Below are positions 1 through 64,000 of a DNA stretch of 64,000 bases, piece by piece. The position numbers were made by a program, and so were the translations under genes. Location of the stretch: IMG/VR virus record IMGVR_UViG_3300037541_000632, positions 37,265 through 101,264 of that record; one strand, given 5' to 3'. The DNA is from a virus. Under the pieces are notes generated by a model. That model was not told where the DNA came from, made no database searches, and was given only the letters and a program-made list of their open reading frames with translations. Numbering within the stretch: position 1 is the stretch's first letter; every line of letters starts with the position of its first letter.

Positions 1-70
1 CGACGTCTTCAGCGGTCTTCATTCCGCCATCCAACAACTTCTTGACGTAAGGTTCGAGTGTCTCATTCAT
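1..70 (-). CDS. hypothetical protein, 5' part only (runs off window start)
   Basis: ATG at 70 overlaps the stop of the 67..600 ORF (ATGA); frame MNETLEPYVKKLLDGGMKTAEDV is open to the window edge. Confidence 0.6.
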   Translation of the reverse strand, partial: MNETLEPYVKKLLDGGMKTAEDV

Positions 71-600
71 GGTTTGTATAAGAGTTTAAGTACTTTAGCG
101 ATGTCTTTGAATGACAAATTTAAATCGTCATTCAACGCAGTTAGTGATTTAGCGTCGTCGTAATGGAACACAGGAGTACCGTCTATTTCAAGTTCTTTTT
201 TATTATAAACGTTTACAAATACGCCTTTAGGCAGGTCACCGGAACTTCCTAAAATATTAAAAACAGGATTGTCACTCGCAAGGTAGTGTTCATCAAAATA
301 ATATACATCTGTCCCATCGCCTTTTTTGTCTTTAGATGAAGAGTAAGTAATTAAACGTCCTTGCGTCTTACTCAAAACACCAAGGCAGCAGTATCCTAAT
401 TTACCAGTACTTAATTTTTCACATAGCGACCTATAATTCTGTCTGTAATTACCGCTATTCAAAGCTGTAACCCAAGCTGTTAACCCGGGCAGCTTGATCT
501 TTTTGTAATCACTTGGTAATGATACCAATACATTAATGTTTTTACCTTTAGTAGTGGATTTGAATACTATTTCTTTTGTTTTACTTTTTTTATTTTTCAT
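67..600 (-). CDS. conserved phage hypothetical protein (W..AL.SG.Y.Q...YCCLGV type)
   Basis: 177-aa ORF; motif WVTALNSGNYRQ...YCCLGV is recurrent in phage hypothetical proteins. Confidence 0.7.
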   Translation of the reverse strand: MKNKKSKTKEIVFKSTTKGKNINVLVSLPSDYKKIKLPGLTAWVTALNSGNYRQNYRSLCEKLSTGKLGYCCLGVLSKTQGRLITYSSSKDKKGDGTDVYYFDEHYLASDNPVFNILGSSGDLPKGVFVNVYNKKELEIDGTPVFHYDDAKSLTALNDDLNLSFKDIAKVLKLLYKP

Positions 601-648
601 AAGGCTGTCTTAATTTGTATTGTTTTTAACCAAGCGACTCATGTTATT

Positions 649-1104
649 TTATTCTAAGTTGAAAATATATTTACTTCTTCCAAAGCCAAAGGTGACAGCG
701 CTTATGCCTGTAGTTTCTCTTTTGGACGCCGGATCGCCTTTTACCATCTCTCTGCTAATGTATTCATAATCCAGAGTAAAGGTATTCTCTTTGATGAATT
801 GAAAATATTTATACCAGGATTTAAATCCATATTTAATTTTACAGTAAAAATGATTGCTCAACCATCTACCCCCGGGAAGGAAGGCGAACCAACCATAGCT
901 AGCAATACGGTAGCCCATGTAAGCAGCTAACGGCTGAAAAATAAGGTTACGTACACTGTGGTTTATGCACAACAGGTATAGACATATAGTGGACGAAACA
1001 ATAAATAGTATAAAGGCTGTTAAAAATTCTTTATCGCGCATTAAAGTTTTTATAACAGAAAGCAAATTTTTTATTTTGTCTTTAGTTTCTATCATGGAAA
1101 CCAT
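649..1104 (-). CDS. hypothetical membrane protein
   Basis: hydrophobic stretch FLTAFILFIVSSTICLYLLCI; tight operon packing. Confidence 0.6.
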   Translation of the reverse strand: MVSMIETKDKIKNLLSVIKTLMRDKEFLTAFILFIVSSTICLYLLCINHSVRNLIFQPLAAYMGYRIASYGWFAFLPGGRWLSNHFYCKIKYGFKSWYKYFQFIKENTFTLDYEYISREMVKGDPASKRETTGISAVTFGFGRSKYIFNLE

Positions 1105-1109
1105 TGCGA

Positions 1110-1451
1110 CTATTCCTTTCTATTCTTCTGTAAAATTAAAAGTTTGTTGTTTAAATCAATTTCAAGCGCATGCCCCTTGTTTTCTTCAACTGCAATAGAA
1201 TGCTTATTAGCAAGTGCTAAAATAAATTGGTCCTTGAGAACAGAAACCGTTTTGATTTGCTCTTCAATCTGCTGCTCAATGTTAGCTACCATAGTAAAAA
1301 GAACTGTCTTTAGAGAACCTAACTGCAAATTGATAATGTTGATAAAAGCACATTCGTCATCTGTAAGAAGGAATTTTGTTTTATCATCAGGCTTGATCAA
1401 GGGTGTCAAATCTTCACCCATGTTAAAAATTTCTGTTGTGATGGGTTTCAT
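1110..1451 (-). CDS. hypothetical protein
   Basis: 113-aa ORF abutting its neighbours on the same strand. Confidence 0.7.
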   Translation of the reverse strand: MKPITTEIFNMGEDLTPLIKPDDKTKFLLTDDECAFINIINLQLGSLKTVLFTMVANIEQQIEEQIKTVSVLKDQFILALANKHSIAVEENKGHALEIDLNNKLLILQKNRKE

Positions 1452-1452
1452 G

Positions 1453-2358
1453 TTAGTTCATCCAGGGTGCGACTTCAGTAGTCTTTGTTAAATTATACGC
1501 AGGCTTGTTATCATCAACTTTATGTACCGAAACATTATCGTTTTCTACAATAATCATGCTCGCTTTGCTGACGTGACTCATCAAGGTTTTCATGACGTTT
1601 TGAGCTTTGTCCAGATCAAATTTTGGATTATTAAGATCAAGCTTTTCAAGCTCGATAATCATATTTCTGACTGTATTAATTTTATTCAAATCCGTACAAC
1701 CAGCCATTTTATACTTTGCTAAGTTGATCATTACAGATCTACCACAGTCAAAACAGAATTGTTTATTTTCATCTTTAACATTCTCTATATACTTAATCGC
1801 AGCAGCGGACGCATTAGGATGCCGCTCCATGTCAGGCACAAAGCACATAACACCACACGAAGTACAAGGCTCGCTTTCTTGAAAAACAATGGCTTTGGCA
1901 AGCAATGTAGCTTCAAACAACTTACTGGGATCGCTTTTGATTTTCTCATAAAGCTTATCCAGCTTAATTTTAGTCGGCATAAACATACCAATGCTAGACT
2001 TTTTATGAAAATTTAATTCAACGCCATTTAAAACAATCAACATTTCTGGCGTCACGCTTAAACTTTTATTTTCATATAAATTAATCAGCAGTTTATTTTT
2101 CATATAATTTTCACCGTTGAGTGCATAAAAATCACAGCCACTGTATGTTGCTGGATCTTTCTGCATTCTATTAACAAACTCTGCGTGAATCAGAGCACAA
2201 GAAGCATACCAAGTAAATTTACCGGTAGCTTCATCTTTAAGAATTGTCATTTGACCTTTTTTATTTAAACAAACACCAATAAAGGTGCGAGTAAAAACAA
2301 GTTGATCGTATATTTTGTCTAGAAGGATATTGAGGGGATTCTGTGTGGATGATGTCAT
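1453..2358 (-). CDS. hypothetical protein with possible Zn-binding CxxC pairs
   Basis: 301 aa; CTSC and CFDC motifs. Confidence 0.75.
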   Translation of the reverse strand: MTSSTQNPLNILLDKIYDQLVFTRTFIGVCLNKKGQMTILKDEATGKFTWYASCALIHAEFVNRMQKDPATYSGCDFYALNGENYMKNKLLINLYENKSLSVTPEMLIVLNGVELNFHKKSSIGMFMPTKIKLDKLYEKIKSDPSKLFEATLLAKAIVFQESEPCTSCGVMCFVPDMERHPNASAAAIKYIENVKDENKQFCFDCGRSVMINLAKYKMAGCTDLNKINTVRNMIIELEKLDLNNPKFDLDKAQNVMKTLMSHVSKASMIIVENDNVSVHKVDDNKPAYNLTKTTEVAPWMN

Positions 2359-2369
2359 ATAACTAAAAT

Positions 2370-2405
2370 AAAAGCCCCTGCCCGGAATTACCGGGCAGGG
2401 GTTTT
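2370..2405. terminator. intrinsic terminator, probably bidirectional
   Basis: GCCCCTGCCCGG-aatta-CCGGGCAGGGGT hairpin flanked by A and T runs. Confidence 0.8.
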
Positions 2406-2551
2406 GGGTTTGATGTCGAATTGGGCGACTAACTGACCTGTTAACCTTTTGACAATACTGCCTATAATATCAGGATCTACCTTTCCAGGATGCGCGCGGG
2501 CAGCGCATAACACGCTGCCCGCGATAGCCCTACGAAGCGCTTGCTGATTCT

Positions 2552-3178
2552 TCATGCTTGAATACGTTGCGCTGCAAGTTCAAAATCTGAACGAGCACAT
2601 ACAACGCTTTCCTCCAGTGCTTCCCGCAGCAGTGTCCAGCCTGCTGCGGCCTTTCCTGTTTTGTAATCCATGAAGGTCACACCATATGCGTGCGTGTACG
2701 CAATGGTTCCATCCATCTCATTGACGACACGCTCATATGAACGTCCCGACATAGTAGCAGGAAGGTCCTCCCAGACCGAAAGAACAGCAATCTTTTTGAT
2801 AAGATTACGTACAATATCTCTGTCAGTATCTGACAAGGAGATTTCCCACAGATTCCTGTAGGCTCTAGCTCCCAGTTGCTGGGCCTTGACTACCAGTTGT
2901 TGGTGCTCATCAGTGGCTGACATCTTGCGACGTGCAATCACTTCATTAAGCTCCGTCGCTGCATCCTCGGCGTAATCTACCGAAGACATCGCCTGTTTGA
3001 AGATCTGCTGTTCTTTACCGCTCCCATGCTCAGGTAACCAAGCATAGATTGCTCTTACTCTTTGGACGCTCTTATGTGCATCCATATCTGTCAAAATCTG
3101 ACAGATTCTATTTCCAGTCTCCTGCCCTTCGTATGTCAAGGACAGGAGACTTTCAGTGTGGTGGTGTTGTATTTTCAT
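2552..3178 (-). CDS. hypothetical protein (putative early gene)
   Basis: 208 aa; directly downstream of the conserved TTGTGTTATATA promoter motif and followed by hairpins and a terminator. Confidence 0.75.
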   Translation of the reverse strand: MKIQHHHTESLLSLTYEGQETGNRICQILTDMDAHKSVQRVRAIYAWLPEHGSGKEQQIFKQAMSSVDYAEDAATELNEVIARRKMSATDEHQQLVVKAQQLGARAYRNLWEISLSDTDRDIVRNLIKKIAVLSVWEDLPATMSGRSYERVVNEMDGTIAYTHAYGVTFMDYKTGKAAAGWTLLREALEESVVCARSDFELAAQRIQA

Positions 3179-3196
3179 GATAAATAGCGTGCTCCG

Positions 3197-3235
3197 CTAC
3201 AAATCTATATAACACAACAGCACCTTTTATATCAA
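3197..3235 (-). promoter_or_regulatory. conserved phage promoter motif (copy 1)
   Basis: minus strand TTGATA-N13-TGTGT-TATATAGATTTGT; matches five other copies. Confidence 0.7.
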
Positions 3236-3804
3236 GGCATACAGAGAGACTTAACCATATCCACTTTATCCGGGGAAAGGTTGAACTGCCCTACATACTG
3301 ATTAATAGGTAGTTTAGATTTAATTAAACTCTTATAACGTGGCACGTTACCTTTCGGTAATTTCACTTCCTTATCAGGAGTATGATTGGTTGTAGAAAGC
3401 GCCTGTACATTTTTAATAATCACAGTCTGAATATCTCCTGATTCAAATTCAGATTGGTAAAAATGCATACCACCCTGTTTGACTGTAGGATTCTTAAACT
3501 GCATTTCCTTAACAGGCTTATCGTCGCTCATGCTTTTGGTAAAGCTATCAAGCTGCTCTGTAACAGCAGTAGCCCACTCAGTAATATCAGCATCTGCAGG
3601 TCTCAATTCACTCATGAAGAACTCAGTTTCTTTATTGAGTTTTTCATGACTGGTCTTAATCAGATTTTTATATCCATCATCAGGTAGTAAAAGAACTACA
3701 TAATCTTTTACTGAACCATCTGAACTTTTATAACCTTTCAACATTAGCGTTCTATCTCCAGCTAATGCTTTTTCAATTTCAGTTTTAATTTCGTCTGTTG
3801 TCAT
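3232..3804 (-). CDS. hypothetical protein
   Basis: 190-aa ORF with an A/C-rich upstream region. Confidence 0.75.
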   Translation of the reverse strand: MTTDEIKTEIEKALAGDRTLMLKGYKSSDGSVKDYVVLLLPDDGYKNLIKTSHEKLNKETEFFMSELRPADADITEWATAVTEQLDSFTKSMSDDKPVKEMQFKNPTVKQGGMHFYQSEFESGDIQTVIIKNVQALSTTNHTPDKEVKLPKGNVPRYKSLIKSKLPINQYVGQFNLSPDKVDMVKSLCMP

Positions 3805-3828
3805 GGTGTTTGGGATTTAATAGCTAAA

Positions 3829-3863
3829 TAAAAAGGGCTACCACACTTAAGTGTGGTAGCCCT
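3829..3863 (-). terminator. intrinsic terminator
   Basis: AGGGCTACCACAC-ttaa-GTGTGGTAGCCCT followed by a T run on the minus strand. Confidence 0.85.
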
Positions 3864-3884
3864 CAGATTTACTGACTTGCGTTA

Positions 3885-4169
3885 TTACGCGTCAACCGTT
3901 TCAGCGGTGTCCGTAGTGTCAGCAGTGTGAACTTGCGCCAAGACTTTGTTACCGTCAGTCTTCTTGTGGTGCAAATCAAAGCCATGCTTTTCAGCGTGTG
4001 CTTTGACAGTATTCACTTCCAATGCTTCGATCTCAAAGGAGTCTCCATGTGTAAGCGAACCAAAGAATTCGTCCCACAGGCTCTTACGAGGCTTGGTGCG
4101 AACGCGTTTGATGTTGGCTTCAAGTGGCTCAAGTCCCTTGATAATTTCAGGCAGTTCTTTTCTCTTCAT
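3885..4169 (-). CDS. small hypothetical protein
   Basis: 94 aa, monocistronic, with its own terminator. Confidence 0.75.
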   Translation of the reverse strand: MKRKELPEIIKGLEPLEANIKRVRTKPRKSLWDEFFGSLTHGDSFEIEALEVNTVKAHAEKHGFDLHHKKTDGNKVLAQVHTADTTDTAETVDA

Positions 4170-4282
4170 ATCTATTATGTGGTTTGTGGTTATTTATATT
4201 CTGGATTTGGCTCACACCGCTTCCAGGAATAATTTAATGATGCCGAGATTTCTAAAGTAAGCAAGAAGAAAAAATCAAATTT

Positions 4283-4492
4283 TCAATTTTCAGTAGCTAA
4301 AGCAATGTCAGCAGGTTCAAAGTATTTATGCGCTTTATCATCCATAGCGTAGAATTCACTATTGATAACTGTAACGTCGCGGCGAACAGAACCGTCTTTC
4401 AAAATAAAAGTCACCGGGCGGTAGACTTCTTTGACTGCAGGAAAGTTCTGAATGGATTCCACTATTTCACGAGGCAAACAAAAGTATCGCAT
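4283..4492 (-). CDS. hypothetical protein
   Basis: 69-aa ORF in operon. Confidence 0.6.
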   Translation of the reverse strand: MRYFCLPREIVESIQNFPAVKEVYRPVTFILKDGSVRRDVTVINSEFYAMDDKAHKYFEPADIALATEN

Positions 4493-4495
4493 ACA

Positions 4496-4762
4496 TTATT
4501 TCTTAGCTAGTGCAGCGACTGGGAATTTAAAAGACACAGTTGCTACCCCGGCTTTACTTTTAACTTTAACATCCGAGAACTCGAGGCCTTTAGCAAAGGC
4601 ATCATTAATATTCTCGATAAGTCTAATACCAATTTCTTGGCGCTTATCAGGATCTTTGAGGTCAATGGCCAGTTGCGCCAATGTAAAATCGACAGCATTC
4701 AGCTGGTTAAAAATTGCCTCAACTTCAGGTACTTTGGTCGTGGAGTCTGTTTCGTCTGACAT
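4496..4762 (-). CDS. hypothetical protein
   Basis: 88-aa ORF in operon. Confidence 0.65.
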   Translation of the reverse strand: MSDETDSTTKVPEVEAIFNQLNAVDFTLAQLAIDLKDPDKRQEIGIRLIENINDAFAKGLEFSDVKVKSKAGVATVSFKFPVAALAKK

Positions 4763-4813
4763 GATTTATTTGATAGTTAAAGAAATAACACGCACTATGT
4801 GTGTTATTTCGAG

Positions 4814-4906
4814 TGGTAGCCCAGGCCGGACTCGAACCGGCAGTGTTTACCTCTTGGGTATCAGATTTTAAATCTGATGCGTTTCAACCAATTTCGCCAC
4901 TGGGCC
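4814..4906 (-). tRNA. tRNA-Leu(TAA)
   Basis: GGCCCAG/CTGGGCT acceptor stem, TCAGA-TT-TAA-AA-TCTGA anticodon arm, long variable arm, GGTTCGAGTCC T-arm, encoded CCA. Confidence 0.93.
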
Positions 4907-4913
4907 GTTATTA

Positions 4914-5189
4914 TTACAGTTTACCAAACTGGCTTACTTTTACTTTGCTCACAAAGACTTTGAGATCGTGTGGTAGATCGACCTCATCGATGTCTTTGAC
5001 TGCATCGTAAATTGTTTCCAGATACTTCTCTTTATCGACAGCCTCCTCATATGCAAGTGCATATTTTGAAATACTGTCGAAAATTTCTTGCTGCGTAGGC
5101 TGCCTAGTCAGGAGGGACATAACCACCATAATAAGCATTGGCAGATTAATCAGAACGCAGAGGTGTGCGAATTTAGCTTTTGGTGACAT
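4914..5189 (-). CDS. hypothetical protein with N-terminal hydrophobic segment
   Basis: 91-aa ORF. Confidence 0.6.
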   Translation of the reverse strand: MSPKAKFAHLCVLINLPMLIMVVMSLLTRQPTQQEIFDSISKYALAYEEAVDKEKYLETIYDAVKDIDEVDLPHDLKVFVSKVKVSQFGKL

Positions 5190-5190
5190 A

Positions 5191-5397
5191 TTAACTGTGC
5201 ATTAATTCTTGTTTTGCTTTGGTATAATCTAGAACATCTTTTTCTAGACTTTCAATATGCTGCGTCCAGAACTTTTGATTGTCTTCATTCTGTTCGCCTT
5301 CTTTCCACCATTTTTTCCAAAGATCTATTTTTTGCTTAATCGCTTCAATTTTATCTTCGATTGCTACTGCAGCTAATACTATAGTTTTGCTAGTCAT
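5191..5397 (-). CDS. small coiled-coil hypothetical protein
   Basis: 68 aa, heptad-like pattern. Confidence 0.65.
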   Translation of the reverse strand: MTSKTIVLAAVAIEDKIEAIKQKIDLWKKWWKEGEQNEDNQKFWTQHIESLEKDVLDYTKAKQELMHS

Positions 5398-5414
5398 GTT
5401 GTTGGTTTAAGTTG

Positions 5415-5446
5415 TGGGCGCGGCAGGAATCGAACCTGCCGCGCCC
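5415..5446 (-). ncRNA. tRNA minihelix-like hairpin (acceptor stem plus T-arm only)
   Basis: GGGCGCG-GCAGG-TTCGATT-CCTGC-CGCGCCC-A: 12-bp stem with a canonical T-loop and no D or anticodon arm. Confidence 0.7.
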
Positions 5447-5455
5447 GTGGAATCC

Positions 5456-5519
5456 CAGCTAGGGTAAGTCTCAGGATTTCTCCCTTGATCGAGGCATGGA
5501 GCCTCTTGTCCCCTAGCCG
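5456..5519 (-). ncRNA. putative structured RNA (three-way junction)
   Basis: CGGCTAGGG...CCCTAGCTG closing stem enclosing GAGGC/GCCTC and a second hairpin. Confidence 0.45.
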
Positions 5520-5528
5520 AGAAAATTG

Positions 5529-5660
5529 TTTGCCTATCGCTGCAAGAGTCCCCGGATAAGGTCCGAAGCGTATACTCTCTTGCACTTCTACCGCATGTCG
5601 GCCCAGAGGGCTACGCTCGTCATGATATCGGTATCCGCCAGTACAGACACGATAGGCAAA
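5529..5660 (-). ncRNA. putative structured RNA in tRNA cluster
   Basis: perfect 11-bp terminal inverted repeat TTTGCCTATCG/CGATAGGCAAA; internal TGCAAGAG/CTCTTGCA stem; begins right after a tRNA CCA. Confidence 0.55.
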
Positions 5661-5661
5661 T

Positions 5662-5737
5662 TGGTCGGCCCAGAGGGATTCGAACCCCCAACCAAAGAAT
5701 TATGAGTTCTCTGCTCTAACCATTGAGCTATAGGCCG
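5662..5737 (-). tRNA. tRNA(CAT), probably Ile2 (lysidine type) rather than Met
   Basis: 76-nt cloverleaf, CTCATAA anticodon loop, AGCTCAATGGTTAGAGCAG D-arm and TTGGT variable loop resembling ileX-type tRNAs, encoded CCA. Confidence 0.88.
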
Positions 5738-5746
5738 GAAAATTAA

Positions 5747-5878
5747 TTAGCAGTGCAGCTTCTTATCCATCAACGATGTTCTATTAGATACTTACTAGCC
5801 TTGCAATCTCCACCGTAAAACGGAGGCAGTCTTCCCGGCATCGCTTTCTCGCTGCATTTTATTGTGATGAACTGCTAA
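5747..5878 (-). ncRNA. putative rod-like structured RNA
   Basis: nested stems TTAGCAGT/ACTGCTAA, TGCAGC/GCTGCA and GCGATG/CATCGT separated by A-rich bubbles; lies between two tRNAs. Confidence 0.5.
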
Positions 5879-5884
5879 AATTAA

Positions 5885-5954
5885 TTTGTGTGGTACTACT
5901 GGTTACGGCTCTGTTTCGTACTTCTCCACGGCTAATATTATGGACGCACACAAA
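5885..5954 (-). ncRNA. putative small structured RNA
   Basis: terminal inverted repeat TTTGTGTG/CACACAAA; tRNA-sized but no cloverleaf recognised. Confidence 0.3.
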
Positions 5955-5974
5955 AATTGTTTATGTCAAAGAAC

Positions 5975-6049
5975 TGGTACCCGGTGAGGGAATCGAACCC
6001 CCATTGAAGCTTTAGAAGAGCTCTGTCCTATCCATTAAACGAACCGGGC
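5975..6049 (-). tRNA. tRNA-Arg(TCT)
   Basis: GCCCGGT/ACCGGGT acceptor stem, GAGCT-CT-TCT-AA-AGCTT anticodon arm, GGTTCGATTCC T-arm, encoded CCA. Confidence 0.92.
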
Positions 6050-6196
6050 GAAAAGGATTCCATGCATTAACCAACTTCACTCTAAGCGCAAGAGTTAATT
6101 TGATAAATACATGTCAACCTCACTCGAGGTTGAAGGACGCAAACGATACGTCCTGAAGATGTCTTGCCGCATACACCATGTGTACTATATTACCCT

Positions 6197-6553
6197 ATGC
6201 CTTCACCCTCGTCTTCAAAAAGAAATAGAGTAATGCGTCTGGCAAGAAAATACAACCTCGTAAAAAAAGCCGGAGGTCAATGTGTGATATGCGGGTACAA
6301 AAAAAATTTATCTAGTTTGGCTTTTCATCATATATATGAAAAAAAAACAAGGTTGTCTGGAAATCATTTAATTAAAATGTCTTTGCGTGGAGCAGAAGAA
6401 GAACTCAATCAATGCGTTTTAGTATGTCATAACTGCCACAGCGAAATTCATAATCCTGAAATCTCGCTAAAAAAGATTGCTAAAATGTGTAAACTTATTG
6501 ATGAAAATAAATTAACACATAATCAAGCATACAAGCAGTTCTTCGACAGTTAA
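6197..6553 (+). CDS. HNH endonuclease
   Basis: CVICG...LAFHH...CVLVCHNCHSEIH motif; ATG at 6197 preferred over the upstream TTG. Confidence 0.85.
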   Translation: MPSPSSSKRNRVMRLARKYNLVKKAGGQCVICGYKKNLSSLAFHHIYEKKTRLSGNHLIKMSLRGAEEELNQCVLVCHNCHSEIHNPEISLKKIAKMCKLIDENKLTHNQAYKQFFDS

Positions 6554-6600
6554 GGAAAAAGAAAGTTAGACCCGCGTCGTGATGGCTACGACGCGGGTCT
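6553..6600 (-). terminator. intrinsic terminator
   Basis: AGACCCGCGTCGT/ACGACGCGGGTCT 13-bp stem followed by a T-rich tail on the minus strand. Confidence 0.8.
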
Positions 6601-6654
6601 TGGTGCCATGAACCAAACAACAACACATGTGCCACCAGTGCTGTTGTTATCCCT

Positions 6655-6861
6655 TTACAGGGATATACTAGGCAGAGGATTGCCTAGCGCATTTTTAACC
6701 TGACTGCCCAGGTTTATTCCGTGCAAGCACGGCTGCCTAGCACGATGCGTGCCCAGCATTTGTATTTCCTGCAGAGTCTCATCTCCGGGATTACGGCTCA
6801 TGATATATTCCCGAGCTGCCAATATACCTACAATGCGTGGGTGATTATTGATGTGTGTCAT
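6655..6861 (-). CDS. possible small early protein (or part of a structured RNA)
   Basis: 68-aa ORF with an A/C-rich leader behind the conserved promoter, but its 3' half is a string of hairpins. Confidence 0.4.
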   Translation of the reverse strand: MTHINNHPRIVGILAAREYIMSRNPGDETLQEIQMLGTHRARQPCLHGINLGSQVKNALGNPLPSISL

Positions 6862-6918
6862 ATTATTATTATTCTATTTGTTTTTGTTTTATACCCATAA
6901 AGTATAGGTATTTGTGTA

Positions 6919-6955
6919 ACAGATATTACTATCCGTACAAATTTATATAACACAA
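6919..6955 (-). promoter_or_regulatory. conserved promoter plus 5' GNRA hairpin (copy 2; identical to 49892..49928)
   Basis: 37-bp exact repeat ACAGATATTACTATCCGTACAAATTTATATAACACAA. Confidence 0.8.
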
Positions 6956-6964
6956 TAACAAGTG

Positions 6965-7435
6965 TTATTGCGCCTTATATAGATCAACAACTGCTGCTAC
7001 ATCTTTAGCAGACTTCACCTGATGAATAAGAGCTCTGTATTTATACATGAACATCTTATTCTTTATTTTAAATATGTCAGTAAGGTGTCCTTTGGAATCT
7101 ATCACAAAGGCATCTGAAGGAATTACATTCTCCTGTAACTCACTATCCCGGGTAATGACGAAGTCTGCAGAATACCTAATCTCGCGCACAGCTTTACCGT
7201 CTGGACCTTTAAACTTCTCCTGTAAAAGAAAATCCACCTGCCTATGTATAGTCACACCTTCAGGTAAAAGTCTAGCCAACAACTTATATGTCTCTGCTTC
7301 CCATTTAGAATCAAAGACAATACCTTCGTATGTCCTTGCCTCTTTGGGAGAGACTTTATATCGCCCATACTTTGCACTCTTGTTTATCAGAGCCGCTAGA
7401 TTAGCTGCGGATGTTTTGTTACGCGGTACACTCAT
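6965..7435 (-). CDS. DUF1064-like PD-(D/E)xK nuclease
   Basis: FDSKWEA...RQVDFLLQEKF...IRYSADFV...VIDSKG. Confidence 0.8.
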   Translation of the reverse strand: MSVPRNKTSAANLAALINKSAKYGRYKVSPKEARTYEGIVFDSKWEAETYKLLARLLPEGVTIHRQVDFLLQEKFKGPDGKAVREIRYSADFVITRDSELQENVIPSDAFVIDSKGHLTDIFKIKNKMFMYKYRALIHQVKSAKDVAAVVDLYKAQ

Positions 7436-8784
7436 TTATTTTCTGCTGCTACTGCTTTTGCAGGAGTAACAGGAGTAGACATTGCTTGGTCAATCAAGTC
7501 ATCATCTTCAGATAATTCATCAATTACATCAGGCGTAGCTCTACCCGTAGAAAAAGGTTTGCGATCATTAGTCTGCTTCTCTTCGCTAGAGTCAATGCTA
7601 TCTTCTGAATTTAAATCTTCATTCTGTTCGATGTCATCTTCTTCAGAAGTATGTTCCCCCTGGCCTTTCATTTTATTGACTAGTGCCAGAATATCTTCAA
7701 GAGACATTTCATTGGCTTCTTTACTAATAACAAAACCATCATTAAGTTTACCTACCATTTCAAATCTATTCATCGCACCAATGGTGCCTGCGATTTTAAT
7801 AAGAGTGTCTAAACATTCCTCATTTTGCAAGCTAGCAATCTTGGTAAACCTAGGAGCCATATCGTTATACTCGGCAGCTGCGAGCAAAGCTACAACAGGA
7901 TTTAATGACGCGCTTTTAACGCAGTAACTAATGGCACACTGCTTCTGTATAGGCGTGATATTAATTTCTGATGCACCTTTAATGGTGTCCATAGCAGAAT
8001 CAAAACCATACTCAAGAATGTGCGTTGCTAATTCCGGGCCTCTGCCTTGAGCAGTCGCATGCACAATATCTACTAACTCAGATTGTGCTGCGGACTTACT
8101 ACCCATGCATAAATGAACAAGAAATTCTAAAGCATCATCTGATTGCTCCACAGATGCTGATTTATTGTAAGCCGTATTTTCCTCTTCAGCTTCCTGTTCT
8201 TCTTTAGGATTCTTGCGAATGACAATACGCTTGGGCGCTGTGTTCTTTGGTTTCTTAACTCTAGGGAAAGTTTTATCCAAAGCTTTATTGGTTAAAGCAC
8301 CAGCGGCAATAGCGCTAAGCAAAGTAAAAGCCACGGGAGAAGACCAGATTAATTCTCTTAAACCCATGGGCTCGCCTGCTGCCGCCGCATTCTTAGCCTG
8401 CGCTTCTTGTTGCGCATTTTCAATAAATGCTTGCTGCGCTTGATCCAATTGTTCTTGTAATTGTTTGCGTTTAACATTCTGATAAAGCTTTCTCACTAAA
8501 GCATAAGTACCAAGTGTAGAAAGTAAACCGCCGGTTAAAGCCATACCTCCAGCCGCTAAATCTATAGGACCTGAACTTTCGTTTTCGTTAGCAGACTTAC
8601 CCACGTTAAGATAAAGCGTATCATCATCTTCTTTATCTGTATCGTCAGGAACTTGCTGTTTAAGTGTATTGATATAATTAATCAATGAGGTGAGCAAAGC
8701 ACCAGAACCACCAATAGCGGCACCGCCAATAAGGTAATTTTTGATTAGTTCTTTACTGCGGGGAGTTAAGGCTATCTTTTCCAT
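7432..8784 (-). CDS. putative virion (internal/ejection) protein with Gly-rich hydrophobic helices
   Basis: GGAAIGGSG and similar segments; seven K-x-A-[ASN] motifs; near the portal gene. Confidence 0.6.
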   Translation of the reverse strand: MEKIALTPRSKELIKNYLIGGAAIGGSGALLTSLINYINTLKQQVPDDTDKEDDDTLYLNVGKSANENESSGPIDLAAGGMALTGGLLSTLGTYALVRKLYQNVKRKQLQEQLDQAQQAFIENAQQEAQAKNAAAAGEPMGLRELIWSSPVAFTLLSAIAAGALTNKALDKTFPRVKKPKNTAPKRIVIRKNPKEEQEAEEENTAYNKSASVEQSDDALEFLVHLCMGSKSAAQSELVDIVHATAQGRGPELATHILEYGFDSAMDTIKGASEINITPIQKQCAISYCVKSASLNPVVALLAAAEYNDMAPRFTKIASLQNEECLDTLIKIAGTIGAMNRFEMVGKLNDGFVISKEANEMSLEDILALVNKMKGQGEHTSEEDDIEQNEDLNSEDSIDSSEEKQTNDRKPFSTGRATPDVIDELSEDDDLIDQAMSTPVTPAKAVAAENK

Positions 8785-8785
8785 T

Positions 8786-9223
8786 TTAAGAAGTCGTAAT
8801 GAGTTGTTTGTATTCTACTCTAAAGTATTCCAAAAGCATCAACCATTTTCCTTCATGGAAATTTTCCTTGCGACTTGCAAGAATAATTGAAGGGGCATCC
8901 TCAGGTTGTTGCTTGGAAAGTAAAGCATTTAGTTCTTTGAGCTTATCAGGATTAGCAGCATCAAAAACAGCTACAACAGGTCCTATTAATCTAGTAGATT
9001 GAGGGAAACGTTTATACTGATCTTCAAATGTAGGAGTGGCTATCCAAATTGTTTTTCCTTTAGGGTCTCTCTCTTCTTTAAAATCAGAGTCATCCACTTT
9101 ATCTTTAGTAGTGACTTCTGGAGAAATAGAAGAAGGTTGAATTTTATTTGGATCAACCTTTACTCCAGACCCCGGGTCCATCATTTCTGCTAACATAACC
9201 GCCATCTCATCTGCTGTACTCAT
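8786..9223 (-). CDS. hypothetical protein
   Basis: 145 aa in the structural operon. Confidence 0.7.
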   Translation of the reverse strand: MSTADEMAVMLAEMMDPGSGVKVDPNKIQPSSISPEVTTKDKVDDSDFKEERDPKGKTIWIATPTFEDQYKRFPQSTRLIGPVVAVFDAANPDKLKELNALLSKQQPEDAPSIILASRKENFHEGKWLMLLEYFRVEYKQLITTS

Positions 9224-9229
9224 AAATTA

Positions 9230-9877
9230 TTAAAATAAGTTTTCTCTTTCTGCTATTTCTTGGACTTGTGCTGCTAATTGTGCTGGTGCTAAATTTTTAG
9301 TTCCTAACTGTCTTTTGATCTCATCTGAAATCTTATTATAGTAATCAATTTTGGCTTTAACTACTTCAGCCTCATCTTCGTCTTCTTGCGCATGCCTATT
9401 AAGAAGCCAATACAAGCCTCCAGTTATACCACCTCCAACAGCACCGACACCGGCTATGGCTCTAACAACTTCAGGTGTAACTTTACCTGCTGTAGTCAGT
9501 ATATTAGGAAGAAAATTAGCGGCTTGTTTAACTATGGTATCATTAGAGGCTTCTTTAATCTGCTGTTCGTATTCATCGGCAATCTTACCAAGAGAGGCAA
9601 GCGCAGCGTCAGAATAAGCGTCGAATTCAGGATACCAAGATGGTGTGTGCGCAAGCTTTTCAAAAATGTGATACTCTATTTCAGTTTTACGCCCAGCTTC
9701 TGCGAAAGCATCAGCAGCAATTTTACATGCAAACTTTTGAATAAATCCATAGTTTGTTTCTTTGTAATTATCGATGGTAGAGACTAACCCAGATATAGTT
9801 ACAAGACTTTGTGGATCTCTGCCGCGAGCAGCAGAAGCTAATTTAACGCCTAAATTAAAAAATGATGAATCATTCAT
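9230..9877 (-). CDS. putative virion protein
   Basis: KLAS/KEAS/KQAA motifs; hydrophobic AGVGAVGGGITGGLYW segment followed by a coiled coil. Confidence 0.6.
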   Translation of the reverse strand: MNDSSFFNLGVKLASAARGRDPQSLVTISGLVSTIDNYKETNYGFIQKFACKIAADAFAEAGRKTEIEYHIFEKLAHTPSWYPEFDAYSDAALASLGKIADEYEQQIKEASNDTIVKQAANFLPNILTTAGKVTPEVVRAIAGVGAVGGGITGGLYWLLNRHAQEDEDEAEVVKAKIDYYNKISDEIKRQLGTKNLAPAQLAAQVQEIAERENLF

Positions 9878-9878
9878 G

Positions 9879-10865
9879 TTAAAGATAATTTCCTAAAAGA
9901 GTTCTGCCTTGGAAAGATGGCTGACCTAAATCGTTCCTGGGAACAGGAGGACCAAACAAAGACCTAGCAACAGTACCGCCAAAAATAGCGCCTAATACTG
10001 TACCAATCAAACCCTTATTCATTAAAAATCTAGCTACGATGGCACCAACAGCAGCGCCTCCGAAACCAATTAAAGAATTAGATAATTGAGAAACTTCATT
10101 TCCTGCTAATTGCGATACACCAGCAATGAGCTGACTTTTTTCAGAAAAGGATAATCCCGGGGCGTCTTGGATAAGCTGTACAACTCTAGCCTGCGCGTCA
10201 GAAGCGCTTGTGAAAGCAGCTTTAACATTTGCTGGTTTATTCATACCAGCTAAGGCCTGCGATCTATTCAGGGCGTTTATTCTTTTAAGTTCTTCGGGTG
10301 TCCATTTTTCCCGTTCAAGATTAGGAGCGTCCCACTGCGGTTTATATTTACGCAGATAACCACTATAAGCACCCAGTGAACCTGTAGCTAAACCACCAAT
10401 TAAAGCATTACGAAGTAAATTATTAGATACTGAATTACCGGTTAGCAGATTCAAAATACCAGTACCTGCCGCACCAAGTAACAGCCCCGGAGCCATAGAC
10501 AGCAAACCGCCAGCAAGAGGACCTTTGTTTAAAACTTCACCAATAGCAGGCCCATAGCCTTTATAAAGCTGATTGATCTTATCACCCATCGCATAGCCAA
10601 ATGATCTATTACTTTGGAATGGATGGTAGTAAGCATTTAATGCTGCATATTCGGGATTCTGTTTTTTAAACTGGTCATCGTATGTTGACATCCACTGGAG
10701 AGGAGACATCTCCATGGTATCCTCTTTATAAGGAGAAAGAGGATTAGGTACAGTTATTGTTCCGGCGTCAGAGGTCGAAAAATCATGAATCTTGTTTTTA
10801 ATCTTGCCCTTTATGGCAGGATCCAAAGCATTATACAGTGCTGTTAATGAGGGATCTTGGGTCAT
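9879..10865 (-). CDS. putative virion glycine-zipper membrane protein
   Basis: multiple GxxxG hydrophobic segments. Confidence 0.6.
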   Translation of the reverse strand: MTQDPSLTALYNALDPAIKGKIKNKIHDFSTSDAGTITVPNPLSPYKEDTMEMSPLQWMSTYDDQFKKQNPEYAALNAYYHPFQSNRSFGYAMGDKINQLYKGYGPAIGEVLNKGPLAGGLLSMAPGLLLGAAGTGILNLLTGNSVSNNLLRNALIGGLATGSLGAYSGYLRKYKPQWDAPNLEREKWTPEELKRINALNRSQALAGMNKPANVKAAFTSASDAQARVVQLIQDAPGLSFSEKSQLIAGVSQLAGNEVSQLSNSLIGFGGAAVGAIVARFLMNKGLIGTVLGAIFGGTVARSLFGPPVPRNDLGQPSFQGRTLLGNYL

Positions 10866-10866
10866 C

Positions 10867-11136
10867 TTATCTATCTCCGTTACGGTAACGACCGTAGATT
10901 AAAGCACCGCCTCCAGTGCCTGTGACCATTTGTTTATTGTTGATACCTATATCAATAGGCATATCATCAGGATTAGGTCTCCAAGGATCTGTATAGTTTT
11001 GATTACCCGCAGATCCAGGTATTCCCTTTACAGAATCCCACTGTTTGACGCTGGCAGGTTGTCCGTTGTCTATACAAGCTTGTTCTGCTTTTTTTAGCAG
11101 ATAAAAGCTTGCAGCTAATTTAGTCAAAACGTCCAT
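10867..11136 (-). CDS. small putative virion protein with conserved leader
   Basis: MDVLTKLAASFYLLKKA leader; upstream TTGTCT-N17-TAAACT promoter favours the start at 11136. Confidence 0.6.
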   Translation of the reverse strand: MDVLTKLAASFYLLKKAEQACIDNGQPASVKQWDSVKGIPGSAGNQNYTDPWRPNPDDMPIDIGINNKQMVTGTGGGALIYGRYRNGDR

Positions 11137-11181
11137 GATACAGTTTAACATATCATGGACGTTAAGACAAATACAAATATA

Positions 11182-11523
11182 CTAGAATTCTTTACCGTGC
11201 AGTCTTTCCCGGGTAGTGTTGTATTGAATCTTAGCTGCCATAGCTTCAAAGACCCTCCACTTCCGCCCAGCTGCCAAATCGCAAATGCGAATAATAGCAT
11301 CAGCTAGTTCAGCCTCAACACCAGTATATTCTTTTACCTTGTCATCAGGAGGATTGCCGTGTCTCAAAGCCTCGAGAGCTTCGGAAAGCTCTGAATGGAT
11401 AAGCGCTATAGCTTCACCATCATTACGTTCCTTGTCCCAGAACCCTTTGTTAACTGCATTCTGGTAAATAGCTACAGAAACAGTATTCATTACATCCACC
11501 CAGTCGATTTTAATTTCTTCCAT
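11182..11523 (-). CDS. MazG-like nucleotide pyrophosphohydrolase
   Basis: IALIHSELSEALEA...EAELADAIIRICD (ExxE...ExxD). Confidence 0.85.
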   Translation of the reverse strand: MEEIKIDWVDVMNTVSVAIYQNAVNKGFWDKERNDGEAIALIHSELSEALEALRHGNPPDDKVKEYTGVEAELADAIIRICDLAAGRKWRVFEAMAAKIQYNTTRERLHGKEF

Positions 11524-11532
11524 TTGATTTAT

Positions 11533-13344
11533 TTACATTGGTTGTGATAAAGCCTGCCTGCCCTGACTTTCAGCTTGAGATCTCATTTCTTCCATCTTTT
11601 GCTTAGCCATTGCATGCAAGTTTGGATTTGACGTGCGAACAGCTGCCATTTGCTTCTGCCGTTCACCGACAGGCAACTGCAACCATTGCTGTGCCATTTC
11701 AGCAGCTTTATTCTGGATGTCAAGTGGATTCATATCCCCACCTCCAGCTGCGCCCTCCATGCCAGCAGGAGAGCTTCCTCCACCACCACCTTGCTGCGCT
11801 TGCTGCGCCAAGATACTGTCCATAGAACCCAGTTGTTGTTGCCTTTGGAAATCAGATTGAAGTTTCGCCTGCTCTTTCTGAATTTCAATATCTTCCTGAG
11901 CACGCTGTTTGGCCGCTTCAACAGGGTCTTTGATACCGAACGGACCATATGCAATGGAACGAGGAATTTCAGCACCAGCTGCAAGTTGCATGTATACGCG
12001 TTGACGTTCAAGATCATCAGCAAGACGAGGAAGCTGAAGAGAAGCTTCAAGACGCTGCTGCCCAATATAGTCACATATTCTTCCAGCCGCCCATTTTACA
12101 ATTCTTGCAAATCCTTGATGAATAAAATGAAATGAATTTTCAAATAAACGAACAGCAGTAGGGATCTGCTGCACCTGAAGAGAACCTTTAAACAGTTCCG
12201 CAGGATAACCCATAGAATCCAGCAGAACATTGTTATGATATTCCACAAGTTCCTTAGGCGCTAAACTTTTACCTTGAGCTCCAAATTCTTGATAGCTAAC
12301 AGGGAATGGCAAAGCGTGCATTGCAAAAGGATCAAGACGGCGACGCTTGATAACCTCTTTAATCTCAGAGCCCCACCGGTTCAGAAGCATGTAATTCATT
12401 GGGTCGCTAGCCTGCGAAGAAGCCACAGGATGGAACATACGGAAAGGAAGCATATAGTCTAAACCAACAGCTTCATCAATTTTACGCAAAACCTGAAGCT
12501 GATGAATATGCCGGAAGTTAGCTATGGTTTCAGGCAGTCCCCAACCATAGTTGGAAACACCTGAAATTGTAGGAGCCTTGAAATGAAACACCTGCCCTTC
12601 ATTAAACAAGAAATCCTGTTCAAGCGCGATAGCCTTGAGCATACTCATGGGCGTCTCATTCACCTGATACATAATACTATTTTTAATCATAGTAACCCAC
12701 TCAGGTTCAAAACGATAAATCATTTGTTGCTTGCCGCTCATGAATGAGTGCTGCAAAACAATCTGACGAGGATCTATTTTACGTAATCTAATTCTAGACT
12801 TGTCCCGGGAAGGGCGGTCAATGAAATCTAGTTTAACTCTAGCTCTTTTATCTTTAGGTCTGTCAAAGGTAGTAGGATCAGGCACATCATATTTCATGGC
12901 CTTATAATCATACTTTACATCCGCGCCGAACATAGGAAGCGCGTACTCTTTATATTTACCATCTCTATGATCAACAAGAACACGATCAAATGGAAGATGC
13001 AATCTAAGGAATGCATTACCGTAACACGCCCATTCCTGACCTACTTCAAGTAATGCCCCGAAAATGTCCAGATCATCAATAAGGAATTTCTTAAATTCAT
13101 CACGCTCATCTTGATCCCCGTCTTTGCCTACAAAATCAATATCCGTAACAAAGTGGCTAATTACTCTAGTAGAAGCGCGACGATAAAGAGGGTTTAAATA
13201 ATAAAGGAATAAACAGAAGTCTAAAGCAGACTGTAACTCTGTTGGAATAGCCGTGCTACTAGGAAGCAGGAAGGGGTCAGCAAAGACTCTGTTTTTACCT
13301 GTCCAAACTGCAAATGCGTCGTTGTCGCCGGGATAATTGACCAT
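11533..13344 (-). CDS. portal protein (putative)
   Basis: 603 aa; EWACYGNAFL and VFHFK...GWGLP motifs typical of portals; Gln-rich C-terminus. Confidence 0.7.
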   Translation of the reverse strand: MVNYPGDNDAFAVWTGKNRVFADPFLLPSSTAIPTELQSALDFCLFLYYLNPLYRRASTRVISHFVTDIDFVGKDGDQDERDEFKKFLIDDLDIFGALLEVGQEWACYGNAFLRLHLPFDRVLVDHRDGKYKEYALPMFGADVKYDYKAMKYDVPDPTTFDRPKDKRARVKLDFIDRPSRDKSRIRLRKIDPRQIVLQHSFMSGKQQMIYRFEPEWVTMIKNSIMYQVNETPMSMLKAIALEQDFLFNEGQVFHFKAPTISGVSNYGWGLPETIANFRHIHQLQVLRKIDEAVGLDYMLPFRMFHPVASSQASDPMNYMLLNRWGSEIKEVIKRRRLDPFAMHALPFPVSYQEFGAQGKSLAPKELVEYHNNVLLDSMGYPAELFKGSLQVQQIPTAVRLFENSFHFIHQGFARIVKWAAGRICDYIGQQRLEASLQLPRLADDLERQRVYMQLAAGAEIPRSIAYGPFGIKDPVEAAKQRAQEDIEIQKEQAKLQSDFQRQQQLGSMDSILAQQAQQGGGGGSSPAGMEGAAGGGDMNPLDIQNKAAEMAQQWLQLPVGERQKQMAAVRTSNPNLHAMAKQKMEEMRSQAESQGRQALSQPM

Positions 13345-13346
13345 AA

Positions 13347-13517
13347 TTAATATTTGATAAAATCTTCTTTGTCATCGAGTTCACTGCTGAGCTGCTGCAG
13401 CGACGCCTTTTTATAATTGTCTCTTTCGCATTCAACATTGGGATTATTACAATCACAAGGTTTTCCTGTGCTAGGACACAATGTTTTGTTTTTTATAACA
13501 ACTCCTTGTTTAATCAT
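13347..13517 (-). CDS. small Cys-rich protein (56 aa, not in ORF track)
   Basis: MIKQGVVIKNKTLCPSTGKPCDCNNPNVECERDNYKKASLQQ...; fills the gap exactly between two genes. Confidence 0.65.
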   Translation of the reverse strand: MIKQGVVIKNKTLCPSTGKPCDCNNPNVECERDNYKKASLQQLSSELDDKEDFIKY

Positions 13518-13519
13518 AA

Positions 13520-14107
13520 TTATTCAGGTTGAACTCGCAGGAAGGACACAAATGTAAAAGGTATTTTGGGAAAAGTAAAGAACCCTCCCGCATAAATTAC
13601 AGAATAGTCCTGCCCTAGGTATTGTATAGTTAATTCTGTATTTATGTTTGGCTCGAACTGTATAGCATCCTTTTTAATCATAAAGGCAACGCCAAAATCA
13701 GTGATACTAACATTTAAAGCTTTAAAGCCTATCTTGCCGAAAGGACTAACAATCTTTATTTCTTCGTGTGCAGTTGTTTGTTCAAGATAAGCAGAAAACA
13801 TCTGTACAGGATCTTTACTCACCATAACTCTTTCTTTGTACGCGCGTGTTTCTTCCATAGAACATAAAGCATCTGGATCTTGGAAACCAACATCAGAAAT
13901 TTCTTCTTCTGGATTGGTTGTAAAATCTGTATCATCGCCATCATCGGAAACGTAAGCCACGTTCTCTTGTATTGTCAGAACTGGCAGTTCAATACCAAAT
14001 TGCGAGGCTTTAACTTTATGTCCCTGTAAAAGCTTCTCTTTAAAGCTCTTCATAGCAGACACAGCCTGTGGCGTTCTTTCAACTCCCGTATCAATACTTT
14101 GCGACAT
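13520..14107 (-). CDS. hypothetical protein
   Basis: 195 aa in operon. Confidence 0.7.
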   Translation of the reverse strand: MSQSIDTGVERTPQAVSAMKSFKEKLLQGHKVKASQFGIELPVLTIQENVAYVSDDGDDTDFTTNPEEEISDVGFQDPDALCSMEETRAYKERVMVSKDPVQMFSAYLEQTTAHEEIKIVSPFGKIGFKALNVSITDFGVAFMIKKDAIQFEPNINTELTIQYLGQDYSVIYAGGFFTFPKIPFTFVSFLRVQPE

Positions 14108-14109
14108 AA

Positions 14110-14808
14110 TTATATAGTATATTTCTTAGCATTGTCTGTGAACTTAGCAACGCTCTTTTGTGATTTATAGTGTTTTTTCTTTCCTGTGGTTACCTGATGT
14201 TTAATAGCACTAACTGCGTGTATATCCAAATCACCCTCCATGACTGGTATATTCATACTACCTACTTTTTTAGATAGTGTAAACATAACACATAGATGCC
14301 CTCCAAATACATCTATCTCATAAAAGTTATTTTCATCACCACAAACAATCTTGGCAGTCTCATATTCATTTTTTCTATTAACAAATTCTAAAGACAAAAT
14401 CATGTCTTTAGGCACAAGCGTTTCAAACAGAAACATAGCAGCTTTGCGTACAATCTGAGAAGCCTGATATTGGTTGCCTTGTCCTAGGCACTGCGCATAT
14501 GATTCCTTGAAGTCTGTAAATATGTTTCTGGCTTCAGAGAATTTAGCTTTAAAATCAAATATACCATTAATAAAATTAGCATCCAAACCTAACTGCTGAG
14601 TTGAAGAACGAATCAAAGCTAAGCGCGCTCTTTTATTTACACCCTGCAGTAAACGATACCACGCGGATCTGCTAGAGTACCCTAGCGTGTTGGATATATC
14701 TGTATGTGTTTTGTTATTAGCTTTAGCCCAACTGTTCAAACATTTAATCCACCTCTGTGTCTGTGCCGGGGTTGCGAAAGCGCCTAGCTTTGGTTTTTTG
14801 TATCCCAT
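14110..14808 (-). CDS. putative HTH DNA-binding protein
   Basis: XRE-like THTDISNTLGYSSRSAWYRLLQG. Confidence 0.5.
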   Translation of the reverse strand: MGYKKPKLGAFATPAQTQRWIKCLNSWAKANNKTHTDISNTLGYSSRSAWYRLLQGVNKRARLALIRSSTQQLGLDANFINGIFDFKAKFSEARNIFTDFKESYAQCLGQGNQYQASQIVRKAAMFLFETLVPKDMILSLEFVNRKNEYETAKIVCGDENNFYEIDVFGGHLCVMFTLSKKVGSMNIPVMEGDLDIHAVSAIKHQVTTGKKKHYKSQKSVAKFTDNAKKYTI

Positions 14809-15173
14809 ATTTCTTTATTTTTTAAAACATTCGATTTCTTATTTTTTATGGGAGTCTCATAACTAGGTTTAGCCTCCCCTAAATGATCGACATGTCTATA
14901 GTCACATTCCCACAGAACGCGAGCTAAAAATTCACTTACTGCTACGACTTTATCTTCTGTCCAATCTCGACATGACTCATGCAACGCTTCATGCAAGACA
15001 ATCAATAATCGCTGAAAACCTTTTAACCTTACATCAATAGATATAATTGACGTTTTGTCGCTTACCTTTTCCCATAAACCAAGAGACTGCCTGTGTCCTA
15101 GCTTGGTTTCTACCAGCTTAATCTTTTTTCTATTCTTGTTAGTTTTAGTATTTGCTGATTTCGATTTGGGCAT
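14784..15173 (-). CDS. small zincin-like metalloprotein
   Basis: IVLHEALHE (HExxH) followed by WTEDKV. Confidence 0.6.
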   Translation of the reverse strand: MPKSKSANTKTNKNRKKIKLVETKLGHRQSLGLWEKVSDKTSIISIDVRLKGFQRLLIVLHEALHESCRDWTEDKVVAVSEFLARVLWECDYRHVDHLGEAKPSYETPIKNKKSNVLKNKEIWDTKNQS

Positions 15174-15210
15174 AAAAAAACTCCGTGGTAGATATACTCT
15201 ACCACGGAGG
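15174..15210 (-). terminator. intrinsic terminator
   Basis: CTCCGTGGTAGA/TCTACCACGGAG stem with a T run on the minus strand. Confidence 0.75.
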
Positions 15211-15231
15211 CAAAAAGTTGCATCAAGATTA

Positions 15232-15417
15232 TTACTGTAGCCCTTCGAGGATGTTACCGCGAAGTTCTACGAATTTATTTTCTCTGGCTTTGTCTTGCTC
15301 GACATAGTCAGCAAACTTTTTAGACGTGGTGTTGTCATCGTATACTGCGGATGTATGACGGATAAAACCTTCATACTTAGCTTGGCGGATTAGTTCAGGA
15401 GTGATTTCTTGTGACAT
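15232..15417 (-). CDS. small hypothetical protein
   Basis: 61 aa; own TTGACA-N16-TAAACT promoter (about 15427-15454) and terminator. Confidence 0.65.
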   Translation of the reverse strand: MSQEITPELIRQAKYEGFIRHTSAVYDDNTTSKKFADYVEQDKARENKFVELRGNILEGLQ

Positions 15418-15463
15418 AGTGTTATGAGTTTAGAATGATGCTTAATTTTGTCAATACTTTTGT

Positions 15464-16147
15464 TTATAGTAAATGAAATTGCGGCTTATTAGCTTGCGAT
15501 GACGGCGGGCCAGCAGGCATTGCGTCCCGAAGCGCTCCTCTGTAGGCAGGTACACCAGACGGCGGGCGATAAGGCAGGCGACGAGCTCCTTGGTAGGAAG
15601 GCGTGCCAGACTGAGGGGCGAATCCTGGATCTTGCCCGTGCTGTGAATTTAAACTTTTTAAGTAATCTTGATACTGATTACCAGATGGTGGAATAAAATC
15701 TTTATCTGGTGTGTTCCAGTTATTAACAGACTCCAGTTTATTCTCAGGTAGATAACCAGGCGATGTCCGAGGTGTTAAATTTTTTATAGACTGCATAGGG
15801 TTACTATTGAATCCTTGATTTAATGCACCTAACCCTCTGTCTAATAAACCACCTATATTTTGCCCGACTTGACCGCCTAGGCTTTTACCCGCAATGTTAC
15901 CTAACTGCTGGCCTCCCATAATACTACCAGCGATACCACCTAAAGTATCACCAATACCATATTTATTACCTAGCATTTGACCCATGCGCTGACCGCCAAC
16001 AAGATTACCAACAAACCCGCCTGCAGCGCCTCCTAAAGTGGTACCAAGCTGCTGACCCATCTGACCTAGTGCGTTGGGAGCTAAAGCATTAAAGTTAGCC
16101 AGCTTAAATAAATAACTAGAAGCAATTAGTTTGTCTGCATTCTTCAT
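15464..16147 (-). CDS. glycine-zipper putative virion protein with conserved leader
   Basis: MKNADKLIASSYLFKLA leader; long GxxxG repeats. Confidence 0.65.
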   Translation of the reverse strand: MKNADKLIASSYLFKLANFNALAPNALGQMGQQLGTTLGGAAGGFVGNLVGGQRMGQMLGNKYGIGDTLGGIAGSIMGGQQLGNIAGKSLGGQVGQNIGGLLDRGLGALNQGFNSNPMQSIKNLTPRTSPGYLPENKLESVNNWNTPDKDFIPPSGNQYQDYLKSLNSQHGQDPGFAPQSGTPSYQGARRLPYRPPSGVPAYRGALRDAMPAGPPSSQANKPQFHLL

Positions 16148-16153
16148 AAGATA

Positions 16154-17110
16154 TTACCATTCACCGTAACCATACTCTGGATTGTATATGTCTTTAGCTC
16201 GCGGCTTCATCAAGTCAACACCTTGAGCTTGTAAGCCCTTCAGATAATTCATTTTAGCCTCATCCAGACGTGAGCCCTCGGTATAGTTACCCATGTATTG
16301 CCTGAATATTTGATTATAATCAGGCTGGGCAGCAGGAGGAGCAGCAGCAGGAGCAGCAGCAGGAGCAGCAGGAGGAGGAGGAGTGGAAGGCGGCGCAGCA
16401 GGTCGAAGTGCGGGCGGCTGACTGGAGGTGACCGGTGCAGGCATCGGTGCCGGTTGAGGAGTCAAAACAGGAGCGGGGCTGGGCAGGGCGGGAGTAGCAG
16501 TAGCTGCTGAGGTAGGGATCTGGTAAGGTTGAGGAGCGCCTCCTACACCCATAGCTCTATTAACACCATATGCGCCTAAAGCGCCAGCGCCTAAACCAAC
16601 AGCCCCAGCTTGAACTAATGGATTCTTAGCTGCAGATACTAAACCGCTACGAACGGCGGCGGCACTACTATTCAAACGATCGCGAGCGGCAGCAACGCCA
16701 CTACTCAAACGATTACGAGCTGCAGCAGCGCCACCTCTTATGGCTTGTCCCGTGCCAGTCATAACCTGCCCAAGCCCTTGCCTAGCTAAACCTAATCCTG
16801 TAGGCATAGCTGCGACAGCAGCTGGAGCAACTGCAGCTAAAGCAGGAGCAGCCGCTGTTTGCGTTAAAAAGGAAGGCAAAGGTAAAACAGCAGGAGCCGC
16901 TGGAACAACATCAGGCACATTACGTAAAATAGGCTTCCGTGAAGTACGTTTAGGCGCACGTTGGGTAGTAATTTTGGGTTTTATTTTCCTGGCTGAGCTG
17001 GTGGATGTCCGCGCCAAATTTTTGGCCATCGCAATACCTACGCGACCCGAACCTCCGCCAGCAGATTTAATTACGTACCCAGATAAAAAAAGTTTGTCTG
17101 AAAAATTCAT
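16154..17110 (-). CDS. Pro/Ala-rich putative virion protein with conserved leader
   Basis: MNFSDKLFLSGYVIKSA leader (an alternative start is 17125); hydrophobic GAVGLGAGALG segment. Confidence 0.65.
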   Translation of the reverse strand: MNFSDKLFLSGYVIKSAGGGSGRVGIAMAKNLARTSTSSARKIKPKITTQRAPKRTSRKPILRNVPDVVPAAPAVLPLPSFLTQTAAAPALAAVAPAAVAAMPTGLGLARQGLGQVMTGTGQAIRGGAAAARNRLSSGVAAARDRLNSSAAAVRSGLVSAAKNPLVQAGAVGLGAGALGAYGVNRAMGVGGAPQPYQIPTSAATATPALPSPAPVLTPQPAPMPAPVTSSQPPALRPAAPPSTPPPPAAPAAAPAAAPPAAQPDYNQIFRQYMGNYTEGSRLDEAKMNYLKGLQAQGVDLMKPRAKDIYNPEYGYGEW

Positions 17111-17179
17111 AAAATAAGGTGACATAATAAAATGTATTTTAGTTTACAAGTCAAGAAAATTTGCCTAACTAGCTTTAAT

Positions 17180-17866
17180 TTACGGTATAGCTGCGGGCAT
17201 AGGTTTAGTTGCTTTTCTATGAAGTTCTAAAGCTTTTTGTAGGGCTGTATTTATGTCTTTAGAAGAAACTCGAGCAGCATTATTTCCTGTTCCGTGGTAG
17301 TATGACCGTTCGCCTTTAGCTGGAAGAGCTGCCCACTCTTTAGCGAGGTTAATTCTCATTTGATCGGCATTAATTTTACCTGCTAAATAATCTTTAAAAC
17401 CTCTTCTATCCATTAAACTTCTAGCGTAGGTATCCTGTGTGCCCTGATTAAACAAAGTTTTATTTAAATCATGTTTATGCTGCGCTGCCAGATTTCTTAA
17501 ATTCTTATTGAGAATCTGATACCCACCTGCGGCAGTTCCACCATAAGTTTTCAATCTTTCTTTTTGTATATCAAGAACTTGCTGTAGCGTTTTACCAGTC
17601 AAACCAAATGGTTTATTACTGCCCACCATGGTGTCGTAACCGGCCACATTAGCTTCACCTCTTCTTATAACATCCAGTATAGGCTGATAATATGCGAATG
17701 AATTAACAGCCTGGTTATTAACAACAGGCTTAGCTTTAGTTATAGGAATAGCTTTAGGCGCTGGAGTAGTCGCTGTAGCAGGCAGTCCGGTTATCACAGA
17801 GGAATAAGAAGAGCGTGCTCGCTTTATAATAAACGAACTTAAATTTAATTTGTCTAAACTATTCAT
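17180..17866 (-). CDS. lysozyme-fold muramidase/transglycosylase, probably virion-associated
   Basis: LDVIRRGE...TAAGGYQI...QD...LAKEWAALP...SYY, typical of lambda-R-like lysozymes; leader MNSLDKLNLSSFIIKRA. Confidence 0.85.
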   Translation of the reverse strand: MNSLDKLNLSSFIIKRARSSYSSVITGLPATATTPAPKAIPITKAKPVVNNQAVNSFAYYQPILDVIRRGEANVAGYDTMVGSNKPFGLTGKTLQQVLDIQKERLKTYGGTAAGGYQILNKNLRNLAAQHKHDLNKTLFNQGTQDTYARSLMDRRGFKDYLAGKINADQMRINLAKEWAALPAKGERSYYHGTGNNAARVSSKDINTALQKALELHRKATKPMPAAIP

Positions 17867-17867
17867 A

Positions 17868-18593
17868 TTAGTCTGGTAATTTTACAGTAAGTCCGTCAAG
17901 ATCTTCAGGACTCATCCATTGATATTTCTTGGTTCTGCGATTAAAGAATTTCTGATACGGTTTACCGTCAGATCCAATTTTTGAGCCCCACGCCATTCTG
18001 GTATCAATTCCTATCTTTTCACTCTCCGGGCCTTCTAGGGTCGATACGAATCCAAACTGATCTGTCCTGATAGCCTGCATATCTTCAGTAATGGCATTAT
18101 CAGTACCAATACCGCCCGGACCCATCTGGGTAGCTCTACGTGATTGCTCTAATAGATGTAGCGGATTAATTTCTTCCAAAGGCGAAGATAAAGGATTACC
18201 TATCAGGAACTTTTCCATATAGGAATCAAATGCAAAAGGACCCACAGCTTTAAGATTCTTATGCCGGGCAATTAGCGGCATCATTGATCCGCGCACTCTA
18301 TCACTATCTAAACGCACACGTTCAGATAACAGACGATCAGTAGTTAATATTCTTTTGAATAATAAACTATCTCGCTCATCAGGTTTATCCAGCCCACGAT
18401 TAATAGCGAGAAGTTTTTGAGAGGCGGAAAGTAACCCCTTAACTCCTACAGGAACATACTCTTCTTCATCATCCGGAATACCGTTGTCGTTTGAATCGAT
18501 TTTACGATTAGGCAGAATGGAGCGAACCTTAGCAACAGCTGAAGCTTGCTTCTGCACCTTGGAAAGTATCTCATCTATTTGGGATTTATTCAT
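17868..18593 (-). CDS. multisubunit RNA polymerase beta subunit, middle (fork/Rif-region) fragment
   Basis: EEINPLHLLEQSRRATQMGPGGI...FGFVSTLEGPESEKIG aligns by eye to RpoB [23 protein letters not shown]...YGRVCPIETPEGPNIG. Confidence 0.85.
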   Translation of the reverse strand: MNKSQIDEILSKVQKQASAVAKVRSILPNRKIDSNDNGIPDDEEEYVPVGVKGLLSASQKLLAINRGLDKPDERDSLLFKRILTTDRLLSERVRLDSDRVRGSMMPLIARHKNLKAVGPFAFDSYMEKFLIGNPLSSPLEEINPLHLLEQSRRATQMGPGGIGTDNAITEDMQAIRTDQFGFVSTLEGPESEKIGIDTRMAWGSKIGSDGKPYQKFFNRRTKKYQWMSPEDLDGLTVKLPD

Positions 18594-19792
18594 TAGCTCT
18601 CATAGCCTCCCGTATATTTCTTAGTGAGATGTGCAGCGCCTGGAGATAACGCAAGTGCCGCGTAAGTTGGCAAACCAACAAAAGGAGAAAGTCTTTGAAG
18701 CTTGGTTAGTTTACCTTTAGCTAATCTATTGAGTAAATTGGAACCACGCACAGAAGCATCTAATTCAGATGCTAATAAAGGCGAGGCTAATAAAGGCGAA
18801 GCTAATGCGGTGTTTCTACCTACTTCTTCGTTTTTAGTATGAATAATATTACCTGTAGCTAATGCTGGAGCCAGCATTGATAACTGGCGAGTTAAAGGTT
18901 TAGTATATATTTTTGGTCCCATCGCGTGGCCCATTTCGTGCGCTAAGATACCAGGACGAAGTGCCCCTTTGACGCCTCGCATATTATCTGAATAATAAAA
19001 CGAATCAGGATCTATAATAAAACCTTTGGCTTTGTCTTTACCCACGTCAGCGCCTGACAATTTTTTAATTAATCTAGAAATTAAAGAGTCGTTGTTATCA
19101 GTGTAAGCAGGTCCAGAAAATAAAGATCTGGTAAGTGTTTCTCCGACTGGGCCTAAATCCGGTTTTTTTATTCTATACGTGCCGTCAAAATTAGGATCAA
19201 CTATTTTTATTTTTTTACTTCTTAAAAATCTGTTGAAAAGACCATCTACCTCAGGACTAAGTGGCGGTGCAATATCTTTAAAAATCTTGGGAACCGCATG
19301 ATTAAAATAAAGAGATCCAAAAAAAGGTGGTATCATCGCGCTTATGCTGGCCGCTATATTAGCTCTAGACGCGTCTGATGAATCTTTAGGAGCGGTGCTG
19401 GCACTTTTATCTTGTAAAGATCTTCGTGTCATTTCTCCACTAACAATAGCTTGAGTTACTGGAATAGAAAGTCCCGCAGCAAGAAAAGCCTTGGCTTTAG
19501 GACCTAATATAGACACACCCGTTCTACCTATAAGCTGAGCCAGGTTACTTCTGAATTTTGCGCCAGGAAGCATGCCTGGTAATTTATGCCCTTGGGAAGC
19601 GATAGCCCCTGCAATTCCAAAAGGAATTAATTTAGAATAGCCATGCGAGTCTCCCCTCAACGCAGCATCATAGGCGTTAGTAAGAGAATTTTGACCAAAT
19701 GCTTTCCTTTTAAGAGACCACAATTCATTATTATAAAAAGGAGAAGACAATAATAAATAATCAGATAAATTAAAATCTTTACTTTCTTGCAT
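18593..19792 (-). CDS. membrane-associated zinc metallopeptidase-like protein
   Basis: GILAHEMGHA, a downstream ELDAS candidate third ligand, and hydrophobic segments. Confidence 0.65.
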   Translation of the reverse strand: MQESKDFNLSDYLLLSSPFYNNELWSLKRKAFGQNSLTNAYDAALRGDSHGYSKLIPFGIAGAIASQGHKLPGMLPGAKFRSNLAQLIGRTGVSILGPKAKAFLAAGLSIPVTQAIVSGEMTRRSLQDKSASTAPKDSSDASRANIAASISAMIPPFFGSLYFNHAVPKIFKDIAPPLSPEVDGLFNRFLRSKKIKIVDPNFDGTYRIKKPDLGPVGETLTRSLFSGPAYTDNNDSLISRLIKKLSGADVGKDKAKGFIIDPDSFYYSDNMRGVKGALRPGILAHEMGHAMGPKIYTKPLTRQLSMLAPALATGNIIHTKNEEVGRNTALASPLLASPLLASELDASVRGSNLLNRLAKGKLTKLQRLSPFVGLPTYAALALSPGAAHLTKKYTGGYES

Positions 19793-19797
19793 ATATG

Positions 19798-20523
19798 TTA
19801 TTCATTTGATTTATGATACTTATTCCAAGCGTCTTCTTTATAATTTTCCATAGCTTCAGCTAATTGTCCACGCACTTCTTCGTCTTCAATCATTTTCAGA
19901 GGATCGATAGCCCAGTTACGTAAAGCGAAAGCACGACGCGGAGTTGGATTCTTTTTAAACTGAGAACCATGTCTAGCTTTAAAAGACTTCCACCGTTTAA
20001 TCTGTCTATCGTCATCTTCAGATCTACGGCCAGCTTTGTACTGCTCGTACCATTGCAACCAGCCCATAGGATCGACATCACTTTTGATCCATTCAGAAGG
20101 CCACTTATCCATGGATGCTAACCGGGGACCGTAGTGACCGTAGATAGCATTGTAAGCATCCTGAATTTCTTCAGGTTTATAGTCAGGAATAAAATCAGAT
20201 TCTGCCGCTTCTTTTTTATACTTATTCACTGACTTTTCTTTTTTTAATTTATGCTCGTAAGGGTTATCCAAATTATCTATGTCTTCAGCATCTAATTCCA
20301 ATTCATAAATAGTAGGCTCTCCTTTTGGTTCTTTTTTCCATTTTGGTTCAGTCCCAAGATAATGCACTTCTTCTAAATCGGAGTCATCCCAGGTTTTACC
20401 AGTATCTTCATGGTACAAACCCATCAATCTAGCAATAGCCATGTCAGGAGTAATATATGATCCCTCTCTTAACACTTCTATATCTTTATATGGCGAACCA
20501 TGGTAATACTTTTTTTTATTCAT
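19798..20523 (-). CDS. two-domain protein: N-terminal ADP-ribosyltransferase-like domain plus C-terminal DPxGWxQWY domain
   Basis: YYHGS...SYITPD..IA...IYELE pattern; KEAA linker; DPMGWLQWY...GRRSEDDDRQIKRW. Confidence 0.5.
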   Translation of the reverse strand: MNKKKYYHGSPYKDIEVLREGSYITPDMAIARLMGLYHEDTGKTWDDSDLEEVHYLGTEPKWKKEPKGEPTIYELELDAEDIDNLDNPYEHKLKKEKSVNKYKKEAAESDFIPDYKPEEIQDAYNAIYGHYGPRLASMDKWPSEWIKSDVDPMGWLQWYEQYKAGRRSEDDDRQIKRWKSFKARHGSQFKKNPTPRRAFALRNWAIDPLKMIEDEEVRGQLAEAMENYKEDAWNKYHKSNE

Positions 20524-21715
20524 AGTCTAAATCCTCCTGGTATACGCGCTTTACATTTTTAGGAATTACTTCCCGAGGAACATGGATTCTAAATCCTGTA
20601 GGCATGTGTGTAATACCAGACATACGCCCATCCTGATCAACAATAAATTCATCAGGATACCTAGCCAAGGCTGCAGCCATAATAGCTGTCTTCTTTTTGT
20701 ACTCTTCTTTAGCTTGCGCGCTATGCGTTCTAGCCTGCATTAACGCATGCATATCTGCAGCAGATTTAATACCTTCGTCTTCGTCAAAATAATTATCGTA
20801 AACATGCGCAGGTTCAAAATCAGGATTAAAAGGCATTTCATCAATAACTTTTTCAGCTGCTTGTTTACCCTGCCATTGCGCTTCCCACTGCGAGGCTATC
20901 TTTGGATCAAACATGTTAGGCAGATTCTTCTGCGCTACCCGAGCATGAATCTGTGCCGCTTCTAAGGCGTTACGAACAGACGTCATTTTATCTTCTCTTG
21001 ATTTATCCAATTTCTTTTGACGTGCCGGAACAAGACGGTCATATGCTTTATCAAATACACGCGCGTCGTACTTCATTTGATTCGCACGAAAGATTTCAGG
21101 ACCCCAGGACTTTTCCAGTTCCTTATCACTTGTGCCTAAATCTTTTAGAAGACTGTACAGGTGCAAATTAGCTTGAGAAATCTTCACTCTATACTGTGTA
21201 GTCTCAGGTTCAAAACCAACACGGAAACCAATACCCGTACCAGGTTTAACATTGAACTGAGTTTCTAATTCTCCGTTAGCCTGTCTACGAGTGTAGACCC
21301 CGGGAAGAAGGCGTGATTGCATAATAGATGCGTACTCATTACCTCCATGAATAAATGTACCCCTGTTAGTAAGGTAAGGTACCTTCATTAATGATATGCG
21401 TTTCTCTTCTAACAACTGATCATTAGTGTTATCAAATAATTTTATTGTACCTCTTAATTTTTTAGTTATGTATTTATTTTCAAGCAGGTTTTTCTTCTGT
21501 TCTGATACAGGCACATCTTCTCTATCGTCGTAGTCTACATCTTGTAATTCCATTCTTACATTTCCATAATTAACAGGAAATGATTTGATCATGGAATTTT
21601 TTACACCATCAAAAATTTGATTGCGTAATGTAGTGAAGTCATCAAAGTCGCGAAGTATAACGCCTTTTGGTAATTCTTCTTCTGGCTCAATATTTTGCTG
21701 CATATGGTGAAACAT
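20516..21715 (-). CDS. multisubunit RNA polymerase beta subunit, N-terminal fragment with extra C-terminal domain
   Basis: LMKVPYLTNRGTFIHGGNEYASIMQSRLLPGVY matches RpoB [33 protein letters not shown]. Confidence 0.85.
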   Translation of the reverse strand: MFHHMQQNIEPEEELPKGVILRDFDDFTTLRNQIFDGVKNSMIKSFPVNYGNVRMELQDVDYDDREDVPVSEQKKNLLENKYITKKLRGTIKLFDNTNDQLLEEKRISLMKVPYLTNRGTFIHGGNEYASIMQSRLLPGVYTRRQANGELETQFNVKPGTGIGFRVGFEPETTQYRVKISQANLHLYSLLKDLGTSDKELEKSWGPEIFRANQMKYDARVFDKAYDRLVPARQKKLDKSREDKMTSVRNALEAAQIHARVAQKNLPNMFDPKIASQWEAQWQGKQAAEKVIDEMPFNPDFEPAHVYDNYFDEDEGIKSAADMHALMQARTHSAQAKEEYKKKTAIMAAALARYPDEFIVDQDGRMSGITHMPTGFRIHVPREVIPKNVKRVYQEDLDYE

Positions 21716-21747
21716 AATTTACTTGATAACTAAAAAAAAGCAAAACT

Positions 21748-21764
21748 TGATAGGTAAAAAAGAG
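21748..21764. repeat. 17-bp direct repeat (copy 1), terminator tail
   Basis: TGATAGGTAAAAAAGAG, repeated at 22113..22129. Confidence 0.8.
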
Positions 21765-21813
21765 ACCCTAAGATCTCTCTCCGGCGTTATGGTGCCGGTA
21801 CCCTTTGGTTATT

Positions 21814-22014
21814 TTATTTTTTCTTGCGACTACTAGTAAGTGCGTACGCAACACCGATGCTATAGAACAGCACCGCTCCGCCCAGTACACATATGAGCTG
21901 ACGCTGCCAAAAGGCAACTGCCTGCTCATGGGTGATGCCGACCGCCAAGGCGTTATGGTACGCCATTACGTACACTAAGACAATCAACGACAAGAATAAT
22001 ATTACGTATTTCAT
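21814..22014 (-). CDS. small two-helix membrane protein (putative early)
   Basis: 66 aa, two hydrophobic segments, basic tail; own promoter. Confidence 0.7.
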   Translation of the reverse strand: MKYVILFLSLIVLVYVMAYHNALAVGITHEQAVAFWQRQLICVLGGAVLFYSIGVAYALTSSRKKK

Positions 22015-22066
22015 ATGTTATGTGTGTTAATTAGAGAACCCCAAATAATAGATTATTAACTAGGGG

Positions 22067-22105
22067 TTACAATTATATATAGCACAATACGAATGGCTAT
22101 TGCAT
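22067..22105 (-). promoter_or_regulatory. conserved promoter motif (copy 3)
   Basis: minus strand ATGCAATA...TTGTGCTATATATAATTGT followed by an AACCCC/GGGGTT hairpin. Confidence 0.65.
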
Positions 22106-22112
22106 ACGAGGC

Positions 22113-22129
22113 TGATAGGTAAAAAAGAG
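22113..22129. repeat. 17-bp direct repeat (copy 2), terminator tail
   Basis: TGATAGGTAAAAAAGAG. Confidence 0.8.
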
Positions 22130-22162
22130 GCGCGGTAGTTATCCGCGATCTCTTTAATAATA

Positions 22163-23080
22163 CTAAACTCCCATGAGTTCAGCATCGAATCGACCTGTAG
22201 CTAACGGCAGCATCCGTTCGTACAAGTCAGGATCCAGCGTGCTGAATCCCAAGTCTCCTTTGACGAAGACATTACGATAAACCTCTTGTGGTCTATCGCT
22301 GCTGATGTCCTCAACAGGTTCTTCCGTAGATGCTTTATACATGAGCCCCACCTCAGTTACACCGAGGTAGCTGAGCATGTCACGAAGGGCATTCGTCCAA
22401 TTTTGAGGATAGTCTTTTAGGACTACCTCCTCCTCGTTTGAGGAGATCATCGGAATAGGCAGGGCATACCCTAGGGTTGCCTCACCCTTACGCCCCAAAT
22501 CAAGCATGACTCGTTGCCAAGGCCGTGGAAGCTCCTTGGTTGTCTTGTCTGCTCGACAGACCAACTCAATAGGACACCCCTCATGGAGTGTCGCTTGAGA
22601 GAAACTGTCATGAAAAGCTCGAGCTGTAAAGGAGCGGCTTTCATAATTACCCGAATTGGCTGTAATCATAGGCGCATGGCCTAGGGTTACACGATGAACT
22701 CCACCAGGAAAGCGGAGTCCAGATGCTTGCCCCTTTACAGGGCTGCTGTTCTCCCAGTCCTGAATTTCAGGATGAGAACCCAGCTTACCGTCACCACCTC
22801 TTATCATATACCTGCCGTCCAAAACGTACGCAGATACAATGCTCAGTGTTACGTCTTCCGTTATAGCCTTCCACCTAGCGCCTGCGCGCTGCCAGAATGG
22901 AAGGAACTGTCCCGGTTGGAGGTACGCTTTACCATTCTGGGTCGGAAAACTCAACCCAAAGTTAGCCCAGCACTCTTGCTGAGCTTTGTCATCTGCCATC
23001 ATAGGACTGTGCTCAAGCACGGTCTCTATTATCGTTTGCGCTATGTTTGGCGCTTGTGCTGTTGTTGTTTTTGTCATCAT
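22163..23080 (-). CDS. hypothetical protein (putative early)
   Basis: ATG at 23080 after an A-rich leader; visibly GC-richer than its neighbours. Confidence 0.75.
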   Translation of the reverse strand: MMTKTTTAQAPNIAQTIIETVLEHSPMMADDKAQQECWANFGLSFPTQNGKAYLQPGQFLPFWQRAGARWKAITEDVTLSIVSAYVLDGRYMIRGGDGKLGSHPEIQDWENSSPVKGQASGLRFPGGVHRVTLGHAPMITANSGNYESRSFTARAFHDSFSQATLHEGCPIELVCRADKTTKELPRPWQRVMLDLGRKGEATLGYALPIPMISSNEEEVVLKDYPQNWTNALRDMLSYLGVTEVGLMYKASTEEPVEDISSDRPQEVYRNVFVKGDLGFSTLDPDLYERMLPLATGRFDAELMGV

Positions 23081-23244
23081 GGCTATTTTCTTTTTTGTTA
23101 ACTGCAAACCATATTGAGCCTACAGTTAAAATTGGTATTACTGGCCAAGCTAAACTAATTAAGCTGACCATAGAAATTACAACGGGTGCAGCTACTGCAA
23201 GAGTAACTGCACCCGTGGCGGTGTTGATAATATGTGAACGGTCC

Positions 23245-23281
23245 ACAATTATTTATAACACAACAAGAAGTTGTATTGCAA
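23245..23281 (-). promoter_or_regulatory. conserved promoter motif (copy 4)
   Basis: minus strand TTGCAATAC...TGTTGTGTTATAAATAATTGT. Confidence 0.7.
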
Positions 23282-23282
23282 A

Positions 23283-23873
23283 TTAATTACGGGCAGTAGA
23301 AACAACGGAAATCTGATTACCGGATACATTCAAAACTTCAAATCCTCCAGGCAAAGTGTCACCTGTGGATACAGATGTCACAGCATCAAGAGAATTAATA
23401 AGCTTCAAGATTTTAGCTTTGTTAACACCAGCAGGACATTGCGTAACTTCTACACCGCCTGTCTTGCTGTTAACTTTCAAAACAATGTCTTCTTTTCCTT
23501 GCAGATTGTCAGGGAGCACTGCTTTGCTAGCATAATAAGTTTTAGGAATAACATCAATATCGATGACCTTATCCTCACTATCTTGAATAATTACAAAATC
23601 ATTATGAAGTCTAGAATCAAGGCCGTCGCGAACTTTGCCGGGGGTTTGTCTGCCTTCGCATCTTTTCCAGACATCAAATGTGCAAACTTGTTTTACCTCG
23701 CGGTAATTATTTGAAACAAATTTGCATAAATATTTATGATTATCTCCGCCTTCAGGGTCTGCCTCAACAAGAGGAGGCTTCATGCTAAATGCTTCTGTTT
23801 TCTTGATACGCTCACGCTTTGGTTTAATCAAAGCACCTGGTGCTGCTATACTGGATACTGTGGTGTTACTCAT
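23283..23873 (-). CDS. hypothetical protein
   Basis: 196 aa; last gene of the replication operon. Confidence 0.7.
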   Translation of the reverse strand: MSNTTVSSIAAPGALIKPKRERIKKTEAFSMKPPLVEADPEGGDNHKYLCKFVSNNYREVKQVCTFDVWKRCEGRQTPGKVRDGLDSRLHNDFVIIQDSEDKVIDIDVIPKTYYASKAVLPDNLQGKEDIVLKVNSKTGGVEVTQCPAGVNKAKILKLINSLDAVTSVSTGDTLPGGFEVLNVSGNQISVVSTARN

Positions 23874-24280
23874 ATAAGTCCTTTTTGTTTTCGTTGAAGA
23901 TAAATAATTTTTTCTATCAAGTCAGCTTTCAATAAGCCAGGAGTGCAGTTAGGGCAAGTTTGAATATGATAAGAATGTTTTTTTTCAAATACAAAACCAT
24001 CCTTATCTTTATGAGGATCTAACCAACCCATAACCATCTTACACTTACAGCATACAACTTTTGAGCACTCAACATATGTACCAGCACAAAGCTTACAAAG
24101 CGGCTCCATCACGTTATTGACAACGCCGGAATTGTAAATTTTAAAATCGGTAAAATGTTTCTGTCTGCCGCAGGCCACACAAGGAGAATGTGTAGTAGAA
24201 GTTATGACTTCAGTAGGAGGCGGTAGGCTACTCAATAGCCTAAATGCTTGTTGTGCTGCTGCAGGTAATTCCTGATTCAT
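23870..24280 (-). CDS. multi-CxxC zinc-finger protein
   Basis: CVAC, CKLC, CCKC and CPNC motifs. Confidence 0.75.
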   Translation of the reverse strand: MNQELPAAAQQAFRLLSSLPPPTEVITSTTHSPCVACGRQKHFTDFKIYNSGVVNNVMEPLCKLCAGTYVECSKVVCCKCKMVMGWLDPHKDKDGFVFEKKHSYHIQTCPNCTPGLLKADLIEKIIYLQRKQKGLI

Positions 24281-24282
24281 AT

Positions 24283-25953
24283 TTAATTATTAACTTGAAA
24301 GTATTTTTCTAAATAGCCATGCTTATCATTATCGGGAGTTTTAACATATCCCAATACTTGATCTAGCTTCGTATGCGCTCTAGCTGCTTTAATAGCCAGT
24401 CGCTCAAAGTCGATCTGATTAACAGAGCCTATAATTCTCGTAGCGGATCCACGGTAAGGTGGAATGAACCGGATAACAGATTGATCATCCCATTTTTTGA
24501 AGTGGTTGGTGATAGTCTGATAGCCCAAACCGATATGATCAGAGAACCAGTTCAGATCTATATTAAAGAAGCCATCTTCTTCTATACCGTATTCTAAAAT
24601 AGTATTCCACCACACCTCAAATCTGGAATCATCTTCTGGTGTATTCTCATCCAGTCTGATTTTAGCAATCTTCTCGCCGTTCTTTTCTCGTTCTATAATT
24701 CTATTAGATTTTAGAACTTCCAAAATAGCAGGCACTTTACGACTAAATAAATTAGTCTTCTTTGCTATGTCACTGATTGTGAGTTGCGATATTCCATTAC
24801 TATCTGCAGCTAAATTAAGAACACGCATTACAGCATTGATCTCAGACTTAGAAGGATAACTGCACTCTATAAAAAACTTCTGTGTATTATAACTATCAGG
24901 AGAATAGAATGTCATGCAAGTCGAGTCTTTACCATCACGACCAGCACGACCTACTTCCTGAGCAAGTGCTTCTAATGATCCCGGGATATCGCGGTGAACG
25001 ACACCACGAATGTTACCTTTGTCCACGCCCATACCAAACGCATTAGTAGCTACCATGACACGAATTTTATCATTCATGAACATGTCCTGATTAACACGCT
25101 TGTCTGTAGGCGATAGCTCGCCATGGAAAATAATTACATCTTCTCTGAGAGCGGACATTAATTGTTTAGCAGTCTGCTCAACTTTATTAATGGTTGCACA
25201 GTAAACAATAACAGGCCCATCTACACCAGAGATGAAATCAGCAAGCTGAGTCTCACTCAACATGTTGTCACTCTTAAGGTGTAGGTTAGTTCTACGTGGA
25301 TAGTATGAAAGCCGCTGTGCATTCTCTAAATGAAGCACACGACGGATGTCATGTTCGACTTCATCCGGACATGTGGCAGTAAATGCAGATACAACTTTAG
25401 GGTTCTTTTCACGAATGAAATCGCCCACGAGACAATAACTGGATCTAAAATTATCAGACCACTGCGACAAACAATGAGCCTCATCCATGACAACCATGTC
25501 AGGAGGCACGCGAGCCATAGCGTCTTTAAATGCCTCATTGTGTAAACGCTCAGGCGCTACATAAATAAATTGAAGTTCTCCTTCAGCCCAACGCTTGATA
25601 GCTGCTTGGTTTTCAGCTTCAGTTTGCATTGAGGAAATAGCCTGCGCTTTAATTCCTTTAGCCGTTAGACCTTGAACCTGATCGCGCATAAGCGCGACCA
25701 GGGGCGAGAAAACAATGGCTCGCCAACCAAGGCATAACGTCGGAATTACAAAGCAAGCGGTTTTACCCGTAGAGGTCGGAAGAATACACACGGTATCTCT
25801 TTGAGCCATAATATTAACAATCACCGGTTCTTGACCTGCGCGTAACTGAGAAAACCCCATTACGCTCAGAGCATTAGGCAACTGTGTATACCCGCTCTTC
25901 AAGACATCCATGTTAATCTTGGACTCTCTAGTCTGCTTTATAGTCTCTGACAT
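24283..25953 (-). CDS. recQ: RecQ-family ATP-dependent DNA helicase
   Basis: LPTSTGKT, SPLVALMRDQV, YVAPERL, DEAHCLSQW, TAT, ATNAFGMGVDK, QEVGRAGRDG. Confidence 0.93.
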   Translation of the reverse strand: MSETIKQTRESKINMDVLKSGYTQLPNALSVMGFSQLRAGQEPVIVNIMAQRDTVCILPTSTGKTACFVIPTLCLGWRAIVFSPLVALMRDQVQGLTAKGIKAQAISSMQTEAENQAAIKRWAEGELQFIYVAPERLHNEAFKDAMARVPPDMVVMDEAHCLSQWSDNFRSSYCLVGDFIREKNPKVVSAFTATCPDEVEHDIRRVLHLENAQRLSYYPRRTNLHLKSDNMLSETQLADFISGVDGPVIVYCATINKVEQTAKQLMSALREDVIIFHGELSPTDKRVNQDMFMNDKIRVMVATNAFGMGVDKGNIRGVVHRDIPGSLEALAQEVGRAGRDGKDSTCMTFYSPDSYNTQKFFIECSYPSKSEINAVMRVLNLAADSNGISQLTISDIAKKTNLFSRKVPAILEVLKSNRIIEREKNGEKIAKIRLDENTPEDDSRFEVWWNTILEYGIEEDGFFNIDLNWFSDHIGLGYQTITNHFKKWDDQSVIRFIPPYRGSATRIIGSVNQIDFERLAIKAARAHTKLDQVLGYVKTPDNDKHGYLEKYFQVNN

Positions 25954-26483
25954 ATATATTTTAAAGTACTCAAACACTGCTCCGTTTTAGACTCACCTTG
26001 CGGCGTAAGGTCTAACCATCTAGCTATGGTTTTATAATTAAAGTTCTGCCTGCGGTCAAGTGTCAAAATGGTTGGCTTATGGAAAGCCTCGCATATATCC
26101 ACTGTTACCCGGGATAGGCGTTGAACATATTCATCGACACTAGATATGGCAGTACCGTGCTTGAGCAAGTACCATCTATAAATAGGCAGTAAAATGTTAT
26201 TGGGGTGTACGGTAAATATACGTCGCCTCTCCATATTATCAGAATGGATAAGAGAGGCAATGATATTAGCTACACCACCATGTTTAGCAATTTCATAAGA
26301 AGATATATGAATTGTTTCATCACAATTACCAGCGCACGTACTAGCTATAGGACTAGCGGTGTCACAGTTAATGCAATAAATGTCATATGATTCATCCCAG
26401 ATTTGTTCTGGTAAAAAAGGAAAGGAAACTCCACCATCAGTTTCTTTTACGAAAGCGATGATGGAGTAATTTTGATTAAACAT
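25938..26483 (-). CDS. hypothetical protein
   Basis: 181 aa in operon. Confidence 0.65.
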   Translation of the reverse strand: MFNQNYSIIAFVKETDGGVSFPFLPEQIWDESYDIYCINCDTASPIASTCAGNCDETIHISSYEIAKHGGVANIIASLIHSDNMERRRIFTVHPNNILLPIYRWYLLKHGTAISSVDEYVQRLSRVTVDICEAFHKPTILTLDRRQNFNYKTIARWLDLTPQGESKTEQCLSTLKYICQRL

Positions 26484-26932
26484 CAGGAAAGATTTTCAGG
26501 TGTTCGAATGAAAGATCTAAATGGTTCTTTTCTAATTAATAAAACATGCGGATATTTAGGATGATACTGAATTCTTTGTTCTCTAAATTTAACACTGTGG
26601 TGTAAGCCTTTAGGATAAAATATAAATGTTAATAATTTCCTACCAAACTTAGGATCATGCATGCATAAATTCATAGCATCAAAATCACCCAAGGGTCTTG
26701 GTATGTTAAATTCTTTATCAATAGGTACAACAAATTGTTTGTACACTTCAATTGCGGAGTAGTATTCGCAAAGGGGAATATGGCTACCCACCATCTGATA
26801 ATGCTCCTCTTTGAAATTATCCAAAGAATCAGCGCTTTTAATAAGCGGTTTAGCTAAATGTATTTTATTTGGATCGGTCTTAAAATGTAATAACTCGATC
26901 CACCCATTGATACACTCCGTATTTGAAGACAT
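26483..26932 (-). CDS. hypothetical protein
   Basis: likely start MSSNTEC, which avoids overlap with the upstream gene. Confidence 0.6.
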   Translation of the reverse strand: MSSNTECINGWIELLHFKTDPNKIHLAKPLIKSADSLDNFKEEHYQMVGSHIPLCEYYSAIEVYKQFVVPIDKEFNIPRPLGDFDAMNLCMHDPKFGRKLLTFIFYPKGLHHSVKFREQRIQYHPKYPHVLLIRKEPFRSFIRTPENLS

Positions 26933-26940
26933 ATTACTCA

Positions 26941-27372
26941 CTATAGCGAAATTAAAGGATAAAGCAACGCAGTGACACCATGCCATTGATTAACGCATAG
27001 CGTAGGTTTTTGCAACCTATCTAGAATTCTTTGTGTTTCAGCACTTACAGTTTCTGGACCGACAGCCTGACAAATAAACAGGCCGTCTTTACCTGAAACA
27101 AGAGCATCAGTCAATAGCATAGGAGAATCAGTAGATTCAATCAGTTGCCATAAATGACTTTTGTTCTTTGGAAACATAAATTCACCAAATACAGGGAACG
27201 TCTCGTAGACGCACAGCAGGTCACGAAAAACCAAGGGCAAAGAAGAACACGAAGCATCGACCACAGAAAATAGATCCGACAGAGTTTCATAATCTGTCGG
27301 ATCTATTCTGAAGTGTTTAGCAACGTGAGTAATTAGCCTATGCTCATTCGTCTTGGGTTGTGAATTCCTCAC
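26941..27372 (-). CDS. hypothetical protein
   Basis: 143-aa ORF in operon; start uncertain. Confidence 0.55.
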   Translation of the reverse strand: MRNSQPKTNEHRLITHVAKHFRIDPTDYETLSDLFSVVDASCSSLPLVFRDLLCVYETFPVFGEFMFPKNKSHLWQLIESTDSPMLLTDALVSGKDGLFICQAVGPETVSAETQRILDRLQKPTLCVNQWHGVTALLYPLISL

Positions 27373-28969
27373 TGGAATTTAATTCTTGATTATTATCTAT
27401 ATCTTCAATAATAGAATTCAGATGTGCATTTTCTTCTGGAGAAGAATCAGGTTGTTCAGCTACACTGAAACCATTTCCTTGCTCCATTTTCTGACGTAAA
27501 GCCTCGAGAGCTTCTTGGTCCATCTGTCTTCCTAACTCAATCTCAGATTCGATAGAGTCATCATGTTCAGTATGATAATTCTTTTCAATCGTAGATTTAA
27601 TATTATCAACAACATCAATATAACCATTGATGCCTAACTGCTTACCAAGATTAAACTTAACTTCCTGGTTATCATTAAATGCTTCACAGAATTCATCTGC
27701 AGATACTTCTGTAACTCCCAACACCGGGCTGGAGAATTTAGAACCTTTAACGGATGTACTCATCCATTTCTGCTCCGCACACATAGTAGCAAAACCAATA
27801 TTAAAATTGATTGCTGAATCCATGTGAGTCAAAGTATCGTTATAGAAACCTGTTCGCAGCTCATAGAAAAACTTAACATTGTCATGCCCAAGAGAATTCT
27901 TAGCGACACGACAAGTAATTAAGTTTCCAGTGACATCTCCGGAACCATTTTTAGCCAATCCTTTACGCGACAAAATCAAAGTCAGCGCGGTGTTTTGACG
28001 TAAAGCTTTACCACCAATACAAGTTTTATTAAATAGCGCGCTGGTCTCTGGCGACATGAATGTCGGACCGCTGCCACCCATATCAATCTTATCGTTTTGA
28101 TGATTTACTACAATCAGCACAACGTTGTATTGTTTAAGAAATGCTGGAAGAAGACGACACCACTTATGAGCCCACTTGGCATGGCCAAGGTTTGAGCCCT
28201 CGCTGATCTCTTTGAATTTCTTCTTCTTAGCATCAGACATATTATCCCCATAGTTATAAAAGCCTGCAGCTTCGTCAGGATTTAATAGCTTAGACCACGG
28301 GTCTACGGCAATAACAATAGGTACGTGCATAGGAACGCGTGGCGTATCCTTTGTACCTTTAGTTCCTCGGGCGATATAAACGAAGTCTTTCATCGCTTGC
28401 CACATATGGTCCAGTGAATTCACTGGCTCTACGCGTAAGCGCTCAAGCATTTTATAAGCTCGAGTAATGCTAGGATGTAACGCTCGCATTACTCGAGGTG
28501 GCGGAATCTGCTTTGACTCGCACTCTAGATAAAGGGCAGGACACCCAACATCCATAGCGCTACCAAGCATATGCATCACAAGAGTAGATTTACCGATACC
28601 TTCCGCACCGATAATATCTATAATTTTTTGAGGAGGTACACCGTATTGTCCTACTGCATATTGAAGTAAGAAATGTTTGAATGGGAAAGCAAAACCTTCC
28701 TGTATATCAGACATCTTCTTGAAGCTTACACTTTGATTCTTTCTAGAAGAAACAGCACCGTCTAAGGCAACTTTAAATTTGTCACCATAGTCTTCTTCGC
28801 TGTCTAGAAAGTGAAAGCCATAATCAATATTAATTCCCGGTACCGTAACTGGTGGACTTTCAATCGTATCATTATCTAATAAAGACTCTACAGCTGATTC
28901 GTGAGCTGTCTCTTTTTTGGCGGAGCCCGGTGGGCGACCTCTGCGTTTTTTAGGAATATCTGAAATCAT
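27344..28969 (-). CDS. RecA/UvsX-like recombinase
   Basis: Walker A GAEGIGKST, YLECE, IAVD, IVVNHQ, GGKAL, RVAKNS; start at MISDIPK after a hairpin at about 28994-29019. Confidence 0.85.
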   Translation of the reverse strand: MISDIPKKRRGRPPGSAKKETAHESAVESLLDNDTIESPPVTVPGINIDYGFHFLDSEEDYGDKFKVALDGAVSSRKNQSVSFKKMSDIQEGFAFPFKHFLLQYAVGQYGVPPQKIIDIIGAEGIGKSTLVMHMLGSAMDVGCPALYLECESKQIPPPRVMRALHPSITRAYKMLERLRVEPVNSLDHMWQAMKDFVYIARGTKGTKDTPRVPMHVPIVIAVDPWSKLLNPDEAAGFYNYGDNMSDAKKKKFKEISEGSNLGHAKWAHKWCRLLPAFLKQYNVVLIVVNHQNDKIDMGGSGPTFMSPETSALFNKTCIGGKALRQNTALTLILSRKGLAKNGSGDVTGNLITCRVAKNSLGHDNVKFFYELRTGFYNDTLTHMDSAINFNIGFATMCAEQKWMSTSVKGSKFSSPVLGVTEVSADEFCEAFNDNQEVKFNLGKQLGINGYIDVVDNIKSTIEKNYHTEHDDSIESEIELGRQMDQEALEALRQKMEQGNGFSVAEQPDSSPEENAHLNSIIEDIDNNQELNSSEEFTTQDE

Positions 28970-29030
28970 AAAATATCTAGTATAGAAAATTAACGCGCTG
29001 CATGTTTCCATGCAGCGCGCGGCGAACTAA

Positions 29031-30617
29031 CTAAGCTTTCTCGATGCGGGAGGCGTACTTTACAAACTTAGTTAAGTCTGGAGTTGAGAGCGAACCTTGA
29101 TCGAATGTAGCTTTTAGAGTATTATACTCCGCTAGCTCTTCTGCTGTTAAGGCAGAAGGGCTAGGAGCAGCCTGTTTAACCGGCAGTACGGGTGGAGGCG
29201 TACTAGGCATAGCAGGGATAGTAGGAACTGCAGCAGGTTGTGGCGCTGCAGCTATGTTTGCGCTAGGAAGCGGCGGAGGCATCGGCTTGTTTGGCGGAGT
29301 TGAGAACCCTGCTTCACCTGGTGATTGCCATGCGCTATTAGCGCCCGTAGAGCAGAACATAAATGTATGCCCTAGGTTCTTATTTATAAGATCTTGTACC
29401 TCAGGACGGGTATAAGTAGCATCGTCTATATTACCGTTCATAGAAACCCAGAACCTTTCTGCAGCAGGAGCTGGAGGAGGCGGAGGAGTACTCATAGAAG
29501 CAGGTATTTCCCACGGAGGAGCTTCCGTGGTGTGGACTGGAGTTGGTGCAGGTTTAATCGCAGGAGCTACAGGTTTCTGAACAAACGGATTTACTACCGG
29601 GGGACGGTAGGAATCCATGTCTTCGTCTTCAGCGGAAGCACCAGGGAACACCTTGGCTTTACTTGGACGAGCAGGAACATGTGCGTAATTACTGCAAACT
29701 TCCTCAATAATATTATAAGGAATTGCACCGTCTTCTACGAGGAATTCTACGATCTCCTGAGCCTCCATAATCTTGAATGAAGAGTTGTCACCGTAAAGAT
29801 GATAACGCCCAGCAAGAGCTTCTGCAGGCACAGGGGCCTGTCTAACACCCTTTAGAGATTTATGAGATCCTGTGGTAAACACGAAACCATTAAATGGCTG
29901 CGGATTAGATGGAATAGATGTGGTTTCCACAAATATACCAGTATTAGGATCGGTGATGTCACCATAAAGATAATGAGGCCAGTTAGGATCAATGGTCTGC
30001 TCATGCGCAGGACGCCATTCGGATAACTTACCAGACAGATCTTCAAACGCCTTTTGCGAAACATCGATCAAATAATTTCTAGGATTACGGTCAACTCCGT
30101 TTGTGCCGTAGAAATTAAATACATAACGACGCTGAGAATAAGGAATAACAATCTTGGCATCTTTCTTGTTTTCAGGACGCTCAGTCAAAGCGCGGATGCT
30201 AGGATCATCGTGTTTCTTGGCGTAATTACGAATATCCTGCACCGGATCAATGAGCTCAGGACCGCGCGATACACTATGAGTGAATCGCCGAGTGGCCGGG
30301 CTCAGGAAAGAAACCTGCTTATTACCGAACCAGGAGTAGGCAGCCACAACAGCAAAAAAAGCGTTGAGTACTGGCTGATTAGTTTCTGAATCGATGTTGT
30401 CTGCATTGCGATAAGGCATCCAAGAATTAAGGAATTCTGCGTCTGCCTGCGACAATGCGTAATTAAATGCTGGTAGAATTCTACCAGAATAAGCTTTCTT
30501 CTGTGTGGGAGTACCACCATAAACGCCTGTTTTAAAATAACCACCCCAGTAGCTATTTTCTTTTTCGGCTTTGAGTTGCTTTTGAATTTGTGAATAATCA
30601 GTAGGAATGAATGACAT
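29031..30617 (-). CDS. hypothetical protein, candidate ssDNA-binding/annealing protein with Pro-rich tail
   Basis: lies between polA and the recombinase; aromatic-rich N-terminal domain, Pro-rich linker, small C-terminal domain; function inferred from context only. Confidence 0.45.
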   Translation of the reverse strand: MSFIPTDYSQIQKQLKAEKENSYWGGYFKTGVYGGTPTQKKAYSGRILPAFNYALSQADAEFLNSWMPYRNADNIDSETNQPVLNAFFAVVAAYSWFGNKQVSFLSPATRRFTHSVSRGPELIDPVQDIRNYAKKHDDPSIRALTERPENKKDAKIVIPYSQRRYVFNFYGTNGVDRNPRNYLIDVSQKAFEDLSGKLSEWRPAHEQTIDPNWPHYLYGDITDPNTGIFVETTSIPSNPQPFNGFVFTTGSHKSLKGVRQAPVPAEALAGRYHLYGDNSSFKIMEAQEIVEFLVEDGAIPYNIIEEVCSNYAHVPARPSKAKVFPGASAEDEDMDSYRPPVVNPFVQKPVAPAIKPAPTPVHTTEAPPWEIPASMSTPPPPPAPAAERFWVSMNGNIDDATYTRPEVQDLINKNLGHTFMFCSTGANSAWQSPGEAGFSTPPNKPMPPPLPSANIAAAPQPAAVPTIPAMPSTPPPVLPVKQAAPSPSALTAEELAEYNTLKATFDQGSLSTPDLTKFVKYASRIEKA

Positions 30618-30618
30618 A

Positions 30619-33600
30619 TCAGTTGGTTTTGTAATTTTTATCTTCTAACAATTTAGTTTCATCTTTAGTAGGTTTCGCGGACCAGCGGTAACAAAACAGC
30701 TGATCAATAGGATAGTTCATTTTTCTTCCGTGGTACTCCCATGTGTTCTCATCCGTCATAAAGAGCTGGTGCAATTGTGCAACCTTAAATCGTTCTTCAA
30801 GAGGACAAAGAGTAACAACGGAATCATATAAAATAATCAATGGTCTAGCCTTCATGTTTAACTTGATGTAGGCATCTAGCAACCACTTACCTGCACGGGC
30901 AGCAGTGGCAGCTACACTTTCCTGCATCGGGAAGTTTCGGGCTTCTCGACCCATAGACTTAAACAGACCCATAGTCAAATGCTCATCGATATCGTCCAAG
31001 TATTTGGGGTCATGCGAAGAGAAGTGACGAATACGTCCTGAAGATGCCCGGTAATATCCAGGCTTCTCTGGAACGCGTTCCATCTTTATCAGAAAGTCCT
31101 GAGCAACTGGCTGCCGCTTTTCAAGAGCTTTAAGCAACCGCTGACCAGTACCTTCCTCGGGTTTCTTTCCTGTATCCTGTTCAATTTTACGCTCTAGAGT
31201 AGAAGCGGAGGCACCGTAAGCTGAGTTAGATATGAGTACACCATTAGCGGTAAACCTATGTCTAGGTCCTGCGTTAATTATATCGTAGACAGGCTCTTTT
31301 GTGAGCTTAAAACCCTTTTCTTCGAGTATGCTTCTAACTGCGCGTCCTCCATCCCCTGTCTCATCAATCTGTGAGTAGTAGCTACGCTGAGCTTTAAGCC
31401 AAGCCTCTCTATCTTCTGACTGATTGACTCTAACTTTGCGGATGATTTTTCCCAGGCGGCTACTAACTGCTCGTCGGATAAACCTGAGCGAATCAGTTTT
31501 CTTACAGTGCTGTCTGCAAAGCCTATACCTAAGCGAGAGGCGCGCTGTAAAGCAGACTCTTCGCGTTGCCTGGCTTTTCGAATACTCAGAGTTAACTCTT
31601 TGTGCTTGTTTACATGTGCTATTACATCCTGATCGGTTAATCCTTTCCGATACAATTTCATTATCTGTTTCTCGCCTACACTCAAGTCTAGATTCAATTT
31701 TATTAGATTTCTGGCTTGTAATACTTTCGCATTTGATAGTATTGCATTCCGACTTTTTAATTCTCCGGACTTTACTTTCTCGAATATCTCTTTTTCTGTT
31801 ACACCCATTTGAAGCATGTTCCAAATGGTCCGCATGGCCACTGGTAAATTCGGGTGCGTAGTTATTATAGCTTCTGCGCGCGTACGAAAGGACCATTTTG
31901 ATGCTCTTGTATTCCGTAGATTCATCAGCCGCGTTACAAGGCGCAAATTTTCTTTCGAGTAATGCCCGGAATTGTCTATACGATCGAAATCCAAACCTTT
32001 GAAGTTTGTAGTCGGCCATAGGTCTAAAGCCCATTGTACAAAGTCGCCTAGAGAAGTGAATAATACTTTTATCCCTCGACCTTTGTAATTTACAGAAGAT
32101 ACGTGCGTGTCTTTGTAGCAACGCTGAATCATTGCGTGATAACGGGCTCTTAACATTTTGGCTCTGGGGTCGGAACAGCGGAAGGGTTTGTTCCTCTTTG
32201 ATTTTCCAGCCGTTGATAGCGGCATCCCCGAAGCAACATTTATTTCCGTTAGCAAGCCAGATGACGTGATCTGGAGTTGCCGCCAGACCTTGATATCTGA
32301 TTGTGAATCTATTTCCTTGGTACTGTGTTCCTTCATGACTTACCCACTCTAAGCCATCCCACAGCATATCGTCAAGTGATATGTTAGTAACGAGTTTTGG
32401 CCCTGAAGGCGTGCGTACGTAGGAGTCTTTAGATATACACGAAAAATTTCCTACCTTAGCAGCACCACGGTCTTTTTTATCATCAAGCACTTCTCTTGGT
32501 TTAACATGAACCATCTCAGCTAGAGACCAGTGAAGGTCTTGCTTTGGATGTTTCAAAGAACCATCGTCTTTTCTTATTAAGGAGGGGTCATCCGGAGATA
32601 TGAGGAGGTGTTTGTATTCTTCCTGTGTGGAAGCAGGAAATACTTCATGAGGGAAAGACAGACGAACTTTCTTATCGTCTTTAGTCACTGCAAAATTTAG
32701 ATCAGGATTACAAACAATATCAATCAGGTTCTTATCGCCTGAGATAAATGCTAGTCCTCTAATTTCTGCAGTCTGATAGTCCGACTCAACGAAACACCAA
32801 CCTTCAGGTGCCTTAACACAGCTACGTATAGAAGGCACCTCAATCTTGTATTCGCCTTTAGCATCCTTAACAATAAATTTATCAAACTCTTCTGGTAATT
32901 CTCCGCGTTCTTTTATTTTACCGAACAGGTCGGATATACCATTGGAAATCATAGAGTTAACGTAGCTAGGCCAGTTTAGCGAGTTGGGCTTCCAACTGCG
33001 AGGCCGTCCAGTTTCCGTAGTACTCATCTGACCATGCACGCGATTATCGCTGCATAGATAAAAATGAAGACCGTTTTCTTTTACAACATTACCGTCAGCA
33101 TCTATGTCGGCTTCCTTGAGGAAAGCTTTGCAGATATTACCCACAGCATTCAGCTGTAGAAGTTTGCGTAAAATCCTATCGTTATTTTTTTCTGACAGAA
33201 TCTGTAGCGTTTGTTTATCTACAGCCGGATTATAATTCTTCTGCGCCTCAGGAGGCATAGACTTAATCTTCTCCCATGCCGTAGCAGGAAGTCCTTTCTC
33301 TTTGTTGCTAGTCGATTTAATCGGCTCATACCCTTTAACACTAAATAGCCAGCGTTTCAAATGTGCAGCAGATCTAATATTAAAATGGGCGCTATCAATG
33401 AAATGATCAAAGATAGCTTTCAGCTTGGGTACATCATCGGGCTTTTTGGCTGCTCCTTTGAGTACGGCCCAAGCTTGCGCATGCTCGGAATTAACAACTA
33501 AAGAAATGAACTCTAAATATTTTTCAGATGCAAGCTCAGGAGGTAGCCTGGTTGCAAATGCCATGAGAACAAAGTTCTTAGCTTCCGTATGAATATCTTC

Positions 33601-35019
33601 ACGTAGGATAACTTCCATTTTGTCTCTAGCAAATGTATATAACACTCTAAGCTCGTCCATTGTAGTGACATCCATCGGAAGTCCAACCAAGGCGAAGCTT
33701 ATAAACACATCCGTAACAAACGGATGGAAAATATCATTATAATAATCTACAAGATCTTGTATTTGCAGACTACGATAAATAAATGGCCAAGCACGGAATA
33801 CTGTGTCCACGTCCTTGCAAGCATATGGAATAAGTATGTCGTCAGGTATAGCACCGTAACCACCGTCTACCATTAAAGCTTTATTTTGCTTAACCCACAA
33901 AACAAGCTCCAGGTCATAGCGACCCAGGTCCGTGTATTTCATGGCTATACGTTCCAAGGAAAGGTCTTCAGATTCATTAGCTGTCTGCTGAGCAAACTCA
34001 GTATCGAATATACACTTCTCATACCAGTTTAGGCCTAGCACATGATGTAACCAAGGAGCATCCGCAGCAAAGTGATGCCCTATATATTTAACATGTTCCT
34101 GATCTAACCATTCAGAAAGTATAGCACCAGCTTCTTTATAAGATACATCAAATACATAGTTACCTTTGTCATCCATCCAGCGGACGTAACAAGCTTTTCC
34201 TGGAGCCCAGCAAAACTGGGTGCTACGCAGTTTACCATCGATATGATTGTTACCTGCCCACTCGCAGTCAACACTGATTACATTAAAACTATTTTGTTTC
34301 CAATTACTAACCACGCGTTTTAAATCTGCAGAGTTAGTAATTGTCTCGTAATCCAAAGCAACTCTATTTGTATTCAGATTGCATATGTCCCTATGCATTC
34401 TATTTATTTCCCGGGCCTCTGTGCGGAACTTCTCTATGTACTCGGGATTAGTTACAAGCTTATAAGTGTCGTCTATTAAATATAATTTAGCTTTATATTT
34501 TTTATTGTAAAACCAGCCACTCTTAGCATCGCTGAGAGATAGCTTAATGTCGGTAAGCAAATCAAAGATAGGCTTACCAATGCACACAATAATTTTAGGA
34601 CTAACGGCTTGTATTTCTTCCTCTAAAGATGGAAGTGCCCAGTTAACAATTTCCTTTGGTATCTTAACTCTTTCATTCTTTGGTAAAAGCCATTTAACCA
34701 AAGATGTGTAGTAGCACTTATATAAGTCTATACCCTCTTGATTAAAGATGTCAGAGAATATTACACCAGCATCTGAACGAAGGTAACGAGGCTGTACTCT
34801 AACACCCTCATTACCGTCCCTTCCTTTAATAAATCTACTAGCCTCCTGCGGTGAAATGCAAGAAGAGATAAACATTATATCTGCAGGACTTACACCCTGC
34901 CCCGCCACAAATGTTACACCATTATGCCCACGTATAGATCCAGTTTTTTCAACTAGAGATAATGGCGGTAAACTATAGTCAGGAACAGGTATTACCTTGT
35001 CCTTCTTTTGATTCTCCAT
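30619..35019 (-). CDS. polA: family A DNA polymerase with N-terminal UDG-like domain, 3'-5' exonuclease and intein
   Basis: exonuclease SVDCEW, TETGR, motif A ESDYQTAEIR, motif B RGAAKVGNFS//SAYG, RNFPMQ, motif C LYDS. Confidence 0.93.
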   Translation of the reverse strand: MENQKKDKVIPVPDYSLPPLSLVEKTGSIRGHNGVTFVAGQGVSPADIMFISSCISPQEASRFIKGRDGNEGVRVQPRYLRSDAGVIFSDIFNQEGIDLYKCYYTSLVKWLLPKNERVKIPKEIVNWALPSLEEEIQAVSPKIIVCIGKPIFDLLTDIKLSLSDAKSGWFYNKKYKAKLYLIDDTYKLVTNPEYIEKFRTEAREINRMHRDICNLNTNRVALDYETITNSADLKRVVSNWKQNSFNVISVDCEWAGNNHIDGKLRSTQFCWAPGKACYVRWMDDKGNYVFDVSYKEAGAILSEWLDQEHVKYIGHHFAADAPWLHHVLGLNWYEKCIFDTEFAQQTANESEDLSLERIAMKYTDLGRYDLELVLWVKQNKALMVDGGYGAIPDDILIPYACKDVDTVFRAWPFIYRSLQIQDLVDYYNDIFHPFVTDVFISFALVGLPMDVTTMDELRVLYTFARDKMEVILREDIHTEAKNFVLMAFATRLPPELASEKYLEFISLVVNSEHAQAWAVLKGAAKKPDDVPKLKAIFDHFIDSAHFNIRSAAHLKRWLFSVKGYEPIKSTSNKEKGLPATAWEKIKSMPPEAQKNYNPAVDKQTLQILSEKNNDRILRKLLQLNAVGNICKAFLKEADIDADGNVVKENGLHFYLCSDNRVHGQMSTTETGRPRSWKPNSLNWPSYVNSMISNGISDLFGKIKERGELPEEFDKFIVKDAKGEYKIEVPSIRSCVKAPEGWCFVESDYQTAEIRGLAFISGDKNLIDIVCNPDLNFAVTKDDKKVRLSFPHEVFPASTQEEYKHLLISPDDPSLIRKDDGSLKHPKQDLHWSLAEMVHVKPREVLDDKKDRGAAKVGNFSCISKDSYVRTPSGPKLVTNISLDDMLWDGLEWVSHEGTQYQGNRFTIRYQGLAATPDHVIWLANGNKCCFGDAAINGWKIKEEQTLPLFRPQSQNVKSPLSRNDSALLQRHARIFCKLQRSRDKSIIHFSRRLCTMGFRPMADYKLQRFGFRSYRQFRALLERKFAPCNAADESTEYKSIKMVLSYARRSYNNYAPEFTSGHADHLEHASNGCNRKRDIRESKVRRIKKSECNTIKCESITSQKSNKIESRLECRRETDNEIVSERINRSGCNSTCKQAQRVNSEYSKSQATRRVCFTARLSLRYRLCRQHCKKTDSLRFIRRAVSSRLGKIIRKVRVNQSEDREAWLKAQRSYYSQIDETGDGGRAVRSILEEKGFKLTKEPVYDIINAGPRHRFTANGVLISNSAYGASASTLERKIEQDTGKKPEEGTGQRLLKALEKRQPVAQDFLIKMERVPEKPGYYRASSGRIRHFSSHDPKYLDDIDEHLTMGLFKSMGREARNFPMQESVAATAARAGKWLLDAYIKLNMKARPLIILYDSVVTLCPLEERFKVAQLHQLFMTDENTWEYHGRKMNYPIDQLFCYRWSAKPTKDETKLLEDKNYKTN
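31225..32439 (-). mobile_element. intein in PolA motif B (405 aa, Cys1...Ser-Asn, +1 Ser)
   Basis: NFS|CISKDSYV...ATPDHVIW...PVYDIINAGPRHRFTANGVLISN|SAYG. Confidence 0.9.
31278..32336 (-). CDS. HNH homing endonuclease nested out of frame inside the PolA intein
   Basis: YHAMIQRCY...NYKGRGIKV...LDFDRIDNSGHYSKENLRLVT...N, followed by repeated helical units; real start may be ATG 32225. Confidence 0.85.
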   Translation of the reverse strand: MKEHSTKEIDSQSDIKVWRQLQITSSGLLTEINVASGMPLSTAGKSKRNKPFRCSDPRAKMLRARYHAMIQRCYKDTHVSSVNYKGRGIKVLFTSLGDFVQWALDLWPTTNFKGLDFDRIDNSGHYSKENLRLVTRLMNLRNTRASKWSFRTRAEAIITTHPNLPVAMRTIWNMLQMGVTEKEIFEKVKSGELKSRNAILSNAKVLQARNLIKLNLDLSVGEKQIMKLYRKGLTDQDVIAHVNKHKELTLSIRKARQREESALQRASRLGIGFADSTVRKLIRSGLSDEQLVAAWEKSSAKLESISQKIERLGLKLSVATTHRLMRQGMEDAQLEAYSKKRVLSSQKSLSTI

Positions 35020-35167
35020 ATTCTTTCAAAACCTCTTCTAGAAATACACACTCATCGTAACGACAGACCCGAAGGCCAGCGTCGAAATCTTCCATAACTG
35101 GCTCATCGTTTAATTTATAAAGATGAGCCAGTCTGGCTGTCAGTTTAAGCTTTAATTTCTTGTCCAC
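34979..35167 (-). CDS. small hypothetical protein
   Basis: 62 aa bridging two genes. Confidence 0.45.
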   Translation of the reverse strand: MDKKLKLKLTARLAHLYKLNDEPVMEDFDAGLRVCRYDECVFLEEVLKEYGESKEGQGNTCS

Positions 35168-36338
35168 TTGATGATTCAGCTAGCATGTACCAATTGATCT
35201 TCAAGTAGTCAATAGCTTTCGCTGTGTAGCGCGCCTGAAAACGAACACAGGGTTCAGGACTGTATAGATAGGCAGGATTGTCTAATTCAAGTTTGTTACC
35301 CTGCGCATCCGTAGGATTGGGCTTTTTCTTGCAGAACACCTGACACACAACAACCATATTGGCACGAGCCATTTCTGATTTGAGAATAGGCGTGCGATGC
35401 GTAGAATTTTTAGTATGAAACACATTGCGTAGCAGCTCCTGGAAATCACTTTTTCTAATAAGATTATTAGTAGAAGGATCAATCCATGAGTCAGAGAACA
35501 AAGAATAAAGCTGGTCACTGTTCAAAAGTCCCAGGCGTGTAAGCTGATCTGCCTTACACTGCTTATTACCTTTTCTGGAAATGTACTGGCTAAGACTTTC
35601 ATCAGTAGATATGTACACGCCATTATCTTTATTATTATCAATATTTAAGTAATTAACTTTAGCAGCAGGCTTTACAGTTGGCTGGGCTATTTTGGCGCGC
35701 AAAACTAATATTTCAGCCTCCAGCTCACGCCGCTTGTTACGTTCAATAAAAAGCTGATCAACAATATTAGTAATATGATGAACTGCATCAATAACATATT
35801 GTTTGTCATCCGAAGTAGGTGTAACCTGCGTGCTACGGGGAGCCTCTTTAATATTGCGTGAAGTGCTAGTCCGGATTGCTGCGGGCTGTGCTTGATAAAG
35901 CGGAAGATTAGAATGCATAGCCTTTTGCTGTGACAACCAAACGCGCATGTCTGCTTTAATAAGATCACTCAAACGAATATGTGCCTTATTAATAAGGTAA
36001 TCTACACCTTCAAGAGTCCACAGCAATTGACGTGTACGTTTGGTTGGTTTGATTTCCTCCGTAACAAAATGCGTTGGCGCGTCATCATGATAGACAGTAA
36101 AGTTATCACTGTAACATGTACCATAACTAGCCAAGTTCTTTGCGCTTACACAAATAAGTTTAGCAAAATTGCTATTAGTAATTAACCATTTTGGTTGCGT
36201 TGTGTCAGCAAGTTTAGCTTCAGCTGTAAAGTACCAAGCATCCTGCTTATTTCCAATCTTATACTGTTTCCAGTAAGTACCTCCGCTACGGACGCGGTGA
36301 TTAATTTCATTAGTAGTGTATGTAGTTTTTGTGCTCAT
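35145..36338 (-). CDS. putative Bro-N/antirepressor-like DNA-binding protein
   Basis: LLWTLEGVDYLI...MRVWL pattern plus a coiled coil; weak match. Confidence 0.4.
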   Translation of the reverse strand: MSTKTTYTTNEINHRVRSGGTYWKQYKIGNKQDAWYFTAEAKLADTTQPKWLITNSNFAKLICVSAKNLASYGTCYSDNFTVYHDDAPTHFVTEEIKPTKRTRQLLWTLEGVDYLINKAHIRLSDLIKADMRVWLSQQKAMHSNLPLYQAQPAAIRTSTSRNIKEAPRSTQVTPTSDDKQYVIDAVHHITNIVDQLFIERNKRRELEAEILVLRAKIAQPTVKPAAKVNYLNIDNNKDNGVYISTDESLSQYISRKGNKQCKADQLTRLGLLNSDQLYSLFSDSWIDPSTNNLIRKSDFQELLRNVFHTKNSTHRTPILKSEMARANMVVVCQVFCKKKPNPTDAQGNKLELDNPAYLYSPEPCVRFQARYTAKAIDYLKINWYMLAESSSGQEIKA

Positions 36339-36339
36339 G

Positions 36340-54128: not shown

Positions 54129-57035
54129 ATGTACATTGATTTAAACTGGGAAGTCAAAACAAATGCGGAATTTAGGTATAAGCTTAAAGCTTTAACTGAT
54201 GATATCAAACGATTAGAAAAAGAAACTGACGGAGACCCGCACGGTAACGACAAGATTGCTAGTAGGATAATAGATATTTATAGACTTTGCAAATACAATG
54301 CAGGGCTGCTTGTTCCTTACTTCTTTCCTCAGTACCCATACGATAAGCCATTATCATGCACAGCAAGACCATATTCATTTGCAATGTTTCATATGCAGAT
54401 AGGTGGATTTTTAGCGATTAGAGCGGGCAGACAGATTGGGAAAGCGCTTGAAGAGAATGAGCCAGTTTTAACTCCGAGAGGTTATAGCCCCATCAAAGAT
54501 CTAGCTGTTGGTGACACAGTATTTGATGGCAAGGGCAAGCCGACAATTGTCACTGGAGTATTTCCGCAAGGACAGAGAGAAATATTCCGTGTAACTTTTA
54601 CAGACGGAGCATATGTAGACTGCGATGAAGAACACCTTTGGTTATGCGCGAAAGCTGGAAGAAAATTCAATGTGAAAACACTTAAAGAAATTCGGGCGCG
54701 TAAGGGAGGAGACAATCCCTCAAGTGATCAAGGAATGCGCATTCCTTTGACTGCGCCAGTAGAGTTCCCCGCTAAAGAACATTATATCAGACCGTACATA
54801 TTGGGGCTGCTTTTGGGCGATGGTGCGTTAACAATGGGACACACTGCCGGATTCACAACAGCAGATTCAGAGCTGGCAGAAGCTTTTGACTTGCAAGAAG
54901 GAGTTAATCTTGTGCATTATGCCAACTACGGTAAAAGATTAAATAAGGACAATAAACGACATGGCGTTAATCCATTTCGAGATGAATTGCTGCGGTTAGA
55001 TTTAATTCATACAGCCGAGCATAAGTTTGTCCCCAAAGAATATCTTTTTGATTCTGTCGAAAATCGCATAGAGCTACTTCGTGGGCTGTTGGATACAGAC
55101 GGTAGTATATATGGAAAGTGTCAAATTGAATTCTACTCTGTAAGTAAGCAGCTAGCAGAAGATGTGCAATTTTTAGTGCATTCGCTGGGCGGTACCGCAA
55201 GAATAAAAACAAAACAAGGCTACTACAAAAAAGATGGCGAGCGTATTAATTGTAAGATTTGCTATCGCGTAAAAATTAAAATCCAAGACATCAATCCTTT
55301 TAAATTAAAAAGGAAAGCCGACAAATTTTATAATATAAAATACAGTAGAACTAGAGTAATTGCAGCTATTCGCAGTTTAGGCTTTTCTAATGCTATTTGT
55401 ATTAGTGTCGCTTCTCCAGAAAAGACATTCTTAACGCGAGACTGTATTGTCACGCATAATTCCACTTCTTTAGGCGCGAGGCAATTGATATATTCGCATA
55501 TCATGGCAAAGAGACGCAGTATGTATGTAGTACCGCATCAATCATTCTTGGATACGTATGCAAACCGTGTCCGGGAAATGGAGAGATCGTTTAGATTTTA
55601 TCAGGTACATAAAGAGTATAGGCAGAATTTAAAATACAAAGAGTATCCAAATGAGTCTGTAATTCAGATGGTTAAATGCCTAACGGATACACAACAGGCC
55701 CGAGGCTCTACAGTAGATGAAGTTCTGTATGACGAAGCCCAACTCCTAGACCCAGACTTCCTTCCTGACATCGAGCAGTGCCAAAAGGCATCTAGAATGC
55801 CTACTACTATTTACGCAGGCACATCCACCACTACAGACTCATTATTGGAAACTAAATTTATAGATTCTAGTCAAGCAGCGTGGTTGATCAGAGCTCCCGG
55901 TTATAATTCAAATAGCGCAGGGGCTGGTTGGTTAAACTGTTCGGATAAAGATGACATTCTTAAAGCTATTCAGCCTCAAGGACTTACTAACCCGGCTACT
56001 GGTAAAGTAATCGATGTAACCGATGGTAGATTTGTACACCAGATTCAATCTAACTTTGATCAGGGATATTTAGGATTCCATATTCCTCAGATCATTATTC
56101 CTGAGTACGCCAATATTCCGCAGAAGTGGATGGAAATATGGAATGCTTTCCAGAGCTACGACATTAAAAAGTTCCTGCAGGAAATTCTAGGTATTCCTAC
56201 AGAGGAAGGTATGCGTGAAATTACAACACAGGATTTAAAGAACATATGCGTTCTTCCTGAAACACCAGAGACATTAAAAAGTTTATCAGGTCCTTCCCAC
56301 GGACGTTACAAATATACAGTTTCAGGATGTGACTGGGGTGGTTCTGATTACAACCCCGCCTCTAAAACTAAAGTGTCTTATACTGTACATGTTATCCTCG
56401 GTATTTGCTGGGATGGTAGTATAGAGATTATTCACATCAGGCAGTACTCCGGTATGGACTATAGGAGTATTGCTAACCAGATTTGTGAAGATCATAAGGC
56501 TTACAGTTGCGTGGGTATTGCTTCTGACTTTGGTGTCGGTGCTGCGTATAATATGCTACTGCGTGAGAATCCTATTATTCAACCAGAACGCCATTTCATC
56601 TTTGGTTATGTAGGGCCTCAGTCAGCTCTTATTAAAGCGCCTAGTGGTGGGCTTGGTTGGTTCAACCAGTACTCATTAAATAGAACCGAATCTATTACCA
56701 GTCTGTATCAGGCTATTAAAAGCAGGAGATTTAGATGTTACTCCTGGGAACTCGCACAAGAACGCCTTCTTGAATTACTAAACCTATATCGCGTACCGAC
56801 AGAAACAGTTGGGGGTAACTCAGGTTTCAGATATCAGCGTCATGGTTCTAAAGCAGATGATACATTGCACGCTATTAACTTTGCATTTTGTCTTGCCAGA
56901 ATCATTATAAATGAACCTATCATTGAAGACCCGGCCTTAACGCATATGTTCCGAGAAACGTTTAATCCTTCTCAACAGACTAAATTCTTTAATCCTCATG
57001 GAGGATTTGATTTAGGAGGAGCTATTTCAGGTTAA
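54129..57035 (+). CDS. terminase large subunit with intein
   Basis: GRQIGK//ST Walker A, VLYDEAQ Walker B, YAGT, RNase H-fold GCDWGG...DDTLHA. Confidence 0.88.
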   Translation: MYIDLNWEVKTNAEFRYKLKALTDDIKRLEKETDGDPHGNDKIASRIIDIYRLCKYNAGLLVPYFFPQYPYDKPLSCTARPYSFAMFHMQIGGFLAIRAGRQIGKALEENEPVLTPRGYSPIKDLAVGDTVFDGKGKPTIVTGVFPQGQREIFRVTFTDGAYVDCDEEHLWLCAKAGRKFNVKTLKEIRARKGGDNPSSDQGMRIPLTAPVEFPAKEHYIRPYILGLLLGDGALTMGHTAGFTTADSELAEAFDLQEGVNLVHYANYGKRLNKDNKRHGVNPFRDELLRLDLIHTAEHKFVPKEYLFDSVENRIELLRGLLDTDGSIYGKCQIEFYSVSKQLAEDVQFLVHSLGGTARIKTKQGYYKKDGERINCKICYRVKIKIQDINPFKLKRKADKFYNIKYSRTRVIAAIRSLGFSNAICISVASPEKTFLTRDCIVTHNSTSLGARQLIYSHIMAKRRSMYVVPHQSFLDTYANRVREMERSFRFYQVHKEYRQNLKYKEYPNESVIQMVKCLTDTQQARGSTVDEVLYDEAQLLDPDFLPDIEQCQKASRMPTTIYAGTSTTTDSLLETKFIDSSQAAWLIRAPGYNSNSAGAGWLNCSDKDDILKAIQPQGLTNPATGKVIDVTDGRFVHQIQSNFDQGYLGFHIPQIIIPEYANIPQKWMEIWNAFQSYDIKKFLQEILGIPTEEGMREITTQDLKNICVLPETPETLKSLSGPSHGRYKYTVSGCDWGGSDYNPASKTKVSYTVHVILGICWDGSIEIIHIRQYSGMDYRSIANQICEDHKAYSCVGIASDFGVGAAYNMLLRENPIIQPERHFIFGYVGPQSALIKAPSGGLGWFNQYSLNRTESITSLYQAIKSRRFRCYSWELAQERLLELLNLYRVPTETVGGNSGFRYQRHGSKADDTLHAINFAFCLARIIINEPIIEDPALTHMFRETFNPSQQTKFFNPHGGFDLGGAISG
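54444..55460 (+). mobile_element. Ala1 (class 3-type) intein with LAGLIDADG endonuclease, 339 aa
   Basis: GK|ALEENE...DEEHLW...LGLLLGDG...LRGLLDTDG...AICISV...VTHN|S. Confidence 0.9.
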
Positions 57036-57721
57036 GGTGTAACCCACCATGCCAATTCATAATCATCCTTACCCGGGCAATTCGGTGTGTCTAAACCTAC
57101 TGTAGGCGCTGGCTTATTAGAAAGCTTGATGTCTTCTGGTAGTATGTCAGAACGAACTAATGTAAGCTCCAATGTTACTGGCAGATCATCTATCATTTTT
57201 CCATAATTATTTGCATGTATATGCACTAGTTTGTGCGCAGCAAATAATGATGTTAATAAGTTAATGCACTTTTCATTTAGATTTTCTATAAAATGAATTT
57301 CTATAGTTATTTGATTGAACTGTTTGAAAACAGCTGGGTCTGCATTTTTAAATAATTCGTATTCAGCGCCCTCAGTATCAATCTTTAGTAAAAGATCATC
57401 TCTGCCTATATGATTATTTTCTTGTAGATGCTTTAAAATATTAGCGCTGCTCAATGCTTCTTTCTTAAATATGAAATTTGGATTTTTAACAGGAGTGTCA
57501 TTAATCGTGTGATCATATTGAAAAATAGGAAAGCTAAAGTTTTTAGCTAGATCGATGTCGAATTTGACATTGTTACCTATACCGTACGAATAAGCAGCGC
57601 TGGTTTTATTTAGAACTTTTGAAGACAGCACGTAACTACCATCGTTTTTACCCCCGTATAATTTAAGTGCCAGGTCTTCGCTATCAAACGGGTGTATCAG
57701 TGATTTTACACTTGGTTTCAT
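57032..57721 (-). CDS. FkbM-like SAM-dependent methyltransferase
   Basis: YSYGIG, LLKIDTEGAEY, QITIEIH, HIHANN. Confidence 0.8.
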   Translation of the reverse strand: MKPSVKSLIHPFDSEDLALKLYGGKNDGSYVLSSKVLNKTSAAYSYGIGNNVKFDIDLAKNFSFPIFQYDHTINDTPVKNPNFIFKKEALSSANILKHLQENNHIGRDDLLLKIDTEGAEYELFKNADPAVFKQFNQITIEIHFIENLNEKCINLLTSLFAAHKLVHIHANNYGKMIDDLPVTLELTLVRSDILPEDIKLSNKPAPTVGLDTPNCPGKDDYELAWWVTP

Positions 57722-57734
57722 AAAAGTTAAATTT

Positions 57735-58739
57735 TTATGAGGAGCTATTTTGAGATAGTAACTCTTTAGCTATATTAATTATATTACTAATATCGATATG
57801 ATTGAAATCTAAACAAGGACAAGGGTCTTTTCCGTAGCATAGTAATTGTCTAGGATAATTTTCCGATAAATTTTTAATATGCGGAATATGATCTAAATGC
57901 TCAGCGCCTTTTTGTTCTAAAATTAACTGCGCTCTGCAATCTTTAAGGCATGCAGGTTTTATTTTTCTATAAACTTTACAAATATTTTTATATACTTTAG
58001 GTATTACTTGTTCAAACCTTTCGCGACTTTCAAAGAAAATCATTGGCGTATCATAACTTAAAGCTAAATGAGTGAATCCAGAATCAGGCCCTATTAACAA
58101 ATCTACACCGCTACTAAATAAATTTATTATTTTGTTTGCCGATTCTTCATCGTGCTTGTTTTGAATATAATTATAGTTTTCTAAAAAAGGCAGTTTAGAC
58201 CGACTGTCAGCTAAGCCTATTACAGTGAACTTATCTTTAAAATGATTATTTAAATTCTCAAGTAAGACGTTGAACACGCTATCATTCAATCTTCTCAATG
58301 GTTCGGCTGATCCTATATATAGTACTATTTTTTTTATGTTATCCGGATTTTTAGGTGTTAGCGAAAAATGTTTAACTGATTCGTAATCAAAATTATAGCC
58401 AAGACGTTTTATTACATTTTCAGAATAAGATAAATCACAAAAAATCTTTTTATGATAAATAGGTTTTAATTTTAAAAAATTATAATTATTTATAATATGT
58501 TCAAAATGTGAAGTGTAATATTCGCATTCAGATTGTGTAGCGAATAACTGAACTTCTGCGTCGGCTGTGTACCATAACGCATTTTCTACAAAATCATATT
58601 TGCTTAAAAAATGATAGAAATGTTTTTTGAAACAAAAATAAACATCATAGTCGTTGCATAGCAGATGCATGGCTGATGCGGAAAATATGTTCTCACCCAA
58701 CCCGGCTGAACCGATATATAATAACTTAGGCTTGCTCAT
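57735..58739 (-). CDS. GT9 (heptosyltransferase-like) glycosyltransferase
   Basis: AGLGENIF...DLLIGPDSGFTHLALSYDTP. Confidence 0.75.
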   Translation of the reverse strand: MSKPKLLYIGSAGLGENIFSASAMHLLCNDYDVYFCFKKHFYHFLSKYDFVENALWYTADAEVQLFATQSECEYYTSHFEHIINNYNFLKLKPIYHKKIFCDLSYSENVIKRLGYNFDYESVKHFSLTPKNPDNIKKIVLYIGSAEPLRRLNDSVFNVLLENLNNHFKDKFTVIGLADSRSKLPFLENYNYIQNKHDEESANKIINLFSSGVDLLIGPDSGFTHLALSYDTPMIFFESRERFEQVIPKVYKNICKVYRKIKPACLKDCRAQLILEQKGAEHLDHIPHIKNLSENYPRQLLCYGKDPCPCLDFNHIDISNIINIAKELLSQNSSS

Positions 58740-59364
58740 TTAATTCTTCTACCGGAGTCAAATCTTCTTTTAATATCTTTTTAATTACCATCTCATCTAC
58801 TCCCAGCATGCGCATTTGAATAAGCATATCATCGCGCATTTCAGCAACGAACTTCTCATAGTAAGGAACTACTTCTGTTTCTTCTAGTTCCTCATTATCT
58901 TCTGCTTCATTCTTTATGATCTCATCAATCAGACGGTCTATAGGTATAGCGAAGCCTTCTGAATCTCCACGGTTAAGTTCTACCTCGTAGATACCCCAGA
59001 GCATTTCAGGCATAGTCAAATCCTCGAGCGCACCATTAACGAGGTCACCAAGATCCCCGGAATACAAAGCGTTGCTTATACTGATAAAAGCCAAAGGATC
59101 ATCGTAAAAAGCTTCCGTGGACAAAGCTAGCATCAAAGCGTTTACTTTGTTTTCGTTAGACTCCGGGACATTGACGGAGAAGTCTTCTTTGATCCTCAGC
59201 CATAATTCTATTGGGTCCGCAGGTTCAATATTTTGTTCTAATGAACCATACACCTCATCGCCGTAAGCGGCCAAGATGATCATATGAAGAACCGTAGCCG
59301 TTGTTTCGGTATCGGCTAAGAGATCCGCAGCTAATCTTTTATCAAACGGAAATGTGTCGAGCAT
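58726..59364 (-). CDS. acidic hypothetical protein (probably structural)
   Basis: 212 aa, in operon with a K-x-A-rich gene. Confidence 0.7.
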   Translation of the reverse strand: MLDTFPFDKRLAADLLADTETTATVLHMIILAAYGDEVYGSLEQNIEPADPIELWLRIKEDFSVNVPESNENKVNALMLALSTEAFYDDPLAFISISNALYSGDLGDLVNGALEDLTMPEMLWGIYEVELNRGDSEGFAIPIDRLIDEIIKNEAEDNEELEETEVVPYYEKFVAEMRDDMLIQMRMLGVDEMVIKKILKEDLTPVEELNEQA

Positions 59365-59370
59365 ATGGCA

Positions 59371-60423
59371 TTATGCCACCTTTAAAAGTAAACTCAACAA
59401 TTGTTTCTGTTGATTACTTTCAAGGCTGGCAATTTTAGCCGTAGTTTTAGCAGCATCCTTTTCAGAAAGAATATTAATAATATTATCTGCGGCTTCTTTA
59501 CGGAAAGCCATTCTGACCAGCTTGTAGTTATCGCTGGCTAATTTATTAAATTCTTCCGCAGGAATCATTATGTCAGAAACAAAGATATTCTTTTCTGCCA
59601 GTTCCTGTAAATAAGCTACTTTAGCGCCCGAGTAGAAAGCCTCGTGTGGGGACGTGATACGTTTGTGACTGATGTTGTTGACGGCATCTAAACCCATCCA
59701 GGTATCGATTGCCTGCTCCACGCTGATAGTTCCAGCAGAAGCTTGCTTGAGCGCTTGAGTGTATTCAGAAACATCTGATACACCAGCGCGAGAACGTTCG
59801 CCTATAGCAAAGTCTACATTATCAAAATCTACAAGTCTTTCCTCGCCGAAACGCCATATCTTATCCGGGATCTCGTTGCGAGGAATATTAAGAGTAGAAG
59901 CGGCTTTAACAATATTACGAGCAGCATGGAAGAACCAGTCTGTAGGAATATATTCATCATTCCAGTCACGAACAACTTCAGTGGCTGCCTTAGTCACTTC
60001 AACTTCGTTATTAATAGCATAAGCCTTCCAAGTGTCTTCCTCTTCAACTTGGAAGCTAAGCGCATATTTTTCATGTGCTAGTTCATGCGCTGACTTTTCA
60101 GCTTGAGGTAAAAGCGCTACGGCATCTTCAATATCTTGCTCGATATCAAATAATGCTGCGGCTTCTTTAACGCTAGCAAATTCTTTAGAATCTATCTTAC
60201 CCTCACCGGCAAGATATACAGCGCTCATGTATGTAGCTGCCTTTGTATGAATAGGATGTAATCTATTTGCTTGGTCAGCAAACGCACAGTCATGTAAAGA
60301 TACCAAATCTTCAGCTTGAAGAATAGACGCTTCTTTGACATAGTCAGGTAAGCTGTCTCCAGCCTTAATGCCTACTTCGTAAAGTGCTGTGGGGTTTTGG
60401 TCTTTAGTGAAGTCCATAGTCAT
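59371..60423 (-). CDS. putative head/scaffold-associated protein
   Basis: KEAS, KEAA, KSAH, KQAS, KLAS, KIAS motifs; upstream TTGACC-N17-GATAAT promoter. Confidence 0.55.
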   Translation of the reverse strand: MTMDFTKDQNPTALYEVGIKAGDSLPDYVKEASILQAEDLVSLHDCAFADQANRLHPIHTKAATYMSAVYLAGEGKIDSKEFASVKEAAALFDIEQDIEDAVALLPQAEKSAHELAHEKYALSFQVEEEDTWKAYAINNEVEVTKAATEVVRDWNDEYIPTDWFFHAARNIVKAASTLNIPRNEIPDKIWRFGEERLVDFDNVDFAIGERSRAGVSDVSEYTQALKQASAGTISVEQAIDTWMGLDAVNNISHKRITSPHEAFYSGAKVAYLQELAEKNIFVSDIMIPAEEFNKLASDNYKLVRMAFRKEAADNIINILSEKDAAKTTAKIASLESNQQKQLLSLLLKVA

Positions 60424-60515
60424 AAGTAATTATCGCCGTAAATTTAAATGAGGTCAAGTGATTCTAAATTCTTTGTCGCGCAGGCTTTGTATTGTGTTAT
60501 ACTGAAAACTGATGT

Positions 60516-62984
60516 ATGGAATTGAGTATTCAAACTTTGGATCAAATTATAAATCCCATCGAGTTAATAAACTTGTTGGGCGAGGAATTGCATATAGGTC
60601 TAAGTGGTGAATATACTACAAATTGCCCAAAATGCGAAAGCAAATTATTCATTTTGGATAAAGAATTTGTGTGCGAAAATAGTTTATGCACTTTTAGGGC
60701 CGGATCAGCTGTTGATTACTTAGTGGCCAAGGGCGTTTGCGGTTGGGATCAATCCATAGAAACGCTTAATAGTATACTTAATAATAAATTAAAGAATTCC
60801 ATTGTATATAAAAATCAAAAGATAATTACATCCCAGTTAAAAAACAAAAGAAAGATATTTGATTTCTTTTTAAAGAACGCATTCAATGGGTCTCAAAATA
60901 ATATTAAGCTTATTCAATACAGAAGTGCTTTGAGATCTCAGGGGTTAGACCCAGAGGCTTTACGTCATTCTGTTTTTATTGTTACAGCTCAAGAAACTGA
61001 AGTTCTAAAAGAATTAATAAAAAATGTTTATCCTGAAAAAAATATAAACATTACAGGGCCGCACATAATATTGCCTTACTTTGTTAATTATCATACCATC
61101 AGTCATTTACTGGTTTTAAAGACTCCGGATTCTAAACCTGAGAAAATAAACATAATGCCTTCTAGGACGGCTTTCTTTTCTCTTCTCCAGCGACACCCGG
61201 GATGTAAGAAGACTAAGGTTGCTTATACTTACGCGGAAGCTGCTAAACTGAATACTCAGTACAGCAGGGTTAATCCTGAGATGCTCTGTTTACATATGAT
61301 GGTAGATGCAAAAGCGTCTGGTGAATCATTTGTTCTTCCTTCCGCTACATACATTGCTATCGGAGAAAATCATTCTGACTTGCGCGTCGCAGGAACACTG
61401 CAGCGCTACATACCAGGTTTAACTGTGTCTGAAAATAAAGTAGGATTACATGCTGACTACGCAGCAATAGACGCAAACGAATTTATACTTAAATGTGTAG
61501 TTAAAGAATTAAAAAAGAATATACCTATTAGCAGCATTCTTCCTCTTGTTGAGCTCGACCATAAAAGTCGGCAGGCGCTGCTCGTTCAGCTACACGCTAA
61601 TCGGTATTTTGCAGAGGCAGATGAGGTACGTAACTTTTTCAAAACGCTGCCAGTATATAAGGACGATAAGATTACGCTGTTTAGTAACCCATACGGTTAT
61701 TCGATAAAGAAACACAATAATGATATTTATACTAATAATATTAGTAACTTCACAATTGAGTTAGAACAGAACATCGTATTCACTGAGTCTACAGATATAT
61801 TTCATGCCGGTAGTCTGCTCTTTAATAACGACAGATACCCGTTAATTTTGAAGCAAGAAGAAATCGACAAGATAACTGAATTAGAAAAAGCAGCACGGCG
61901 CGCGACCATGGGAGTATCTAATTCAGAAATTAACATTCCTACTGTGATGGAACGCAGTGGAGCTAAGTACTTAACTACTTATCTCCGGGAGCAGGTTTCT
62001 CAGCTGCCTAAGACAGAAGGTATTCCGATGCTGGGTTGGTCCCCTCGGAGATCTTCTTTTTACACGCCTTACTTCATTGCGGACCGTAAAGGATCCAGAG
62101 TAGGAAAGAAGTACTTACATCCTGTAATTCCGACGTTATCTAGTTTTACGACTGATATATCAGATGTGTGCGCGCTGCATCATGATCTACCGGAAGTGAT
62201 TGTAAACATACTTAACCAGGCTGCTGCTTTTATTGTGCGTACCTTTTTAAGTATGCAGACCAAGCCGCTGCCTATTTACAATAACTCAGAAGCTCGGCGC
62301 TTGCTGTCAGAAATTTTCTCAGCTCTAGGACAGACAACAGTACTGCAGCTGAACCAGAACATGCGAGGAGAAGAACTCCCAGGTGTTCGAGGATTTCCAT
62401 TTTACGCAGTCGGATATTCTTCTTCACAAATTAATAAAAGTAGCTTGTCTGCTTTTATTCTATGCGATGCTGGTGCTAACATCAATGAAAACTTTTCTCC
62501 TGATATAATTCATAAAGCGCAGACCACATTAAAATTCATTACAAAGAAGATAGCTGAATGGGCGCTACAAACTCAAGCAGAAAATTTCCAACAGGAACGC
62601 AGCGTGTCCCGGGCAAATGCTTATTCTAAAGAAGGTTCACAGGTAATTGTCGACGCTTGCGGTCTATTGTCTTGGCCATCCAGTAAGACGCCATTTGAAA
62701 ATTTAGACAATATACTCAGCCGTATTGGAATAGACGAAGTGAAAAATTACTTTATTAGCAACGTCAACATACATAAATTACAAATCAAAAATGAAATTTT
62801 TGATGTCGCTACAAATCGACAAGCATTAGAAGCTGAATTAAAATCCATATCTAAATCTGTATCATTTACAAAGGATACAGTTGATGTGGACTCTGAGAGT
62901 ATGCTGGAAGCTTTAAATTCCTACTACCATACGAACCCAGTACTAACTGAATATTTTGACGCAGATAAATTATTGAAATATTAA
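60516..62984 (+). CDS. large hypothetical protein with N-terminal primase-type zinc finger
   Basis: CPKC...FVCENSLC.F..GSAVDY; upstream TGTGT-TATACT extended -10. Confidence 0.65.
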   Translation: MELSIQTLDQIINPIELINLLGEELHIGLSGEYTTNCPKCESKLFILDKEFVCENSLCTFRAGSAVDYLVAKGVCGWDQSIETLNSILNNKLKNSIVYKNQKIITSQLKNKRKIFDFFLKNAFNGSQNNIKLIQYRSALRSQGLDPEALRHSVFIVTAQETEVLKELIKNVYPEKNINITGPHIILPYFVNYHTISHLLVLKTPDSKPEKINIMPSRTAFFSLLQRHPGCKKTKVAYTYAEAAKLNTQYSRVNPEMLCLHMMVDAKASGESFVLPSATYIAIGENHSDLRVAGTLQRYIPGLTVSENKVGLHADYAAIDANEFILKCVVKELKKNIPISSILPLVELDHKSRQALLVQLHANRYFAEADEVRNFFKTLPVYKDDKITLFSNPYGYSIKKHNNDIYTNNISNFTIELEQNIVFTESTDIFHAGSLLFNNDRYPLILKQEEIDKITELEKAARRATMGVSNSEINIPTVMERSGAKYLTTYLREQVSQLPKTEGIPMLGWSPRRSSFYTPYFIADRKGSRVGKKYLHPVIPTLSSFTTDISDVCALHHDLPEVIVNILNQAAAFIVRTFLSMQTKPLPIYNNSEARRLLSEIFSALGQTTVLQLNQNMRGEELPGVRGFPFYAVGYSSSQINKSSLSAFILCDAGANINENFSPDIIHKAQTTLKFITKKIAEWALQTQAENFQQERSVSRANAYSKEGSQVIVDACGLLSWPSSKTPFENLDNILSRIGIDEVKNYFISNVNIHKLQIKNEIFDVATNRQALEAELKSISKSVSFTKDTVDVDSESMLEALNSYYHTNPVLTEYFDADKLLKY

Positions 62985-63406
62985 TTTCTGTAACTGTAGC
63001 AGTGCAGCCCATAATCTACCATGATTTCTAAAAATCTTTGAACAGTTATGGTGCGTGGTTGTTTAACGCGGTCCCAAATTGTGATCTCTGTAGTCGGCAG
63101 CATTCTGTTTTGTTGCAACGCTAAACTCAAGAGCGTAATTAATTTATTAAATTCTGCCTCGTCTTCTCTATTTGCAGCGAGTTTATAATTCTCTGGCTGC
63201 ACATCAAAGGGATCAACTGATGCGTTCGAATTGCTGGCAAAGTAAGCGATTGCTGCATCTAAAGAATCAGCATAAACCCAACCGTCTATTGGGTATTCGT
63301 ATGAATCTTTGTCAGATACGACCAACATGTAATTAGGCCCATTCACTATATTTGGGGCAAATAAAATTTCTGTTTCTTCTTTTTTGTAAAATCCTGCGTT
63401 GTTCAT
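62981..63406 (-). CDS. putative tail-fibre-associated protein
   Basis: follows the fibre gene; GFYK...YEYPIDGW. Confidence 0.55.
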   Translation of the reverse strand: MNNAGFYKKEETEILFAPNIVNGPNYMLVVSDKDSYEYPIDGWVYADSLDAAIAYFASNSNASVDPFDVQPENYKLAANREDEAEFNKLITLLSLALQQNRMLPTTEITIWDRVKQPRTITVQRFLEIMVDYGLHCYSYRN

Positions 63407-63410
63407 AAAA

Positions 63411-64000
63411 TTATCCTGATATTGTGAACCCTTTAAGCACTGCTTTATATGTTTGAAGCAAGCGAAATGCTAGTGTCTGTGATGAACCACCAGCCATGGG
63501 TCTTGACATGGTAACACTTGTATTTGGCACTATGCTGACAATAGTTGAATTGTATCTAACTGTTCCATTACCATTGGTTGTTAATGGCAATGCTGCACCT
63601 CCTAATGTGCTAGCTACTTGAAAATTATCAGCAGCAGCATTAACCACAAAATAAATTGTATTAATTACAATGCCCGTTGTTGTGGTGATGACTGAGAAAG
63701 CAACTTCATCTCCATCGCTCAATCCATGTGCTGTAAGATTTACTAAATCACCTGCATCTATAAATGTTACTGCTCTTCCTGTTGTGAGGATAGTATTGGT
63801 TCCTGTGACTTGCATACCAGCAGATAAACCAGTGGTGTTAGCCATTGTGATGGTTGTAGAACCAGTAGCAGGCGTTCCAGTTAATGAGACTGGTGTTGGA
63901 GCACCCCAGGTATTTGATATAGTTAAGGTTCTTGTTGCTCCTACGAGTGCTGTTCCTAAATTTGTAAAGATTGTTTCAAGCGCATCTTTTGCAAGTTTGC
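63411..64000 (-). CDS. tail fibre/receptor-binding protein, C-terminal part (5' end outside window)
   Basis: frame open from the window edge; Thr/Gly-rich beta repeats; HGLSDGDEVAF...YFVV...FQVAST module. Confidence 0.7.
   Translation of the reverse strand, partial: KLAKDALETIFTNLGTALVGATRTLTISNTWGAPTPVSLTGTPATGSTTITMANTTGLSAGMQVTGTNTILTTGRAVTFIDAGDLVNLTAHGLSDGDEVAFSVITTTTGIVINTIYFVVNAAADNFQVASTLGGAALPLTTNGNGTVRYNSTIVSIVPNTSVTMSRPMAGGSSQTLAFRLLQTYKAVLKGFTISG

Follow-up and report, generated by a model that had tools for sequence, protein, structure and literature searches.

Does a phage RNA polymerase (RNAP) gene that is interrupted by unrelated genes still encode a working enzyme, and what are the interrupting genes doing there? 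The question is raised by a locus in the DNA stretch analysed here (64,000 nucleotides, referred to as the window). In this uncultured phage, with a genome of about 180 kb, the front third of the beta subunit of its own bacterial-type RNAP is encoded by two separate small genes. It had been predicted that an RpoB N-terminal piece and a fork/Rif-pocket piece are collinear, with a gene resembling ADP-ribosyltransferases (ART) and a zincin gene between them, and this arrangement is confirmed. The four open reading frames (ORFs) are tightly packed on one strand, in the following setting:

22072..22099, minus strand: sigma-70-like promoter match (10/12) upstream of the N piece, a match to consensus only
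20516..21715, minus strand: RNAP beta piece 1 (N piece, P0001), 399 aa, of which residues ~21-270 are the beta1/beta2 lobe region
19798..20523, minus strand: cargo gene 1, ART-fold domain and helical module, 241 aa
18593..19792, minus strand: cargo gene 2, zincin-type metallopeptidase candidate, 399 aa
17868..18593, minus strand: RNAP beta piece 2 (fork/Rif-pocket piece), 241 aa
15181..15209, minus strand: strong terminator-like hairpin (12-bp stem and T run) that closes the gene run

Two beta pieces and the genes between them

The N piece was searched against PDB sequences with phmmer, and its matches are RNAP beta chains only. The best (E 3.2e-05) aligns residues 101-211 to beta 95-208, and further matches span residues 21-223. 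It also matches residues 27-246 of gp206 of Salmonella phage Arash (E 1.5e-22). The fork piece passes the Pfam RNA_pol_Rpb2_3 model (PF04565; 26 bits against a cut-off of 21), and its residues 55-235 align to residues 429-617 of PDB beta chains (E 1.1e-08), including the ...RR....GPGG fork loop. It spans the lobe end, the return into beta1 and then the fork loop/Rif-pocket region, and matches Arash gp206 at 268-470. Both pieces align to the start of gp206 at 27-31% identity, and because they match adjacent stretches of it, they are collinear neighbours of one beta subunit. The N piece has in addition a tail (residues ~270-399) that is missing from contiguous relatives, with a conserved small motif, ...YPDEF..GITH.PTGFR.H.P., which is common to the relatives P0083 and P0097.

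The N piece and the fork piece are separate genes in 7/7 related independent metagenomic contigs. The split is therefore not an assembly error, which had been a concern when it was first noted. The N piece is 82-95% identical across six related contigs, and few genes of the locus are as well conserved as the beta fragments (82-97% identity, against 30-70% for their neighbours). The downstream genes each start independently, at a position that overlaps or adjoins the stop of the gene before, with GGAGG-type ribosome sites, and a terminator-like site at 22131-22147 lies just before the promoter match. The 399/241/399/241 pattern of protein lengths is a coincidence, since the four proteins show no similarity to one another by BLASTP. 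Taken alone, the identity of the two beta pieces and the reality of the split are as good as certain.

Cargo gene 1 consists of two parts. Residues 1 to ~100 are predicted to form a minimal ADP-ribosyltransferase-fold domain, in which YYHGS, GSY and ..YEH are invariant; the AF2 model of this domain has a pLDDT of 92. When the model was searched with VIA against 48,161 chains, the best 50 structural neighbours were almost all of the ADP-ribosyltransferase fold, among them KptA (Z 6.5, rmsd 2.7, 74 residues aligned), TreX (5.9), Arr (5.6) and diphtheria toxin (5.2), and the fold neighbours also include Tpt1 and PARPs. Each of these Z scores is modest, and the weight of the assignment lies in the uniformity of the neighbour list. 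All 16 homologues keep H8, Y23 and E90, while E74 and E76 (of a YELE string) are not conserved, and no Pfam ART family matches the gene. The second part, residues ~105-241, is an all-helical module (pLDDT 85-97) that is found in every related locus and gave no clear fold match in the structural search. It may be an adaptor linking the cargo with the polymerase or with the inside of the capsid.

Cargo gene 2 is a zincin candidate at the level of its motif. The 14 homologues all have H285, E286, G288, H289, E343 and D345, which corresponds to an HExGH sequence (the HExxH pattern) followed by a downstream E/D as putative third ligand. The protein has a conserved N-terminal leader (M.ES..F.L.DY) and hydrophobic segments. 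It has no match in Pfam or PHROGs, and is present in only three of eight loci. The genes in the gap probably encode injected enzymes.

The rest of the polymerase

The catalytic half of beta, and beta-prime (beta'), had been placed outside the window. Profile searches agree, in that there is no Rpb2_6 or Rpb1 signal in the window or in its 101-kb contig, which represents a genome that is 56% complete. The search for the remaining subunits thus failed in the phage's own contig, but it succeeded in a relative from the same lineage, the sister contig G007. This is collinear with G005, which is itself collinear with the window's contig. G007 and G005 are 50-70% identical in their shared regions, and the distal RNAP pieces described here are those of G007 and not of the window's own genome. 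They are beta C (Rpb2_6, PF00562, 3e-51; GDK motif at 728; two inteins), beta'-N (Rpb1_2, 2e-24; NADFDGD at 283 of a 376-aa gene) and beta'-C (a 1018-aa gene with Rpb1_4/5 and one intein). Beta C, with its GDK motif, is a third piece of beta, in line with the predicted split into at least three beta genes.

The five pieces tile Arash gp206 (27-246, 268-470, 486-1105 and 1141-1523) and gp216 (10-600) without overlap, and only one copy of each is present in the composite genome of ~182 kb. The four that correspond to gp206 occupy two loci roughly 85-95 kb apart, and the distal RNAP genes lie amid tail-fibre-like and uncharacterised genes. The lineage also has a sigma-70-like ORF of 251 aa (Sigma70_r3, 7e-06, 26.5 bits against a cut-off of 25.3), with a weak r2 match and a weak match to the Arash sigma. 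Sequence comparison thus supports the view that the window pieces are part of a complete RNAP, the other subunits of which this lineage encodes elsewhere in its genome. It is very improbable that the two fragments are relics or decoys outside any active polymerase. Such a reading draws on the fact that neither the window nor the 101-kb contig contains a catalytic piece; however, every complementary piece occurs exactly once in the lineage, with GDK and NADFDGD intact, the fragments are better conserved than the genes around them, and relatives maintain inteins in their fork motif.

We propose that a sigma-dependent RNAP of bacterial type, Arash-like in lineage, is encoded by this phage in five genes, of which the window contains the first two. 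In the ancestral layout, beta would have been fused with the front half of beta', with beta'-C separate. Three further cuts would then have been made: between the lobes and the fork, after the fork (at the end of the 241-aa gene), and ~90 residues into beta'. Non-covalent assembly of the pieces into a single enzyme is most likely, because they tile the polymerase exactly and the other pieces, as seen in the relative, keep the catalytic motifs.

A variable junction and a recurring motif

The content of the lobe/fork gap varies by contig, and can be an ART-fold gene, a zincin, uncharacterised proteins or a homing endonuclease. The 136-residue helical module is its constant occupant. Relatives with a single ORF had been envisaged, and some exist: in P0083, P0094 and P0097 one ORF contains, in order, the N piece, a HAD-like domain, InPase (Pfam PF18823) and the fork. 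More distant relatives have a contiguous beta with no insert. Free, fused and insert-bearing forms are interspersed in a fork-domain tree, whose well-supported branches require at least eight changes; the domain is short, the search was quick, and some of the 'free' forms could be gene-calling artefacts. Read in this way, the tree shows what appears to be repeated fission and fusion at the junction. The suggestion that a polyprotein came first and separate genes later finds no support here, given the intermixing of forms and the contiguous, insert-free beta of the distant relatives.

Mobile elements are also present. The fork piece of relatives carries one or two predicted LAGLIDADG inteins, located in the conserved motif EGPE/SEKIG. 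They are in frame, start with C after LEGPE (nucleophile at position 1) and end in ...SGN/S (terminal Asn and +1 nucleophile). The window's own fork gene has no intein. LAGLIDADG-bearing inteins are frequent in the lineage, occurring in the fork piece, beta C, beta'-C, portal and helicases. Precisely between N piece and helical module, L001 and L005 have a gene for a GIY-YIG + NUMOD1 endonuclease, which is encoded on the other strand. This homing endonuclease points to a second route, by which mobile elements could split genes and exchange cargo.

K-x-A motifs had been reported at the facing ends of the two beta pieces, and they are indeed there. The extra tail of the N piece, also noted at that time, has four (those at 317 and 342 are K-[ST]-A), and residues 1 to ~53 of the fork piece are a leader or linker with K15-Q-A17. 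Comparable leaders are found further along the run, which leads towards the portal gene:

17180..17866, minus strand: lysozyme-like cell-wall hydrolase candidate, 228 aa; phrog_90 'endolysin', 2.5e-17
16154..17125, minus strand: Ala/Pro-rich low-complexity protein; leader ..DKLFLSGYVIKSA after the second Met
15464..16147, minus strand: Gly-rich protein; leader ..DKLIASSYLFKLA
11533..13344, minus strand: portal protein, 603 aa; BLASTP 5e-40 against Arash portal gp204; ~2 kb downstream of the gene run
11182..11523, minus strand: free-standing protein, pyrophosphatase by its PHROGs name, 113 aa; phrog_3301, 9e-30

Four conserved small genes (13520-15417) separate the run from the portal gene. Leaders of 17 residues with a K-x-A end are common to the lysozyme-like protein (where the end is K-R-A), the Ala/Pro-rich protein and the Gly-rich protein, the last of which has weak PHROG matches to tail lysin and tape-measure segments. 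Leaders of this type occur on the clustered proteins and on one relative's cargo gene, and not genome-wide. They are also present on the free fork proteins of divergent relatives, where they are conserved across 40-75% identity. There is no obvious N-terminal leader on the N piece, the ART gene or the three distal RNAP pieces. As a tripeptide K-x-A is common in itself, and enrichment is confined to K-[ST]-A and to the position-specific leaders: P0083, P0094 and P0097 have 5, 4 and 3 K-[ST]-A sites against expected values of 0.86, 0.78 and 0.69, and those inspected in context (part of the counted sites) are in inter-domain linkers. These single-ORF relatives, and not the window, have the appearance of a polyprotein carrier, with unrelated domains and a recurring linker motif.

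On our proposal, the lobe/fork cut would be a variable slot, co-transcribed with the run of leader-bearing proteins near the portal gene. The capsid would take up both the polymerase pieces and the cargo and deliver them along with the DNA, and a capsid protease would trim them after a hydrophobic-K-x-A signal; no prohead protease was identified within the window. With such trimming, the same mature proteins would be obtained from one long ORF or from several short ones, and fusion, fission and domain insertion could recur at the junction because the mature proteins would be unchanged. We lean towards this explanation as a whole, packaging and cleavage included, as having a little better than an even chance.

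It is unlikely that these are plain 'genes in pieces', that is, that mobile DNA and homing endonucleases cut beta and dropped unrelated genes into it, with the pieces reassembling without proteolysis and the cargo having no functional relation to polymerase or capsid. The endonuclease of L001 and L005, the frequent inteins and the leaderless N piece and ART gene are all in its favour. However, there is no endonuclease gene in the window's own gap, and it leaves unexplained the K-[ST]-A sites in the linkers of single-ORF relatives, the conserved leaders of the free fork proteins, and the leaders common to cargo and portal-proximal neighbours. Apart from cleavage it overlaps with the explanation that we favour, and the likelihoods of the two are not to be added.

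A polymerase made after infection and absent from the virion is quite unlikely. Its proximity to the portal gene would then be coincidental, and the leaders would have another use such as membrane or complex targeting. The host-type promoter match ahead of the operon (to consensus only) is compatible with this, as is the position of the distal RNAP genes, which are not among head genes. The window pieces, however, appear to be co-transcribed with lysozyme-like and low-complexity proteins, and such proteins are typical of ejected proteins. Furthermore, in mass spectrometry of Arash virions gp206 gave the most spectra of any protein, above the major capsid protein, and gp216 was among the top five (PMC10585845). 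That preparation contained 116 proteins, and its authors note that abundant intracellular enzymes may be carry-over (PMC10585845), which would suit a non-virion polymerase. This alternative differs from the favoured explanation on packaging and otherwise overlaps with it, and again the likelihoods are not additive.

Possible virion cargo and comparison with known systems

The presence of swappable genes for probable injected enzymes between the beta pieces suggests that the polymerase gene also serves to dock virion cargo. More tentatively, and with less than even confidence, the beta gene of a virion polymerase might be an evolvable cargo rack, in which inserts between lobe and fork are co-expressed, co-packaged and released by a capsid protease that cuts after hydrophobic-K-x-A, whether as a domain or as a separate gene with a leader. 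If so, phages could swap injected effectors (ART, zincin, pyrophosphatase, HAD) without harm to the polymerase.

Judged by its sequence, the window polymerase is Arash-like and sigma-using. The RNAP of Arash, its closest homologue from a cultured phage (gp206 and gp216, with phage sigma factors; OQ632216), and those of Vibrio phages D69, D148 and D181 belong to the same family. As in Arash, the polymerase gene is near the portal gene and the lineage has a sigma-like gene. In Arash, however, beta and beta'-N are one 1525-aa protein with nothing inserted, whereas in the window lineage the same span is four genes at two loci, the first gap being filled with cargo and relatives having inteins. The mReC lineage (Weinheimer and Aylward 2020) likewise consists of uncultured tailed phages with beta and beta' readily aligned with bacterial subunits; the words 'split', 'intein' and 'virion' are absent from the text of that paper. 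The Gp23-type major capsid protein (PF07068) reported for mReC was not found in G000, G001, G005 or G007, where the gene may be divergent or in an uncovered stretch.

The original prediction is supported where it concerns a complete RNAP in the lineage, single-ORF relatives and K-x-A leaders, and is not supported in its polyprotein-first direction or in its comparison with phiKZ. In jumbo phages of the phiKZ-like and AR9/PBS2-like types, the RNAPs have diverged strongly, are not known to use a sigma-70 factor and have beta split in two. They too are multisubunit enzymes whose beta and beta' are both fragmented, and the virion carries one of the sets. Unlike them, the window lineage has beta in three pieces, cargo genes in the split and a sigma-70-like gene; its pieces are much closer to bacterial beta and would descend from an Arash-like beta-beta'N fusion. 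PDB sequence searches with both beta pieces gave RNAP beta only and no phage chains, a result still compatible with a distant phiKZ/AR9 kinship.

Genes are known to be broken into pieces by homing endonucleases, as in nrdA of Aeromonas phage Aeh1 (split by mobE) and split T4-like DNA polymerase genes. Here also, the gene of an essential enzyme has been divided into parts that are translated separately and would reassemble, with a free-standing endonuclease gene in the gap in two relatives. In contrast to those cases, most gaps contain enzymes or uncharacterised proteins, and fused insert-bearing and split forms coexist.

The internal head proteins and Alt of T4 have capsid-targeting leaders that are removed by the prohead protease at L/I-x-E, and Alt is an injected ADP-ribosyltransferase. 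In the giant phage SPN3US, the prohead protease removes N-terminal propeptides from several proteins of the head, among them gp53 and gp54, which are ejection proteins (PMC10052503). The window lineage resembles T4 in having short N-terminal leaders on unrelated proteins, a fixed short end motif and an ART-fold enzyme among them, and differs in that the putative motif is K-x-A and the window's ART gene is without a leader.

Finally, the polyvalent proteins that phages and conjugative elements encode, reportedly described by Iyer, Burroughs, Anand, de Souza and Aravind in 2017, are said to be strings of effector domains that are thought to be delivered and then cut apart. The ART, zincin and pyrophosphatase domains found here are of the same effector type, and the InPase family inside the beta of relatives was presumably defined from polyvalent proteins. 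What sets the present system apart is that the carrier would be the polymerase beta subunit itself, and that in the window the domains are separate genes.

The split beta subunit

The two pieces of the RNA polymerase (RNAP) beta subunit lie in a tightly packed run of minus-strand genes, at 15.2 to 22.1 kb of the window. Gene starts in the run abut or overlap the previous stops, and the ribosome sites are of GGAGG type. Upstream, at about 22.1 kb, a terminator-like site is followed by a promoter-like match, and a strong terminator-like hairpin (15181–15209) closes the run.

Genes of the run, in window coordinates
20516–21715 (−): 399-aa gene, the N piece, RNAP beta lobe region
19798–20523 (−): 241-aa gene, predicted ADP-ribosyltransferase (ART)-fold domain plus helical module
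18593–19792 (−): 399-aa gene, zincin at motif level
17868–18593 (−): 241-aa gene, the fork piece, Rpb2 domain 3
17180–17866 (−): lysozyme-like gene (phrog_90 at 2.5e-17)
16154–17125 (−): Ala/Pro-rich gene
15464–16147 (−): Gly-rich gene
15232–15417 (−): 61-aa ORF (…ITPELIRQAKYEGFIRHTS…), kept in all related loci, downstream of the low-complexity genes and ahead of the terminator

Tandem duplication, as the lengths 399/241/399/241 might suggest, was rejected: the four proteins show no BLASTP similarity to one another, and the repeated lengths are therefore a coincidence. By megablast the locus has no match among GenBank phages. The N piece, the ART gene and the zincin, like most neighbours, match nothing in Pfam or PHROGs.

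Among solved structures, the N piece matches only RNAP beta chains, with a best E of 3.2e-05, over the region of the N-terminal lobe. The fork piece passes Pfam Rpb2 domain 3 and aligns with bacterial beta 429–617 (E 1.1e-08); the aligned stretch takes in both the rifampicin-pocket segment and the fork loop, RR....GPGG. In GenBank phages both pieces match adjacent parts of one gene, gp206 of Salmonella phage Arash (27–246 and 268–470), and the original prediction was therefore correct in reading them as consecutive parts of one beta, carried on two genes with two others between. The equivalent gene of three Vibrio phages is likewise matched by both.

The split is not an artefact, because seven IMG/VR contigs from other samples have the same arrangement, with the N piece (82–95% identity) and the fork piece (85–97%) always in separate genes. 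In three of the seven the fork gene is 567–946 aa long and has one or two inteins inside, starting with Cys directly after LEGPE, ending ...SGN before Ser, and carrying LAGLIDADG signals. Inteins tend to occupy conserved sites that matter for function, and their presence would thus speak for a fork piece in use. A split intein at the N/fork junction was rejected by eye: the N-piece tail lacks a Cys or Ser-block start, and the fork leader does not end in HN plus nucleophile.

Residues ~146–158 of the fork piece, in the rifampicin-pocket segment, read ...HLLEQSRRATQMGPGG, with Gln where the aligned bacterial chains have the His of ...THKRR.... In most bacteria this position is a His that contacts rifampicin, so the phage enzyme may be insensitive to the drug.

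The portal gene (11533–13344; 5e-40 to the Arash portal) lies ~2 kb past the run, beyond four conserved small genes, and no prohead protease was recognised near it. It adjoins a free-standing 113-aa protein (11182–11523, −) whose PHROGs name is pyrophosphatase (phrog_3301, 9e-30). The portal has 603 aa in the window and 922–923 aa in two related loci (L003:14380–17148 and L004:15850–18621), the extra ~320 aa near residue 107–156 being intein-sized.

The remaining polymerase genes

The window's own contig (G000) is 101 kb long and 56% complete by CheckV. Neither it nor five related contigs give an Rpb2_6 or Rpb1 signal. The catalytic pieces were absent from searches of G000–G006 and G008, and were found only by walking collinear, overlapping contigs: G001 overlaps G000, G005 extends G000 by ~37 kb, and G007 extends G005 by ~18 kb.

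Distal polymerase genes of G007
1413-aa gene: matches gp206 486–1105; Rpb2_6 3e-51, GDK motif, two inteins ending HN before T and GN before S
376-aa gene: matches gp206 1141–1523; Rpb1_2 2e-24, NADFDGD
1018-aa gene: matches Arash gp216; Rpb1_4/5, one LAGLIDADG insertion

The four contigs sum to ~182 kb, the size expected by CheckV, and contain each polymerase segment exactly once. The catalytic pieces are absent from the window's contig but present in its relative G007, and the distal genes described here are those of G007, not of the window's own molecule. A scan for further contigs with the beta'-N gene returned G007 alone.

In Arash, gp206 joins beta to the front half of beta', and gp216 is the back half. 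The third beta piece, in G007, extends ~90 residues into beta'. The lineage therefore derives from the fused layout, with new cuts at three places. The original prediction named phiKZ-like phages as precedent. The enzyme is Arash-like and of bacterial type and does not appear to be phiKZ-type. A 251-aa ORF of the lineage (G005, L030:9815–10567, +) passes Pfam Sigma70_r3 (26.5 bits). Sigma region 2 and the Arash sigma gp196 are matched as well, both weakly, and this ORF is likely to encode the sigma factor of the phage polymerase.

Small genes also occur between the distal RNAP genes of G007 (L041:4323–5878 and 7010–10839), among them an Ala/Pro-rich gene with a leader-like start, a collagen-repeat/tail-fibre-like gene, and three paralogues starting MP..VPL.N. 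A distant relative, L035 (IMG/VR, 200,737 bp; 34% identical in one protein), has no match to gp206 or gp216. Either the polymerase is not present in every phage that has genes in common with the lineage, or the L035 copy is in an unrecovered part.

Contents of the gap between the pieces

The first gene in the gap is bipartite. Its residues 1–~100 are modelled with confidence (pLDDT 92); in the first whole-protein fold this domain had pLDDT <50, and only a domain-specific alignment made it confident. An exhaustive structural search found that its neighbours are almost all ART-fold proteins, led by KptA/Tpt1 (Z 6.5), the Rhs toxin TreX (5.9), the rifampin ADP-ribosyltransferase Arr (5.6) and diphtheria toxin (5.2), with PARPs, ParT and RES toxins lower down, and the fold assignment is therefore sound. 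In 16 homologues YYHGS, GSY and YEH are invariant and the YELE glutamates are not conserved; the catalytic residues are thus candidates only. Elsewhere the domain occurs alone, or fused to NUDIX or zinc-peptidase domains.

Residues ~105–241 are confidently predicted as an all-helical module, which has no convincing structural or sequence relative. A PDB profile search gave E 0.13 only, and the best structural candidate, the C-terminal domain of mimivirus R596, was rejected because its Z of 5.0 is within noise for helical proteins. Of the gap contents only the module is constant: every related locus with the gap recovered has it, as a free gene of 134–137 aa, following the ART domain, or joined to the N piece at its end.

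The 399-aa gene is a putative zincin, assigned at the level of motif. Across 14 homologues HExGH is invariant, as are an E and a D downstream of it, and the protein has hydrophobic stretches and a conserved N-terminal leader. For neither cargo gene did the ESM Atlas yield a usable lead.

The contents of the gap were compared across eight loci, including the window.

Gap contents by locus
Window: ART domain with module, zincin
L006: ART domain with module, uncharacterised 377-aa protein
L007: N piece fused to module, then zincin
L003, L004: leader-bearing 170–205-aa protein, module
L001, L005: opposite-strand GIY-YIG/NUMOD1 homing endonuclease, module; in L001 then a 376-aa protein
L002: only the end of a zincin gene visible, the contig beginning inside the gap

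The downstream lysozyme-like, Ala/Pro-rich and Gly-rich genes vary among loci as well. The homing endonuclease gene (297 aa, GIY-YIG and NUMOD1, Pfam 7.6e-11; L001:7580–8473, −, same position in L005) is encoded on the other strand, with the N piece directly on one side and the helical-module gene directly on the other. The DEAD-box helicase of L006, like the longer portals, has an insertion, of ~300 aa relative to window 24283–25977. Two further window genes carry intein or endonuclease signals: 41453–43975 (−) encodes an SF2 helicase with Hint and LAGLIDADG, and 54129–57035 (+) a 968-aa ORF with LAGLIDADG. At 30619–35019 (−) is a 1466-aa fusion of UDG-like, 3'-5' exonuclease and PolA parts, the PolA match being in two pieces.

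Fused forms, leaders and a proposed reading

The fork piece found 1148 relatives in an exhaustive, profile-free search, and the best 150 of these were sorted by form. Contiguous proteins, running from the lobes through the fork into the rest of beta, number 63, all at or below about 41% identity. In 46 the fork is a free protein, 14 are N+fork proteins ending where the fork ends, and nine have 110–520 extra residues between lobes and fork. Forms with N and fork in a single ORF do exist in relatives. In three of the nine, the insert holds a Pfam InPase domain (E 1e-36 to 1e-49) together with a segment that is HAD-like. These three contain 5, 4 and 3 K-[ST]-A sites, against 0.86, 0.78 and 0.69 expected, and the sites that were read in context fall in inter-domain linkers, one of them just before the fork.

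All closer relatives with a complete fork (above about 42% identity) end within ~20 residues of the end of the window's fork gene, and most at exactly the same residue; the cut after the fork is therefore old and shared. In a tree of the fork domain this closer group is one clade (support 99), within which free, fused and insert-bearing forms are interleaved; the well-supported branches force at least 8 changes.

The fork piece has K15-Q-A17 in its leader. The lysozyme-like, Ala/Pro-rich and Gly-rich proteins start M-x-x-x-D-K-L-x-x-S-x-x-x-x-K-x-A, and one cargo protein of G001 has the same K-x-A leader; a pattern scan of four contigs found it essentially confined to this cluster. Free fork proteins of relatives (40–75% identity) have an amphipathic leader, usually ending K-x-A. 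The N piece and the ART gene have none.

The simplest account that covers all of these observations has five parts. Five genes would make one polymerase, and this would be carried in the particle. In Arash, gp206 has the most spectra of all proteins and gp216 is among the top five, with the authors' caution about carry-over (PMC10585845). The lobe/fork junction would serve as a slot for proteins accompanying the polymerase. A capsid protease would cut after K-x-A, so that gene fusion and fission at the junction would be nearly neutral. Finally, homing endonucleases may be a second force for turnover there.

On this account, three new cuts in the enzyme are tolerated, and one of them is an active exchange point for enzymes that the phage probably injects. 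Polymerase engineering could make use of the natural split sites. The locus also offers a candidate signal for capsid targeting and cleavage, a catalogue of candidate host-takeover enzymes that their variability marks as conflict genes, and one testable explanation for the frequent alternation of fused and split forms of a protein in phages.

Genes in pieces and split RNAP subunits are known in other phages. Bacterial-type phage polymerases are known from metagenomes and from Arash; no study of their build and delivery is known. The metagenomic phages with bacterial-like beta/beta' were described as mReC, in a paper that uses none of the words 'split', 'intein' and 'virion' in its text (PMC7481178). 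What is new is a beta subunit split three ways, with a variable cargo slot inside and with K-x-A-punctuated single-ORF forms coexisting. There is an analogy in T4, which has internal proteins and injects an ART, Alt. Another is with the heads of giant phages, in which propeptides are removed (PMC10052503).

What the first reader, a model, noticed from the sequence alone, without database searches (positions are those of the whole stretch)
31225..32439. Dual-coding intein: HNH homing endonuclease overprinted out of frame inside the PolA intein
Seen: the intein frame has good Hint blocks at both ends, but its roughly 310-codon middle is Arg/Ser/Cys-rich with no recognisable motif. A second frame on the same strand (31278..32336) encodes a clear HNH nuclease (RCY...YKGRGI...DRIDN..HY..EN) plus repeated helical units. 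Both frames are stop-free. A naive estimate, (61/64)^310 or about 3e-7, makes chance unlikely. Established: intein endonucleases are normally in frame. Inference: a free-standing HNH gene invaded a mini-intein out of frame, and selection keeps the junk frame open because PolA must be translated through it. The nuclease would then be made independently (internal ATG 32225) or by frameshifting.
Basis: partly seen in the sequence, partly recalled or inferred. Interest (0 to 1): 0.88.

Follow-up and report, generated by a model that had tools for sequence, protein, structure and literature searches.

The report
Polymerase intein with out-of-frame nuclease gene
A lake phage's DNA polymerase gene carries a self-splicing protein insert (intein) whose middle also encodes, one base out of step, a separate conserved nuclease-like gene; the layout is real and kept by selection, but this kind of intein was first described in 2025-26 and this scan has met the same family before.

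Summary
Observation confirmed. The PolA gene (30619..35019, minus) holds a 405-codon intein (31225..32439). Its two ends fold as a Hint splicing domain (Z 16 to solved inteins). Its roughly 285-codon middle is a disordered, stop-free filler. The +1 frame (31278..32336) encodes a well-folded HNH-like protein (PHROG HNH families, E 1e-21).

The open PolA frame is selected, not chance. None of 73 HNH codons that could end in T before AA/AG/GA does so, against 68/193 elsewhere. Synonymous shuffles expect 18 stops, and 0 of 200,000 were open. Four lake-metagenome assemblies show no indel.

In four related contigs, dN/dS in the middle is 0.09-0.18 in the HNH frame and 1.5-1.8 in the PolA frame; at the Hint ends the pattern reverses. 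Intein-less alleles join exactly at GNFS|SAYG.

This is a large family. Of the 80 best of more than 535 viral-contig matches, 58 carry this HNH at +1, one at +2 and none in frame. Two GenBank phages also carry it. Most members have a GGAGG-ATG signal inside the intein.

The concept is already published (Gogarten lab, 2025-26), and this scan has reported the same PolA motif-B family on other DNA. I class it as a new member of a known kind.

Caveat: the catalytic His is Arg in all members; an invariant loop Tyr suggests PacI-type chemistry.

The parts
30619..35019 (-). Family A DNA polymerase gene (UDG-like domain, 3'-5' exonuclease, PolA), 1466 codons including the intein
   Evidence: One open frame. 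Pfam hits: DNA_pol_A 7.9e-16, DNA_pol_A_exo1 1.5e-13, UDG 3.3e-8.
32440..35019 (-). N-extein (PolA residues 1-860), ending ...AAKVGNFS in motif B (O-helix)
   Evidence: Intein-less alleles L002 and L003 read KVGNFS|SAYG without a break.
31225..32439 (-). Intein, 405 codons, Cys1 ... Asn405, followed by Ser+1
   Evidence: Boundaries come from the empty alleles. C1, T55, H58 (block B), D386 and N405 are invariant in 19 family members. Fold match to inteins has Z up to 16.2.
32188..32439 (-). N-terminal half of the Hint splicing domain (intein residues 1-84), real coding in the PolA frame
   Evidence: pLDDT is above 90. PolA-frame dN/dS is 0.12-0.47 here, against 0.9-1.7 in the HNH frame.
31333..32187 (-). 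Filler: intein residues 85-369 read in the PolA frame; Arg/Ser/Lys/Cys-rich, disordered, with no constraint except absence of stops
   Evidence: pLDDT is below 50 for residues 85-339 and 356-364. PolA-frame dN/dS is 1.5-1.8, like the unused third frame. Stop avoidance is 0/73.
31225..31332 (-). C-terminal part of the Hint domain (residues 370-405, blocks F and G: VYDIINAGPRHRF...VLISN)
   Evidence: pLDDT is 87-92. PolA-frame pN is 0.10-0.24 against pS 0.59-0.87.
30619..31224 (-). C-extein (SAYGASAST... to the PolA stop)
31278..32336 (-). Overprinted HNH-like endonuclease gene, +1 frame relative to PolA, 352 codons plus a TAA that overlaps intein block F
   Evidence: PHROG HNH families at 1e-21. 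HNH-frame dN/dS is 0.09-0.18. Model mean pLDDT is 82.8. It is the only copy in the 101-kb record.
32334..32336 (-). Conserved ATG of the HNH frame (the cATGaa of His-Glu in the intein frame), one codon after an in-frame stop
   Evidence: An ATG sits here in all five members of the window's clade. That includes L004, where the PolA-frame residues are Tyr-Asp instead of His-Glu.
32193..32336 (-). N-terminal extension of the HNH protein (residues 1-48), written over the N-Hint coding sequence; disordered
   Evidence: pLDDT is below 50 for residues 1-48. The HNH frame is unconstrained here.
31896..32192 (-). Beta-beta-alpha-metal (His-Me finger-like) core, residues 49-147: RARYHAMIQRC ... YKGRGI ... 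DFDRIDNSGHYSKENLRLVT ... NLRN
   Evidence: The profile aligns with I-HmuI 1U3E at E 0.019. The best structural match is PacI 3M7K: Z 6.3, rmsd 2.5 A, 82 residues aligned. Invariant residues include R119, N122, Y126, N130, N139 and N142.
31281..31895 (-). Helical C-terminal region, residues 148-352, with four copies of a helix-turn-helix-like unit (...G-[LVM]-[TSE]-[DE]-x-[DEQ]-[ILV]...)
   Evidence: Many short, confident helices. The four repeats are seen directly in the translation. Most relatives have only the first unit. Its role in DNA recognition is inferred.

Best explanation
This is a class-1 intein inserted in motif B (the O-helix, K-V-G-N-F-S|S-A-Y-G) of a lake phage's family A DNA polymerase. 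The slot where inteins normally carry an in-frame endonuclease domain is occupied by a separate nuclease-like gene written in the +1 frame of the same strand.

How it most likely works:
1. Ribosomes translating PolA read straight through about 285 codons of meaningless, disordered filler. This is possible only because selection removes every codon pair in the nuclease gene that would make a stop in the PolA frame (NNT followed by AA/AG/GA).
2. The two ends of the insert fold into one Hint domain and splice the polymerase back together. The fold is shown; splicing itself is inferred from the invariant C1, TxxH, terminal Asn and +1 Ser/Cys/Thr, and from the essential insertion site.
3. The nuclease-like protein is made separately by internal initiation at the conserved ATG at 32336. 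This step is inferred. Most relatives have a GGAGG-(7-9 nt)-ATG signal embedded in the intein's coding sequence. This phage's own genes mostly lack Shine-Dalgarno sites.
4. The protein cuts or nicks intein-less polA alleles during co-infection, and repair copies the whole element in (homing). This step is inferred. Intein-less alleles do exist in close relatives.

The protein is a His-Me finger relative in which the general-base His is Arg. An invariant Tyr in the loop between the two strands probably takes over, as in PacI.
For: - Both frames are open and the third has about 65 stops.
- Stop avoidance is 0/73 against 68/193, and 0 of 200,000 synonymous shuffles were open.
- The same signature holds in each of 21 family members, pooled 0/1163 against 910/3160.
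- In the middle, dN/dS is 0.09-0.18 in the HNH frame and 1.5-1.8 in the PolA frame. At the Hint ends the pattern is reversed.
- The intein-frame model is confident only at residues 1-84 and about 370-405. Together these match solved inteins: Z 16.2 to 2IMZ and 15.6 to 6RIZ and 4O1R, with about 115 residues at about 2 A. The top 31 hits are all Hint domains.
- The HNH-frame model has mean pLDDT 82.8 and is disordered only at residues 1-48.
- The +1 frame matches PHROG HNH families at 1e-21, I-HmuI by profile and PacI by fold.
- Empty alleles L002 and L003 join exactly at GNFS|SAYG.
- Four independent assemblies show no indels.
- No group I intron is found in the window's PolA at E <= 1.
- In the family survey, 58 of 80 loci carry the HNH at +1, one at +2 and none in frame.
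- An ATG lies at intein codon 48 in 25 of 53 loci, and GGAG/GAGG lies upstream of the first ATG in 28 of 53.
- PacI is a published precedent for Tyr replacing the catalytic His (PMC5714182).
Against: - Nothing here shows either protein. No RNA or protein data were available.
- The canonical catalytic His is absent (R119 is invariant), so nuclease activity is an inference.
- The structural match to PacI is modest (Z 6.3, below the tool's caution line of 8). Foldseek found nothing significant.
- In this clade the ATG has no clear Shine-Dalgarno site and sits in G-rich sequence. How ribosomes start there is open.
- Pfam finds no Hint or HNH model in either frame of the window's element.
- The penultimate intein residue is Ser, not the usual His.
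- The dN/dS values come from Nei-Gojobori counts on overlapping frames, and pS is partly saturated (up to 0.8).
Confidence: 0.85

Rival explanations
1. Assembly or sequencing artefact: two compensating indels put an ordinary in-frame HNH intein out of frame.
For: Canonical HNH inteins are in frame. The window comes from a metagenome assembly.
Against: An artefact would leave about 18 stops in the PolA frame; there are none, with complete avoidance of the stop-making codon pairs. Four independent assemblies show no indel. The same +1 layout occurs in 58 of 80 related viral contigs and in two GenBank phages.
Confidence: 0.01
2. Ribosomal frameshifting rather than internal initiation. Ribosomes shift +1 after the N-Hint part and make either a PolA-N/Hint-N/HNH fusion or, with a second shift back, a conventional intein with an in-frame HNH domain.
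For: Same strand and adjacent frames. The window's ATG lacks a clear ribosome-binding site. No expression data exist.
Against: - A double-shift model gives no reason to keep 285 filler codons stop-free, yet that constraint is absolute in every member.
- The HNH frame is closed by stops just upstream of the conserved ATG.
- Most family members carry GGAGG 7-9 nt before that ATG.
- HNH residues 1-48 are disordered and unconstrained, as expected for a leader rather than a domain junction.
- I did not see a conserved slippery site in the nucleotides I inspected, but I ran no formal search.
Confidence: 0.06
3. The second frame is a relic. The nuclease-like gene no longer acts in homing (catalytic His lost), and the element persists only because it splices.
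For: R119 replaces the general-base His in all members. Some His-Me finger groups without this His are inactive (PMC5714182). The family also has HNH-less mini-intein members among the 17 loci without this HNH.
Against: - A relic would not show dN/dS of 0.09-0.18 across lineages only 66-88% identical.
- It would not keep 15 invariant residues across 34 sequences, including a loop Tyr at the PacI-equivalent place.
- It would not keep start signals.
- Close relatives differ in presence and absence (L002 and L003 are empty). In L005 the intein sits one codon upstream. Both fit ongoing mobility.
Confidence: 0.1
4. The insert is removed at the RNA level (group I intron with an intron-encoded HNH), not by protein splicing.
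For: HNH genes are common in group I introns of phage polymerase genes. Relative L006 has two group I introns in this same gene.
Against: There is no Rfam match in the window's PolA, even at E <= 1. The insert is a multiple of three, open in the PolA frame under selection, and begins with Cys and ends with Asn+Ser. Its ends are under purifying selection as protein and fold as a Hint domain. The true introns in L006 carry stops in all frames.
Confidence: 0.01

Closest known systems
Actinobacteriophage inteins with a homing endonuclease in a separate reading frame (Gosselin, Arsenault, Gogarten; bioRxiv 10.1101/2025.01.02.630785)
   Same: A contiguous intein whose endonuclease slot reads as unstructured sequence in the extein frame, while a same-strand out-of-frame ORF encodes a His-Me-type nuclease. 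Origin is proposed to be invasion of an intein by a free-standing endonuclease gene.
   Different: There the nuclease is endonuclease VII-like and in frame 3. Among host proteins the text I read names DNA polymerase III alpha, not family A PolA. It reports 63 non-canonical inteins of four kinds; the number of this kind is not stated. Here the nuclease is an I-HmuI/PacI-like protein without the catalytic His, in frame +1, in PolA motif B, in hundreds of environmental phages. I also add codon-level proof of stop avoidance and a conserved internal SD-ATG, neither of which I saw in that text.
Cyanobacterial dnaX intein with an out-of-frame LAGLIDADG endonuclease (Phillips, DeSimone, Gogarten; bioRxiv 10.64898/2026.09.14.751524)
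   Same: [quoted passage not shown]
   Different: LAGLIDADG, +2 frame, a cellular gene (dnaX). Here the nuclease is HNH-like, +1 frame, in phage PolA.
ShiLan insertion: hidden out-of-frame HNH in a mycobacteriophage methylase (Arsenault et al., Genes 2025, PMC11855218)
   Same: An HNH gene out of frame inside a host gene whose own frame stays open across it. The stop lies at the very end of the insert, and how translation starts is unresolved.
   Different: ShiLan has no splicing domain and is thought to stay in the protein as a loop. Here the insert has a complete Hint domain and sits in an essential helix, so it must splice.
Fractured genes: split inteins with a free-standing endonuclease gene between the halves (Dassa et al. 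2009, PMC2677866)
   Same: A free-standing homing endonuclease gene inside an intein's endonuclease slot, with its 3' end overlapping the downstream intein half. The same intein family also occurs in this form: L071 and L090 have IntN, a GIY-YIG-like gene (recognised by eye, no family search) and IntC as three ORFs.
   Different: In fractured genes the host frame is broken and splicing is in trans. Here the host frame is kept open and splicing is in cis.
I-HmuI (PDB 1U3E) and PacI (PDB 3M7K/3LDY), His-Me finger nucleases
   Same: The beta-beta-alpha-metal core aligns with I-HmuI, an HNH homing endonuclease. From memory, I-HmuI is encoded in a group I intron of the SPO1 DNA polymerase gene. The best fold match is PacI, which also lacks the catalytic His and uses a loop Tyr.
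   Different: Arg sits at the I-HmuI His75 position. There is no Pfam HNH hit. In the window's clade the N-terminal zinc ribbon is deleted and there are four helical repeats. PacI is a restriction enzyme, not a homing enzyme.

Membership tests
Intein (Hint splicing domain, class 1) | Hint fold formed by the N- and C-terminal parts | tested here: met
   Model residues 1-84 and 370-405 have pLDDT about 90. Z is 16.2, 15.6 and 15.6 to the Mtu RecA, gp41-1 and NpuDnaB inteins, with about 115 residues at 1.9-2.8 A. The 31 best hits are all Hint domains.
Intein (Hint splicing domain, class 1) | Catalytic residues: Cys/Ser1, block B TxxH, terminal Asn, +1 Cys/Ser/Thr | tested here: met
   C1, T55, H58 and N405 are invariant in 19 members. 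The +1 residue is S, C or T in all 21. The penultimate His is not conserved (Ser in the window).
Intein (Hint splicing domain, class 1) | Precise in-frame insertion, with an empty allele that joins the exteins exactly | tested here: met
   L002 and L003 read KVGNFS|SAYG.
Intein (Hint splicing domain, class 1) | Protein splicing actually occurs | not testable with these tools
   Inferred from the invariant residues and from the insertion site in PolA motif B.
Intein (Hint splicing domain, class 1) | Match to curated sequence models (Pfam Intein_splicing, Hint_2, PT-HINT) | tested here: not met
   No Pfam hit at E <= 0.1 for the window's intein. Relatives give weak hits only (L028: 1e-4, below the cut-off). 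The fold evidence outweighs this.
HNH / His-Me finger endonuclease | Beta-beta-alpha-metal fold | tested here: inconclusive
   PacI Z 6.3, rmsd 2.5 A, 82 residues. Foldseek shows only weak HNH rows. The profile matches I-HmuI at E 0.019. PHROG HNH families match at 1e-21.
HNH / His-Me finger endonuclease | General-base His at the end of strand 1 | tested here: not met
   R119 aligns with I-HmuI His75 and is invariant in 34 sequences.
HNH / His-Me finger endonuclease | Structural Asn and metal-binding Asn/His in the helix | tested here: met
   N130 and N139 align with I-HmuI N87 and N96 and are invariant.
PacI-type His-Me finger (Tyr replaces His) | Conserved Tyr in the loop between the two strands | tested here: met
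   Y126 is invariant in the DRIDN-x-G-x-Y loop. The PacI mechanism is as described in PMC5714182. That Y126 is structurally equivalent to the PacI Tyr was not checked residue by residue.
Homing endonuclease (functional class) | Cleaves the element-free allele; the element shows presence/absence among close relatives | tested here: inconclusive
   Presence/absence and a one-codon shift of the insertion site are seen. Cleavage is not testable here.
Out-of-frame (overprinted) intein endonuclease, as published 2025-26 | Endonuclease ORF in another frame; extein frame open but unconstrained across it; purifying selection on the endonuclease frame | tested here: met

The most novel reading that the evidence does not exclude
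Overprinting is not a transient accident here. It may be the obligate, adaptive design of an old two-gene mobile element. In 59 HNH-bearing members of this PolA motif-B intein family, the nuclease is never in frame. The start signal (GGAGG-ATG) is built out of conserved intein codons (K-E-V ... Y-D-G). PolA-frame ribosome traffic across that signal could then throttle nuclease synthesis, tying nuclease dose to polymerase expression. The disordered filler would spare the Hint domain from having to fold around a DNA-binding protein.
Probability: 0.25. Interest if true: 0.7.

Novelty: new member of a known kind. Interest (0 to 1): 0.5.

Why it matters
Inteins are taught as in-frame fusions of a splicing domain and an endonuclease domain. 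This family shows a stable alternative at large scale: two proteins from one stretch of DNA, one of them a meaningless read-through kept open purely by synonymous-site selection.

It is a clean natural example of how strongly avoiding stops in another frame can shape codon choice (0 of 1163 risky codons end in T). It supports the view that inteins acquire endonucleases by invasion of free-standing genes.

It also explains why annotation pipelines label these genes simply as DNA polymerase and miss both the intein's nuclease and, often, the intein itself.

Practically, the culturable carriers (a Streptococcus constellatus prophage and a Gardnerella phage) would let overlapping translation, splicing with a 285-residue disordered loop, and a His-less His-Me nuclease all be tested directly.

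Tried and rejected
- Megablast of the PolA gene against GenBank phages found no match. The closest cultured polymerases are below 25% identical.
- Pfam found nothing for either frame of the element apart from a sub-threshold DUF433 hit.
- Foldseek of the HNH model against the PDB found nothing at E <= 0.001.
- The helical repeats gave only weak, non-specific three-helix matches (Z <= 5.3), so I assign them no fold.
I therefore could not view the contexts of the metagenome proteins P0003-P0029 and used viral-contig loci instead.
- No RNA holder was listed among the sequencing runs, so there is no expression evidence either way. Only contigs, not raw reads, were available to lay.
- I looked for an in-frame HNH version of this intein family among the 80 loci and found none.
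- I searched the phage's own 101-kb record for free-standing paralogues of the HNH gene and found none.
- My first regular expressions for the intein boundaries failed and were corrected. Three loci (L012, L017, L021) still escaped the boundary pattern and were left out of the pooled codon count.
- In the wider pooled count, 5 of 2640 risky codons ended in T. Automatic ORF delimitation gave implausibly short ORFs in at least L067, L069 and L109. I did not trace which loci the five come from.
Full report
**What is there**

The window's minus strand carries one 1466-codon open frame, 30619..35019, with UDG-like, 3'-5' exonuclease and family A polymerase domains. Residues 861-1265 (31225..32439) are an insert that begins with Cys and ends with Asn, followed by Ser.

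Two close relatives from viral metagenome contigs (L002, L003; 89-92% identical polymerase) lack the insert and read KVGNFS|SAYG straight through. That fixes the boundaries to the codon. The site is polymerase motif B (the O-helix).

Within the insert, the PolA frame and the +1 frame (ORF 31278..32336, 352 codons) are both free of stops. The third frame has about 65.

**Is the double open frame more than chance?**

A stop arises in the PolA frame whenever a codon of the +1 gene ends in T and the next begins with AA, AG or GA.
- Of 73 such positions where a T-ending synonym exists, none uses T. Elsewhere in the same gene 68 of 193 do.
- Shuffling synonymous codons within the gene gives on average 18 stops in the PolA frame, and none of 200,000 shuffles was open.

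This also disposes of the compensating-indel idea, because an artefactual frame would carry those roughly 18 stops.

Contigs from four lake-water metagenome runs of four studies cover the region without any insertion or deletion. One spans it all with eight substitutions.

**Which frame codes for what?**

The +1 frame matches PHROG families annotated as HNH endonuclease (E 1e-21).

Four related contigs (L001, L004, L005, L006) have the same two-frame layout, with nuclease identities of 46-88%. L001, L004 and L006, which align with the window over the full length, were used for the substitution counts below.
- Across the middle of the insert, Nei-Gojobori dN/dS is 0.09-0.18 in the +1 frame. It is 1.5-1.8 in the PolA frame, no better than the unused third frame at 1.1-1.4.
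- At the first ~70 and last ~17 codons the pattern reverses. The PolA frame gives 0.12-0.47, or pN far below pS.

Folding agrees with this.
- The PolA-frame product is confident only at residues 1-84 and about 370-405, and is below pLDDT 50 in between.
- The two confident ends together match solved inteins, with Z up to 16.2 and about 115 residues at about 2 A. The 31 best hits are all Hint domains.
- The +1-frame product is well folded (mean pLDDT 82.8) except for its first 48 residues, which are exactly the part written over the N-terminal Hint sequence.

No group I intron signal is present in the window's gene, even at E <= 1. The same search finds two genuine group I introns in the L006 polymerase.

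**A family, not an oddity**

Searching viral contigs with the nuclease profile gave 24 further loci. In 20 of them the nuclease lies in the +1 frame of a spanning ORF, and in every case that ORF is a family A polymerase of some architecture.

All 20 carry the same intein (CIAEGQ.VLT ... WDGVEWV.HEG ... VYDI.NAGPRHRF ... SN). It sits in motif B in several registers, with a Cys, Ser or Thr as the +1 residue. Pooled over 21 members, 0 of 1163 risky codons end in T, against 910 of 3160 others.

Searching with the intein profile matched more than 535 stretches. The best 80 break down as follows:
- 57 have this nuclease at +1 with the host frame open across it.
- 1 has it at +1 with the host frame closed (L083).
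- 1 has it at +2 (L106).
- 17 lack this HNH; about a dozen of them are mini-intein-sized, with matches of 121-158 aa.
- 4 matches do not start at Cys1; three of these (L071, its duplicate L072, and L090) are split forms.
- None is in frame.

Two GenBank genomes have the same +1 layout under a gene annotated only as DNA polymerase. They are Streptococcus phage Javan113 and Gardnerella phage vB_Gva_AB1.

L004 also has a second, unrelated 276-codon intein at TGRPR|C...HN|SWKPN. Its +1 frame encodes a classical Pfam HNH_3 protein with a helix-turn-helix. It shows the same stop-avoidance signature: 0/39 against 44/100, and 0 of 20,000 shuffles open.

**How the second protein is probably made**

In the window's clade an ATG at intein codon 34 (window 32336) is kept in all five members. 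That includes L004, where the overlapping intein residues differ.

In most of the wider family the first ATG lies at codon 48 (25 of 53) or codon 44 (7 of 53). It is usually preceded at 7-9 nt by GGAGG or GAGG, built from the intein codons for K-E-V ... Y-D-G.

That is a translation-initiation signal embedded in coding sequence, and it argues for independent initiation rather than frameshifting. This phage's own genes mostly lack Shine-Dalgarno sites, so the absence of one at 32336 says little.

**What kind of nuclease?**

The core aligns with I-HmuI. N130 and N139 fall on its Asn87 and Asn96, but R119 falls on the general-base His75. R119 is invariant in 34 sequences, as is Y126 in the loop between the two strands.

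The best fold match, though modest, is PacI (Z 6.3). PacI is the published case of a His-Me finger enzyme that lacks the His and uses a loop Tyr (PMC5714182). I therefore call the protein HNH-like, with PacI-type chemistry as the working inference. Activity is unproven.

The window's clade has lost the N-terminal Cys4 ribbon that L004, L005 and most relatives keep. It has four copies of a helix-turn-helix-like unit where most relatives have one.

**Comparison with what is known**

The general design is published.
- An out-of-frame LAGLIDADG in the cyanobacterial dnaX intein, with frame-specific selection (bioRxiv 10.64898/2026.09.14.751524).
- A hidden HNH in a non-splicing methylase insert (PMC11855218).

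In the searches I ran I found no paper describing this PolA motif-B family. However, this scan has already reported it on other genomes: 61 notes in at least 48 genomes, several of them confirmed.

**Verdict**

It is a new member of a known, recently described kind.

Noticed in passing
L004:6073-6900 (intein); L004:6275-6853 (+1 ORF): There is a second, unrelated intein in the same polymerase of a relative, at TGRPR|C...HN|SWKPN. It also carries a +1-frame endonuclease, this time a classical Pfam HNH_3 protein with an HTH. Stop avoidance is 0/39 against 44/100.
   Followed up: partly
L004:4204-5250 approx.: The same polymerase has a third intein, at PYA|C...N|CKDVD. It appears canonical, with an in-frame LAGLIDADG-like motif (LLGDGG) recognised by eye; no family search was run.
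   Followed up: no
L006:4998-5227 and L006:7312-7590: Two group I introns (Rfam RF00028, 89 and 71 bits) interrupt the PolA gene of a relative, at TETG|RPR and NFP|MQES. The first lies within a few codons of the L004 second-intein site.
   Followed up: partly
L071:341-3943 and L090:275-3943: The same intein family also occurs as a fractured gene. A polymerase N-part with IntN, a GIY-YIG-like gene (recognised by eye, no family search) and IntC with the polymerase C-part are three separate ORFs.
   Followed up: partly
L106:2677-3465: This is the only member found with the HNH-like gene in the +2 frame of the polymerase (HMM E 1.5e-32). The host frame is still open across it.
   Followed up: no
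L083:620-3691: A high-GC member in which the host frame closes shortly after the N-Hint part, while the HNH gene is intact. It could be a split form, a decaying form or an assembly error.
   Followed up: no
window 32404..32439: In two of four lake metagenome runs, the contigs laid on the window break at or next to the intein's N-terminal junction (32439). This would fit co-existing intein-plus and intein-minus alleles confusing the assemblers. It is only a hint.
   Followed up: no
L034:1781-4264 (-) and L034:3752-4258 (+): A distant relative of the HNH-like gene lies antisense inside an 827-codon ORF that has no Pfam match. It may be an antisense overprint in another host gene.
   Followed up: no
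window, extein codons flanking 31225 and 32439: Intein-bearing alleles use TTT-TCG / TAC-GG or TTC-AGC / TAC-GG around the junction. The two empty alleles use TTC-AGT / TAT-GG. These are synonymous differences that could mark the nuclease's target or immunity site; the sample is too small to judge.
   Followed up: no
window, all genes: Upstream regions of the phage's genes are A/T-rich and mostly lack Shine-Dalgarno motifs. The DNA recurs in many lake-water metagenome runs. The record is a 101-kb viral contig estimated to be 56% complete.
   Followed up: partly
L013:106-4911, residues 545-804: This relative's polymerase also holds a conventional intein with in-frame NUMOD4 and HNH_3 domains, in addition to the motif-B intein with the +1 gene. 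Both designs co-exist in one gene.
   Followed up: no
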